Of a stretch of DNA of 64,000 nucleotides, positions 1 to 64,000 are shown piece after piece. The notes beneath the pieces were generated by a model. That model did no database searches. It had not been told where the DNA came from and saw nothing but the letters and a program-made list of their open reading frames with translations. The translations under genes and the position numbers were made by a program. Source of the stretch: Monocercomonoides exilis PA203 (lineage: Eukaryota; Protista; Preaxostyla); contig LSRY02000065.1 of assembly GCA_001643675.2 (NCBI GenBank), positions 310,001 through 374,000 of the forward strand. Direction: 5' to 3'. Numbering within the stretch: the stretch's first letter is position 1; each line of letters opens with the position of its first letter.

Positions 1-3000
1 CATGTGGAAGTGATGAACAGTTCAGTGAATTGGTCTTCATTTGGGGACAACAGTGGTGTGCATGTCAGCGAAGGAGCATCAGGGATAATTGTGAAGTGCA
101 ACATGAGCGAGCTGAGGAGGGAAAACGGGGATGGAGGAGGAGTGAGTGGGGTTGCAGGAGATGGAAAGAAGATAGAGGTGAGAGAATGCGAGTTTTTTGA
201 TGTGAAGTGCTTGAGAGATATGGGAAAAGGAGGGAGTGTGAGTGTGAGAGTGAGGGGAGGAGGAGCACTGGAGTTTGAGGGGAATAGCGTTGGAAAGAGC
301 ATGGTGAAGGAAGAAAGCGGTGTTGGAGGAGAGGTGTATGTGAAGTTTGATTCAGAGGAAGGGGTGTACTGGATGAGATACGACAGATTTGAGGAGAACA
401 AGGCGAGTGTGGGAAGAGATGTGTATTTTGAGTGTGTGGGTGCAAGCAAGATGTTGAAGCAGATGCGATGGGTGGACACGGCTGATGAGGACGAAGAGGA
501 GGAAGAGAAGCAGCGGCTGTGGGTGTATGACAGGAGCAACGAGCCGGTGATCAATGTGACGATGTTTGCGTTTCTGTTTCCGGCTGGTGCAGACATACTG
601 TTTGTGGACAAAGGCGGGACCAATTTTGAGGAGTGCGGGATACAGGCAACGCCGTGCAAAGATGTGTCGTTTGGGTTTGAGAAGCTGGGGAGCACACGAA
701 CAACGATACGGATTGTGGAATCGGCAGCTGGGAAGAGCGAGATGAGACAGAAGGATGAATCGTTGACTCTGCAAGGGAAGAACAAAGCCGAAGTTGCATC
801 TGTTCTTCGGATGGAAGAAAATGGGGGCTTTGTTGTTGAGGGGAGCAGAAAGATGGAGCTGAGTGTCCAAAGGCTGCAGGTGGTTGTTTGTGTTTCTTGG
901 GCGAAAGAAGCGGTGTTTGGAGTTGGAGGAAAGGGGGCAGTTTCTGTGCAGAATTGTTCAATCTGCGGGGAATTGGGATCAACTTTAAGTGGAGTGGGGA
1001 ATGGATGGATTGGGAAAGGAAGTGGAGGGGAGATAAGTTTTGTGTCAGTGAATTTTGAGCAAATGGAATTGGGAGCAGGATGCGGAGTGGCAGAGATGAA
1101 AGATGGAAAACAAATTGTGGAGAAGTCTAACATGAGTGGGCTGTGCGGGAGCGTAGGAGGGTTGATCTGCGGGAGGGGAGAGAGCGATGTGAGTATTCGG
1201 GAGACAAATGTGAAGGGATGCAGAGTGTTCGGTGGAAGTGTGGCAAGAATGAGTGGTGTGTCGCAGATAAAGGTGTGGCAGGGAAGTTTGATTGAAGAGT
1301 GCAGGTCCGATGAGAACATGGATGGAGGTGGGATGTGGTGTGAGCTTGTTGGAGAAAGCGAGGTGATGATAGAGGATTGCAGGTTTTGCAAGTGCATGCT
1401 GACGAAAGATAATGGAAGAGGGGGAGGAGTGTTTTTGGATTTGCAAGAGAGTGCAAGCAATAATTTTGCGTTCAAAAGAGTGACATTTGAGGGGAACACA
1501 GGAGCCAAAGGAGAAGATGTGTTTGTTGTGAGCAAATCCTTGAATGAATCGATCATAGCAGATCGCTTTGTTGATGTATCTGGGGCTGAGGAGGGTTCTG
1601 GCCGGGCAAAGATTGCAGGAATAGACAGTGAGTTTTTTGTGGAAGAGGCGATTGATCTGTATGAGTTTCTTGTTGAGCGCAAGTCGGAAGAGATCAGAGT
1701 TGGAGAGAAGGGATACGACTTTGCGGGGTGTGGAACAGACAAGTATCAGTGCAAAACGCTATGGAGAGGATACAGAAACATTGATGGATTGGCGGCGAGA
1801 AAGAGGCTGTTGATGGATGGAGAAGTGTATGCAGAAGAAAGCTACGATCTTTCATCATTTGAAGTGAGTTCGATGCAGGACCAGGTGGAGTCTTGTGTTC
1901 GGATTCAATTGAAAGATGAAGAAGGGGTGAACGGATGTGTGTTTGGATCGTCCACAGTGCTGGAGATGAAGTGGATTGTGTTCAAATATGAGGAGTCATT
2001 GGAAGCGGGAGCGGGATGTTTGGTGTATTCCAGTGGCAGCAAGCTGACTTTGAATCGAAGCCGATTTGAGAATATGACAAGAGGAAATGTGAAGGTGACG
2101 TTGGTGAAGTGTTCGAGTGGAGTAGTGATGATGGAAGAATGCGAAGTGTTGTGCCAGGAGTTTGATAGTGTTCCGTTTACGCTTTGGAGCGGAGCGGAAA
2201 TAGAAGGGTGTGTATTTGATGGCTTGAGAACACCAAAGAGCATGAAAGGTGGGGCGATATATGCCGTGCTTGGAAAGGATGGGGTGTTGAAGATGGAAAA
2301 CAACACGATAGCGAGAAGTGAGTGCTCGAGGAGCGCAGGGAGAGGAGGAGGGGTGTATGTGGACAGTTTGGAGAGTGAAGCTGAAAAGCCATTTGAGTTT
2401 TGCAGGGTGCTGAAACTGGAAGGTAACGAAGCAGCAAGAGGGAAGAACATGTTCATTGCAGGCAAAGACCTGAATAAAAGTGTGAACAGAGCATCGTTTG
2501 GGTTTGAGTATGAGTTAGCTTTGGAAGACAGGAATCTGTTTGCAGGAAGAGAAGCAGAATCAAAAGAGACGGATCTGATGCGCTATCTGGTGAAATACAC
2601 AAGCTGGGAGATTCATGTGTCTTCTGGAGGATGGGATGTGGAGCGGTGCGGATTCGAGGAAGATCCGTGCAAAACGTTCTGGAAAGGGATGGAGCATGTG
2701 GATGCGCTGGCGCCGGAAAAGAAAATTGTTGTTGAAGGAGAGATTGTTATAGCAGATGGATTTGATGTGACCAACTTCAGGATCTGTTCAGAAGGGCAGG
2801 AAAGCGGAGAGCAGATGCACTCGATGCTTATTTTTGAGGAGAAAAACGAGCATTGTGGAAACGCTTCGCTGTTCAACAGAGGAACGTTAGAACTGACGCA
2901 TATAGACGTGACTGTGGGTGAGCAGTTTGAGAATGAGGAAAAGGCGATCATTGTCAGTGAAGGAAAGATACTGCGCATGCAAGAATGTGACTTGAAGTCG

Positions 3001-6000
3001 AAGGCCATATTTTCTGAAGCAGGAGATTATTCGTTTGTTGTAATGAAAAGCGGAGGAATTGATGTGGATAGAGTGAGTGTGAAGCAGACGAATGTGATTC
3101 GCAGCGTATTTGTGATCTGCACTGGGAGCGGTGAAGGCGAAATGGGTGAGGATGGGATGATTGGGGTACGAATCAATAGGCTCGATGTCGGTTCAGTGAA
3201 CATTAGCAGCGGATGTGTGGTGGATGTTGTGTGTGTGGCAGCAGAGAGAGGAAATGGAAGAAGCAAAGATGTATTGAGTATTATTGTGAACGGGTCAGAG
3301 TTCAGAGAAATTGCAGGGAAAAAGAATGGGGCTGGAGTGATGAGCTCGACTTCAGAAGGGTCAAGAGGGATTGGGATAGAGATGAATGAGAGTGTGTTTG
3401 TGGTGTGCAAGGCAAGTGAGTCTGAGCGAGGAGGGGTGATGGAAGTGGGGCTGAATGTTGGAGGATGGTACGAGGTGAGGAAGTGTGGGATTGAGCAGTG
3501 CAGCTGCTCGACAGAAAGGGGAAAAGGAGGGGGTGTGCATTTGCATTCATCGGTGCAAACAGGACTGGACTTTCTGTTCCAAGATTCGGTGTTCGTTTCG
3601 AACTCAGCGCACATTGGGCGAGACATTTTCATCCTGTGCTTCAGCATTGCATCCCAGATCAACGAGACGCAGTTCCGGTTTGATCTGCGGGAGTCGCATT
3701 ACAGCCGGCTGAATGCAGTATATGGGATGGATGAGACAGAGTATTTTGCGGAGGCAGTGGACCTGATGGACTTCATTGTGGTGTATCAATCAGACATAAT
3801 ATTTGTGTCGAGCAAAGAAGGAGAGAGAGGCGAAGACACAAAGAAGTGTGGGATTCTGACACTACCGTGTGCAACACTGGGATATGGGATAGAGCATCTT
3901 GCGTTTGAGTACAAGAGCCAGCTTGTGGTGATTGAGGAAGGGAAAGTGGACAGCGAGATTGATCTGTTCAATGTGAGTGTGACATCTCGATCGTTTGAAG
4001 AAGCGGTTGTGAGAGTGGAATTATTTGGAAGGAGCAGCAGAAGGAATGTAATTAAGTGTTCAGAATCAGTGATGTTTGTACTGCTTCATTTTGTGTTTGG
4101 AGAAAGCACAACAACAGATCACAGCAGCTTCATAAGGGGCGGAAATGGGATAACGCGAGTGTCGAATTGCTCATTCAGCAGCATGACAGAAGGAGGTGGG
4201 CCGGCTGATGTGCTGTGGCCGCTTGCCGAGGCTGTTTGTGGGGAGGTTGTATGGGAGAATGTTGTTGTGAACAATCTGAACTTTCAGAGAGGCATCGTTT
4301 GGGCAAACACGATGGCAAGAGTGGTGTGCGACCGTGTATCCATCAGGGATATAGGATTGGGAAAAGAGGGCTTGTTTGATGTGAAAGGGGCAGGAAATGA
4401 TTTGAATATGGATGAAAAGACGAATGGGGTACTGACTGTGAATCTTTCATCAGCAATGAATGTGAGCAGTTTGAGCAACGCCTCTGAGGCACTTATACAG
4501 AGTGCATCAAGTGGGGTGTGCATAAGCATGTTCAATTGCACATTCTCAGATTGCAGATCGGTATTGGAGAAGGGGAGCATGATGAAGGCGGCTTCTTGCT
4601 CAGATGTGAGTTTGGACTCATGCCTATTTGATGGAATGAGCAAAGAAGAGGATGACCATAACAGAAGGAACGGCTTCGAAAACGCTATGGAGCTGTGCAG
4701 ATGGAACGGGTCGCTGATTGATGTGGCAGGATGTGAAACAGCAATGAAGTACACCACAATATGGAATTCATGGAAAGGCGGACTGTCCGTATCGGGAGGG
4801 AAAACAACAATAGAGAAAGGAGAGTTTGCGAACAACACTGGGCTTGCGGAGAAGTATCCCTCGCTTCGAAGAAACGCATTGTGTTCTGGAGGAGGGGAGC
4901 TGAATGTTGCGAGCTTGAAAGGAGGGGATGGGATAAAAGATAATGGCTCGCTATGGTTTTTGAATGAGGGATGTGAGCTTGGCGGAATTGCTTCTGAAAG
5001 ACTATCAGCATTGTTTATTCCCATATTGAATTCTGTGGAGACAGAAAGGTCGGGGAGTGATCTGAGCCTGAGATTCAAAGGGCTGCTTCTTCTTCCGTGC
5101 AACTTGTCTTTTCGGCTTGTTTCGACTGCCGGAATTGCAGAATCTGTGGAGACATATGAGCTTGAAGAAAACGAATTTGTGTCTGAGTCCGAGGTTTGCA
5201 CATCCATATCATTGGCAATGATTGAAGCTGCAACAGAAGAAGAAGAAGTGTTTGTGGCAATTGCATTTGGAAATCATTCATCAGCAAGCTCCACAGAACG
5301 CTTCATAGTGAAGAATAGAAGCAAGCCTGAGGCGAGTAGAAATGATAAAAGTGTAGAGGGAGGAAAGGAAGGAAAATTCTTATGGGTTTTGATTGTTTGC
5401 ATTGTGATTGTGGTAATACTGTTAATAGTATCAATAATATTCATTGTTCGATGGAAGAAGGTGAAGAATGAAGCAGAAGATCTGAGAGAAATTGTAAACG
5501 ACAACATCAGAAAGGATCCGAAGGCATTTGAAATGGTGACAATGGAGATGTCACCCGAGGAGCAATGGAGGAGAGCAGAGAGGGAGGCAGAAAAGAAGAA
5601 TGAAGAAAGAATAAAGAAGAGGGTGTATGAAAAGACAATGGAGCATTCAGAGTCATCGGAGCATTTGTTGAGTGAGAGTGGATCAACTGAATACATTCTG
5701 GGAAGAGATTCAGATAAGATCCCTGATTGGGCATTGGAGAAGGTTGATGAGAAAGAAGAGGAAGAGACAAGAAAGAGAGCACCATCACCATCCATTTCAT
5801 CCATTTCGTCCACAGACACTTCAGACACAGATTCTTCTTTTATTCATGGGGAGGATCTGTGCCCAACCACCTCATCGATGTCGAATCTGGTGGATGCAAT
5901 GGCATGCTCATGTCCATACGAGAAACTGATTGTGGATTTGAGGGATTCGCTGTTTATGTTGTTGCACGGGCTGAATAAGACAAAAGAGATGGCGATTGGC

Positions 6001-6729
6001 ACACCAAAGGAGAGGGAGATGACAGGTGCTCAGATTCTGTTCTGGGTTGCGAATGGGGCACTCCATTCATTTGATGAGATGGAAAATCCACTTCAATCAT
6101 TGACAAATCTGAGTCCACACATTGTGTTGTTCTCAGAGCACATGGTGATCACAGTTGCAATGCACTCAGATTGCTTTTCTTCATCCGATGACTCTGATTC
6201 TTCATCAATCTCTTCATCAACCATTGTCACCTCTTCCTCTGACATTTCATTGATGAGTAGGAGAGGAAGAGACTCGCCACTACCTTCATCTGCGTTTGAG
6301 GATGATGAAGACAATCGATATGAATGTTTGCGGTGGAAGGCACCAGAGCTGCTGAATGGGATCAAGAAGCACACCACAAAGAAAACAGTTGCGTTTTCAA
6401 TAGGGATGATGCTCTGGGAGTGCTTGACTCTGAATGTTCCGTTTGGGGAATATGAGGCAGCGGTAGCTGGGCAGAAGATTGCTAATGGGGAAAGACCAAA
6501 CACAGAAATGATTCGAAGCTCCAAATTGTTTGGCGCAGTTAGGGCATGCCTGTCGCAAGAGGCAAAACAAAGATTGCAGCTGGGTGATTTGAAGAGAGAG
6601 TTTTTCCAACTGTTTCCGGCCGGAGCCACAATAATGACGATGAGTGATGCAATCATCGATGAAGAAGTGTCTGGAGTTATCGAGAGCAAAAGCGGCAAGG
6701 GCACGATGAATGCAGATCAAAAGATATAA
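1..6729 (+). CDS. Giant type-I membrane receptor-like protein with repeated Gly/Cys-rich ectodomain, one TM helix and a degenerate TK/TKL-like cytoplasmic domain; probably 5'-partial
   Basis: 2241-aa ORF open from the window edge. Recurring GGG.(Y/F/H)..N.A..G.D.F motifs and CG....(P/Q)C motifs at ~634, 1729, 2647 and 3847. TM FLWVLIVCIVIVVILLIVSIIFIV followed by RWKK (~5377-5460). Kinase subdomain VIII-IX motifs LRWKAPELL and FSIGMMLWECLTLNVPF. Confidence 0.88.
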   Translation, partial: HVEVMNSSVNWSSFGDNSGVHVSEGASGIIVKCNMSELRRENGDGGGVSGVAGDGKKIEVRECEFFDVKCLRDMGKGGSVSVRVRGGGALEFEGNSVGKSMVKEESGVGGEVYVKFDSEEGVYWMRYDRFEENKASVGRDVYFECVGASKMLKQMRWVDTADEDEEEEEKQRLWVYDRSNEPVINVTMFAFLFPAGADILFVDKGGTNFEECGIQATPCKDVSFGFEKLGSTRTTIRIVESAAGKSEMRQKDESLTLQGKNKAEVASVLRMEENGGFVVEGSRKMELSVQRLQVVVCVSWAKEAVFGVGGKGAVSVQNCSICGELGSTLSGVGNGWIGKGSGGEISFVSVNFEQMELGAGCGVAEMKDGKQIVEKSNMSGLCGSVGGLICGRGESDVSIRETNVKGCRVFGGSVARMSGVSQIKVWQGSLIEECRSDENMDGGGMWCELVGESEVMIEDCRFCKCMLTKDNGRGGGVFLDLQESASNNFAFKRVTFEGNTGAKGEDVFVVSKSLNESIIADRFVDVSGAEEGSGRAKIAGIDSEFFVEEAIDLYEFLVERKSEEIRVGEKGYDFAGCGTDKYQCKTLWRGYRNIDGLAARKRLLMDGEVYAEESYDLSSFEVSSMQDQVESCVRIQLKDEEGVNGCVFGSSTVLEMKWIVFKYEESLEAGAGCLVYSSGSKLTLNRSRFENMTRGNVKVTLVKCSSGVVMMEECEVLCQEFDSVPFTLWSGAEIEGCVFDGLRTPKSMKGGAIYAVLGKDGVLKMENNTIARSECSRSAGRGGGVYVDSLESEAEKPFEFCRVLKLEGNEAARGKNMFIAGKDLNKSVNRASFGFEYELALEDRNLFAGREAESKETDLMRYLVKYTSWEIHVSSGGWDVERCGFEEDPCKTFWKGMEHVDALAPEKKIVVEGEIVIADGFDVTNFRICSEGQESGEQMHSMLIFEEKNEHCGNASLFNRGTLELTHIDVTVGEQFENEEKAIIVSEGKILRMQECDLKSKAIFSEAGDYSFVVMKSGGIDVDRVSVKQTNVIRSVFVICTGSGEGEMGEDGMIGVRINRLDVGSVNISSGCVVDVVCVAAERGNGRSKDVLSIIVNGSEFREIAGKKNGAGVMSSTSEGSRGIGIEMNESVFVVCKASESERGGVMEVGLNVGGWYEVRKCGIEQCSCSTERGKGGGVHLHSSVQTGLDFLFQDSVFVSNSAHIGRDIFILCFSIASQINETQFRFDLRESHYSRLNAVYGMDETEYFAEAVDLMDFIVVYQSDIIFVSSKEGERGEDTKKCGILTLPCATLGYGIEHLAFEYKSQLVVIEEGKVDSEIDLFNVSVTSRSFEEAVVRVELFGRSSRRNVIKCSESVMFVLLHFVFGESTTTDHSSFIRGGNGITRVSNCSFSSMTEGGGPADVLWPLAEAVCGEVVWENVVVNNLNFQRGIVWANTMARVVCDRVSIRDIGLGKEGLFDVKGAGNDLNMDEKTNGVLTVNLSSAMNVSSLSNASEALIQSASSGVCISMFNCTFSDCRSVLEKGSMMKAASCSDVSLDSCLFDGMSKEEDDHNRRNGFENAMELCRWNGSLIDVAGCETAMKYTTIWNSWKGGLSVSGGKTTIEKGEFANNTGLAEKYPSLRRNALCSGGGELNVASLKGGDGIKDNGSLWFLNEGCELGGIASERLSALFIPILNSVETERSGSDLSLRFKGLLLLPCNLSFRLVSTAGIAESVETYELEENEFVSESEVCTSISLAMIEAATEEEEVFVAIAFGNHSSASSTERFIVKNRSKPEASRNDKSVEGGKEGKFLWVLIVCIVIVVILLIVSIIFIVRWKKVKNEAEDLREIVNDNIRKDPKAFEMVTMEMSPEEQWRRAEREAEKKNEERIKKRVYEKTMEHSESSEHLLSESGSTEYILGRDSDKIPDWALEKVDEKEEEETRKRAPSPSISSISSTDTSDTDSSFIHGEDLCPTTSSMSNLVDAMACSCPYEKLIVDLRDSLFMLLHGLNKTKEMAIGTPKEREMTGAQILFWVANGALHSFDEMENPLQSLTNLSPHIVLFSEHMVITVAMHSDCFSSSDDSDSSSISSSTIVTSSSDISLMSRRGRDSPLPSSAFEDDEDNRYECLRWKAPELLNGIKKHTTKKTVAFSIGMMLWECLTLNVPFGEYEAAVAGQKIANGERPNTEMIRSSKLFGAVRACLSQEAKQRLQLGDLKREFFQLFPAGATIMTMSDAIIDEEVSGVIESKSGKGTMNADQKI

Positions 6730-8358
6730 GACAGGCACAAGGGATTACTATCATCAAGCAAAAGAACCGTTCAATTGGAATGTGAAAGTCAAGTCAACTG
6801 GCTTTTGGAACTGAGATCGATTTTTTTTTAAGTCATCCACACTACAGCAAAGGCAGCAACAGTAAAAACAAAAGAATAAGAGCTTATTTCAGATATTGAA
6901 ATATAATAATTGATCGAATCGCATTCCAAAAGAAAGAGAGAAAGAAAATATGTATTGATTTATCTTCGATATTTTTATCTTTTCTTTTCATTTTCCAAAT
7001 AATGTTGATTTTTTTTAAAAAAAAAATAAACAACGCTAAAAAGAACCTTGTGCAAAAGCACTTTTCATTTCATAACAACAAGAACAGAAATTTAATGTTT
7101 CAATTTTTTTTTATTTTTTCACCTTCATAATTGTCCATTGACTGATGGCTGAAAAATACATTTAAAAAAGTCACCAATGATTGAAATCTACCTTGACTTG
7201 GCTTGCACAACCTTGTTGAAGTGTTTTTTAAACATCCACAAATGAGTTATGAATGATGCCAAATAATATTTGATAGCTGCCATTTTCGAAAATAGAGAAT
7301 TTTACAGGCAATACTTCAACCATTTATGGTTTGTGATAATGTTCAGGGTTGTCATCAAATCTTGTGTTCACTCTTTTTTTATTAATTAAAAATTAGTAAT
7401 TTCTCGTTGAAAATAGATTTTTATTTAAAAAAATTCAAATCAAGAATCAATTTAACGAATCATCTTTCTTTTCTTTGTTATTTTTGCGTTTCATCATTCT
7501 CTTTATCAAAAAAAAAAAAAAAATACAATTTGATCTCGTTCTTTTTTTCTTTTTCTTTCTTTTTTTTTAAATTACCTCTCAACCATTTGTTCAATTTTTA
7601 TTTATTTTTTCTTTCTTTCTTTTTTCTTTCCATTTCCTCATTTCGCTTCAAATGCGCTTCACAATTGTTTATCAGTTATTTTTCTGGATTTGACGGACAA
7701 ATAAAATAAAATTTGTTTCTGAACGAAGAAAGAGGATATTTTGATATTTTCAATATTTTTCGAAGAAATGGACAAAAATAATTGCGGAAAACACAACTGC
7801 ACATAAAATCATTTTATCAGAGCAAAATTATGTTGTTAAAGTGTAAATGGCATATGGAAGAAAACTTCAAGTGAGTCTCTATCTATCTTTCTTTCTTTTT
7901 CTTTTGCTGAATAAGAGTACAATTACAGAACGTTAAATAATGATGACAGAGAAGCTTTGAGTATTTCAAATGGTCCTCTGCAAAGAAGTTGGAGAAAGTG
8001 ATTGTTGTGAGGAATAAATGCGACAATATCGATATTAATTTCACTGAATGATTTGCAAATAGACGGAATTCCACATGAAGAATGTGAATAAATGAGAAAA
8101 GGAGATTTTTCTATTTCTTATGATAGAGTCGAATTTTTAATGGGACATTATTTTTTAACTCTTATTTTTTTATTTATGCTTGCCAACTGCTGAAAAGAAG
8201 TGAATGGCTTTCAGCTCTTTCATAAACTTTTTTAAAAAAGTTCAATTCATTTTATTCAGTGTTTATTTTTTATTTTTATTTTTATTTTTTGATAATTTAA
8301 AAAGGATTTTTTCCAGCTTACTGATCATCGCACAAGAAATCAATCACTTGTTTCACAT

Positions 8359-8598
8359 GTCTAAATTTATTTGAAAAGTTCCTTTTGCTTAATTTTCAAA
8401 TAAAATTGTTAATTCAAATGTCGATCAGATTTCAGTTCTCTCTATTGAAACTTCACAAGAATAGAAATAATACAATTGTCAAGATTTTGTTTTCATGACG
8501 GAGAAATTTGGTTTGTTAAAACAGTGATTTGATCGAAATATGAATTTATAATTTTATTTGAAAATTAAACAAAAGGAACTTTTCAAATATATTTAGAC
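8359..8598. mobile_element. ~240-bp MITE (family B) at the palindrome centre
   Basis: TIR gtctaaatttatttgaaaagtt ... aacttttcaaatatatttagac. Homologous stand-alone copy at 42520-42758 with the same loop (attgtcaagattttgttttcatg). Confidence 0.75.
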
Positions 8599-8836
8599 AT
8601 ATGAAACAAGTGATTGATTTCTTGTGCGATGCCCAGTAAGCCGGAAAAAATCCTTTTTAATATTATCAAAAAAAATAAAAAATAAACACTGGATAAAATG
8701 TATTGAACTTGTTTTAAAAAAGTTTATAAAAGGGCTGAAAGCCATTCACTTCTTTTCAGCAGTTGGCAAGCATAAATAAAAAAATAAGAGTTAAAAAATA
8801 ATGTCCCATTAAAAATTCGACTCTATCATAAGAAAT

Positions 8837-9013
8837 GGTGCAAATTTTTTTGCTTTATGAATTTTGTTCCATTCTTCTCTAACAAATATTTTTCTCAATT
8901 TTTGAATTTTTCTGTAATTATTTGCATTGTTTCGGTTGATTTATAATGAAATGATTGTAGAAAAAGTTTGGAACATTTCTCAGTTTTTTTCATAATTGCA
9001 AAAATTTTGCCCC
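8837..9013. mobile_element. 177-bp MITE (family A) with ~25-bp TIR and 4-bp TSD AAAT
   Basis: Ends ggtgcaaatttttttgctttatgaa / ttcataattgcaaaaattttgcccc; AAAT at 8833-8836 and 9014-9017. The left palindrome arm (8101-8130) preserves the empty site with a single AAAT. Confidence 0.88.
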
Positions 9014-9017
9014 AAAT

Positions 9018-9210
9018 AGAAAAATTTCCTTTTCTCATTTATTCACATTCTTCATGTGGAATTCCGTCTATTTGCAAATCATTCAGTGAAATTAATATCG
9101 ATATTGTCGCATTTATTCCTCACAACAATCACTTACTCCAACTTCTTGGCAGAGGAGTATTTGAAATACTCAAAGCTTCTCTGTTTTCATTATTTAACGT
9201 TCTGTAATTG
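9018..9210 (+). pseudogene. pogo/Tc5-type (DDE_1) transposase relic, mirrored on - strand at ~7920-8112
   Basis: FLIYSHSSCG...NIDIVAFIPHNNHLLQLLGRGVFEILKASL resembles the DDE_1 consensus LILDxHSSH...I...LPPHTTHLLQPLD.GVF..LK, with the Asp positions degenerate. Confidence 0.55.
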
Positions 9211-9702
9211 TACTCTTATTCAGCAAAAGAAAAAGAAAGAAAGATAGATAGAGACTCACTTGAAGTTTTCTTCCATATGCCATTTACACTTTAACAACAT
9301 AATTTTGCTCTGATAAAATGATTTTATGTGCAGTTGTGTTTTCCGCAATTATTTTTGTCCATTTCTTCGAAAAATATTGAAAATATCAAAATATCCTCTT
9401 TCTTCGTTCAGAAACAAATTTTATTTTATTTGTCCGTCAAATCCAGAAAAATAACTGATAAACAATTGTGAAGCGCATTTGAAGCGAAATGAGGAAATGG
9501 AAAGAAAAAAGAAAGAAAGAAAAAATAAATAAAAATTGAACAAATGGTTGAGAGGTAATTTTAAAAAAAAAAGAAAAAAGGAAAAAGGAAAAAGGAAAAA
9601 AGAAAAAGGAAAAAAGAAAAAGGAAAAAGGAAAAAGGAAAAAGAAAAAAAAGAAAAGAAAAGAGTGATTTTTGAGTTACAAAATAACGTGAGTTTCATTT
9701 TC

Positions 9703-11131
9703 TTAAACATTCACATTATAATCAGAAATATTCAACGATAACTCACGATCATTTTTTTCTTTTGCAAAATAAATGAATCCGTAAAGGCTTTCAATGACAT
9801 CTTCGTATCCTTCTTCTTCCAACATTCTGAACAATTGCTTTTTCAACTCTTTTCTTTTCGCTTCTTCAACTTCGCCTTTCGTCTTTTTCTTCAATTTTTC
9901 TGAAAGATCCAAAAAGAACATCAAACTCTTTCTCACTATATTTTGATTAAATGTCAATTGATGAATCTCCTCCAAAAATGCATCGATAGCTCCGCCTTTC
10001 AGCAAGCAATCAATTTTTATATCTTTATCACCGATGGCTACGTACAATACATAAATGCATTTCCCGAAAAAATCTCCGTGTTTATCCTTTGCTGCTCGAA
10101 GCACCCGAACAATGCTTTCAATAAGCGCAGCAAATTCTTCATTCCACATTCCGCAACTGCGAAAAAAAAACACCAACTTTCGGAGCCATTCCATCAAAAG
10201 AATCTCTTCTTTTGTTTCATTCACTCTTTCTTCTTCTTTCTCTCTCCTCCAATCCACATATTTTGACAGATCTTCGATTTCTCTTGCTGTCTCTCTCGCA
10301 AAATGCAAATCATTCACTATAACTTCTTCCACACTTACATCGAAAAATAATCTGTCTATCAAAAATTTCCAAGCACACCAATAGGCAAGTCGAGAGAGGT
10401 TACGATGCTCATGATGATATTTGATAATCTCTTTGATTTCATTAAAATATTGTTTTTGCATCAAAAGCTAATTAGAAATAAGAAAAATAAGTAAAATAAG
10501 AAAAACATGCAAAAATATAAAAAAGGAAATAGAAGTGCCCATACACAAAATCCCATATCTCTCAAAGTCAGCAAGGCCATATCCACTTCTTTTTGTGTTT
10601 CCTCGCTTTTCTCTTTCTTCAACGCAACTTTCATAAGGTAAGGCATACACATTAAAAGCAATTCAGGTTTGAAACTAATGTTCAGAGAAATATAGCATTC
10701 GCAAAGATCGACAAGAAGTTTTTCATCCTTTTCATCCATTTTTTTGTTCTCCGCAATTATCATCTGTTCGAATCTTTTGTTCAACGAAGATTTTTCAAAG
10801 CGAAGACTTCGCATATTTTTAAGCACACAGTAATATCCAACACGCTTCAACAATAAAAGCACATTTTCCATTGACAGTTTCTTATCTTCAATCATTTTGA
10901 GTATTTTATTGAAAAGTTCAATCGTGAAAACAGATTTGAATTCTTTTTCATCCATATCATCCATTGGTCTATCCATTTCTTTGATTGTCCGTTTCTGCCC
11001 GTCCTCATCACAATCTTCAAGCTCAGAAAACAATTCTTCAAAAAAACAAGAAAAACATATAACAAGCAACAATTCAAATTCAACAATAAGCACAAACCAT
11101 TAAACCTTTCAGTTCCACTCGTTGTCTGCAT
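9703..11131 (-). CDS. Multicopy alpha-helical hypothetical protein (possibly ARM/HEAT-like), 3 exons, ~429 aa
   Basis: Exons 11131-11098, 11035-10545 and 10467-9703 join in frame across GT-AG introns. Motifs EKLLVDLCECY, KVALKKE..EE.QKEV.MALL, HRNLSRLAY and EEEGYED are shared with 13224-14643. Confidence 0.85.
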
Positions 11132-13223
11132 TTTTGAAAATGCATTGCGAACAGAAAACAACGAATATTCGTCATTCGAATTGAATTCAGATATCATTGG
11201 ATAAGAGAAATTGGTGCAAAATATGAACTCAAAACAACCATGAAAATATAAATTGTTACACCATTCAAGGTTATTAGTATTATTTGACAAGGCGCTACAA
11301 AGAAAGAAAGAAAAAACGATAAATATTTTTCTGGTTTGTTGTTATGGATATAAGATCATCAGATTTGAAAGAACAACAATATTCCTTGCTAAAATGAGAA
11401 TTCCGTGAGTAAACATTTCCTGTTGAATTAAGAATATTATTTCCTATGATGGAATGAATGAAGAAAGGCATTCCCAACAATGGAATAATAAATGATATTT
11501 TTTGTTTTTGAGCCAAGTGGGATAGAACAATTTGAAATTTGAATAAAAATATCAGCATGCGTGTATTTTATATTATTCTTTTGATTGAGCAGATATTTCC
11601 ATCTATATCCTTTTCAAAGTGCAGGAATGTGAGTTATTGTTGAAATGGCCAATCCCCGCTTTGGAGAGCAATACGATGAGAATGGAGCAGATTATTATGT
11701 ATCCATTGGGAAATAAATGAAGTTACGAAAGATACATGATATTTATTTGGAATAAGAGGCGAAGGCAAATTAAAACAATTATTTATTAAATGAAGATTGT
11801 AAGAAGGAATTATGTAAAGGACAAAATCTGCACAAAATTATATAGCATTTTGGAAGCATAAGGCAGTGGGAGAAGCTTTTTGGGCAAGGAAAGTGGCTGG
11901 CCAAATGGAAAGCTGGACATTTATTGTGAAAAAAAGACCAAGAAATCTGAGAGAAGCAAAAAGACAGGAGATAAGCAGCATTAACTTGGGTGATATGACT
12001 TTTCTGACTTTTTGGGAGTAAAAAAGTTTTCTATCCTTTTTGGAATTTTTACAAGCGAAGCGCAGTTTTGTTTGTCGATGTGCTGTTGAGGCGAGGACGA
12101 TCAGCAGCTTCAGTTTTTGCACATTTCATGCGAAAATCGCAAGACATATAAAACCAGCTAAATATGTTTCTTATCTTGCACCTTTAATGGCATTTGCTAG
12201 AGGATAGGACAGAAGTCCTGGAACTTCAACATCACAATCCACTTTTGATGATTTGAAATGGCAATATTCTTCTGTTATTTCATCTTCAACAACAACATGA
12301 ACAACAACTTCATTGTCTTCTTCTTCTTCTTCAATGCATTCTTCACTGATTTTATAGAAATGTTGTTTTATTCATTCCATTCAACTCTCCGTCAATTCTT
12401 CTGAAAATTTTGTCTTCTATTTCTATTCACAAACACAAAGGTTCTTTTTCTTTCTGTAAAGAGGAAGCAGCCAAAGGGAGGAGGTACTGGACTGTGTATG
12501 ATATTGATGTCCAATCAATGAGAACAATTCCGACTTTTTTTATTAGGCTGTTGAATAAAGTGCAGATGAAAAGGAAAGAATATCGAAATAATTTTGATTT
12601 GGAATAGATGGTTAAAGAAATGGCATTCAACAGACTTCATAATGTGTCATCTCTTTTGTGAGTGGCAGAAGAGTCAAAAGGTGATGAGAGAAAGACAAAA
12701 AATTTGAAATGGAGAAGGAAACTGTCACAAAAGAATATTGGAAATGACAAATGGAGATAGGATTATTGGGTGCAGATATTTGTGTGTAATGTGTGATAAT
12801 TTGATGATGATGCAATTGGTGATCTTTCAGAATAACTGAAAGGGAAATTTTTTAATTTGAAAATGTTGGCTTCTGGAAATGATGTGAATGAAGAGGATCC
12901 AAATAAAAAAAAATGTTCTTTTTCCTCTGTTGTTATCAAATAAACTTTTGAATGTCTTTCTTTCTTGTTTTTTTTCAATCAAAGAAATGATAATGATTCA
13001 ATGTTCTTTTTTGAGCATTCTTTTTTCCAAATGCAAGTCATTCAAAATTGAAAAATAAAAAAAAAAAAAGAAAGAAAGTTAGCATTTTTTTTTTCAGATA
13101 TATTTTTCTATTTGCATTGTTGGAAATTAAGATTTGAAATGAAGCAAAACCTCAGCCAACTCCTTTTCAAACACTTCCTCTCAAATGATAAAAATAAAAA
13201 AGGAACAGAAAAGCACTCTTAAT

Positions 13224-14643
13224 TCATATGTTTACTAAAAAATCTCCATAATATTCAGGAAGAAAATTAAAAAAATTGAAATTCAGATAATGTAAAATAA
13301 TATGAAAGCTGGTGATGATGTCTTCGTATCCTTCTTCTTCCATCTTTTCAAATATCTTTCTTTTCAACTCTTTTCGTTTTGTTTTGTTCGTTTCTCCGTC
13401 CCTCTTTTCAATCAGCCTTTCTGAAATCTTCAAAATGAGCTGCAAATAATTCCACGTCAAATTGTGATTTAATGTTTGTCGCTGAATTTCCACCGGAATA
13501 ACATCAATGGCTTCCCCTTTCAGCAAGTCTTCAACTTCCACAGCTCTATTTTCTGCTGCTATTCTCAAAGATTGAATACAAAAGAAGTGAAAATCCCCAT
13601 TATCATCGTTTTCTGCTCTGATTACTCGAACAATGCTGCCGATAAGGTTACAATTCTCTTCGTTCCTCATTTGGCATGAGTAGAAGAAACGATTCAGTTT
13701 TTGGATCCATCTCAATAAAGCAAGCTCTTCTTTCGTTTCTTTCTCTCCTTTTTCGTCTTTTCTCTTCCAATCAATGCATCTTGTCAGCTCATCCAATTCT
13801 CTTCTTGCCTCTCTCACAAAATGCAGTTCTTTCGTAATCATCCCTTCCAAGCCGCGGCCTGAGGAAAATTTACTGATCAAAATCTTCCAAACAAACTGAT
13901 ATGCAAGTCGTGTCAGATTGTGATGCTCTTGATGATACAGGATAATTTCTTTGAGTTCATTCAAATACAGTTTTTGTTCAATATCCTTGTTAAAAATGAA
14001 GAGAGATAAAATCAGTTACATCAAAAAGGAAATAGAAATGTTCATACGTAACATTCTGGAGCGCAACACAAAGCCAACAAAGCCATTTCCACTTCTTTCT
14101 GGACTTCTTCGCTTTCCTCCTTCTTCAACGCAACTTTCAGAAGATACGGAACACATATTGAAATCAATTCGTCTGAAATGAATCCTACAACCAGAAAAAC
14201 AAAGCATTCACAAAGGTCAACAAGCAGCTTTTCATTTTTTTCTTCTTTTTTCTCTATTTCTTCAAAAATCATCTTTCTAATTTGTTTTCTCAATGAAGAA
14301 TCTTGAAAACCGAAAAGATAAATTTTTTTCATAACTTTGCAATATCCAACGATCTTCAACAACAAGATTGCATTTTCCATTGAAAGTTTCTTTTCTTCAA
14401 TCTTTTTTGTAATTTTGTCGAACAGATTTTTTCTGTCCATTGTTTCAAATTCATCTTTACTCATTTCTTCAATAAGTTCATTCATTTCTTCAACTTTGAA
14501 TTTCTGTTCATCCTCGTTGCAACCTCCAATTTCGTCAAACAATTCTTCGAAATGCATAAAAAAAATGAAAAATCAAACCTTTTTTAAAACAAGTTAGAAA
14601 TGAACAGACCCCAAAACTTTTCGACAAGTGATGTTCTTTGCAT
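13224..14643 (-). CDS. Paralog of the same helical-protein family, 3 exons, ~430 aa
   Basis: Exons 14643-14610, 14544-14048 and 13985-13224 join in frame; same intron positions and phases as 9703-11131. Confidence 0.85.
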
Positions 14644-14969
14644 TCTGATTTTTAGAATGCTCGTTCTGTTTATAATATGTTCAGGATTCAATAAACACAA
14701 TAACAATTCAAACATAAGATTATCAGCAAAAACAAACCGTTTTATCAATCAGAGTTTTTGAAAATGCTATCGATTCAATACTAATTGCAAGGCTTTTAAA
14801 AATAAGTGTGTAATATGCCACGTCAACAAAACCAATGATCAAAGCTATATCCGACAAGAAAAGCACACTTTTTTTCTTTTTGATCGAACCAAAAGCTTAT
14901 TTTTTTGTCAAGAGATCAGATGAGGCAAAATTCTTTCAATTGTGAAAAAAACAACAATTTGTTCCAAAC

Positions 14970-15026
14970 TAGCCCTGGGTGACGTGAAGAAAAAAATTCG
15001 TTACGTCCGTCACCAATTTTCCACTT

Positions 15027-15066
<40 letters not shown>

Positions 15067-18000
15067 AATTTTTTATTGAATACATAATGTATTTATTTTA
15101 AATAAAATTTTTTCAACTCTGAAAACAGAAGTAGAAATCATGAATACCATTATAAAAGATATATCGATTTTAAAACAATTTTTTTCCAATTAATGCATTG
15201 TTTTTGACACCAAATAATGGATGAACTGTGTTAATGAAGAAATTTTGATAGTTATAGTAAGTGTTTGCTATGTGCGAATATTTTATTTCCCATCTTGTAT
15301 TCATCGAAATTAAAATTTAAAAGTGGCATAGCATCAAAGTGTCATATCATATAGTAGTGCAGGAGAATCTTGAATCTGAAAAAATTGCATGTGTGCAATT
15401 GTTGAAATATATGAATTCTTGAAGAATTGGATTGTCACTTAATTCGAAATTCAGACATTAAAAATGAATTTGAAGAAAGTACTGTGAATGTGCGGGAAAA
15501 GAAAAATGAAGAAGCGATTTGTATGACTTATTAAAAGCACGTTTGTAATTGATTTATTTTTCAGAATCGTATTTATCTATCAAATCGAAAAAATATAAAA
15601 GAAAAGATAATATCAATTGATGATACATGTTTGCAGTTGAAGCAGATTGAACAGCGGAAGCAATGAAACTTTTAATGATTCATTTTGGAGTTGAAGTTGA
15701 ATTGAAGAACAATAAAGATGATAATGAATGAAAATGAAAAGATAGCAGAAAAGGATTAAAGGCTACTGGCTGATCTTTGTGAATACTTTGTTTTGCTTTG
15801 TGATGATTTCTGTTCAACAAATTTACGATTTATCATCGTGACTTGCATTCTGAAAGCCTCATTGATCAAAGAAGATAACAAGGAAGCTCAAAAAGAAGTT
15901 GAAATGGCTTCATTGTGTTCAAGTTGCATTGATAACGAAACTGTGTGAGTATTTCAAATTCCTTTTTGATATTATAGATTGTTTATCTCTTTTTTTGAAA
16001 GGAAAATGAACAAAAACTGTATCTGTATGAAATCAAAGGAATTATCAGATATCAAGTGATGCACAACTTTACTCATCTTGCCTGTCAGTCTGCCTTGAAG
16101 TTATTGACAAAATGGTGCAATAACGTAGAAAAGTTGAAAGAAACTATCGTTTATCGGAAACATCCAGGGAGAGAAGCAGCCAGAAAACAGGAAGAGTCGA
16201 TAAAATGTGTTCAATGGAAGAGAAAAAAGGAAGAAAAAGGAAGAATAGAAGTTTTAATAATTAGGAGATGACTTGATGAAATTTTAAAGTTCTTTACTGT
16301 GTGCAAATTGAGAAATAAAGGATATATTGGACTCATAGTGAAAATTCTTCAGCTGTTTAAAAGCTGCAACAGAAAACAACGGGAGAATGAGCAAAAGATG
16401 TATTCGCATAATGAAAAACGGAGCTTCCAACGGGGGAAGCGAAAACTGAAGATTTGCAAATAGTCAGAGCGATTGATGTTGTTTTTTTACGATTCATCAA
16501 CCCATTCAAAATGATATAATGACACTCGAATTTTCACTGTTTTTTGTTGATTGAAAGAACATAAGAACTGTTTATTCTGCGAAAAAGAAAGAGCAAAAAA
16601 ACGATCATTTTTATTAAGAAAGAAGAAAAGGAAATGAAGATGTCCAAAATTTTTCTTGAAATATTGGATTTTCACAACACAAAGAATTTCCTGCACTTAT
16701 CGTTGAGTTTTTTTTTATTCTTTAGTGATATTTTGAGGAAATGAAATGTTTGTATTTTCCAACGATAATATTCTATTATTTTCTATTTTTCTCATTTCAC
16801 AAATAGAAAACAATTGCTTTTGGCTTTGATAAAACAATTATATTTATTTATTATTATTATTATTTACTATGAAGAGAAACTTCAACAAAAAATCATTAAT
16901 AAAAAATAGAAATGTCTTGCGTTTGTGACTTGACCTTTCTTCTTCTTCTTCACTCCTCCTCTAACTTCTTTCACACTTTTTTATTGGAGAGTAACAAATT
17001 CTGAGTTCCTTATTCTATTATTCATCTTCTTCGCTTTCATAATCTCCGTTCTTTTCCTCAGTTTTTTCTGGATTTTTCTCGGTTTTCTTTAATATTTTTA
17101 TTTTCAAAAAACATAAGGATGAAACGAAACAATGAAGAAAACAGGATTAAGCAGTAATAATTACAATGGGATAAAGAAGATGCACTTCCATTTCAATCAG
17201 ACGATGCTCAGAATGCAGAAAAGAAAATATATTGATCTGATTAGCTGATAATTAATTCACAATCACAGTTGAAATATAATAAATAATCATTCACAAAGCA
17301 TTCCTTTGCAAGACTTTTCAGTTCAAGCAGTTATGAGAAATCAACATCACATGCATAAATAATGTGGATTTTAACTTGTCTACACTTTGCACGAGGGATT
17401 CCACTCCATTGGGGGAAAATGTTCATATTACTTCCAATTCAGTCTGTGCATTTTCCACATATATATCTTATGCCAATATTTCTATTTTAATTGGGAATAG
17501 AATGGATGGTTTCATTCCTTTTTGTTTGTTGATTTTCATCAAAAGCAGAATTGGATGTCGAAAACGATTCATTCTATAGTTATAAAAAAGACATGGCTTG
17601 ATGTGAAACTTTCTTTCAATGATAATTGCTCACTTCAAATCGAATAAATAGAAAAATGAAATAATCAAAAATAATTGTTGAAAATAATGAAAAACTTGTT
17701 CCCAATTCAGTTTCATATTGAACATAATATGAATAAAGTTATTATTGATTCGGTGCTTCATCTTTTGAGTTTTAAAGTGATACGTTTACGAGAAAATAGA
17801 GATTCTCTTTTCACAATTGATTTATAATGGGCAAAAGTCACTCTGAAAAGCTATGAATCAGATTCCAGTTTCATTCATCCGATGTTGAAGTTTTGAAAGT
17901 TCTTTTGCATTTTCAAATAATCTGACTTCACCTGACGTCAGCGCCTTGAGACGTCAGTGACGAGTAAAAATTCCGATTGCCGCTATCACGTCAGTCAAAA

Positions 18001-18193
18001 ATGTGATATAGTTATTTTGATTAGAAGAATTAGAAAATAATTTCTCACAAAAATTGAAAAATACAGTTTTTTCAAGAAAAATATAAAATATAATGTTGAA
18101 ACTTTTATTTTTCTTTTGTGACTTGGAAAAATCTGTCACGTCCGTCAAAAATAGAAAATGTCACGTCAGAAGTCACCACGTCACCCAGGGCTA
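14970..18193. mobile_element. Non-autonomous hAT-type element (3224 bp) carrying host-gene cargo
   Basis: Perfect 17-bp TIR TAGCCCTGGGTGACGTG / CACGTCACCCAGGGCTA; 8-bp TSD TTCCAAAC (14962-14969 and 18194-18201); clustered subterminal GTGAC/GTCAC/TGACG motifs; no transposase ORF. Confidence 0.92.
15506..16740 (+). pseudogene. Degenerate, intron-retaining copy of the helical-protein family inside the hAT element
   Basis: Translatable remnants LLADLCEYF, KEDNKEAQKEVEMA, EQKLYLYEIKGIIRYQ and HNFTHLACQSA. Introns gtttgt..cag (15541-15564) and gtgagt..aag (~15945-16001) lie at family positions. Many stops and frameshifts. Confidence 0.8.
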
Positions 18194-18203
18194 TTCCAAA
18201 CTT

Positions 18204-19690
18204 GGTAAGTGGGCAGATAGCGGCCGGTAAAAAATGAGTGTTTTTCATTTATTTTTTCATGGATAAGAAACAAAGACAAATGCAGAACATGATTATTCTT
18301 TGTTTTTCTGAAAATGAAGTGCAGAAAAATTTGAATGAATTTTTAATCAAAAAAAAAAAAATTATTACTAAGATCGGAATTATTCATGAAAATTCTGCAT
18401 ATTCAGATGCAGATTCACCATCGCCAGCTTTATATATGTCACTTTCAGTTGATGAAACAAGATCATCAACTAATGGAGTTAATGATTCATCTTCACTTTT
18501 AGATTCATTAGAATCACTATCATCGCTTTCTTCTTCTGTTGGAACAGGAAATTGAATTTTTTTCACAAAATCTATGAAAGAGCATTTTTATGAGGAGTGG
18601 AACATGTAACTTGCATAGTTGTCATCAATAAACTTATTGTTAACTCCTGTTTTCTGCAAAAACTGGAGAAATCTGGACAATAATCCCTCTATTCCGTTCG
18701 TGCAGACCACAGAAAGTGGATTTTTGAAAGTGAATTTATGGCATTCTGATAAATATGAATTATCGTATTCAGATAAGCAATGGAAAGGATGCAATTCGTC
18801 ACTGTAAATCATTGTCTTGGGTTTTATATTTGCTAGGATGATGGGAATTAAGGTATTTTTTTTTCTATTTTTGACACTAACAATAATGAATCTTCATCCA
18901 CATTTTTCGCTTTTTCTTTCAATACCTCCGAAAAGCCATATCTTCGATTTTTTTTCTGCCCTTGTGGAATTTTCTCCTTCTCAGAATAGCCTCGTCAATT
19001 TCTACAATTTCTCCATCACCTCCAATTGGCTGAAAATCCTGAAATGTGATTTTCGAAGAAATTGTTCGACACTAAGAATACCAAAAACTAACGGTCTTTC
19101 TGTTGATGTCTAGGAGAAAACTTGTTTGAGTGATATTCAATTTCAAACAAAAATGCAAAATGATTCTGAGAAGTTTGTTCAATGGTATTTTCGTGTTAAA
19201 GAATGAAGTATTTTCAAATAAGCTGATCGATTTATCGCATTTTGCACATCTGTATTGTTTTCTTGTTTCTGATCTTGAATAAATGTTCATTTTATTAAAA
19301 CATCTCTGACATTTTTTGTTGAGAACGTTCAGCACATTATTGATGATCCAACCAAATGAACATGAAACGCAAGAAAATTTATCATTCAAATCTGCAATAT
19401 CCTTTCTCGAATCGTTGATACTTGTTGACATTGAATAGAAATCAAGCAATAAATCATTTATTTTATTTTGTTATATATTATATTCAAATTTAATTGATTT
19501 CAATTTGAACACAAATTTATCATTTTGTTAATGGGAAAATTGAGTTTTTATTAATTTTTATCAGTTATAATCAGTAATAAAATATCAAAAAAACTAATTG
19601 AAAGAAATCATTATATCCAATTGTGTTCAAATAAATTATAAAATTTCACAAAATAACGAAAAAATACCGGTCGCTTTGCACCATCTTACC
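18204..19690 (-). mobile_element. Merlin (IS1595/ISXO2-like DDE) transposon, 1487 bp, with pseudogenised transposase
   Basis: Imperfect TIR GGTAAGTGGGCAGATAGCGGCCGGTA / TACCGGTCGCTTTGCACCATCTTACC; 8-bp TSD CCAAACTT (18196-18203 and 19691-19698). Zinc ribbon CQRC..CAKC, then IVEIDEA, WLFGGIER, IYSDE and TNGIEG. In-frame TAG and TGA plus an A8 frameshift. Confidence 0.93.
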
Positions 19691-20186
19691 CCAAACTTTT
19701 TCCACAATCTTAAACATCTGCATCACATGCCTTCTAACGTGAACATTTTAGGAGTGACGTGAGGTGACTGAAAAAAATTACATTCACTTATCAAAAAAAT
19801 ATAAAAAAATAATAAACAAGACATTCAAAGAAAAAATGATTTTTTTTGTAATTTATCTTTCATTATTGAGTGGGTTTTTTAATTTTTTTCATATTTTTCA
19901 AATGTTCATTTTCAATTTTTGTATGAACAATTGGTTGTGTCGTGATCGATTTTTTATGGTATATATATAAAGGCATTCGCGTCACTACCTGTCACTGACG
20001 CAATTCAAGTCAATAAGGCATTTGGCAAAATTTCTTTTTTTGTTATTCATGGATGCCTCACAAATATGTTTTTCTTCATAAAAAATACCCAAAAAATGTT
20101 TCTAAACAGTTATAATTTATATTTTTATTTTTTTTTTTGTATTTTCAATAACACTTTTTTATTCTTCTTGATCAAAAAAGTTAAAG

Positions 20187-23099
20187 ATGGATAAAGAAAC
20201 CGAGAAAATGCTCAAATCACACAGATGCGAGTGGATAAAACTGAAAAAAAATAGAATCCAATGAGTACACAAACTGTTTGAATTTATTGATTTATCTTAA
20301 AATTTATTTTGAACAAATATGTAATATTAACATAGGTTATTATTATCCTATGCCGGAAGAATTAATTATTTCCAAACCTTCTCTTGATATTGTTAATCAT
20401 TAAATATTTGTTGCATTCACTCCATTGTATAAAGATAGGATTGCAAAAAAGGATATGCACAGACTTTATATGTCTCCGTGCGAAAAAGATGGAGTTGCTA
20501 GTGGAGAAACGCGTCGGAAGGATTCCTCTTTGATTTTTAATCATAAATGTGATTTGATTGCGAATAATCATATCTCTTTATTTTTTTCTCAGAAGTCCAA
20601 TTTATCAACAATTTCTACTGAAAGGTGAAAAAGCAATGGAACTTCTCAAACAACATTGAAAGGTGAGCTCGCTGAATCTTTCATCAATATCGTTGCCCAT
20701 AGTAATATTTCTTTTCTATCAGAAGCAACAAATGAATTCAATGATTTTATTTCAGCATTAATAAAGTCATCACAAGCGAATCCACACATGAGCAGAGAAG
20801 ATATTTTCCCTCTCTTAACAGAGAGAAATGTGAGGAGACTGCTTCATGAAACGAATTCAAAGAAAAATAGAAAAAGCAATTTCAATTATTTCTAATAATC
20901 CCCTTGGAGTTGTCATTGACGGAGGAGTTGTTGGGGGAGAAAGCTACACAGCAGTGGGCTTTTCAACAATGGATCAATTATCGAAACCTATCTTTTGGAA
21001 ATTGTACAAAGGCTGTCGATCAGAATCCGATTATAACAATTTGGGAACAGAAATAATGACAGAGTTGAGCTCTTATGGATGATCTGTCAGAGCTTGGTGC
21101 TCAGATGGACTGAAACCACAAGTTTTAGCTTTGAAAAGGATATCAACTTATGATGGCAAGGAATTATCTGGTTTGTAACACACAAATAATTATCCCAAAC
21201 CAATTTTTATAAGATGTCAAAACCATTTAATCAAATTGGTTGTCAGTCATGCTTTTTCTGAAAATGTTAAACTTAAGAAAATGAAGGAATTGATTAAAAA
21301 CTTCAGTCAGCAAGCACATTTGTCAATTTTCAGAAACATTCTGAAAAAAAGATGCACATCATTTATTGCTACTCGATGGCTGTGCTTGCATAATAATTGT
21401 TTCTTCATAAGGCAGTATAAATCAATAACAAACAAATCCAGCATGCTTTCAGACAACGAAATCTCTGAAATTGCACTCACTGAATTGTTGCTGTATCCAC
21501 TTTATTCGATGCATCTGATTTTTCAAAAAGAATCGACAAAACTTGGAGATGCTTTTCCTATTGTAATTCAACCAATGAATTTGTTTTATTCTTTTTCAAC
21601 AAATGTGTATTTCGTTGATGGAGAATGGCATAACGCATTGATTGATATAGTTATTCTGTTATATAATTACACACTTTGTGATTTTTCTGGACAACTCATA
21701 GCAACATCACACGCGCTAACTCCAATAGGATCACATAAACATCGAATCAACAAAATTCACTTGTGACCCTAGGAAACGTTTGAATATTTTCAAAAAATAA
21801 ATATTATTATAAAACTATTCAAGTTTTTCTTTTATCTCGAAAATATTATTTTATTAAGTTTCTAAAACTATTATTGATGTGTCCAAAAAATCAAGTGAAT
21901 CTTTATCACATAATTGCGGGGAAGATTCATGTGGATCAATGTGTCTGATCCAAAACTCATCAAATACTTCTTCTTTGTCAAATTCATCATCTTCTTTTTC
22001 ATCCTCCTCTTCATCCTCCTCTTCTTCTTTATCTTCCTCCACCTCAAATGTTTCCTCTTTAACCATGTTTCCTATTTTCCAGAATCCTTCTTCGTTTCAG
22101 TCAAAACAAAATCATTATAACACAACATGTTCGGATACACATTTGTCAAACCTTCCATTTTTATCTACTGAAAAGTTGAAAACTGCTTTTGAAAATTCTG
22201 AAAAAGAAAATGATAAATATGGAAAACGTGTTATTGGATCTTCTTTTTCAACTTCTCTAACCACAAATTGCACAAAAGCTATGAATGTTGAGTCCTCAAA
22301 CTCAAAACTGCAAAGTTTGTTTGATTTCATTTCGACTCTTGATTCGAATTCTCAAGAAAACACAGAAGAATGTGAAAAACAATACGAAATCGAAGATTTT
22401 GATGAACAAGATTTGTTCAGATTGATTCTCGCAGAAGAAGAAAAAAAGGATAATGAATATCAACACAAATCCAATGAAACGGATCGTATCAATTTCTCCT
22501 TGACTAGAAAAACAGCTCAGCATGATGAAGTGTCAGTAAGAATGTCAACAGACATTACAAAAAAATGACAAACTGAAGAAGAAATTTCTTGAAATGAAAA
22601 AGAACCAACGAATAATGAAGAAAACAACGAAAGTGAAAGCGAAAGCGATAGTGATGTGGATTTCATTTGCAATTTTTCTCGTTTCAGAAGAATCGAAGAA
22701 TGTGATGCTGATTTTGAAAATCAAACTTAGAAAAATATTTGTGATAACACATTTTCTGATTGGTGTGGAGGGATTGTGGCAGGTTTTTGAGTTATGTTTG
22801 ATCACATGATGTTCGAAAGGCACAATAGAAGAAAATCTCAATGCATGAAGTTTTTTTTAGAATTATCACTTTTCAAAGAGAAAGATGAAATCACCGAAGA
22901 AGATGGTAACAATTTTTATCAAGATTTAAGTAATTACAGAGAAACACATTCAATACTTACTAACATTGCTTTCAGCATAACAACCTCTCCTTGCCGTGAA
23001 TCATTATATGAGAGAATATTTTCAAATTGCTGCATAACAATTGGAGATCATCACCTCAATATTTCAGACAGAACACTCAATGCTCTTCTTCGTCTTTAA
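20187..23099 (+). pseudogene. Decayed hAT transposase with a long Ser/acidic insert
   Basis: GVVIDG (D1), AWCSDG (D2), RCQNHL (CxxH), ATRWL, and C-terminal dimerisation-like SPCRESLYERIFS...ISDRTLNALL. Multiple stops and frameshifts. Degenerate TIR-like taggagtgacgtgaggtgac at ~19749. Confidence 0.85.
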
Positions 23100-23299
23100 T
23101 TTCTCATGGGAATATTTTTTTTTCAGTTTTGAATCTGTTGAATCGATCATTTTGTTTGTCACTTATTTATTTTCTTTCCCATATCTCTCGACCTTAATAA
23201 AAAGCTGAAATATAGTACAGAATTTTAATGTTTTTTTGTTTAGACAGAAAATCGAAGTTAATTAACTGAATATTGAATGAGCTGAAGCAAAAAAAAAAA

Positions 23300-25434
23300 A
23301 TGAAATATGTGATCTGAGGAGAATAGAATCGAACCTGCATGGAGATGGAGCAAAGAGTGCGTTTATGGTGGGAGGCGGGGCTCTGGATGTGTTGGATGGT
23401 CAAGTTGTGTTTAACAGTCTGGAGGAAGAGGTGGAAGCAGAGGCATGCAATGCGGAAGAGTTTCAGCTGGTGCATGGCACAGGCTTGGAGCTTCCGGTGA
23501 GGAGCACTTGCGTCGTGCTGCAGAATGAAGTGAGCGTGCTTTATGAGACAGCGATTGAGGTGGTGCAAATGAAACGCAAGTCTGTGGAAATGATTCTTTT
23601 GAATATAGGTGTTCCAGAAAGCATGGGAGGAGGAACTGTGGAAGTGGATCTTGGATCTGCGAAGTGACTGAAGCAAAAACAGAAAAGCAGTATTAGGAGG
23701 AACAACTTCAGTGCGCTTGCGCTCGGAGTTCTGTGGGCGATGCGAGTTTTTGTATGTGGGGAGAGCTTGGGAAGCACGGAAGTGGAGGTGAAGCTGTTGA
23801 GGTTCAGCAAGAACAAGACGCGGCGGGGGAAGAATACGCATGTGCGGGAAGTTTGTCAAGGGGTAGTGGCGAAAAAGGAGCGGATACTGTTTGGGTGATA
23901 GATGTGGATGGGAGACGAGGATTCTGAGGAAGAAGAGGAAGAAGAAGAAGAAAATATTTGCTGTTGATTGAGTTTTGTTGAATAAAGGAACTGAATTTGA
24001 TCTGCCTCTGCCTTTTTGATCGGAATTGTTGAGCTGAGAGTCTTCAATATCAGCTGCTGAATGGTTGATGGAATGCTTTGTTGTGTGTTGTGTTTTTGAG
24101 ATTCTCTTCGAAAGACCATATGAATCTGTGTTCAAAGAAGAAGCCAATGAACTTGATGAAGACAAAAAGGTTTGCATCTGAAGAAGATAACTAGATTTTT
24201 CAGAGGGCATGTGAATTGCTTATGATTTGTGTGGCACACTGCACATGCTTCCCATCCACTAATGCCATCACACACGGCAGAGATGAGTCAAACAATAGAA
24301 CAGTCCCACACAGAAGTTGAATGCTGCTTCTGGACACTTCTCTCAGAAACATTGAGGATGTGAACGACTCTGCCCGCTTCTTCAGAGAGAATATCGTTGA
24401 CTGTGTGCGATTTTGTGTATGTGTCTGTGTCTGTGATTGTGATTGTGAATGAGAATGTACCTGTCCCTCTGCTTTGCCTGGTGAAACAAACAATCTTCCT
24501 GTGCTCGCTTTTTCCAGCATTGCCAAGTGCTTCGAGGAAGCAGAAGAAGGCAGAAGACAATCGAGTCTGGCTGTGTTTCCATCTTCATCTGCAAATAGAG
24601 GATAATCTGTGATTCTATTGCTTCTATTGTTTCTATCATTTCAGCTTCTTCTATTGCAGTTGCGGTTGCTGTTGTTGTCTTCGCAAAGCAGAGAAAGCAA
24701 AGAAAAAGAAGCCTTCATCGATAGGAGGAAAGATGTCACTCCTTTCAGCATTTCCACATCATTTGATGGCAGACGCAGATAAAGCAAGGCTGCCGGGGTA
24801 CGCGACGACTGCAGAACAAGAGGCCTTTCACGGAGCATTGAATGTCTTTTGAAAGAAGAAGAAGAAATGTTGATGGAGCGAAGGAAAGAGGATGTTGAAT
24901 GAGACTGCAGCTCGTCAAAGTGGAGGGAGGACTTGAGAGAGGAAGGCTGGTATGTGCTTTGTTGGGTGTAGGGGTGCTGAGAAGGATGTGAAGATTGTGA
25001 AGAAGAAGAAACAGAAGAAGAAACAGAAGGACGAGAATTAATCACATCGCTCTTTGTTCTTCCATGGACTGACTTCACAGGCACAGCGGAAGGGGCTGAC
25101 AAGAACATCGACTGATAAGAAGCGAAGGATGTGGATGAATGGAGCTGATTGCGAGAGAAAGGGAGCATTCCATTTGTGTCCTTTTAGGAGTGCTTTGTGG
25201 CTGCTTCTTTGCCTCTCAGCAGCAGACTGCCTGCGGAGTCAGCTTTTGCAATGGAAGAGTGAGGGTCATGTGGTGATTGATATGATTGAGATGATTGCAA
25301 TGAATTTAATGATTGATGTGATTGGGTAGATTGAATTGGTTGAGATGACTGAGGCGATTGAGGTGTTTGCAATGGAATAGGAGAAGAATGAGAAGGAGAA
25401 GAGGCTGAAGGTGAGGCTGAAGAAGGAGAATTGT
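23300..25434 (-). pseudogene. 3' portion of a Ser/Gln-rich host gene split by the 15-kb element; disabled
   Basis: Acceptor cttaactcacctcag at 25435-25449. ORFs 25184-25372, 24641-25168 and 24200-24526 lie in one frame separated by single stops; frameshifts follow further downstream. Confidence 0.7.
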
Positions 25435-25497
25435 CTGAGGTGAGTTAAGGGGAAAAAGAAGGAGTGACTGTTGATAAAGATGAAGATGTGGAAGAGA

Positions 25498-26191
25498 GGC
25501 ATAGGTGTATTTAAGGTCCTTTTTCGATTCTTGATTATTCTTTAAAACATTATGATAAATAAAAAGTAGAATTAATAATAAAACATTTGTATGGACTGGA
25601 ATTTTGAAATTCTTTTTGATCCTTGAGAAAAAACTATTTTTAAAAATCACCCATAAATCTGAGTATTTTTTCAAAATTTTGATAATAATTGATAATTTTA
25701 AAATAATAAGCAGCTGAGAAGTTGTTAATTATTATATACTCTTATTATAAAAATGATTTTTCAAAAAATAAAACATAAAAAAAAATAAATTAAAAAATTA
25801 AAATATTTTGATCTATCCCACAATTATATTTTTAATATCCAAAAAATAAGAAATTACTTTCTTTCGTCAAGAATTGAACCCCAGCTTGTAAATCTGAGAC
25901 AAATCAAATGTTTAGAAATATTATTAAAGTGTGCAATTAAAGATTATTAAAATTTCATTCTATCCTTAATGAATTTTGTTTATGATTTTTAAGCTGATCA
26001 ATTTTGTGCAGTTTGAGGATATTAATGTTATGCCGTGATGATCTTGAATTAAGAAACGCTGGTGACGCCAACAAAGTTTGAATTTCATATGAATTAACTT
26101 ATTTATAGAATATTTTAACGATTTTCATTATATTTTAATTTATTTTCTTCTGAAATAAGATAGAATGCAAAATGCAAGAGGATATTTATTG
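25498..26191 (+). repeat. Left 694-bp TIR
   Basis: Reverse-complement match to 39925-40618; duplicated ORFs MKKYSDLWVIFKNS... and ...LHFAFYLISEENKLKYNENR. Confidence 0.95.
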
Positions 26192-26610
26192 GATTTGAAG
26201 AATGCATTCTGAAAACAGAATCGCTGGCAGAAATAAAATTCTTTGGGATTGTTGTTCCATCGAGTTTTAAAAGGACAATCTCTACAGTGATTGAATCGAG
26301 CACTCGAAATGGAGAGTTACACATGTCGAACTGCGCAATGAGTGTGAATGGAGTGAAGGGAAACACAATTGGATTTTTCTTGATCAAATCTACAGGAAAG
26401 ATGGTTGAACCGGACTCTCTCATGATTTCAGATGTGAAATCATCAGTCTCGCTATTTTCAATTTCGCTTTCGTCTGGAAATGTGAATAATCAGAACTACA
26501 AGATGAAACTGTTGAATTGCACACAAGAAAGATTGGAGATTGATAGCACATCAGCAGTTGATGGAGAGGCAGCAGCATTTGGAGGGAATATGTGTGATAT
26601 TTTATGAGAT
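26192..26610 (+). pseudogene. Receptor-ectodomain-like fragment abutting the left TIR
   Basis: Open frame ECILKTESLAEIKFFGIVVPSSF...GELHMSNCAMSV... resembles the style of the receptor ectodomain; no start codon, TM or tail. Confidence 0.5.
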
Positions 26611-27559
26611 CATAAAATCGTTGCATCGTTGATCTTTCATGAGTAATTTTTTTTGTTGTTTTATAATTTTCATTTTAAAAAATATTTGTAAATCTGAAGA
26701 GGGATCCTTTTTGAATTAAACAACAAGCAATCGATATAATGTTTTTCAATTAAAGATTTATTGGAAAAAATGTTATGGCTAATTTGATTGTTCAGTTATC
26801 TTTTTTCCATGAAAGTTTATAGACCGGATAAGAAAAGGGATAATGAACATTCTATGTGGGATAAAAGATATAATTTTCCTCAGAAACAAGGTCAGTGAAG
26901 ATTGGGAATTGATGATGGAATTTGACAAGATGATTTTTGTGAAAAGCATCTTTGAAGGAAATACATTTTCCAAAATAACATATGAAAAAATTAATGTATG
27001 CTTTTTTCTTTTGTTCTCATTTTGAACGAGGATGTTTCCATCTGTGGATTTCTCAGAGCTCAAGAATCTGATAAAAAATATAAATGGCTATTTGTTTGTT
27101 TTTCTGAGGAGAACATCAGAAGAGGCTGGATGACGAGAGACAACCATCAGATGGGAATTGCATGCATTTTGTTTTCATTTGGTACAGGGGAAGAAAATGA
27201 ATAAAATTGAAAAGCATTTGGATGAAAGCGAAAAGGAATGAAAACAATTGGGCAGCATTTAGAAAGAAAATAATTCGAGATATTTTTTTCTGAAAAAAAT
27301 TGTAGACAACATCTAAAGCAGGACATTAATGTTTGAATAAAGGATTATGGGAAAAGGAGCGTTGGGAAACAATCGAAAAGGAGATTGACAGCATTAGTGA
27401 TTGGGCAATCCTCTGCATTTGTGATTAGATGGTTAGGTGCGTTCTTTTGAGGAATTTTTTAAATCAATGCAAAACTAACTATTTTAATATCTTTTTTATA
27501 ACTTTTTTTCTCACAGACAACAGCCTTTTTTTATCGAGTGTCATTCGCAGGGACAATCC

Positions 27560-30500
27560 ATTTCAAGCAACATTTTACGAATTATGTGGTTTCTTCTCAG
27601 TCTTCTCCTTCTTCTCATTCTTCGCTATCTTCGCAATAGTCTGCTTCACATGCATTGAATGTCGGGAGTCAGCCTCATTTTGAGCATCCAAGCAGCAGTG
27701 CTTCTGTTCCAATGCAACAAGAAGAAGACAGACAAATTCCTCTATCATCATTTTCTTCCTCATCTTATTCATCTTGTTCTTCTTCTTCTCTCAAAAATGC
27801 ATATTATTCTATTATACATTTTAAAAACCACATGTTTTCAAGATTAGTGAAATGTTTGTTCATTTCAAGAAATTCTTTAAAAGAAAACGTGGGGAATAAG
27901 TTAAAGATGATTTAAATGAAACAAGAAGAAAAAGAAAAAGGTTTCGAAGAAGAAGACAACGCGGATGATGATTTGGGCTGCGAAATCGAAGGATCGATCA
28001 CACACAATGCACACTCAAAGGATAGCAGCATGTTGTTGATCGTTAACTCTTTCTCGCTCGGGAACTGCTTGTGCTGTGCTGAAGAAGAAACAGCAGCAGA
28101 AGATAAAGGCAAGTCATCTCCTCCTTCGTCCTCCCTCTGCCACGCAATCTACTCGTGGAACTGCACCACACCTTTCTCGTATCACAGCAGCATCCCAAAG
28201 CAGTTCGCCACTTCAACCTCATTCCTCCTCAGCTACAGCCCCACAAACTCCACCAGCAGCCGCACAATCCAGAACAGCGCCCGCCGCCTTCTTTCTTCTC
28301 CACCGCCGACTATACAGCCTCCACACGCAGCTTCAGCCCTGCACCTCCCGACACTTCCGATAGCACCCGCACGCAGTCGTACAGCTCCGGCTTCAGCAGC
28401 TCCAAGTGCAGGCTCACAGTCTTCGCAGCTGCTCAATTCTCAGACGCTGTCAGAGGCGCCTGCCGGTCGGACAAATCGCATACCTTCAGCAGCCGCGGGA
28501 ATCGCGCGAAGATGTTGTTGGGCTGTCACACCTCCCGCACAGACGCAAACGATGACAGACAGCTGCCTGACAGCCTGTACGCATCCCGGAAGATCCGCAG
28601 CGACAGCGACTTTGGAGTATGCAAATAACACACACAGAAGTGATTCCAGTTCTCCAAACACAATTCCTCTGAAAACTGCCTCTGATGGTAAAAATGAAGA
28701 AGTCCATGCATTTCCAGAACATTTGACATCACACAGCACCTTCATCTCCTCCTTCAGCTTCGCTGCCTCTGCGCGGCAGTTGTTTGGCAGAAACCTCCGA
28801 AACACAGATGCATCTGCCTCTCCCTTCTCCGACTTCATCCTCTCAAATTCACAAAAAAATATCTTGATCTTCTTCTCAGAAGCCCTTTCAAACAACGTGT
28901 TGGAGCACTTCTGGTACATTTGGAACGATTCTATCAGGAAGTTTTCGCTCTCTTCCGTCAGCTGCTGTAACAGAACACACTTCAAGCAGTAGCGTGTCAC
29001 AGTGCATGAAGAACAACAGTTCATCTTTAGTGAACAATTCATGAACAAACTTTCCAAACACCCGTTCCTCCGCAAAATCCTTCAGGAACAGCTAAACACA
29101 GTGAATCATCGCCTTCTGCACAGCTTCACTCTTCTTCTGATTCTCAATCACCCCTTGAACAGGGCCCTTCTGCTTTCTTGTTATCTGTGCGTGCACTTTC
29201 AGCAGCTTTATCAGAATCTTCGTTTCCTTCTTCATCTGGTTCGTCTTCTGCTTCTCAGTTGTATCCACTCATCCTCCATCACCATCGCCAACGTTTTCTG
29301 CTCCACCACTGCTTGCTTCTCCCACAACACTCACTCCGCTTCCCACTTTCATATCAACCCGCTTCCAGCTCGGGTTTGTGTCGAACATCACAGCGCTGCA
29401 ATCTTCTATGCTCGCTGAAAACTTCTCCTGGAATTTTTCAAACAGATGCGACTGAAGTATCAACGAAATCAAAAACAGAACCATCACTTCTTGCACAGAG
29501 AAACCAACGAAGAAGATATGAAAAGCTTAACCCCCATCCACAAGTTTTCGCTAACCATCCACACTCACAACTCCATCCTGTTGCATCTTGCGTTTCTTTT
29601 CATTCGAAATCCACTCAACACTCAGTTCAACATTCTCATAATCGCAACATACTGACCTGCAGCTCCTTCACCTATTCATTGCACTTCTCGCTCAGCTGAA
29701 GAATCTTCCAATCACACATCTGGATGAGATTGCCATTCCCTCACACAACTCTTTTAGTCACTCGTCAGCTTCAAAAGCCTCTTATCATTTCAAATATAAT
29801 GCATCCTCATGTTGAACTCCATAAACTTCTTATCCGTCTCCTGTTTCACCACTTAATGTTTTTTTTTCTCTTCTACTACTCCTCCTCAGTCTTTTCCTTC
29901 TTCTTCCACTTCTTCTGCTTCTTCTGCTCCTTCTCTCTCCTCCATTACAACCAGCACAATCGCTTCCATCACATGAACGATATCCTCCATCTTCAACATT
30001 TCCGCCTCCATCGCCATCTCCCAAAATTTTCCTGCACTTTGTTCACTGCAACCACAAGCCGCATCACTTCCTCTTTCATCTTATTCGTCATCACAACGCT
30101 CCTCGACTTCATCGATTGCAAAACCAGCCACGCTGTCTCCAACGGAAGCAGCTACGGACAAAAAAGATATGTAGATCGATGGGAACGCATCCACACTTGC
30201 ACAACAAAGACATTCTTGCTTCCAGACTTTATCAACAGCGATTCATCAATAGAAGGAAGCGGAGCAACAAGCGCAATAGAAAGCATCATCGAAAGCACAA
30301 CTTCAGAGGTGCACTCAACGGCCCCAAGCAGCACCGCCTTCCGCGCCACAACATAACCTAGCAGTTTCTGCAGCAGCATCTGCTTGTTACGTACATACAC
30401 CCCAGCCGCCTTAGGCACCAAAATCCGTAGTCGAATCTCGATTTCATTCATAGCTGCTACCGACATCTATGATGCCACAGCAGCCGAGGCACCCGATGGA

Positions 30501-30820
30501 TAAATCGCAGGCGCTGATGAAGATACGGATGATTTATTACACCTGTCACGTTCTTCTCTTTTCTTCTCAACATCTAGATTGAAGAGCCAAAATGGAGTTA
30601 TGCTCCAGTTGAAGAAGAAGATGAAGATGGAGAAAATAATAAAGGCGCAGAGTGAAGCGAAGACTTTGGTGAAGGATCAACCTCAAGAAGCTTTTTCAAA
30701 TACTCCAAAACGTCAATCCGTAGCTCTTCCAATAACAGAAACACTTCATTTATATCAGGATCAGATATATCGATCATCGGCCAATGCTCACCGTTTTTGT
30801 GTGATAAGAACTTTTTAACA
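27560..30820. pseudogene. GC-richer decayed coding fragments of unknown identity (cargo)
   Basis: Coding-like composition with overlapping broken ORFs (27916-28992, 29002-29418, 29724-30356); no motif recognised and strand uncertain. Confidence 0.35.
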
Positions 30821-31580
30821 ATAAATTCTCCTTGAAATATCTAAAAGAGGAAAAAAAAGATGAGAAAAAAGCAAAAGAGAAAATTTCATCCACAAAAGAT
30901 GTGATTCGTCATAAGATTCAAAAAATGATTCATATCATTTTGAGTTTTTGATTTCAGGTCTTTTGATGTTGATATTGCAGATAATATTAGATTTTTTGAA
31001 ACATAAGTAATCAATTAATTTGTTTTAATTCTTGAATATAATTTTTCGTTCTTGAGTATTATTACGTTTGAATTCTCGTTATCATTAACTTTCAAAAAAA
31101 TAATAAAAGACATACGACTTTTCACCTTTTCGTATTTTCAACTCATTGAAATATAGAAATGTTTATGAAAGTTCAAAAAATAAAAATGTCTTTTCAAATG
31201 GATGAAACAAAAAAGGCAAAAATTAATGGAAATAAGTGTTTGCAACAAATAACAACAAATAGTTAACTTTTTAAATCAAATATGAAAAGTTAATTCAAAT
31301 ATTTTGTGAAATAGATCTTTTTGAAACTTTATATTCGATGATACGCAAAAGAAATACAAATGTGAAATTCACAAAAATAAATGATGGGAACGGAATGATC
31401 AACATTTAATAATCATTTTTTTTAAAAGGGATAAAATAAATATCATGTAACTTTTCAAAGAAAAATACCCATTTGTTATTATTATAAATATTTTTATTAA
31501 AATAAATTGTTTTTTTCTCCAATTCAATCTGTCACATTTGAAGAGTCGAATTTAATGATCCCATAAAAAATCACCCATAT

Positions 31581-31834
31581 GGGTCATTCTTTTTGAAAAG
31601 TCGCAAATGGTTTATTTTTGGGTTTAATAAAATTGAACGTTTTTTGACCAATTTTTTCTTTAAATACTGAAACCTTAATAATATCTTGAATTTGAATTAA
31701 CGAACCAATTTGATGTGAGGAAAAGTGCATGCTCGAGAAATCTGATTGATTCTTTCCTAAAAATTGTCAAATTAGGAACATTTTTTATTAAACTCATTAA
31801 TTAAACATTTGCGATTTTTCAAAAAGAATGACCC
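31581..31834. mobile_element. 254-bp MITE (family C) with ~55-bp TIR flanked by ATAT
   Basis: gggtcattctttttgaaaagtcgcaaatggtttatt... / ...ttaaacatttgcgatttttcaaaaagaatgaccc; ATAT at 31577-31580 and 31835-31838. Confidence 0.8.
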
Positions 31835-34800
31835 ATATGGATGTTGGGATGATACTGAATGGAAGCAATATTGAAGGGGCATTATCAGAGAAGAGTGAAG
31901 AAGGAGGAGCATTGAAGATCGTTCTGAAGAATGGAGGATATATGACAATTCAAGAGAGTTCATTTACTGGATGTATTTGCAAGAATATGAGTGAGGGAGG
32001 AAAAGGAGGAGGGATGTATCTGGATTGCTGTTCGAATGGAGGAGGATTTCAGCTTTTATTGATATCCTTTTCTGGATGTTCAGCAACAGTTGGGAAGAAC
32101 ATGTTTGAAAAGAGCAGCAATCTGGTAAACAGTGTGAATACAGAGCGTTTTTCAATTGTTAACACAGATTACGTGGAGAATGGGAATGCATTTGTTGGGG
32201 AAGATGAGAAATATGGAGAAATGGATCTGCGAGTGTTTCTCGTTGAACTGAAGTGGGTGGAGGTATCTGTATCGACTGGTGGGCATGACACATTGGGGTG
32301 TGGAAGTGATGCGTTTCCTTGTTATTCGATATATCACGGCCTGGTGCATCTGACATCAAAATCTGTTTGTCTGATGTTCATTGTTGATGAGAGTGTGATT
32401 GATAGAGAGATAAATCTGGAAGAATTGAATTTGAGTTCGAAGAGCAGAGAAAATTGTAAAGTTGAAGTGAAATCAAGAATTGAAAAAACAAAGGATTCTT
32501 TGATTTCAACAAGAGAAACAGTCTCGTTGGTGAGAGTGAATTTTATGTTTGATTCGTATTTCATCTCTTCACATGAATCATTGATGTCACCCGAAGGAGG
32601 AATTCTTGAGATAAAAAATTGCTCATTTGACTCAACACAATCAGCTGGAGAAGGAAGTATAGAATTAGCAAACATTCCATTTCACATTATCAACATGGAA
32701 AAAGGAGAATTACAACTTGATGGATACACAATATCAAATCTCATTCTTCAAGAATCTGCATTATATCTTTCATCATCACTTCCATCAGTGATTTATTTGT
32801 TTGAGATCAGCAATCCAACAGTTTCTCATTCGCTTGTTGAAATTATTGAATGTGGACAGTTGAATGTGGATAGATTATTTGTTGAAAATATCACAGTTGA
32901 AGGAAATGAAGAATCATTAATATCTTGCCTGTCAATGAAAAAGACAATTCAGTTAGCAAATTGCACAATAGGTGGAGTCAGTTCAAAGACTACAAAAGGA
33001 AAATTGATGAAGTTGGAGAATTGTTTGGATGTGAAAATGGACAGTTGCATTTTCGATGGAAGTTCAAAGGAAAGAAATGAACAATATTTGAATGTGAAAG
33101 AAGAGATGTGCAGATGGTCAGGATCTCTTGTGGATGTTGTGAAGAGTTCTGTGATGATGAAAGATACAGCAATCTCGAGTTCAGCAGAAGGCGGAATAAC
33201 AATGAGAGGTGGAAATGTGATTATTGAAAAAGGAAAGTTTATGAACAAAAATCCATCAATTGAAGGATATCCATCGCTGAGAAGGAACATGATATGTTCA
33301 GATTCTGGAACATTGAATGTGAGGAGTTTGAAAGGTGGTGATGGAGTTTTGCCAAATTCATCACTTTGGATGTTGAATGATGGGTGCAATTTTGAAGGGA
33401 TTGTTTCAGAGAGAGATTCATCGTTTTTCATTCCTGTGTTGGAGAGTGTGGAAGCAAAAGAAGAGACAGATAGAATGAAGCTGACATTTAAAGGGATGCT
33501 TCTTGTTCCATGCAATCTGTCATTTTCAGTTGTGAAGAGGAAGGGAGAGGAGAAAGAGATTGAACATTATGATTTTGATTCAAATGGATTCTTTTCGGAA
33601 ATAGAAGTTGAAGGAAGCGTGTCAAAAGATCTGATCAGCAGTTGTGAAGATGAAATTGATGTGAGCGCGCATGTTTTGTTTGGGAATGCAGAATCTTCAT
33701 CTTTAACAGATTCATTCATTTTGAAGAATGCGAGCATTACTCCACCAAAAGGAGATGAAAAGATTGTTGAAGGAGGAAAAGAAAGGAGGCGGTCATGGGC
33801 GTTGATAATCGCTGTGATATTTATTTTATTGTTTTTGATTGTTCTTGTAGTGTCTATTATTCTGGCAGTTCGATGGAGAAAGGCAAAGAACGAGAACAAA
33901 GATTTGAGAAAAATTGTGAATGATAACTTCAGAAAAGATCCGAAGTTGATTGAGATGGTGACGATGGAGATATCGCCTGAGGAGCAGTGGAGGAGAGCAG
34001 AGAATGAGGCAGAGAAGAAGAATGAAGAGAAGATCAAGAAGAGGGTGTATGAGAAAACCTTGGGGCATTCAGAATCATCAGAGCATTTGCTGGCTGAGAG
34101 TGGATCAACTGAATATATTCTGGGAAGAGATTCAGACAAGATCCCTCAATGGATGCTGGAGAAGGTTGATGAGGAGACGAGAAAGAGAATACCATCACCA
34201 TCGGTCTCATCCACTTCATCCACTTCAACAACTGACTCAGATTCAACATTTGTTCGAGGGGAAGATCTGTGCCCCACCACCTCATCAATGTCGAACTTGG
34301 TGGATGCAATGGCATGTTCATCTCCGCACGAGAAATTGATTGTGGATCTGAGGGATTCATTGTTCATGTTGTTGCATGGAAGGAATGCGAAGAAGGAGAT
34401 GGCGATTGGATCCTTGAAGGAGAGGGAGCAAACAGCTGCTCAGATCATGTTCTGGGTGGCTAATCTTGCTCTCCACTCATTTGATGAAATGGAAAATCCT
34501 CTTTCTTCTCATTCCAATCTGAGTCCTCATATCGTTCTGTTCTCAGAGCACATGGTGATCTGCATTGTGATGCATTCTGATTTGCTTTTGTCTGATGACT
34601 CAGATTCATCGTCGATTTCTTCATCGACTGTTGTGACTTCTGCAAGTGATGAAGATGAAAGTGACTCTCTTCCCTCATCAGCATTTGAAGATGAAGATAG
34701 CTTCAAAAAAGAGTGCCTGAGGTGGAAGGCATCTGAATTACTGATCAACAAGAAGATGGGCGCAACAAAGGAAACAGTTTCATTTTCGATTGGGATGATG

Positions 34801-35028
34801 GTGTGGGAGTGTTTGACGCTGGAGATCCCATTTGGAGACTTTGAGGCAGAGACTGTGGGAGAGAAGATAAAGAATGGAGAGAGTGCGGTTGTGGAGTTAA
34901 GAAAGTTGTGGAGAGCACGCACAGAATGTGGAAGAAAGGGATATAATGATGGATGTGAATTGTGTATTGTTCAAGCGCATTCCATTGGACATAGTTTTTT
35001 CGATGATGATTCATTCAAAAATTGTTGA
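31828..35028 (+). pseudogene. 5'-truncated paralog of the receptor pseudokinase (partial ectodomain, TM, kinase-like tail) with an aberrant 3' end
   Basis: Cytoplasmic tail near-identical to 1-6729 (MEISPEEQWRRAE, SESSEHLL.ESGSTEYILGRDSDKIP, DLRDSLFMLLHG). The ATG lies in the MITE TIR; no signal peptide; APE changed to ASE; homology lost after ~34885. Confidence 0.82.
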
Positions 35029-35570
35029 GACAGAGTCTTAAAGCGAGAATGCATTACTCGAGTATTTTCATATGTGTGGAGTGCGGATGGAAAAATGTTG
35101 AGAAGAAAATATTCTTTCCTAACAATTCTTTAGGAGAAAGACCAGAATGATAATATGAAACAAAAGAAAATTTGATTCAAATGAGTTTTTATATGTTTGA
35201 AAAAAATTGAGTTTGCAGCGATGAGTTAACAATTGGAATTTAACAAAATGGAAAACAAATTCAAACTTTTTAATAAATAAACTAAATTATCACGTAGGGT
35301 TAACCTTTTGAAATAGTGTTCTCATTATTTTTATGAGTGAAGACAATGCTGTGATCATGTTTGTTTTTGATTATTTTTTTTTTTTGTTTTGTTTTTTTGC
35401 AAAGAGAACATGATAAAAATTTTGCAAATTATTAACAAAATATACTTAAATTTTATATCAAAAAGAAATTTAAAATCTAATTCCAAATGCAATTTTTTTT
35501 GAAATTTTTCCATTATAAATATTCAAAAATTTAAAAATTTGATCATTTGCAGAACAATTATATCAAAAAC

Positions 35571-37078
35571 ATGAGTGAGAACGAATTATTGGAAAAAGAA
35601 TTAACTTTCAGTGAGTTTATTATTCAATAGAACAACAAAAACCATCTTGCAGTAGAATTGTTATCAAAATACGGATTAATCAGAAAAAATAGGAAATGTT
35701 GGAAATACAAAAAAAATATGAATCTGAAGTTGCAAAAAAAGGAAAACGATTACTATGCCTACAAATGTTCAAAATGTGGAAGAATTTTTCGTTGGAGTTA
35801 TAATTCAATATTCATGGAATTTCACTTATCACCAATTAAAATTGTATCTCTTTTATATCATTTTTGGTACAAGCATTCAATAAAGGAAGTTACTTTCGAG
35901 CTGAATGTTGCAAACAAAACTGTTGTGAAATTTAATGAAAAGATGAGAAGAATATGCTGCTTTTTTGAAACGAGCAAAATAGAAAAAGTTGGAGACAATT
36001 GCATTGTTGAAATCGATGAAACTTTAATACACAAAAGAAAAAATGGAGTGGGGAGATGCACAGAACAGCAGTGGTTGTGGGGTGTTATTGAAAGAAAGGA
36101 AAAAGGAAAGCCTCAAAAGCTGATAGTTGAATTTCTTCCTGATAGAAAAGCAGATACAGTTTTTTACTTCGTTAAAAAAAACATTGAAAGATCATCAACA
36201 ATAATGTCTGATAAGTTGTCAGCATACAACTGCATAAGTGATAATGGCTTCACTATAGACAGCGTAAATCACACTCTTAATTTTGTTAAACCAGAAAATC
36301 CAAAGGTTAACACGCAGACTATTAAAAGCATCTGGTCTCATTTGAAAAATCATATTCCAAAACGAGGGAGATCATATTAAAAGACAAAGGAATATGTTTA
36401 CGAGTTTCAATACAGATTCAACAATCGACTTTCTCCAACCGCATTTATGAAAGAATTATCAAAGATTGATAAGAAAAATTTGGATGTCTTTCTTCGTGCT
36501 TACAATGATAGTGCTGAAAATATGATAAGTGTTTTGAATAAAGAAAGAAAATTCAAATTATCATCTTATTATTTGAAAAAAGAGGAAATGAAAAGAAAAA
36601 AAAAAGAAACTATGAAATGGTTGATGAAAGTGAGCTGGATGAAGTTTTAAAGAAAAAAAGATTATCGAAGAAATTGATTGAAACAAATAATATTGAATTT
36701 TTAAAAAGAAGAAAAATTGATGATGAAGAAGAGAAAGAAGAGAAAGAAGAGAAAGAAGAGAAAGAAGAGAAAGAAGAGAAAGAAGAGAGAGAAGAAGAAG
36801 AAGAAACCATCTCAGATTTAGAAACAAAGACTGTTAGAAAAAAAAGAAATATTAGAAACAGATCAAAAAATGGTAGATTCGTGAAAATTACAGAGAATCA
36901 ACAGATTGAAACTTTTATTCTTGAATCAAAACTGTTTTGTGAAAAAAAGGAAACAAAAATTGAGGAGATGGAGAAAAAAGAAAAAGAAAAAACAAAAACA
37001 ATTCAAAATCGAAAAATTCTTGGAAGTTTCATCAAATCAAAAGATATTGGAACCGAGCAATATCCTATTGGTTTGTAG
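35571..37078 (+). pseudogene. Merlin/ISXO2-like transposase, inactivated; TIRs not found
   Basis: YKCSKC, IVEIDET, WLWGVIER, IMSDK, VNH..NFV.P, NTQTIKSIW (catalytic E replaced by K) and YVYEFQYRFN. Stops at ~35628 and 36378; acidic (KEE)n tail. Confidence 0.9.
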
Positions 37079-37329
37079 ATAAATGTATCACAACACTTTA
37101 TTTCACATCACTTTTAAACGATGTTCAAACAATGCAATAAAATTACAAATTATCTTTTTTTGTTTATCATCAAATTTGTCAAAACATGTGAAAAGATTCT
37201 TATCTAATTGTTGGAATTGCATTTATTGAACTGAAATTCAATTATTCTATTTGAATATCCATATTGCAATAACAATCAGATTGAATACAATCACTCAACC
37301 ACAATTTTCTCATTCTCAAACAGCATGAT

Positions 37330-39924
37330 TGTTGTTGTTTCAGAAAACAAACTGGAAATCAAGTTCTTCCCAAAATAACCATCATCTCACCATTAATTGA
37401 ATTAAGTTTCGCCTCATCTTCTCACTTCACAAACTTTCCTCTCCTTTTTTCTTTTCCAGTTTCTTTTCACCCGTGTCCACATCACTCTCTTACTCCACAC
37501 CATTCCTCAAACAACCCAGATAGTAATTCCACAACTTTCATCTACTGTTCCTTTCACAAATACAAACTCAAATCAGTTCTTTTTTAAACATCGTTCTTTG
37601 ATGTTATTCTCTTGAAACTGTTTTGATCTCACAAACTTCAGCACATTAGCTCAAACACTCTATTTTTTTCATCCACATTACAACCACATCATTCTGCAGC
37701 TGCACTTCTCAGAACAGTTTTCTCCTCTCCACTCAGCTCAATCTCCATCACTCCCCCTTCTCTGCTCCTCTCACTTGTAACTCCATCCCCCTCAAAGCTC
37801 TCCACAAACACACTCGAATGCACAGCAAATGGCACATTCTCAAACGATGCTCCCCTGACAGAGCAGTTCTGCACATTCAGCATCCCAATCAGCGTGCTCA
37901 CAATCCTGTATCCAACAACCCCACTCTCTCTCTCCACTCAAACCCCACATTCAACACATTCACCACCCCACCTTCTGTTCCCAGAACTATGCTTTGCCCA
38001 GTTCCAAACACCTGCGGAAGACTTATCGCAAACATTCTCACACTCAGGCGCTCATCACTCCACATCACAGCTTCACATCCATTGCTCTTTAGCTCCCATT
38101 CAACATGCATCTTCGCCTGCTTTGCTTTTTCTGCCTCATGCCCACATATTATTGTTCTTCGCTCATACACAAAGCAGTCACTCACCACACATCTGTCGAT
38201 CACCACAACCTTCTGCTCTTTTTGCTCACTCTCTTCCTTCAGATGCACTATCCCACACCAAAGCATCTCACATGCAATCTCCTCTTTCCCACGCCCCAGA
38301 ACATCCATCCCGCGCCCTTCCGACACATGCACCTCATCTCCGCTGAACTTCACCAGGAACAGAAGCAAATCAACACTCTCCCTTGCAAATCTTCCATCAT
38401 CCCTCCCTCGCAGCTCCACTTTGCTTACACCATCTTCGCCCACAAGCTCCATGTCAAACCGTTTCGGAAGGATTGTTGCATTCAAATCCTCACACACCAC
38501 AAACATATCTGCTCCTTCCCCTGCCCTGTTCCTCTCAAACACACACCCCTTCTCCTCAAAGTAATATGAGCAGCTCTCCCCAACAACACTCATACACATC
38601 CCTCCTCCTTTCTCTTCACTCCCCCTTGCCGAGCATCCTTCAAATGTGCTGTTCTCAACAACAACCACCACGCCTTCTGCCACCTCACACTTCAACTCCC
38701 TCCCACTCCCTTCTTCAGATCCACACTGAAAATATCGAATTGTTTCCCACTCTGCATCTCTTTCCTCGTTTTGCAACAACCCCGCTCCTCATTCTCATCT
38801 CGCATCTGTTAATCCTTCTCCAACTTATCTCCAGCTTTGATCGTTTCTCTCCAACAACTACCCCTTCTCCTCCCTCAGAATCACTCCTTCATAAAACTCA
38901 GTCCCTCTCACAAATACGCTCTCCTTCTGAATCTCTATGCATTTCACGCTCACCATCCACATATCAACCACCAAAGATCCACTTTCTTCTTTGCTTTCTT
39001 CACCTCCAATCTGACAGTCAACAATCATCACAACCCTAACACTAATCGTTGCATTCTCCTCCTTTTTCATGTTTTTCATCCCTTTCCACGTTGTGAAGCA
39101 CGGCTCTTCTTCACTTCCACATCTTGCAACATCAAATCCTTCTGATGAAATAAATATCTCCATTGAGTTGTATGGAACGAGGAACATGAACAAATCTTTA
39201 TTCGAATGATGACTATCACTTCCTACAAACAAATTGTTATCGCCTGTCATTGATGAGTAATCAAATCTGAATGCTAAAGTCGTAACAGAAAAATTAAAAT
39301 CCTTTCCCAAAATGAACTCATTCTTTCCTATGACTGCATTGCTGTTCTCAAAAATTACATCAACATCAAAAAGAAATGGCTTCTCATTCAAACAATTTTG
39401 GAAATCCAAATAAAGAAATCCTCCTTTTCCATTTATTGATGAAAGCGAACAAGATGACGCATTTGTTGATTTTATTTCCAGTTTTTCATTCCTTTGCAAT
39501 GTGATTTTTGCAACACCACCTTCTCCACTGCCCTTGTTCTCAATATTTGTTAAGTTGCTGCTTTCAAACAAAACAGAAGAAGCCATCACCATGGAGATTC
39601 ACCAAATGAACGCTCTGCCAAACTGCATCCCTTGAATGTGAAACTTCAACTGGTTGTTATCTACGAAATTTGATCAATATACTTTGTTAATAAAACATTA
39701 AATATGTATTTCATACATTGAAGATGTCCACATGATAAGATCAAGGACTTCATGCTTAGCGCATATTGATTTGGGATGTGATGTTGATGTAATCAATGTA
39801 AATATCATTTCCCACTTTTGCTGTGTTTGCATTGAACTTCATTTCAACAAATCCATATTCGAATCTCCTCTTTTTTGCTGCCAAATACACTTTTCCTCCT
39901 TTTCTTGTGCAGTTGTTGTTGCTT
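37330..39924 (-). pseudogene. Chimeric, frameshifted receptor-ectodomain fragments abutting the right TIR
   Basis: GKGGFLYLD..NAVIGKNEFI, FDVARCGSEEEPCFT and EKGGGMCM..NRAGEGADMFV match repeats of gene 1-6729; abrupt composition change near 39060. Confidence 0.8.
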
Positions 39925-40618
39925 CAATAAATATCTTCTTGCATTTTGCATTCTATCTTATTTCAGAAGAAAATAAATTAAAATATAATGAAAATCGTTA
40001 AAATATTCTATAAATAAGTTAATTCATATGAAATTCAAACTTTGTTGGCGTCACCAGCGTTTCTTAATTCAAGATCATCACGGCATAACATTAATATCCT
40101 CAAACTGCACAAAATTGATCAGCTTAAAAATCATAAACAAAATTCATTAAGGATAGAATGAAATTTTAATAATCTTTAATTGCACACTTTAATAATATTT
40201 CTAAACATTTGATTTGTCTCAGATTTACAAGCTGGGGTTCAATTCTTGACGAAAGAAAGTAATTTCTTATTTTTTGGATATTAAAAATATAATTGTGGGA
40301 TAGATCAAAATATTTTAATTTTTTAATTTATTTTTTTTTATGTTTTATTTTTTGAAAAATCATTTTTATAATAAGAGTATATAATAATTAACAACTTCTC
40401 AGCTGCTTATTATTTTAAAATTATCAATTATTATCAAAATTTTGAAAAAATACTCAGATTTATGGGTGATTTTTAAAAATAGTTTTTTCTCAAGGATCAA
40501 AAAGAATTTCAAAATTCCAGTCCATACAAATGTTTTATTATTAATTCTACTTTTTATTTATCATAATGTTTTAAAACATTATCAAGAATCGAAAAAGGAC
40601 ATTAAATACACCTATGCC
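39925..40618 (-). repeat. Right 694-bp TIR
   Basis: Reverse complement of 25498-26191. Confidence 0.95.
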
Positions 40619-40702
40619 GAAAATATTATAATAGAGAAGAGAAATTATCAAATAATTACAAAGAAAAGCGTTATGCATTGAAACTGATTTGAATAAACAA
40701 AC

Positions 40703-41043
40703 TCGTATATACTTTGTTCTGAGGCTACACAAATACAAAGAATTAGGAAATAAATTGGGAAGAGAGAGAGAAAGAAATAGAAAAAGAAAAAGAAAAGGAG
40801 AAGGAGAAGGAGAAGGAGAAGGAGAAAAAAAAGAAAGAGAAAGAGAGAAGGAGAAAATAAATATGACATGGATAAGTTAAAAAAGAAATAGAGAAAGACG
40901 ATTAATTTGACACAAACATGTTGCTGTTGCTTTCTCGAATGCAGTCTTTGTTGAGCAGCTGATACACTTTGCTCCATCCTCAATGGCTCAGATGTCAGCT
41001 CTTCTATTTCCTTTGACAAACTTGATGCAACATTTTCCAAATG
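40703..41043 (-). pseudogene. Upstream exons (41043-40918, coiled-coil-like; 40724-40703, 22-nt micro-exon) of the gene split by the 15-kb element
   Basis: cag|HLENVASSLSKEIEELTSE...QQH|gtttgt, then tag|CCTCAGAACAAAGTATATACGA|gtttgt. The phase-1 end matches the exon starting at 25434. Confidence 0.65.
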
Positions 41044-42519
41044 CTGGAGGTGAAAGAAGAAGTAGAAGAAAAGAGATAAAAGAAAGAAATGCAAATATTC
41101 TGATGGAAGAAGAAGAAAAGAAGAATTAATAAGAAGTATTCGAAATGAGTTGATGGAAGATGAATAATTGAATCAAGTAATATCGATACGAGGAGAAGGA
41201 GAAGAAGGAGAAGAAGAGAAAGAAAAAACAGAAAAAGATAAAGATAAAGATAAATCAAAATAAAAAAGTCAATGCGAATCGCTGTAATGATCACTAACTT
41301 TTCATTTGAACAAAGCTAAAACTATCACAAAAAATCAGAGCAACAATTAAATGAAAAAAACAAATAAAAATTATAAGAGACTTAAATAAAAATGAACTTT
41401 TAATTCAAATCAGATTGTTTTTAAACATTTTCATAACAAATAAAATTTATTCATATTCATGGAAATTGATTCTCTCAAGTCAATTTATTTCTGAACAACA
41501 TATCAAACAAATATTTTTTGAAAAAATAAACAATTGTTAAATAAAAAGGAATGAATTTTCTTTAACGAATTGCAAAAAAATGCAAAATAAAAATTTCGAT
41601 AATTATGACACTCAGAAAAAACTTGTTAAACATGAAAAATCACTACGGTTTTAAGCCTTTGAAAAATGATAAATAATAAAAATGAGATACTGAAAATAAT
41701 GCTTCAAAAACATTGAAAAATGAATTGGAAAATCTTTATGTGAATTTGCATAGAATGATAAGACGTCTGTCAAAGCGAAAATAGTATTTTAATAAATGAA
41801 AATTTTGGTAAGGTTTATTGATAGTGAATTGTGAGTAAATTTTTGTTTTGAAAATTTTGAATTATTGGAAAGTGTTTTATTTTTTTCAAAGCATAATTAA
41901 AAAAAATTGTTTGCTTTTATCTTTTAAAAAAAAACAGTGCCGGGCACTGACTGACGAGAGATCCACATTTTTCAAGGTGACGCAGATGTTTACACAATCT
42001 AATCATGATAAGTCTTTCATTCTCATTTCAAAAAAAGCATGTGAAATTTTTCAAAATTGAAAAATTTATTAAACGCGCAGAATGGAACAAAATTCATTGG
42101 GCAAAAATTTTTATCCCAGACAGGTGATTTATTTTTTTGAAATCATAAATTTATTGTCAAAATATTATGTTTGAAAATTTGTTTTTCATTTTCGTGAAAG
42201 AACATTGAATAGTGATAACAATGTCTTCAAAAAAGAATTTTCATGAACGAATCTCGAATGAATGCTTTCGTGACAAAGGAAATTCAAAAATATATGGAAA
42301 TGATGATTTCCAAGCCATTCACAAAAGATAACTATTAATTCATCTCCCCGAAAAAAGTTATGATTGTTATTATTATTTCCAAAATTTAATTGAAATAATG
42401 CATGACAAAATTTTTGAATTAATTTGAAATACAACGAATTGTTCCAAACTTTTTCTCCATCGCATCATTTTTTATCTATCATTCCCATGCATAATAATGA
42501 AAAAAAATACAATTAATTT

Positions 42520-42758
42520 GTCCAAATTTTTTGAAAAGTTCATTTTATTTAATTTTCAAATAAGACAAAAATATCATATTTCGATCGAATTTCTGTTCCC
42601 ACTGACAATACTTCACAAAAATGGAAACATAAGCATTGTCAAGATTTTGTTTTCATGGCAGCGAAATTTGGTGAGAGGGAACAGAAATTTGATCGAAATA
42701 TGAAATTTTTATTTAATTTGAAATTTAAACAAAAGGAACTTTTCAAAAAAATTTAGCC
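42520..42758. mobile_element. Second copy of MITE family B
   Basis: Colinear with 8359-8598; internal inverted arms tcgatcgaatttctgttccc / gggaacagaaatttgatcga. Confidence 0.75.
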
Positions 42759-43924
42759 ATATAAATGATAAATTTCATCTAAACCATTTCAAATACTAAT
42801 GTTTAAGATGAAATAAAGAAAAACATTTGTTGGATAAGAATGTTCACTTTTCAGTGATCATTTACAAATATTCAGATAAAAAATTTTTTTCAGTATTTTT
42901 TGATAGAAAAAATTGATTTCAAAAATAATCGCCCATATGAACACTAAAATAAATTATGCGCTTTTATTTGTCAGAGAACAAATAACAAAATAGGGCATGA
43001 AAGTGACAAAATCCAATTAAAAAGTGAAATCAATTAAAGCTTGACATTCTATTTGCAAATTTCAGATCGAAAGAAAGATGTTGATGAAATTAAGGACAAG
43101 GAAAGAAAGGTTGCATAATGATGTTATTATAGACGAAAGAAATGGAATTGAAAGACTTTTGAATAAGTTTTCAAAAAGTTTTTTTAATTTTGAATTTTTT
43201 GATGATTCTATTCTTTAAATTTCCTCAGGTTATTAATAAAGAATTATTATTTTTTAAATGGGACAAAACATTTGTCTTCAGGCATTTTAAATGGAAAATT
43301 TTTCATCTTTGATGAACTTTTTGTGATCAAAAATTTTGAAATAAACGGGTTTGTTTTTTGAAATACGTTTGATGTCACAAAACATAATGTTGTCATATCA
43401 ATGATGTTTGTGTTCATATTTGAAAATCAAATTTATTTTGAAATCTGAAAGTTATTGAAAAAGTTATTTGTTAATCAATTTTTTCATGCATTGTACAAAA
43501 AAAGCTTGAAAGTCTATATTTTCCCTCATATTTTTTCTTCTTTTCATAAACTCTTATCTTTTATAGTATTATCACTCCTTGACGCATATATGCGGTCCAC
43601 AAATAATTATAAAAATTGTTTGTTGTTTTATTTTATTTTATGATACTGTTTATTTTCGAAAATGTCCAATATATATTAAAAATATTATCATAGAATTTCA
43701 TCTTCGAACATTATTGAAATGTCTTTCATGTGAATTCTTATCCTGAAAAGGTGAAAAACAATATTTTCTCTATGCATCATCTTAATTAATGGATTTTTTT
43801 ATCACTTATAATTTGTTAACAGTATTCACATTCTTATTTTTGTATTTTTTTCGTTTTCCTTATTTTTGTTTAATTTTTCAATTTCATTTATTCAAACATG
43901 AACACTCACATACACAAACACATA

Positions 43925-43973
<49 letters not shown>

Positions 43974-44130
43974 ATTGACCTGACTTACATACATATATAT
44001 TTTTCTCTTTTAGTTGTGCTCAAAAAATTGTTTTTGCGTTTTAAAAACGTTTCTTTAATATTTGAGTAAAGTTTCCTATGGGCATTGATCATATTGTTAA
44101 CGGTTTTTAAATAGTCGATAAGACCAGGAA

Positions 44131-47100
44131 ATGGCTGAACAAATTGCTTTAGGTATTTTATTGCATTCTCATTTACTTATTATTGCAACTTATGTGAAAA
44201 AATTTGAAAGCTGTTGCCGTTAACGATTGCACGCGATTGAAAGGATCAAAATCCGTTGTTGGGTTCGAATTTGGTGATGAATATTGCGAGGTTGCTCTTT
44301 TTTACATATTTTAAAATTGATTATTCCTTCAATATTACTGTGATTTTTTATTTTCTTTTTGTGAAGTCAAATGTTGTTGAATGTGTTCAAAATGGGACAG
44401 AATTTAGGGCAAGCTATGATTTTATAACGACATTTAGTGATATTACTGTTGATGAAGATTTTGTTAATCAATTAGCTTCGACTCCTTTGGTTTTTCGATT
44501 TTACGAATTTGTCGAACCAATTGGAAAGAAAAATGACAAGCAACAAAAGAATTCTTCAGGAAAAGCACCTCTTTCAAAGGGAGTGGGAGCGCCATTTCCA
44601 ACTGGGAATCCTGCCGATCTTCCCCCAAACACTATTGCAAATCCGCAAATCGGTGATCTACAGAAGAATCTAATTGGCACTGTTGAAGTGTCGCTTCTGC
44701 CTTTTGTATCAAATGCAGGATTGCAAAGTATAGACACAGGAAGAGTTACTATTCAGCTAGCACCAGATTATGATTTACCAGCATTTGCAACGCAAAAAGA
44801 TAGCCAGGTTGAAAAAAAGGCAGTTAGGTCTTCAACCGATACAAAAAAGCAGAAGGACTTGCAACAACAGCAACAAGACTTGCCTGCGGCCATTGAAGAG
44901 GAGCTTCCTCCAGCTACAACACAAATACGGGTTGAGCTCTCTCAGGCGTTGTGCCGTGTTGTGGATCTGCGTGAATGGAATGTGTTGACTGTTGCTGTTG
45001 GTGGACTATGCGGCCTTCCGCGTGCGTGGGAAGAAAAAGCCAAATACAATGTGGATGCGAAACAATGTTTGAATGTTTATCGATTTTTTGATCATATTTA
45101 TATTTCTGTTTGTTTTTCTTTCTTTTTTCTTTTCTTTTTTCTTTTCTTTTTTCTTTTCTTTTTTCTTTTCTTTTTTCTTTTCTTTTTTCTTTTCTTTTTT
45201 CTTTTCTTTTTTCTTTTCTTTTTTCTTTTCTTTTTTCTTTTCTTTTTCTTTTCTTTTTTTCTTTTCTTTTTCTTTTCTTTTTTCTTTTCTTTTTTCTTTT
45301 CTTTTTTCTTTTCTTTTTTCTTTTCTTTTTTCTTTTCTTTTTTCTTTTCTTTTTTTTTCTTTGTGTTCATATTTCCTAAATGAACTTATCTTCTTTTTAC
45401 AAATTGAATATGATTTTCAATCAATTTATTAATTTATTTATTTATTTGTTAATGCAGTGCCTGTTTCATACACACTGGCCCTTCCGCTTCCCTTCACACG
45501 GCGCGACATCAGCGCTCTTTCAAGCGACTCTGCCAGAACACAAACGCAGACACAGACACAATCTCAATCACAATCTCAATCACAATCTCAATCACAATCG
45601 CAGATGCAGATTGCATGTTCACTCAGATCTTCTCGTGCAGGCACCGCAAATGGAGGAGATAATTCATCTTCATCGTCTTCTTCTTCTTCTTCACTGCTTA
45701 GCTCAAGCGAAACAATGCAAAGTCCACTGCCTGCTTCCAACTCTTCTTCTTCAGCTTCTCTCGCTCCATCTTCATCAAACGCAATTTCCTCTTCCATCAC
45801 CATTCATTCATCATCATCATCATCTTCTTCTTCTTCTTCTCTTTCCCTTCTTGCCATCCCCTCCACTGCCCTCTTCACAAACGGCTGCTTTGTCCCTCCT
45901 CCTCCTCTCCACAGCACCGACCCTTTGTCCTTCCAAAAGCCCTCTCAATTGCAATCCTCTCTGCTTCAGTCTCAATTCCAATCCCAATCGCAGTCAGCAT
46001 CCCAATCAACTGCCCAGCTTCCCTCGCCTTTGCAGGCACAACTCACACAACTGTCTCAACCCACTCCACTGACACAGCTGCCTGATGACCCTTCCTCATT
46101 CACAGATGCGGCGGGCGTTCCTCTTCCCTTTGAGGCTGCCATCCTCCCTTCTGCCTCTGCTGCCAGGACGCTTTCGTCGCAGCTGGCTGGGCAGCCAGAA
46201 AAGAGCGAAAAAGCAGAAAAAGCAGAAAAATCGGAAAAATCAGAGAAGAATGCAAAAGGAGACAAAGATGCTTCGCTTTTTCCCGGAGGAGAAAACGGAG
46301 CTGCAGGACTTGTGGATATTGCGTGGAATGTTGTGGATGATGGCCTTCCGCCAGTGGGAATGCTACGCCTCGCCCCGCCACGCCCTCAGCTTCCTCAGTT
46401 TTCTCAGCTGGGGCAGTCAATGTCTGCCTCACTCTCGCGCAGCAACGGATCACATCTGAATGCAAGCAACGGGATGAATGGAGCTTCAGGTGCTGGTTCT
46501 TCTTCTTCTTCTTCCTCCTCCTCCCCTTCTTCTTATCCATCCGCCTTCTCCTCTCTCGATGCCTCGCACTCATCAGACACCAACTCCCCCTTTCTCGACC
46601 GTTCGCAGGGGCTGTCATTGGCAAGCACTGGGTTAGGTTCTCCTGCATTGAGCAGCATGAGCATGCTGTTTGGAGGGGTGAATCCGCTTGTGGACGATCC
46701 AGACGATGAAGGATGCCTCAGCAGCCAGATGTTCATGGCAGCGCTTGCAAACCACGAGGGGGAAGAAAAGAAGGAAGTGGAAGGAGAAGGAGAAGGAGAA
46801 GTGGAAGTAGAAGGAGAAGGAGCTGCTTATGATTCGATTCAAATGAATCCATCATCATTGCCTTCTTCTTCTTCTTCCTCTTCCTCTTCCTCTTCCTCTT
46901 CAGAGGAGAAGAAGCAGAATGAGTCTTCTCTTCTGTCTATGTCCCTTCTCACTCTCCATCAGTCTTCTTCTGAATGGCGTCGCCCACACGTCGCCTTCCA
47001 GTCTGCCCTTCCTCCTTCAATGGCAGCTGTCTCAACAGTCAAACTGCCATCAACGATGATGATGTTGCCTAATGCTTCTGCTTCTGTGTCTGCTTCATCG

Positions 47101-50100
47101 TCATCTTCTTCTTCCTCTTCCTCTTCCTCTTCTTCTAATAATAATAATAATCAAAATACAGCTCTTCTATCTCTTCCTTCTCTCCTTCCACCAAAGGAGC
47201 ATTTATCTGCCTCGCTCAACACCATTCCTCCATCAGTTGCTGCAAAGGAAGCCAGTTTATCAGCCAGTTCTAATCAGAATGGACAAAATGGATTGAATGG
47301 AATGAATTCTTCTCTTCTTCCTTCTGCTCTGATGGCAACCGCACAGCTGAATTCTTCGCAGAGAGGAGGAGGTTTGGATTCTTCTTTGGCTCAGACGAGC
47401 TTTTCGCTGTCAGCTTTTGCAAACACAAATGGATTGCGTTCATCAGCAGATGGAGGGAAAGAGCTGGGGAGAAGCGGGATTGGAGCACAGGGTGTATCAG
47501 AGGGGGAAGAAGGAGGAAGAGAAAGAGGAGAAAGAGGAGAACGAGGAGAAATGAATGAGGAAGAGGATGGGATGCATGGGTTGCCACTGTTTGTGCCTAT
47601 AAACTCTTCGTCTGCTGTGCATGTTTCGTCGCTTTTTGCCTCTTTGACACCTCAATTGCCAAGTGTTTTGAGTGGGATGGTACCTTCTTATGCAGCAGAA
47701 GCAGGAGAGGAGGGGGGAATAATGATGGGACAAGGGCAGAGAGAAGGAGAAGGAGCTGGTGAAGATGGGGCGAATGCGCAGAAGGAGGAGAAGAAAGAGG
47801 AGAAGAAAGAAGAGAAGAAGGAGGAAGGGAAAGGGAAAGGAAAGAAAGAAGGTTTGACTTTTTATTTATTTTTTATTTTATTTTATTTATTTTAATTTTT
47901 ATTTATTTATTTATTTATTTATTTATTAATCTTATTCTTCACTCACATATTCCATCTTCTTCTTATCTAATTAATCCCTCCTGCCCAATAAATAAAAAAA
48001 TAAAATAAAATAAAATAAAAAATAAAAAATAAAAATAATCAGCTCAAACAGAATCTCATTCATTGCATCCTTCTCTTCCCCAGTTCCCTTGTCTCTACCG
48101 TCGCATTCTTTCTCCTCAGTCAGTTGAAGCACTGAAGAATCTTGCACTGGAGAAGGAGAAGAACGATGAGAAGGAAAGGATGAAGAGAGAAAGGAAAGAG
48201 AAGAAAGGGAAAAATGCGAAGAAGAGTAAGAAGATGACAGGAAAAGAAGGGAAAAGAAGCAGAAGAAGCAAATTAGAAGAGGAAGAAGAAGATGATGAGA
48301 AAGAAGAAGATGAAGAAGATGAAGAAGAATATGATGAACTTAATTCACAAAAGAGCAGAAACAAAAATTTGAATGGAAATCCATTTGAAGAGTCAACAAT
48401 AGCCAAACAAGAGCGATCTTTGCTTCTTTCCTCAATGGGATTGGAAGATCCGATACATTCACATCTTTCTTCCTCTTCCTCTTCCTCTTCCTCTTCTCAT
48501 TCAATTCCACCAACAGCTGCTCCTCTTGCCTTCACAGGTGGCATTGGCCATCCTCTCATCCCCCCTCCTTCTTGTCTCTCTCTCCTCTGTGACAGAACCT
48601 CTCCTGTTACTTCTCTTCTGTCAGACAACAACTCTTCCTCCTCCTCCTCCTCTTCTTCTTCTTCTTCTTCTCATAACTCTTTTGTTCCTTCTTATCCCAA
48701 TCCTTCTTCTTCTTCCTCTTCTTCTGCCTTCTCTGGTTATAACTCAACCACTTCATCAATTGCTCAGCTTCCATCTGTTGCCTCTTCATTCGTTGGAGAA
48801 AGAGGAGAAAGAGGAGGGTATTTGAACAGCAATTCGAATGTTCCCTCTGTTTTGCCTTACAGACACAGTTTTGCAGCTTATATCCCTCTTCAGCCATTAG
48901 CTCAGCCCGGAACGACTGTTGTGTGTGGGAGGTTTGATCTGTTTGACTTGAATGCCCAGGGGAAAAGCGTTAAAAGGGTGGAGTGGGAAGAGGAAGAGGC
49001 GGAAAGGAAGAGGAGGGAGAAGGAGAAGAAGGAGAAGAAGAGGAGAGGAGAGAGGGAGGAGAATGGGGTTGAGGGAGGGGATGAGATGTTTGGGAGGGAA
49101 AACAAGAAAGCGGATGAAGGAGTTGATATCAGAAAGAGCACAGGATCAGTGGCTGGTGGAAGGGGCGATAAAGGAAAAGGAGAAAAAGAGAAAGAGAAGG
49201 AGAAGGAGAAAGAGAAAGAGAAGGAGAAAGAAGGAGATAGAAAGAAAGGAGGGGAGAAAGGGAAGAATGCAGAGCAAGACAAGAGCGATGCGTATGATGA
49301 TGGCGTTGGAGGAGCGAAATGTGTTGAGAGAGCAAAATCCTTCGCAATTGTTGCATTGGGCTTGGAACACCCGCTTATTCCTGTTACTCCGCCTCCTGCG
49401 CCTCCTCTTCCGTTGGCAAGTGGCAAAAAACAAGGAAAAGGAGAAGAGAAGAATGGGACTTCGGGAAATTCGATGAAGAATGTGAAGGATGTGAATGGGC
49501 AAGTGTCAAATTCATCATCATCATCTTCTTCTTCTTCTTCTTCTTCTTCTTCAAATTCACAAAAATCAAAATCCTCTTCCTCCTCTTCTTCTTCTTCCTC
49601 CTCTTCTTCTCTTCTCCCCTTCTCTTCCCCCATCGACCCCCACCATCTTCAGCAGAGCCCCTATTCCCTCTCTCCTCTCCACTGCATATCCCCTCATGTT
49701 CTGTCTGACGGCCACATCATCGACACCTCTTCCACTGATGTTTCTTCTGTTCCTCCTTCTCTCTTGTCCAATTCCACTCTTTCATCTGACTCTGCCCTTG
49801 CCTCAACAATCAACCAGACAGTGGAGACATTCGCACACGCTGTGTTATCACAGACGGATCCTGAATTTGTTGCGGCTTCTTCTTCTTCTTCCTCTTCCTC
49901 TTCTGGTTCTTCTTCTTCTTCTTTTGATTCAGAAACAGGTGGGTTTGGATTTCAGGGTATTGAATTGCAATCACAGCAGACCCAACAACAACATCAAAAT
50001 TACAATTCTTCTTCTTCTTCTTCAGTCTCCAACACACCACGTGGCATCTCCCGCACTCCTCTCAGCCCCTCTGCAGCTCAGCTCCAGAAGGGAATGAATC

Positions 50101-52460
50101 CTCAAAGCTCTTCAAAAGCCATCTCCTTCTCAACTCCTCCAACAGACAGAACAAGCAACGACGGCTTGCAAACAGTGCGTTCCTCTTCTTCTGCGCTGAG
50201 TGGCTTCTTCTTCCCTTCCTCTTCGTCTTCCACAGCCCCTTCCTCCTCTTCTTCTTCGAGTGGGGCGGTGGCAGAGATGAAAAGAAGCATCCGAAGAGCG
50301 CTGGAAGGGTCAGGGCAGATGGCGACAATACAAAGAGAGATGATGGCTATTCTTTTGATGCAGATGAGGGAGCAAGGAGTGGCTGAACAAGCAGAAGGAG
50401 AAGGAGAAGGAGGAGAAGGAGGAGGAGGAGGACAAGAAGTGGCGGTGGCGAAGCTGTTTGCGAGTGTGAGGGAGAAGATGATGGTGCATTTGGAGAGGAA
50501 TGTGTTTGGGGTGAGTGAGAAGGAGAAGGAGAAGGAGAGAGAGAGAGAGAAGAAAGGAATAGCTGGGCATTCAACAGGAATAGTTGGAGGGAAATCGCTT
50601 TCATCGTCTTCTCCTTCGATTGCTGGAGGAGATGGGAGAAGCGGAACAACAAGAACAGGAAGATCACAGCAAGGGCAATCACAAAATACAACTTCTGCCA
50701 TCTTTCCTTCGCAGAATGCTTCTTCTTCTTCTTCTTCAAGCTCATCATCTTCTTCTTCCTCCTCTTCTTCTTCTCGCAAGTCAAACATTCCCTCTTCTTA
50801 CCCCACTTCATCTATTCCACCCACACCATCATTTATCACCTCCTCCTCTTCCTCTTCCTCTTCTTCTTCTTCTTCTTCTTCTTCTTCCGTTCTCTCTGAC
50901 TCCCACCTCCTCTCTTTATACGATGAAGCCATCCTTCTTGGCCTCCACTCACAAGCAGAAGCACATCTGGATGAAGTGATTGCGAGGCATCCATTGAGTG
51001 AAGAGCTGTGGCTGATCAAAGGGAGCACAGCATTTCGAATGGGGGACACACCCAGAGCAGAGGAATGCTTCAGAAGAGCTCTGCATTGCAATCCACGCTC
51101 AGGGATGGCGCTGTTGTGTGTGGGGTGTCTGAAATCAGCAAACAGAAGGAGTGAACAAGAAGCGGAAACGTTTTTGACTTCGCTGGTTGTGGAGAAGGAT
51201 AGCAGGAATCCGATCTGCTGGGCGGTGCTGGGGCTGCATTATGCGTATGTGGGGAAAGAGGAAGAGGCAGAGCATGCGTTCTCAAGGGCAGCACAGCTAA
51301 GGAGGCATTTGTTGGGTGCGGCAGGGGTGGAAGGAGGAGGAGGAGGAGGAGGAATAACAGGGATGGGAGGGATGGGGGGGAGTGTGTCAACAACAGTTAT
51401 TAGGAAGCCTGTATTGCAGAGGGAGAACAGCAAGATTCGGATGGGCGAGCAGACAGGAGGGAAAGGGCAAGGGGGAAGTGGAGTGGGGTCGATGAGATCA
51501 TCAGTGAATAGCGTGGGAGAAAGAGAAAGAGAGAGAGAAAGAGAGAGTTTGGTTGATTTGGATCCGTTTTCGCAGAGGAAGGATGTGAGAGGGCCGGGAA
51601 TAGGTGTGAAGAGGGAGGAGAGGAGGGAAATTGGATTGCGATATTTGTGAATATGCATTAATTTATATTGCATGAATTTGTGTTTTATGAATATTTTATC
51701 TGTTTTCTTTTTCTTTTTCTTTTTTCTTTTTTCTTTTTTCTTTTTCTTTTTTCTTTTTCTTTTTTCTTTTTCTTTTTTCTTTTTTTCTTTTTCTTTTTTT
51801 TTTTTTTTTTTTTTTTTAATGTTAATTTTCGATAAATTGCAATATATTCTTCATTCATCTTTTTATGATTTTTATTCTTAATTTATGAATTCTTTTCTTT
51901 TCTCTTCTCTTCTTTTCTCTTCTTTTTCTCTCTCTCTTCACTTCTCTTTTGTTTCTCATTTTTTTCTTTTCTTTTCTTTTCTTCTTTTTTTCTCTTCTCT
52001 TCTCTTCTCTTCTCTTTTTTCTATTCTCTTCTATTCTTTTCTCCTTCATCCTTTTCTCCTTCATCCTTTTCTCCTTCATCCTTTTCTCCTTCATCCTTAT
52101 CCCTCTCTTCTCTTTTCCCTAACCCTTCTCTTCAGATGAGCCTAATTATGAGCGATTCCAGATCCCTGTTGTGGAGAATGGGCTGAGGAGGGAGAATGTT
52201 GGGCATGACCCCTTCTGCTTAGAAGTCGCTATGTTTCTGTTAGAACAGTGTGGATGCACTCATCTAGCTGAAGTGGCTGTGAAAATGGTTTGTATTCGAA
52301 AAAAAGAGAATAAATAAATATAAAAAATAAAAAAACAGAAATAAATTTAAAAAAGAAAAAGATAAATTTCGTTTTTTTTTTTAAATTATAACTAACATTT
52401 ATGAAATCAACATTTAATTCTTTTCCTCTTTCTCTCTTTCTCTCTTTCTCTCTTTCTCTC

Positions 52461-52491
<31 letters not shown>

Positions 52492-53006
52492 GTCTCCTTC
52501 TCTCACTCAGGATCTCAACCACATTGGCCTCGCAGCGTACTTCCCTCTTCCCACAGCCACTCAATCGAGACAATCCAAATTGCGGGTGACAATTCCAGGC
52601 GCCGGAATAAACGATGCACAAGGCGAAGAAGGGGATGTTGGGCAACTCCGAACATCAGTTACATCAGCTGTGTCTGTTGGAGGAGAAGAAGAGGAAGAGG
52701 CAGGAAGAGGAGGAAGAGGAGAAGGAGAACAAGAAGGAGAAGGGAAAAGAAGTGCGAAGGATTTAGCATTCACTTATCCCTCAGCGATGGGGCTGTTATG
52801 TCTGGGGAAAGTGGCATATGACAGAGGAGAGGTGTCTTTTGCAGCAGAAGTGTTTGCGATGGGGCTGGCACTGGAACAAGAGAGCTATGACTTGCACAGA
52901 TGGCTGGGCCATGCACATTACTTGATGGTGTGGACTTTATTTATTTATATAATTATTTATTTATTAATATTATTATTATTATTTTTGTTATTGTTATTGT
53001 TATTAT

Positions 53007-53068
<62 letters not shown>

Positions 53069-53219
53069 ATTATTATTGTATATGTATATGTATTGTTTTT
53101 TCTTTCTTTCTCTTTAAATATCAAATATATTTCTCTTTCTCATTTCTCTTTCAAATCTTCTTCTCTTCCTTTCTTTCCATCTCCCCATCTTTCAATTAAT
53201 AATTTCTATCTATCTACCT

Positions 53220-53254
<35 letters not shown>

Positions 53255-53782
53255 TTTTTTCGCCCCTCACCCTCTTCACCCTCTCCCTCCCTCTCTCTCC
53301 CTCTCCCCCAGAACCATTATGATGACTCCCTCCGTGAATACACCAAAAGCATGGGCATACACGGCATCACCAAAGACGCCTCAGTCTGGCTGCGCATCGG
53401 AGAAATTCAGCTGAGCGAGCAAAAATTGAGCGAAAGCAAAGATGCATTTCTCCGGTCTGTGGCAGTGTGGAGGACGTGGAGGGGGCTTTTGGGCATTGGC
53501 GTGTGCTGCGTGTGGGAAGGGAACTATACAGACGCTGAAGACGCTTTATGTGCTGCTCATACCCATAATGTGCATAGTGCTGAAGTGTGGGGTTATTTGG
53601 CGCTGCTGCTGAGTCTGTGCTCGCGCGCGGAAGAGGCGCTTATTGCGCTGTCGGAGGCATTGTCGCTTGGTTTTGCGGATGGAATGGTATTGTCAAGAGT
53701 AGCTCAACAGCTGGCAGAATTAGGATTTGTAGAAGAAACAGAAAAAATTAAGAATAGAATTCAGGCTGCCCAAGAAGAATAA
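44131..53782 (+). CDS. CFAP70: Cilia- and flagella-associated protein 70 (TTC18) homolog, 8 exons, ~2598 aa
   Basis: Exons 44131-44152, 44211-44290, 44367-45066, 45458-47851, 48043-51603, 52136-52287, 52511-52927 and 53312-53782 join in frame (7797 nt). Blocks colinear with CFAP70 as I recall it: LASTPLVFRFYE, IGTVEVSLLPF, WNVLTVAV..L..LP, LFTNG, AYIPLQPLAQPG, C-terminal TPRs and LGIGVCC...AEDAL..A...N.HSAEVWGYLAL. Confidence 0.88.
45112..45362. repeat. Pure polypyrimidine minisatellite (TTTTCTTTTTTC)n in CFAP70 intron 3
   Basis: ~250 nt of T/C only with a ~12-nt period. Confidence 0.95.
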
Positions 53783-53982
53783 ATAAATAAAATAAAATCA
53801 TTTCTAATGTTTTCATTACATTCGTTTTCTTTCATGTCTCAATTTCGTTCTTATATCCACGTCACATTAAAAATTCATTTGTTTGAATGTACGTATGGCT
53901 TAGATCATTTTTGATCAATATATCAAAATAAAGACACCGTTAGCGTCTTATTGTCAGGTATTAAAGCTACTCTGACTATGCC

Positions 53983-56900
53983 ATGATAATAGACAAAGTA
54001 AAAGAAGACCAAATTAAGCACTATTGTCATGTTCTTGACAGTACTGCAGTTGGAAAAATCATGAATGACGATTCAATTGCTGCTGTTAAGCATTTATCAC
54101 ACACAATTATTGACTGTGAAAAAACTGGAGATGATTCTCTTTTTGGGTTTGTTGGACATTTTGTTTCTTAAATTTTGAAAGCCTAGTTATTTTTTTATTT
54201 TGAAATTATATCTTTCCTTGCTTTTTTGTACAGGCTTATGGAAACAGCAATTTTCAAAAGTTTTAAAAATGTTCTTTCATCAAAATGTAATCCATCTTTC
54301 AAAATGGAAATTTTGCAATCTTTGAGCCTTATTGTACAAAACTTTAAACATGAGACATCTCTCCTGTATATTCTGTCTGGAAATAGAATAAATGATATTA
54401 TACGGATTCCATTTGACTTCGGAAATCATGAAATGGTTTCATATTATGTATCAGTTTTAAGAGCGCTTGCATTTAAAATGACTTTAAAAAATATACCTCT
54501 GTTCTTTGTAGATGTATGCTCATTTTTTTTAAAAAAATTGTTCATTTCTTAATGCTAAATTATTTGATTCTATTTGCAGCAAGCTACTGTCCAACAATTC
54601 CCTGTCTTTATGCTGACTTTACGATTTTTCTCATATCCTGACAATCTCATCAAAACTGCTGTAAGAACGACATTACTCACCATCTTAAAACTATCTAAAG
54701 ATGAAATAATCGACTACGCAATGAGCACTCAAAGTCAGTTTCTGTCAACTGTTTGCCTCTATCTGATGTGTCTCAGTTTTGACATCGCCGAGGCCGTCTC
54801 AATAAACTCCCCTCACAACGGCAGCTCAGCTTCATCTCTCCATTCATTCAAGCCATATTCGCTGAAAGTGTCTGAGTGCCTGTCTGTTTCGTCGCTTGTC
54901 CAGTCGCCTCAAACGCAGCACAGAACAGCTGTTATTCTGTCACTCACTCAGCAGGCGTATGCCACTTCACCTCTTTCATTTCAAAAGGAAACGAACACAC
55001 TCAACATGTCAAATAGCACTTCACGTTCGAATTCTTCTTCAACTGCTTCTTCTTCCTCGTCTTCTTCTTCCTCTTCTTCCTCTTCTTCTTCTGCCATTGC
55101 CTCCCACATGCGTTCATTAGACGATCTTCTTTCAGACTTCTCCGAAGCACTTCTCTTCATCTGTGACTTATACCGTCTCAATCATTTGGAATTTTCATAT
55201 ACCCTTTCTCGTCAGTTCCTATCTTTGTTCCTTATCCCTCTCATTCGACACTTCTGGATGTTCAACCTGAAAGTGAAGGAGGAAGAAGAAGAAGGAGGAG
55301 GAGGAAGAGGAAGAGGAAGGGAAGGGAAAAAATTCAACATTGGACAGAAAATGAGAAATAGCAAGAAATTATCGCAATCACGTTCTGAGGCGAAGATGGA
55401 ACCGTATCATCCATTTAACTCCTCTCCCTTTGGATACCCTGCTCCTTCTCTTCTCAACCGATCGGGGACTTATTCTTCTTCTTCTTCTTCTTCTTCCTTT
55501 TCGCCTTTTTCTTCTTCTCCTCATTTTTCTTCCTCTTCTCATTTTCCTTCTTCTTCTTCTCACTCTTCTCACTCTTCTTCTGCTTACTCTGTTTATTCTG
55601 CTCTTGTTCAGTCATCTCCGCCTCGTGTGGCAGCAGCAGGGGCAGCAACAAGGCCTGTTTCATATTCATTGACAACATCTTCATTGCCATCTGTTGAGAG
55701 GAGGATGTCTGATTATGATGTGAGGAGTGGGTGGATTGATAGGAAGGGGAGAGAAGGAAGAGGAGAAATGAATAGAATGTTGCAGTGGGAGAGAGGGAAA
55801 GAAGAAGAAGAGGAAGATAAAAATGAGCATATGCAAAAGCAAAATGAACAAAAACGTAAAAAACATAATAAAAAAGAGAAGGGAAAAGGAAAAGGGAAAG
55901 GGAAAAAGGAAAAGGGGGAAGCGAATGATGATTTAGATTTTGATGATTTGTTCAGTTTGATTCGGAGTTACAATAAGAAAGAATCAGAAAGAAAACAAAA
56001 AAATGAAAAGAAGAAGAAGAAGAAGGAAGAGGAGGAGGAGGAGGAGGAGGGTGTTGACAATGAAGAAGGAGAAGGAAATGGAAGAGAAGGAAATGATGAA
56101 GAAGAAGAGGATGAGGAGGAAGAAGAAGAAGGCGAGGAAGATGAGGAAGGCGAAGAAGAAGAGGAAGAGGAAGAAGAAGATGATGATGATGATGAAGACG
56201 AGGAGGAGGAGGAAGAAGAAGAAGAAGAAACCGAAGACTCCAGCACAGATGATAAAAGAAAGCACGTCAATGCAAGTGGCAAAAGGGAATTGAAAACTTC
56301 TGAAAGTTTTTGTCTCTTTGAAGCCAACAGCTCCTCTTCTGATTTTTCTTCTTCTCTGAAAAATTCTGCTAAGTCAAAAAATTCCTTTTTCAGCAGCAAA
56401 ACCGAAACGAATGCGAAAATGAAGCAAAACTCAGGGGCAATCAACCACACGCCATTTATCCCTCCATCTGTCTCTCTCTTTTTGTTCTCGATGATTTTGA
56501 CTTCTCCTCTTCCCCCTGTGATTATCCATTCGTTATGCACTTTGCTATCATTTCCTACTAACCCACTGAATTTGGGTTCGATTTCTCTTTCTTCTTTGTC
56601 TTCTTTATTTTTGTCATCATCATCATCTTCTTCTTCTTCTTCTTCATCTTCTTCATCTTCTTCATCTTCATCATCATCATCTTCTTCTTCTTCCCCTTCA
56701 TCTTCATTTTCTTCTTCTCCTCTTTCTTCTTCTTCTTCTTCTTCTCTTTCTTCTTCTCTTCCTCAATTGTTATGTCTCAGAGAAGATGCTGTTGACATCC
56801 TCCTTCCAATTTCTGCCAAGTCAAACGAATTTTTCAGCTGGTTTGCCATCAGAGAAGAATTCAACAGCAAAAAGAAAGCGAAAATTGATATTCATACAAA

Positions 56901-58393
56901 TCCCATTGAAACAAGGTTTTTCAGAGGCATTATGAAGGAAAAGAAGGAAATGGAAGAGTTTGAGAAGAAGAAGATGATTATGAAGAAGAAAACTTATTTG
57001 AATGGTTTTTGTGCTTCCGAAGAAGAAAAAACAAATTTTGGTGAAATAACATCATCATCTTCTTCTTCTTCTTCTTCTTCTTCTTCTTCATTGTCATCTT
57101 CTTCATTTCCTCTTCCATTCTCCCTCTTCCTCTCTTGCTTAGAAGAACAACATCTTCTTCCACCTCCTCTTCTTCCTGATATTTCTTCACCATTCTCTTC
57201 TTCTTCTTCTTTCTCTCTTTCTTCTTCTCCTTCTTCCTTGTCTGCCACTTCTTCTTCTCCTTCTCCTTTCTTCTTCTTCTCTTCTTCTTCGGATATTCCA
57301 CCATTGCTCAAAAGATATTCAGTGATTGATGAGTCAAATGTGAATGAATGGAGTGTTGTTCAGTGTGTTTACAGGGAGAAGTGGAAGAAGATGGTTGAAG
57401 AAGCTATAGAAGGATGGAAGATGTGGTCTGGAGATAGAGGAGAAGGAGAAGGAGAAGGAGAGGAAGAGGAAAGAAAAGAAGAGGAAAATAAAGAAGGGAA
57501 AGAAGAAGAAGAAGAAGAAGAAGAAGAAGAAAAGGATAACAAAGAAGAAGAAAACAATAGAAACATAGAAGATCATGAAGGCAGCACAAAAAAAACTGAA
57601 AGGAAAGCAAATAGTGAGCCATCATTTTCATCATCACGTTCTTCTTCTTCTTCTTTTCCAATTTTGCCTTCGTTTTCTTCTAACTCCTCATCTCCTTCAT
57701 CTTTCCATTCATTTTCTTCTTCCTCCTCCTCCTCTTCTCTTCTTCTTCTTCCTCTTCTTCGCAAAACTCCTCTTCGTGTGCTTGTTGGCATTCCTTCTGC
57801 TTCTTTCTTCAGAAGAGCATTTTTCGAGTCATTTTCTTTGCTTTCTTCTTCTTCTTCTTCTTCTTCTCTAATTTCATTGGCTTCTTATTCTTCTTCAATT
57901 AATTCTTCTTCTTCTTCTTCTCTTCCTCTTCCTCTTCCTTCTGTCTCTTCTGTCTGCTCCACCATTCGCTCTTCTCCTCATCTGTGGCTGTCTCTTTCTG
58001 GCTCTTTCCTTTCGTTCATCAGCAGGCAGAGGAAAATCAGGAGAGAAGGAGCGGAGTATGTGTGGAGGGAGGAAGAGGAAGAGGAAGAGGAAGAAGAAGA
58101 AGGAAGGATGAAGAAGGAGAAGGGGAAAGGGAAAGGAAAGGAAAGAGAAAAAGAGAAGAAAGAAAAAGAAAAAGCAAAAGCAAAATATAGATCATATGAT
58201 ATGGATGATGAATATAACAGATTTAAAAGTGAATGGAGAAAGAGCATAAATGTGGAAGGAAGAAGAACGAAAAGAGGAGAAGGAGAAGGAGAAGAAGAAG
58301 AAGAAGATGGAGAAAAAGAGAAAATTGCAAATGTGATAAGAAACAGAATGAGTATGAATTTAGAGAGAAACAAGAACTATCAGTTTGGTTTGG

Positions 58394-58424
<31 letters not shown>

Positions 58425-58809
58425 ATTTGCTCCTTCTTCTTCTTCTCCTTCTCCTTCTTCTTCTTCTTCATATTCTTCCAATAACTTCCTCAATTCACCA
58501 ACACACAGAGAAATTTCAAGTAAAACCGAAAATCTTCCATTGAATGAAGAATCCGTATTGCTGATACCTCATTCTGCTGATGTCCCTCAAAACACAGAAA
58601 GAACTGTTAATTCTTCTCTTTCTTCTTCTTCTCTTTCTTCTTCTTCTCTTTCTTCTTCTTCTCCTCCTCCTCCTTCTCCTTCTCCGTTATCTTCTTCTTC
58701 TCCTTCTTCTTTATCTTTATCTTTGTCTTCTTCATCGTCTTCTCCTTTATCTTCTCCTTTATTTCCTTCCTCTTCCTCCTCTTCCTCTTCCTCATCATCA
58801 TCATCATCC

Positions 58810-58840
<31 letters not shown>

Positions 58841-61800
58841 CTTCTTCCTTTACTTCTTCTTCTTCTTCTTCCTTTACTTCTTCTTCCTCTTCTTCCTCTT
58901 CTTCTCCTTCTCTTTCTTCTCTCCCTCTCACGTTCTCTTCATTGCAGCGTTCTCTTCTTCCTCCTTTTGTTCCTTCTCTTTCTCCTCCAATGCTTGTTTC
59001 ATTGTTGTCTTTCATCATCAACAGACAGAAGAAGAAAGAGAAGGAGAAAGAGAAGAAGGAGAAAGAGAAAGAGAAAGAGAAAGAGAAAGAGAAAGAGAAA
59101 GAGAAAGAGAAAGAAGAGAATTTCAATAAAAAACAAGGAAATAACATAAAAATAAACACAAATAAAAAATCAGATGAAAATTCTGTTGGAAATGTGAATG
59201 AAGAAAATAATAATAATAATAATACTTTAGCATCAACATCTTCTTTTTCTTCTTCTTCTCTTCCTTTCTCCTCTTCCTCTTTCTCCTCCTCTTCTTTTGC
59301 TTCATGTCACAGCAATCTTTCGTCTATCCCTTCTTCTCTTCCTTTCTCCTCCTCCTCTTCTTCTTCTTCTTCATTGGAAGAGAAAGAGGTATCAAATGAT
59401 GTGTGGGGTGAAGCACTTGTTGAAGGGATAAGAGAATTGGCAGATGTGGAAGGAATAAGAAGAATTATTGAATGTGGAAGAAGAAGAAGAAGAAAAGAAA
59501 TGGTGAAGAAGAAGAAGGAAGAAGAGGGAGAAGAGGGAGAAGAGGGAGAGGGAAAGGAGGAAGAGAAGGAAGAAGAAGAAGAAGAAACAATCAATAAACC
59601 TCCTCAAAGCATTAAACCTTCTCTGAATTTCGCATTAAGCTCCTTGTTTCAGAAAGATGAGTGGGAAATGGCTCTTCTTTCTCTCCATTCATCAAGCGAT
59701 GTTTTGACACGGCTGTTTCAAAAATTCATAAGTCAAGAGCCAAATTCAGTTCCGATTGGATTCACACATAATGTTGAGATGAATGGTAATAATGATAATG
59801 ATAATTCGAATTTTGCTTCTTCTTCTCTTTCTTCTTCTTCTTCTTCTTCTTCTTCTTCTTCTTCTTCTTCTTCTTCTTCCTTCGAGAAAAACGAAAGGAA
59901 AGGAAAAGAATCTAAATTGGAAGCGAAGAGAAAGAAAGAAATAGAAAAGGCAAAGAAGAAAGAAGACAAGCGAACGAAACAACTGCAAAAACAAGATTCA
60001 TCTTTAGCTTTACCTTCTTCTTCCTCTTCTTCTTCCTCCTCCTCCTCTTTCTCTTCTTCTTCTTCCTCCTCCTCCTCCTCCTCTACTTCCTCCAAACCTT
60101 CTTTTCCCCAGAAATTCAATGAATGCGAATGCAACTGCGAACTTAACTCAGGTTATTCTTCTTCTCATTCCTTGTGCTCTTCTTCTGTTGATGACACCCT
60201 CCCCATCGCTTCTTTCCTCTTTCTCTCTGCTCTCCTCCAAAACTCCTCTGTTCCTTTCCTCTTCTTATCTGAAATCGGATTGCTTCCTCATAAACGGCTG
60301 GCTTCAGTGAAATTCTGCAGAAAAAAGGAAGAGGGAAAAATTAAACCAGAAATTGAGTCTAATTTAGAGATAAAACAAGAATTGAATCAAAAACTTGAGA
60401 AAAAACTTGAAAAAAATCAAAAAATTTCGAATTTTATTCCATTTTCTTCTCCATCCAATCTGAACAATGTTCTTTCTTCTCAACAACATCAACAGCATCT
60501 TCAACAACAAACAGAAAGCAATAAGTTTATTTCTCCGTTCGAGCCTGCTTCTATTTCTCCGGAGTTACAAATTTCTCCGTTTGCTCCTATTTCTCCGTTC
60601 GAGAACAAACAAAACTCCGATTTGTATCTCATTTTCCCTCCAATTCATCATTCACATCTTCACTCTGCTCCAACTCAAATATCTTCTTCTTCCTCTTCTT
60701 CTCATTCTTCTCCTCCTCCTACTTATTCTTCATCATCATCTTCTTCTTCTTCCTTCTCTTCTTCTCATCGTTCAATAGATTGTCCTCTTTCTCTCTCTCC
60801 AAATGACCCTCGTTCCATTCAAAAGCGCAATTCTTCCTCTTCTCCTTCTCCTCTCTCGGAGAATTATGAAAGTGCTATTTCTCCGCCTCCAGAGCCTCTT
60901 CCGATGCAACTGCCTACACCTCTTTCTCCTTCTATTAATCTTCCTTCTTATGCTTCTTCCTCCTCTTCTTCCTCTTCCTCTCCTTCTTCTTTTCCTTCCT
61001 CTTCCCCAACATCTTCCATTTCACCTTCTTCGTTACCTTCTCCAGTTTCTCCGATTTCTCCTATTTCTCCGAACTCTCCTTCTTCTTCTTCTCCTTCTCC
61101 TTCTCCTTCTTCTCCAACTTCTTTGCCTTCTTCTTTTGTTTCTCCTTCTGCTCATCCTCTTTCCTTCTCTAATTCTGCTGCTTCTTCTTCTCCTCTCCAA
61201 CATCTGTCACCTCAAAGAATTGCTTCTTTTCCTCTCATTGATAGAGAACTTCTGTCATCTTCATTATCTTCTTCTTCTAATTCTTCCTCCTCATCCTCGT
61301 TTTCTTCATTATCTTCTCCTTCTTCTTCTTCCTCTTCTTCTCCTTCTCCTTCTCCTTCTCTTCCTCTCAACACTTCAGAGCCTTCTCAATCAAACATGCC
61401 ATTTCCATTGAATTCTTCGATATCTTCAGAAAAACTATCACCTCAATTGATGTCTGAGAAAGAAGCCAGAAATTCATTGCCTTCTAATTCTCCTCCTTCT
61501 TCTTCTTCACCTTCTTCATCATCATCATCATTTTCCTCTTCCTCTTCTTCTCCTTCCTCATCCTCCTCTTCTCCTTCCTCTTCTCCTCTCTTCCTCTCCT
61601 CTCCTCTTTCTCAAAGACACATTCATTCTGTTTTCGATGAAGCACAAGGATCAGCCAGAAGCAATGCAATTGATGCAATTTCATCTGAAATGTTATCTTC
61701 TTCTTCTCTTTCTCTTTCCTCCTCCTCCTCCTCCTCTTCTTCTTCTTCTTCTTCTTCTTCTTCTTCTTCTTCTTCTTCTTCCTCTTCCTCTTCCTCTTCT

Positions 61801-63609
61801 TCTTCTTCTTCTTCTTCTTCTTCTTCTCTTTCTTCTTCTCTTTCTTCTTCTCTTTCTTCTTCTCTTTCTTCTTCTCGTCATCAACATCATCAATATAATA
61901 ATAATAATAACGTTCAAGTGAAAAAACGTAATGAAACAAGAAACGAAAGATTTTCTTTAGCTTTTGACCCTTCTTTCTCTTCTTTTTATTCTTCTTTATC
62001 TTCTTCTTCTTCTTCTTCATTACCTCCTCCTCCTTCTTCTTCCTTGTTTGTTGATGCATCCAATGGTGACATATTTGAACTTACCTCAGAAGGACAACTA
62101 ACAAAAGAAGAGGAAGAAGAGGAACAAGAAGAAGAAGAAGAAGAAGAAGAAATAAAAGGAGAAATAAAAGGAGATAAAGAAAGAGAGAGAGAAAGAGAAA
62201 GAGAAAGAGAAAGAGAAAGAGAAAGAGAAAGAAGAGAAAGAAGAGAAAGAAGAGAAAATCGAGAAAACAATGCAATTTCTAAGAATTCGTCAGAAAAGGA
62301 GAAGATGAGTGAAATCATGGCAGATGTGGAAGCGATTGAAGATGAAGAAGAAGATTGGAAAGAGTTTTGTTTGAAAGGTCATTATTATCGGTTTCCTCAG
62401 TGTGAAAGGAAGAAAGAGGAAAATATGGAAAATATAGAAGAAATAGGAAGAAATGAAGAAGAGAAAGGGAAAGGAAGAAGAAAAGAAAAGGAAAAAGCAA
62501 ATAACAATAAATATGAAAATCAATCTGGAAATGAATATGAATGCCAGCACAATCACAAATATGAGTGCAAAAGCAATAATAAATGTAATGATGAAAATAA
62601 ATATGAATACGAATACGAATACGAATACGAATACGAATACGAATACGACCCTCGCCTTGTCTCATCCATTGTCGATTTCCTGTCAAATTCTGCTTCTTCT
62701 CTTTCTTCCTCTTACAAACATTCATCCAACAAAAATATTCACTTCCCTTTTGTTTCTCGAAGATTGTCTTCTCTTTCGCTCGCTTTCTCAACACTGAGCC
62801 AGATTCTGGAGTTGACTGGTGTGGCGACACGAATTAGCAAAGAAAAGAAGAAGAAGAAGGAAGAGAAGAAGGAAGAAAAGGAGGAGGAGAAAGAGGATAA
62901 AGAGAAAGAGAAGAAAGGAGAAGAAGAAGAAAGAAAAGATGCTGTTGTTAAATGCTCTGATACTCAAACAACAGAAAAATCAAATACTGATTCATCAAAA
63001 CCCAATCCTATTTCTCCGGCTTCTTCTATTTCTTCTATTTCTCCGATTTCTCCGAAGTCTTCAATTTCTCCGCTTTCTCATCTTTCGTGGTGGCATAGCG
63101 ACATTATACGCCATGCATATAATTCTCTTCTGTCGGTTGCAATCCAACTCATTTCTTCCTTTTCTGTCTGCTCTTTCTCTTCTTTCTCTTCTTCTTCTTC
63201 AGCGTCTTCCTCTTCTTCTTCCTCTTCTTCTTCTTTATCCTCTTCCTCCTCTCTTTCTTCTTCTGATTCTGATTCTATTTCTTTTCCTCCTCTATCTTCG
63301 CTCACTGAATCTTCTCCCCTTCATCCTAACACTCTTCTTCTTTCTTCTTCAGATTCAGGTTCTTCTTCTCTTTCTCCTCTTTCTTCCCTTTCTCATTCAT
63401 CTCCTTCTTCTTCTTCTTCTTCCTCTCCTTCTCCTTCTCCTTCTTTGAATTGCCCTGATTCTTCCATCCAACGCACTTTTCGGTCATTTCAAACTTTTCT
63501 TTCTCCTTTCTTCCCTCTCTTAAGTGAATACATTCCTTCTGATTTCCTTCTTCCCCCTCCTCTTTCTTCTTCTTCCTCTTCCTCTTCTTCTTCTTCCTCT
63601 TCCTCTTCT

Positions 63610-63647
<38 letters not shown>

Positions 63648-64000
63648 TTCTTCAGATTGGAGCACAACTGACATTGAGACTCTTCTCCTTCGCTCTTCTT
63701 TGATTGCTCCTTGCGAATCTGTCGACACTTGCTTTGATCTTGTTCCTATTCATGTCACTTCTTCTTCTTCTCTTTCTCCCTCTTCTTCTTCCTCTTCCTC
63801 TCTTCCTTCTTCTTCTTCTTCTTTATCTTCTTCTCTTCCTCCCTCTCCTCTTTCTTTCAGAACGAGTTCTTCTTCTCATCCAAATGAACAAAACGAAAGA
63901 AACAAGAACATCACATCTTCTCCTCTTTCTTTCTCTTCCACTGCTCAAATCTCTTCTTCTTCTTCTTCACCTTCTTCCTCCTCCTCTTCTTCTTCATCCT
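53983..64000 (+). CDS. CLEC16A: CLEC16A/TT9/gop-1-like FPL-domain protein with a huge Ser/Glu low-complexity extension; 3'-partial, exact start uncertain
   Basis: ILQSLSLIVQNFKHETSLLYILSGNRINDII..FDFGNHEMVSYYVSVLRALAFK and FP...LRFFSYPDNLIKTAVRTTLL match the FPL domain. Introns 54147-54233 and 54514-54579. The frame from 54580 had no stop in any part read up to the window end. Confidence 0.85.

Follow-up and report, generated by a model that had tools for sequence, protein, structure and literature searches.

Gene pieces flanking a 15.1-kb stretch

Within the 64,000 nucleotides analysed here from the genome of the gut protist Monocercomonoides exilis (the window, to which all positions refer), a 15.1-kb stretch with inverted arms of 694 bp sits between two gene pieces that lie on the same strand. 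On the minus strand, the 5' piece near 41 kb comprises exon A (40918..41043; 126 nt or 42 codons, starting and ending in phase 0), an intron of 193 nt (40725..40917; GTTTGT..GTAG, CT-rich, with CTAAT 22 nt before its end) and a micro-exon of 22 nt (40703..40724), which encodes PQNKVYT plus a final A and ends in phase 1. The 84 nt that follow up to the element (40619..40702, minus strand) have the donor GTTTGT and 23% GC, appear intron-like in all frames and form the 5' part of a further intron; they may represent nearly the whole of a short intron without its AG.

Exon A is the sole open frame at its position, a CT-rich tract ending CCTCCAG directly precedes it, and its best frame reaches 52.7 bits in a coding-versus-intron model, compared with 38.2 and 18.2 bits for the others. 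Across 18,600 nt of minus-strand DNA, most of it non-coding, the hexamer GTTTGT is found seven times, and it is used as donor in two of six neighbour-gene introns, which were validated by stop-free splicing; the two upstream exons therefore exceed what is expected by chance. A protein search with exon A returned no relative among 18 candidates of 75-2000 aa, which is weak evidence, and further upstream host exons could not be identified between 41300 and 44100.

The 3' piece is a Ser-rich exon (23733..25434, minus strand), which is 76-81% and 70% identical to MONOS_8140, with the similarity spread over three frames. Members of this family are known from Monocercomonoides exilis only. Beyond the junction at which A+AC gives an Asn codon, the frame runs NSPSSASP..LQTPQSP and is interrupted by stops at 25186 (TAA), 24643 (TGA), 24202 (TGA) and 24193 (TAG). 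The initial annotation had regarded the host gene as a pseudogene, and this is borne out by stops at places where paralogs hold R, W and Q, together with two frameshifts. Reading TAA and TAG as Gln (table 6) was rejected: long frames gain just terminal or intronic TAA codons under this code, and a frame of 3144 codons holds no TAA or TAG as opposed to 76 CAA or CAG, so that the stops in the host gene are real. The 5' portion of the exon at 25 kb found no match among 622 candidates of 156-497 aa (again weak evidence), the protein searches yielded no protein on record that joins exon A with this exon, and 81 pattern matches to paralog DNA in metagenome contigs included no confirmed case.

Ends and arms of the element

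The element spans 25498-40618, and its left (25498..26191, plus strand) and right (39925..40618, minus strand, non-coding) arms of 694 bp are 99.3% alike. Both outer ends start with GGCAT, Merlin-like when judged by eye against the published ends of families F1-F7, and read GGCATAGG, i.e. they are terminal inverted repeats starting 5'-GG. Of the five mismatches between the arms, four cluster within 43 bp of the outer ends (P = 7e-5), and these outer ~43 bp may constitute the true terminal repeat. No transposase remnant was found in the arms, and host-gene homology is absent from the element, including its inner edges, at which the host gene is not continued.

An 8-bp target duplication is absent. 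The flanks differ at five of eight bases, for which P = 0.0004-0.01 assuming 10-20% divergence, and shifting the ends by -4 to +4 revealed no exact repeat longer than 2 bp. A GA repeat of 2 bp does flank the element, with a chance of ~0.11. Three decayed elements nearby, on the other hand, retain perfect duplications. With regard to exchanged duplications, the two flanking 8-mers were searched in both orientations, and none of them reappears next to an element-like end inside the segment. An occurrence of CCTATGCC at 20347, followed by a 6/8 match to the left flank, was dismissed as chance, its inner bases being unlike the arm.

Interior of the element

The interior is a mosaic of two or three kinase-family fragments, which lie in both orientations, a broken Merlin transposase and a nested MITE. 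For comparison, a kinase-like family member at window 1-6726 carries PF07714. Cut at the right arm is a decayed fragment (37600..39902, minus strand; the limit at 37600 is approximate) of this large membrane family with repeated ectodomain units, which shows 30-38% identity to the member at 1-6726. The 3' half of a kinase-like family gene, truncated at its 5' side, lies at 31835..35028 on the plus strand; it is open for more than 1000 codons and 45.6% identical to residues 1124-2183 of the same member. Inserted into a kinase-family frame is a foldback MITE of 254 bp (31581..31834) with a 4-bp ATAT duplication; judged by eye, a similar element forms an insertion in one of four published Merlin F6 copies. 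Further to the left, a coding-like region (27350..30500, plus strand, limits approximate) is interrupted by stops and has no Pfam match. A frame of 147 codons (26164..26607, plus strand) begins within the left arm and weakly resembles the kinase-family ectodomain, with 11.5 bits against a profile of the window's repeats compared with 6.6 for the best of 200 shuffles; blastp gave no match for it, and the fold predicted from the single sequence (mean pLDDT 38.6) was uninformative. In its repeat-rich character the interior is like the DNA outside it, and truncated genes abound throughout the region.

The Merlin/IS1595-type transposase (35571..36647, plus strand) matches PF12762 (73 bits; cut-off 27) and contains two in-frame stops; its C-terminus may continue, frameshifted, in a charged frame that runs to 37078. 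A scan for its own ends found none among 378 GG..CC pairs, the best of which had 8 mismatches in 22 positions and no duplication. The same scan recovered both ends and duplication of a control Merlin at 18204-19690, and the inner transposase is less decayed than this control, yet without ends. As the arms show no detectable similarity to the DNA flanking the transposase, it may be a passenger.

The 63-nt piece and the insertion site

The initial annotation proposed that the flanks of the element rejoin into an intron of about 147 nt in correct phase, and that this independently indicates the arrival of the whole 15 kb in one insertion. Coordinates and arithmetic are correct (exons of 126 and 22 nt, 84 + 63 = 147 nt, and the codon A+AC), and the rejoined sequence possesses a GT donor, a pyrimidine tract, an AG acceptor and a compatible phase. 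The 63-nt piece on the left side of the element (25435..25497, minus strand), which ends CTTAACTCACCTCAG, is either the 3' end of this intron or a leftover part of the Ser-rich exon, containing one nonsense codon. The phase match does not serve as independent evidence, because four of the first five AG dinucleotides beyond the element are phase-compatible, as are 113 of 250 YAG triplets within three intact coding frames of the window; the match is therefore not above chance.

The composition of the piece bears on both readings. Its first 45 nt score 7.1 bits as Ser-rich coding sequence in the frame of the downstream exon, while the same stretch of eight introns scores at most 2.7, and 133 of 290 G-poor coding windows attain 7.1 bits or more, versus 5 of 276 intron windows. 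When the whole piece is read in the exon's frame, 15 of the 21 codons have C at their second position (shuffle P = 0.0002). The score for all 63 nt together is 0.7 bits, under an intron model trained on eight introns only; C-rich intron ends span this value, reaching up to 4.0, and the 5th percentile for coding windows lies above it, at 2.6. The last 18 nt have the appearance of a genuine 3' splice site, close to that of a validated intron (intron C), with TTAAC 14 nt before CAG; this 'branch point' contains an in-frame TAA. The exon reading requires one nonsense codon in 21, and downstream there are four stops in 422 codons. We regard an exon remnant as about as likely as an intron end, or somewhat more so.

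A clean insertion into an intron of ~145-147 nt, with a 2-bp duplication or none and the 63 nt as the intron's 3' end, would account for the donor, the pyrimidine tract, the TTAAC and the fitting phase, and would be in line with the GA repeat, with the C-rich intron ends of neighbouring genes and with a length near the mean intron of 119-124 nt given in the genome report (PMC8767320). We nevertheless consider it unlikely, given that the phase also fits most of the nearby AGs, that the GA repeat has a chance of ~0.11, that the first 45 nt show periodicity in the frame of the exon, and that the ends look like those of Merlin elements, which generate 8-bp duplications in this organism. As the junctions lack the duplicated target of a clean insertion, the original insertion site was probably something other than the neat 147-base intron. 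Likewise, a single arrival of 15 kb is unsupported, since the rejoined flanks date only the outer ends and the MITE, with its own 4-bp duplication, was inserted separately inside. What endures of the proposed insertion model is a repeat-bounded element of 15.1 kb between same-strand 5' and 3' gene pieces, without the clean rejoining.

Origin of the arrangement

The two flanking pieces are likely halves of one decayed gene: a 5' half without its 3' end faces a 3' half without its 5' end, both on one strand, and the introns, CT-rich and with GTTTGT donors, are like those of intact Ser-rich neighbours. The best explanation, which we hold with about even confidence, is a non-autonomous, cargo-laden cut-and-paste element of Merlin type that entered an intron of a Ser-rich gene, one flank of which later lost DNA. 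The outer ~40 bp would have served as the binding site of a Merlin-type transposase, whose insertion of the unit generated an 8-bp duplication; one copy of this duplication would subsequently have been removed by aberrant transposition of one end (of the hybrid-element or neighbouring-site type) or by imprecise repair. The true acceptor and the exon start were probably lost along with this copy, and both gene pieces would derive from one gene. Such a loss of flanking DNA would account for the absence of a target duplication. Within the arms, the inner 650 bp may have been copied or converted from side to side, later than the divergence of the outer ends, and nested insertion would have added part of the interior, so that 15 kb is the present size of the element and not necessarily its size on arrival. 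As no second copy was seen, the 15.1-kb unit is only putatively mobile as a whole.

Alternatively, the flanks might come from different genes or loci. A large deletion, or a hybrid element formed when the long arms of two copies recombined, could have brought them together; an assembly mis-join is less likely. Unmatched flanks are expected when two copies recombine or cooperate in transposition, as the Galileo study describes (PMC2775673); moreover, both halves occur together in no protein on record, one paralog model has an unrelated N-terminus, and truncated genes abound in the region. This origin appears doubtful to us, however, because the halves share a strand and complement each other, and the flanking 8-mers or their reverse complements are not repeated beside an element-like end inside the segment. 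A further possibility, quite improbable in our view, is that the 15 kb were never mobile as a unit, and that an inverted duplication of one Merlin-type end together with 650 bp came to enclose resident repeat-rich DNA. In its favour, the interior is like the DNA outside, other long foldbacks exist in the window (584-bp arms at 7539-9597), and neither target duplication nor second copy was seen. Against it, a plain duplication of an end would not place four of five mismatches in the outer 43 bp, it would leave unexplained why the gene halves outside the two arms complement each other, and the host gene does not continue at the inner edges.

Comparison with known transposable elements

Under the preferred reading as a Merlin-type element, the closest relatives are the Monocercomonoides Merlin families F1-F7, of which four of seven start with GGCAT and which generate 8-bp target duplications (PMC8101967). 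In the supplement to their description, the end of one contig shares its first 12 bases with our element, and 30 of the first 39 by eye. The element and F1-F7 come from the same organism and have in common 5'-GG ends, mostly GGCAT, and imperfect outer repeats; a DDE_Tnp_IS1595 transposase is likewise present inside the element, although it may not belong to the outer ends. The element is, however, far larger (15.1 kb versus about 1.4-1.9 kb per copy; PMC8101967) and has far longer arms (694 bp versus 23-29 bp; PMC8101967), which also exceed the 24-462 bp given for Merlin terminal repeats; the target duplication of the superfamily is 8 or 9 bp. In contrast to F1-F7, the element lacks the 8-bp duplication, its transposase is broken and lies 4-10 kb from the ends, and it carries host-gene cargo. 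No cargo-carrying Merlin elements were found in the literature searched.

In its long inverted arms around host gene fragments and its non-autonomous nature, the element resembles Pack-MULEs and other Pack-type TIR elements (PMC3310237). Its ends are Merlin-like, though, and not of Mutator type, and a single copy was seen. Pack-MULEs are usually below 15.1 kb in size and are flanked by duplications of 9-11 bp, of which the element has none. Polintons or Mavericks, with about 15 kb, arms of several hundred bp and a 6-bp duplication, are similar in length and arm size; the element differs in that its cargo consists of host-family fragments, in the absence of a 6-bp duplication, and in the lack of any Pfam match to polymerase, integrase, capsid or ATPase in the nine element frames scanned, which were the longer ones only. 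Long near-identical arms and unmatched flanks are shared with Galileo and other foldback transposons, whose arms are >99% alike per copy and whose flanks without matching duplications follow aberrant transposition or ectopic recombination (PMC2775673). Galileo nevertheless belongs to the P-superfamily with 7-bp duplications, and the element shows no exchanged duplication.

Implications for gene-family expansion

A transposon in a dead gene is an ordinary event; it is the element itself that may matter. Beside the 15-kb unit lies a hAT-like element of 3.2 kb, which has kept its duplication intact and contains a host-family fragment. Together with the Merlin-ended unit full of kinase-family fragments, it suggests that cut-and-paste elements may capture and scatter pieces of these families, for which one locus without a target duplication is no proof. 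According to its published description, the M. exilis genome contains ~28.9 Mb of unclassified repeats, which often overlap protein tyrosine kinase genes and whose nature was left open (PMC8767320). We tentatively raise the possibility, in itself rather unlikely, of a giant 'Pack-Merlin' family with Merlin ends and arms grown to ~700 bp, which carries and moves host DNA in loads of 10-15 kb, pieces of the largest gene family among them. If this were true, Pack-Merlins would be one engine of the expansion of tyrosine-kinase-like genes and of the ~29 Mb of unclassified repeats overlapping these genes.

The probably interrupted host gene

The two exons upstream of the 15.1-kb element (25498-40618), on the - strand, look real. 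The coordinates of the initial annotation are all correct: a 126-nt exon (41043-40918), a 193-nt intron and a 22-nt micro-exon (40724-40703) ending in phase 1. Its junction is likewise borne out, with 84 nt from a GTTTGT donor (40702-40619), the element, 63 nt ending in CAG (25497-25435) and then AC, which completes an Asn codon in the exon running downward from 25434. Across 18,600 nt of largely non-coding DNA, GTTTGT occurs 7 times, and it is the donor of two of the six introns in the intact neighbour genes, which were validated by stop-free splicing (2304 codons with one terminal stop; no stop in the second gene). In the available part of PMC6679479, no splice signals are given for M. exilis. 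The genetic code is standard; table 6, which adds only terminal or intronic TAA, was rejected, and the frame 54568-63999 holds no TAA or TAG across 3144 codons.

The neighbours (44131-53782 and 53977-64000, +) are intact and very Ser-rich. One has TPR repeats; the other matches an FPL domain weakly, and its last exon, of more than 3100 codons, extends beyond the window. A possible small spliced gene or set of 5' exons (44073-43690, -), which shows a 47-T tract and the donor GTAAGT, stands head to head with the TPR-repeat gene.

The protein collection contains an exact match to a 155-residue frame within the host exon, and the named relatives of this frame, all from Monocercomonoides exilis, show 77-80% identity (MONOS_9479, 8140, 18425, 10270c1-3, 4939, 14353), so that the window very likely stems from this species. 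The exon at 25434 aligns with MONOS_8140 in three frames (76%, 81% and 70% identity). Its stops at 24643, 24202 and 24193 correspond to R, W and Q in the paralogs, and because it also carries one further stop and two frameshifts, the proposal that the host is a pseudogene is supported, albeit by comparison with paralogs that are only short predicted frames.

Judging by strand, complementary halves and intron style, the two parts would belong to one gene. That they derive from different genes we hold to be unlikely. Neither the exon at 41043-40918 nor the 5' part of the 25-kb exon gave matches as a protein query, four of six paralog models begin at an internal Met shared with the window's own model, none of the six reaches the first 108 residues, and a scan of metagenomes found no host paralog.

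Phase and the nature of the 63 nucleotides

The initial annotation envisaged a clean insertion into an intron of 147 nt (84 + 63) and took the phase match across the element as independent evidence. An intron has no reading frame, therefore acceptor phase alone counts, and this evidence fails: four of the first five AG dinucleotides after the element are compatible with phase 1 (exon starts at 25467, 25434, 25416 and 25404), and 113 of 250 YAG triplets in three intact coding frames of the window would fit as well. We infer that Ser codons (e.g. TCA) followed by G, which give CAG in phase 1, cause this frequent fit.

In the frame of the downstream exon the 63 nt read SSTSSSLSTVTPSFSP*LTSD. Their GC content is 41%, compared with 44% in the next 63 nt and 29-33% for the ends of the host's two introns, and 15 of their 21 codons have C as the middle base (shuffle P = 0.0002). 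Scored for coding in the downstream frame, the first 45 nt reach 7.1 bits, against at most 2.7 bits in any frame for the equivalent stretch of eight introns (six validated, two from the host; a small training set). Of 290 G-poor coding windows, 133 score as high or higher; of 276 overlapping windows in introns, 5 do, all within one intron. Counting against an exon, the last 18 nt are acceptor-like, close to validated intron C, and the entire 63 nt score only 0.7 bits, a value that C-rich intron ends also attain (up to 4.0) and that falls short of the 5th percentile for coding windows. If the stretch is exonic, the TAA inside the branch-point-like motif must have arisen as a nonsense mutation; 4 stops occur among 422 codons of the downstream exon, and a branch-like motif occurs in only three of the eight introns. 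The 63 nt may, with a slight preference drawn from that small training set, be an exon remnant rather than intron. A clean insertion we hold to be unlikely.

Arms, ends and the missing target duplication

The arms (25498-26191 and 39925-40618) are non-coding inverted repeats of 694 bp, 99.3% alike, and a search of them for a transposase remnant found none. Since the outer 43 bp hold four of the five mismatches (P = 7e-5), the arms may join a terminal repeat that is older and imperfect to an inner part that is younger and was copied or converted. The element ends are GGCATAGG. For this organism, PMC8101967 reports more than 100 copies of Merlin, which fall into seven or more families whose repeats measure 23-29 bp and whose duplications measure 8 bp; its alignments start with GGCAT (F1, F2, F4, F6), GGCAA (F5), GGTAT (F3) and GGTAA (F7). 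At least one contig in the Merlin-region file of that source matches the element end, in the first 12 bases and, by eye, in 30 of the first 39. A local inverted duplication we hold to be a very unlikely origin of the segment.

We do not class the element as a Merlin because a target duplication is missing: the flanking 8-mers mismatch at five of eight positions, and apart from 2 bp (chance about 0.11) the mapped ends show no exact repeat. Decay does not account for the loss (P = 0.0004-0.01 at 10-20% divergence). Perfect duplications are kept by three nearby decayed elements, namely a 1487-bp Merlin (18204-19690, 8 bp), a hAT-like element (14970-18193, 8 bp) and a MITE (31581-31834, 4 bp). Neither flanking 8-mer was found beside an element-like end inside the element. 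Aberrant transposition and recombination between copies are known to yield unmatched flanks and flanking deletions (PMC2775673).

The Merlin at 18204-19690 is complete but decayed, with imperfect repeats starting GGTAAG, like published F7, and a - strand transposase with stops and frameshifts; it sits on the right-hand duplication of the hAT-like element. The latter (3.2 kb, TAGCCC.. terminal repeats) is of Pack type, and its fragment 15714-16107 is ~70% alike to a member of a host multigene family (13877-14276). Another multigene family is represented by three decayed members, at 9703-11100 (-), 13224-14572 (-) and 15700-16500 (+), whose DNA is 67-70% alike. Broken frames at 20200-22568 (+) contain RCxxH and TRW motifs, which we take to recall hAT transposase; a Pfam search of them gave no match. 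At 20347-20362, CCTATGCC repeats the element's terminal 8-mer followed by a 6/8 match to its left flank, probably by chance. Further foldbacks occur at 7539-9597 (584-bp arms, 97% alike, enclosing a nested palindromic element), at 8113-8836 and at 42512-42766; the last, a palindrome, resembles the core of the one at 8.1 kb (74-79% alike).

The interior of the element

Two clear fragments of a membrane kinase-like family lie in opposite orientations, at 31835-35028 and about 37600-39902, with 45.6% and 30-38% identity to the member at 1-6726 (+); this member is an open frame of 2242 codons whose 5' end lies beyond the window, encoding repeated ectodomain units and matching PF07714 in part at the C-terminus. 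There may be a third fragment at the left arm (11.5 bits, against 6.6 for the highest-scoring of 200 shuffles), and a decayed gene occupies about 27350-30500. Also in the interior is a Merlin transposase that carries two stops (PF12762, 73 bits). A scan that did recover the ends of the more decayed Merlin at 18204-19690 found none belonging to this transposase, a result consistent with the outer arms being its ends. The transposase may nevertheless be a passenger, as the arms are not similar to the DNA adjoining it. The MITE at 31581-31834 splits a kinase-family frame; among four published Merlin F6 copies (PMC8101967), one contains a similar foldback as an insertion. The interior is a mosaic, in which at least the MITE inserted on its own. 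That the whole 15 kb arrived at once is not supported, since rejoined flanks cannot date the interior and the MITE inserted separately.

Origin and significance

We give roughly even odds to the reading that a cargo-laden element with Merlin-type ends entered an intron of the Ser-rich host gene, after which one flank would have lost DNA. Such an element would work like a Merlin-ended Pack element; no cargo-carrying Merlin was found in the part of the literature that was searched. The kinase family is the largest in the genome (PMC8767320; PMC6759080) and overlaps unclassified repeats (PMC8767320), and it is in this overlap that the element could matter.

Follow-up and report, generated by a model that had tools for sequence, protein, structure and literature searches.

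MULE, CACTA, hAT, and Tc/mariner elements, which are transposons with terminal inverted repeats (TIRs), are known to capture gene sequences. Plant Pack-MULEs, which make target site duplications (TSDs) of about 9 bp, carry several captured gene fragments of different origin between long TIRs. In the first survey, they were mostly 1 to 2 kb long and none exceeded 7 kb (PMC6431247). Ssk-FB4 of Drosophila melanogaster and other multicopy Pack-TIRs have TIRs of ~700 bp around a captured host gene, with one chimeric structure at several loci and a mobilizer that is unknown or acts in trans; FB4, whose gene is almost complete, has 9- to 10-bp TSDs and was read as a MULE (PMC8277862).

In Monocercomonoides exilis, >100 Merlin copies have been described, some with preserved open reading frames (ORFs; PMC8101967). 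The termini of the published M. exilis families (i.e., F1 to F7) all fit GG(C/T)A(T/A)(A/G), and these elements have 23- to 29-bp arms (reported Merlin TIR range, 24 to 462 bp), lengths of ~1.5 kb, and a DDE_Tnp_IS1595 transposase inside; 5 of the 19 published copies with both flanks readable lack a TSD (PMC8101967). PMC8767320 reports that 35% of the genome consists of unclassified repeats, which overlap its kinase genes. In the literature that we searched by title and abstract start, which leaves most subscription papers outside it, no report of gene capture by Merlin was found, and neither PMC8277862 nor PMC6431247 mentions "Merlin" in its main text.

We analyzed a window of 64,000 nt from M. 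exilis PA203 (contig LSRY02000065.1), which contains a 15.1-kb unit with inverted arms (Table 1). This unit shares its terminal word, the type of its inner transposase, and the lack of a TSD in some copies with F1 to F7, and differs from them in its size, its 694-bp arms (i.e., longer than the reported Merlin range), its host-gene cargo, and a transposase that is not matched to F1 to F7. Like Pack-TIRs, it holds host-gene sequence between its TIRs; unlike the FB4 gene, the gene here is 5'-truncated, decayed, and a member of a recombining multigene family. It exceeds the sizes given for Pack-MULEs, lacks their ~9-bp TSD, and has termini that fit Merlin. The element is likely a long-armed, cargo-carrying Merlin ("Pack-Merlin"), a variant of Pack-TIR elements.

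Table 1. Features of the 15.1-kb unit (window positions; ORF and protein identifiers as used in this study)
Feature	Position	Strand	Remark
Left arm (694-bp TIR)	25498..26191	+	Merlin-type tip GGCATAGG
Piece L, mid-ectodomain of receptor pseudokinase	26192..26592	+	P0017 residues ~144-271
Insert splitting L from M	26593..31843	.	Missing from sibling gene model
MITE-like inverted repeat, right end of insert	31572..31843	.	CA...TG ends
Piece M, ectodomain, transmembrane segment, and kinase-like region	31844..34878	+	Assigned to same receptor gene as L
Foreign tail SAVVELRKLW..., read in frame	34879..35028	+	Also in sibling P0003; begun in a third locus
Dead Merlin/IS1595 transposase	35571..37078	+	PF12762, E 3e-17
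Piece R3, ectodomain fragment (less closely related receptor subfamily)	37686..38788	-	37% to P0096
Piece R2, ectodomain fragment	39020..39639	-	P0017 residues ~261-464, ~71%
Piece R1, decayed ectodomain fragment	39759..39924	-	P0017 residues ~705-760, ~60%
Right arm (694-bp TIR)	39925..40618	-	Inverted partner of left arm

Arms, termini, and flanks

The two arms are 99.3% identical in inverted orientation, with their GGCATAGG termini pointing outward, and enclose 13,733 nt, as a preliminary description of this DNA had stated (i.e., ~99% identity and 13.7 kb). They differ at five arm positions (18, 39, 42, 43, and 683); four of these fall within 43 nt of the tip and the fifth is 12 nt from the inner end, so that an identical run of 639 nt remains. 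When mismatches were placed uniformly, an identical run of ≥640 nt arose in about 1 of 200,000 simulations. Given this uneven placement, the 99% identity of the arms is not a simple measure of age.

Each arm starts with GGCATA, and words of this hexamer class occur in the window at 7.9e-4 per position. Tips starting with GG are also found in other superfamilies. Since the tip agrees with the termini of each of the seven M. exilis Merlin families described, the element, previously called unclassified, probably belongs with these Merlin ends. An exact search of metagenome contigs for the terminus gave no matches. A lone CCTATGCC at 20347 was rejected as a third arm (alignment score, 73; shuffle mean, 85). 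The arm was also rejected as a solo two-ended element, because its outer and inner flanks are unrelated and its inner junction is shared while its outer flanks vary.

Among TSD lengths of 2 to 13 nt at the element ends, GA/GA was the sole perfect match (8-mers, 3/8; 9-mers, 3/9; 6-mers, 2/6), in agreement with the earlier failure to find a convincing 6- or 8- to 11-bp TSD. The 8- or 9-bp TSD of Merlin, the 9- to 11-bp TSD of Pack-MULE and Foldback elements, and the 6-bp TSD of Polintons/Mavericks are all absent from this locus; a canonical Merlin in the same window (18204-19690) has a perfect 8-bp TSD (CCAAACTT). In four public runs, which come from one sample that is possibly the source of the assembly itself, 8, 5, 4, and 5 contigs have loose ends directly before 25498. 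Their agreement is only 0.48 to 0.60, and the flanks therefore differ. The outer tip is thus a reused mobile end, with four to eight unlike flanks joined to the same terminal base in public contigs. The left outer junction was bridged with no mismatches by one contig per run in three of the four runs. Where a contig follows the left flank without the arm (two runs; 14 letters only), the next letters are unlike the right flank, and the left and right flanks do not resemble a single target site. The protein family of the left flank provided no link between the two sides, as none of its five close relatives (among seven matches) reaches the right flank. With no 8-bp TSD and with unlike flanks, the locus gives no proof that precisely these 15.1 kb moved as a unit. 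Summed over the arm, contig depth was ~10 to 15 times that of the junction contig (run X3), a ratio that is not a copy number.

Receptor cargo and inner transposase

Receptor coding begins directly at the inner boundaries of both arms, as had been noted before; piece L is joined to the left arm mid-gene, and piece R1 abuts the inner end of the right arm. The inner end of each arm falls on the same nucleotide and faces a mid-gene receptor position unrelated to that met by the other arm. Piece L is 80% identical to residues 15 to 157 of a sibling protein (P0003). Piece M, which breaks off at "NGE" in the C-lobe of the kinase, is covered by gene model P0001 (31828-35028). The left ectodomain fragment and the truncated pseudokinase had been listed as separate pieces, and the alignments indicate that they are the halves of one 5'-truncated receptor gene, split by the 5.25-kb insert. 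The right-side cargo is more decayed than the left and comes from different paralogs. RNA runs X5 to X8 contain 23 to 25% of the words of 25400-35000, a proportion that is no evidence of expression.

The insert consists of AT-rich ends and a decayed, Ser-rich, coding-like middle (~27900 to 30500) with no match in Pfam or the Atlas. Its right end is a MITE-like inverted repeat, already recognized in the cargo as a MITE, with ~85-nt arms (83% alike) and no TSD. The insert would be a later arrival in this copy. The earlier description of the interior as almost all gene fragments is loose, because the AT-rich insert ends and the spacers around the transposase lack identified coding.

The inner Merlin transposase is dead, as reported earlier, with two in-frame stops, one frameshift, and K at the expected third catalytic E. 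Rescue by a TAR = Gln code was rejected, since the standard code keeps long ORFs open without TAR read-through and the frameshift and catalytic change remain. We found no short TIRs or TSD around the transposase, and the search for a nested Merlin insertion with its own TIR and TSD yielded no candidate. None of the six DNA and five peptide motifs searched occurs in the published F1 to F7 alignments (supplements of the Merlin paper), and one match, 29% identical, was obtained among 197 candidates for intact relatives. The similarity between arm DNA and the transposase flanks was no better than that of shuffles; the inner transposase may therefore be a passenger. The interior ORFs scanned against Pfam contained neither a MULE domain nor Polinton/Maverick genes (i.e., PolB, integrase, and capsid).

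Related loci

The sibling gene P0003 (MONOS_15353) lies on a contig of 1.86 Mb. Its start falls within a copy of the arm, its L part runs into M with nothing between them, and it closes with the foreign tail that is also present in P0001; among the relatives, it is the best match at both ends. The inner part of the left arm contains the start of this sibling gene model together with two of its short exons, as predicted, and the third exon opens with a stop at the present locus. The same chimeric junctions thus occur at a further locus for the left half, and no right arm was seen at the sibling. P0003 was the one gene model of two candidates to start in the arm, which is weak evidence.

In the Merlin supplement records, strand and interior are not visible. 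LSRY01001203.1 starts inside an arm copy (~97% identical by eye), 5,000 nt before a Merlin match; at the present locus, the same distance is ~5,005 nt with the insert removed. One shared variant and this spacing suggest that LSRY01001203.1 is the P0003 locus, and by the same arithmetic the sibling probably shares the downstream Merlin transposase too. LSRY01001580.1 contains GGCATAGGTGTA and further shared words at ~nt 337, as well as a Merlin tblastn match whose end would lie near nt 1496, and its 12-nt tip is identical to that of the arm. This geometry is consistent with an ordinary Merlin bearing the tip of the arm. With an end reused at several loci and cargo junctions that recur in at least one sibling, the earlier view of a nonautonomous long-TIR unit holds.

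Origin of the unit and the receptor family

On balance, we favor a decayed, nonautonomous Merlin with long arms that captured a 5'-truncated receptor pseudokinase; a trans-acting Merlin transposase likely copied it to one or more further loci. The common nucleotide at which the two arms give way to unrelated points within receptor genes may point to capture at their inner base, through gap repair or template switching and perhaps with the arms paired into a stem beforehand. The loaded unit would then have been copied by cut-and-paste. Later, in this copy, 5.25 kb would have been inserted into the receptor gene, part of the receptor body replaced via family-wide ectopic exchange, the two arms homogenized, and the 8-bp TSD lost by adjacent deletion or recombination with another copy. 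If true, a 15-kb Merlin with 694-bp arms would extend the known TIR length and cargo size of the superfamily, and it would name one component of the unclassified repeats reported to overlap kinase genes.

The missing TSD, the unlike flanks, the edge-clustered arm mismatches around 639 identical nucleotides, and the more decayed right-side cargo from other paralogs would also fit a history in which two separate arm-led units with Merlin-type ends were put head to head by rearrangement and their arms homogenized by gene conversion, so that the 15.1 kb never moved whole. Cut-and-paste requires two ends, however, and a sibling of the left unit exists at another locus, so that a paired ancestor is implied; the TSD is lost in 5 of 19 ordinary Merlin copies as well, and we consider this history unlikely. 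A Mutator/Foldback-type element like Ssk-FB4, with the Merlin transposase as incidental cargo and the Merlin-like tip as a coincidence, would account for the arm length and gene capture (compare FB4; PMC8277862) and for the lack of DNA similarity between the arm and the inner transposase flanks. The lack of a 9- to 10-bp TSD, the fit of the tip to seven of seven local Merlin families, and the identical 12-nt tip preceding a Merlin match elsewhere make it distinctly improbable.

We give still less credence to an absence of cargo transposition, in which an arm-L-M-transposase block was segmentally duplicated long ago, the arm is an ordinary Merlin relic end, and the near-identity of the arms partly reflects assembly polishing. 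The window is densely packed with nested repeat relics, polishing with multimapped reads would also cluster mismatches at the arm edges, and one close sibling was found among 120 proteins; against this stand the several flanks that join an identical terminal base and the inner ends of both arms at one nucleotide against unrelated receptor positions. Highly improbable, in our estimate, is a mobile receptor cassette, in which the arm provides a promoter, the start codon, and a pair of short in-frame exons (as in MONOS_15353), with fixed junctions and a body repeatedly rewritten by gene conversion from hundreds of paralogs; if true, this gut protist would have a variable surface protein that can transpose.

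The receptor body differs between the siblings at the level of paralogs. The element had been proposed to shuffle the receptor family, a role that the data do not support as stated: patchwork similarity is general in the family, and the junction marks of the element occur in only 2 of 120 listed relatives, one of which is the window's own. Receptor pieces are part of the cargo of this element, which does not account for the expansion of the family. Among 81 sequences, the median number of different best partners over 12 windows was 8, and this patchwork throughout the receptor-pseudokinase family points to ectopic exchange among surface receptors.

Boundaries of the long-armed element

The two arms bounding the 15.1-kb element (25498..40618) are 99.3% identical over their 694 nt and enclose 13,733 nt, as expected from the near-identical inverted copies of the preliminary description. 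Their five mismatches lie at arm positions 18, 39, 42, 43, and 683, leaving 639 identical nt between the edge mismatches. Since a run of at least 640 nt was seen in about 1 of 200,000 simulations, the identity of the arms was probably raised by conversion between them or by assembly polishing. The left outer junction was spanned at 0 mismatches by one contig each in three of four public DNA runs (i.e., one sample, which may be the source of the assembly itself), and an arm-less contig from these runs extended past the left flank with 14 letters that do not resemble the right flank. None of the proteins compared from the left-flank family extended to the right flank; neither result supports intact movement of the whole 15.1 kb. 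At this locus, no direct repeat longer than GA flanked the unit (8-mers, 3/8; 9-mers, 3/9), in agreement with the earlier impression that a convincing TSD is absent. The left flank (24215-25497, minus strand) belongs to a multicopy family of Ser-rich genes; it has decayed and is interrupted by the arm, and its relatives are 61 to 75% identical over the aligned stretch.

Receptor cargo and its sibling

Relatives of the largest interior ORF number 149, and every named one among the 120 listed is from Monocercomonoides exilis. The full-length receptor relatives carry a transmembrane segment and match Pfam kinase models in the C-lobe half only, and among solved structures ILK, Roco4, and MLKL come closest (E values of 7e-6 or weaker), which agrees with the pseudokinase label. 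In tblastn searches with the 120 listed proteins, homology of the left piece (L) to ordinary family members opened at the left arm's inner boundary, and the right-side piece R1 likewise adjoins the inner boundary of its arm and opens at another point within the gene. Two further pieces, R2 and R3, derived from other paralogs, come after R1. The reported ectodomain fragments at both arms are present, each beginning mid-gene.

The sibling protein P0003 (MONOS_15353) is encoded on a 1.86-Mb contig and the window's own protein (P0001) on a 0.41-Mb contig. The arm encodes the N-terminal residues of P0003 in three frames; the protein enters L at a junction identical to the window's, fuses L straight to the middle piece (M), and finishes in the same foreign tail. 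L and M are therefore one 5'-truncated gene, split in the window by a 5.25-kb insert (26593..31843) that ends in a MITE, so that the truncation noted previously stands and the separateness of the left fragment does not. The word GAGTCGAATT occurs at 8126, close to the tip of the repeat at 8113-8836, and again at 31543, right before the cargo MITE, where it is perhaps a remnant end of the insert.

Judging by their lengths, the records in the PMC8101967 supplement appear to be Merlin matches with 5 kb on either side; long records were compared over about their first 400 nt. Within that portion, LSRY01001203.1_3345_13776 begins inside an arm copy (by-eye count of about 12 differences over 400 nt) and contains the variant required by the P0003 model, where the window has a stop. 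This shared variant, together with the arm-to-Merlin distance in the window (about 5,005 nt with the insert removed), which matches the 5-kb record flank, suggests that the sibling runs from the arm through L, M, and the tail to a transposase. A third contig, LSRY01000375.1, has a diverged arm-like stretch with motifs collinear by eye and the tail's start 5.5 kb further on.

P0003 is the best of the listed relatives at the start of L (55/60 residues identical), and none is better at the last junction (0.88 to 0.94), yet it ranks below 67 to 72 of 77 to 79 relatives in four of five windows across M residues 661 to 1010. Part of the receptor body thus appears to have been swapped with other paralogs. 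As a control, 81 sequences (80 of the 120 listed relatives covering the region plus the window's own) had a median of 8 different best partners over 12 windows, a count that also takes in noise among similarly distant paralogs. These values suggest that the whole family is a patchwork with extensive ectopic exchange. The element was earlier held to shuffle the receptor family; it carries receptor sequence and joins the family-wide exchange, but a role as driver is not borne out, the patchwork being general and the junction marks occurring in P0001 and P0003 only among the 120 relatives listed.

Probable Merlin affinity and origin

Contigs from unlike flanks joined the arm exactly at 25498 in all four runs (8, 5, 4, and 5; agreement, 0.48 to 0.60), one flank being expected as the right arm's own. 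Judged from both ends of their alignments, the published M. exilis Merlin families F1 to F7 all begin with GG(C/T)A(T/A)(A/G) (PMC8101967). The arm's first hexamer, GGCATA, fits this class (window frequency, 7.9e-4 per position); the arm tip is a mobile end with Merlin-type sequence. LSRY01001580.1_1_6496 shares an identical 12-nt tip and more words at about nt 337. It probably ends 5 kb past its Merlin match, because a later-numbered contig is at least 8,017 nt (contigs assumed numbered by length; strand not visible); the match would then lie about 0.7 to 1.2 kb inside the tip, like an ordinary Merlin.

Against membership, the canonical Merlin at 18204-19690, our internal control, has a perfect 8-bp TSD, whereas the element has none; the arms exceed the reported Merlin TIRs (24 to 462 bp; PMC8101967); and no DNA similarity was found between the arm and the flanks of the inner transposase. 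That transposase is dead, as stated before, and neither a short TIR nor a TSD belonging to it was found. Among 19 published copies with both flanks readable, TSDs matched at 7 or 8 of 8 positions in 14 and not in 5, a count that leaves out copies with an undisplayed flank or a lost end (PMC8101967). The element, previously called unclassified, is probably Merlin derived; it is not classed among the canonical Merlins, given that this locus did not pass the TSD test.

We favor, with some reserve, a long-armed nonautonomous Merlin as the origin: it would have taken up receptor sequence, been copied in trans, and decayed afterward. The routes of capture put forward for multicopy Pack-TIRs, which the element resembles in behavior, are template switching and gap repair (PMC8277862), and either may apply here. 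Both arms meet foreign DNA at one same inner nucleotide, as might result if a stem-loop formed by the arms opened. As an origin of the whole element, a later joining of two units is unlikely. A MULE/Foldback element like Ssk-FB4, a Drosophila Pack-TIR with a captured gene, is improbable, and segmental duplication plus polishing is the least probable of these origins.

Other repeats and genes

Features of the element and its surroundings
Feature	Position	Details
Open receptor-pseudokinase ORF	1-6726	2242 aa, stop to stop
Inverted repeat, 573 bp, 98%	7539-9597	Surrounds nested inverted repeat 8113-8836
Hypothetical-protein family, three diverged copies	9794-11043, 13315-14552, 15714-16107	Within 9706-16110; 67-70% DNA identity
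Further TIR-bounded unit	~14971-18193	(T)AGCCCTGGGTGACGTG ends; adjoins left TSD of Merlin 18204-19690
Canonical decayed Merlin	18204-19690	Transposase on minus strand; GGTAAG termini like F7; perfect 8-bp TSD CCAAACTT
Decayed transposase	~20630-23100	From translation
Left arm	25498-26191	694 nt
Piece L	26192-26592	After left arm; begins mid-ectodomain; tblastn of 120 listed proteins
Dead Merlin transposase	35571-37078	IS1595/Merlin type
Right arm	39925-40618	694 nt

No transposase was recognized in the further TIR-bounded unit. The decayed transposase at ~20630-23100 appears hAT-like in translation, judged by eye from motifs; two ORFs scanned from it gave no transposase Pfam match. The outer ends of the 573-bp repeat pass into low-complexity sequence, and its nested repeat contains a MITE with another copy at 42512-42766. 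The open receptor ORF is 96.8% identical to the listed relative P0086 across 1,000 aa, and its 3' part has 76% DNA identity to M.
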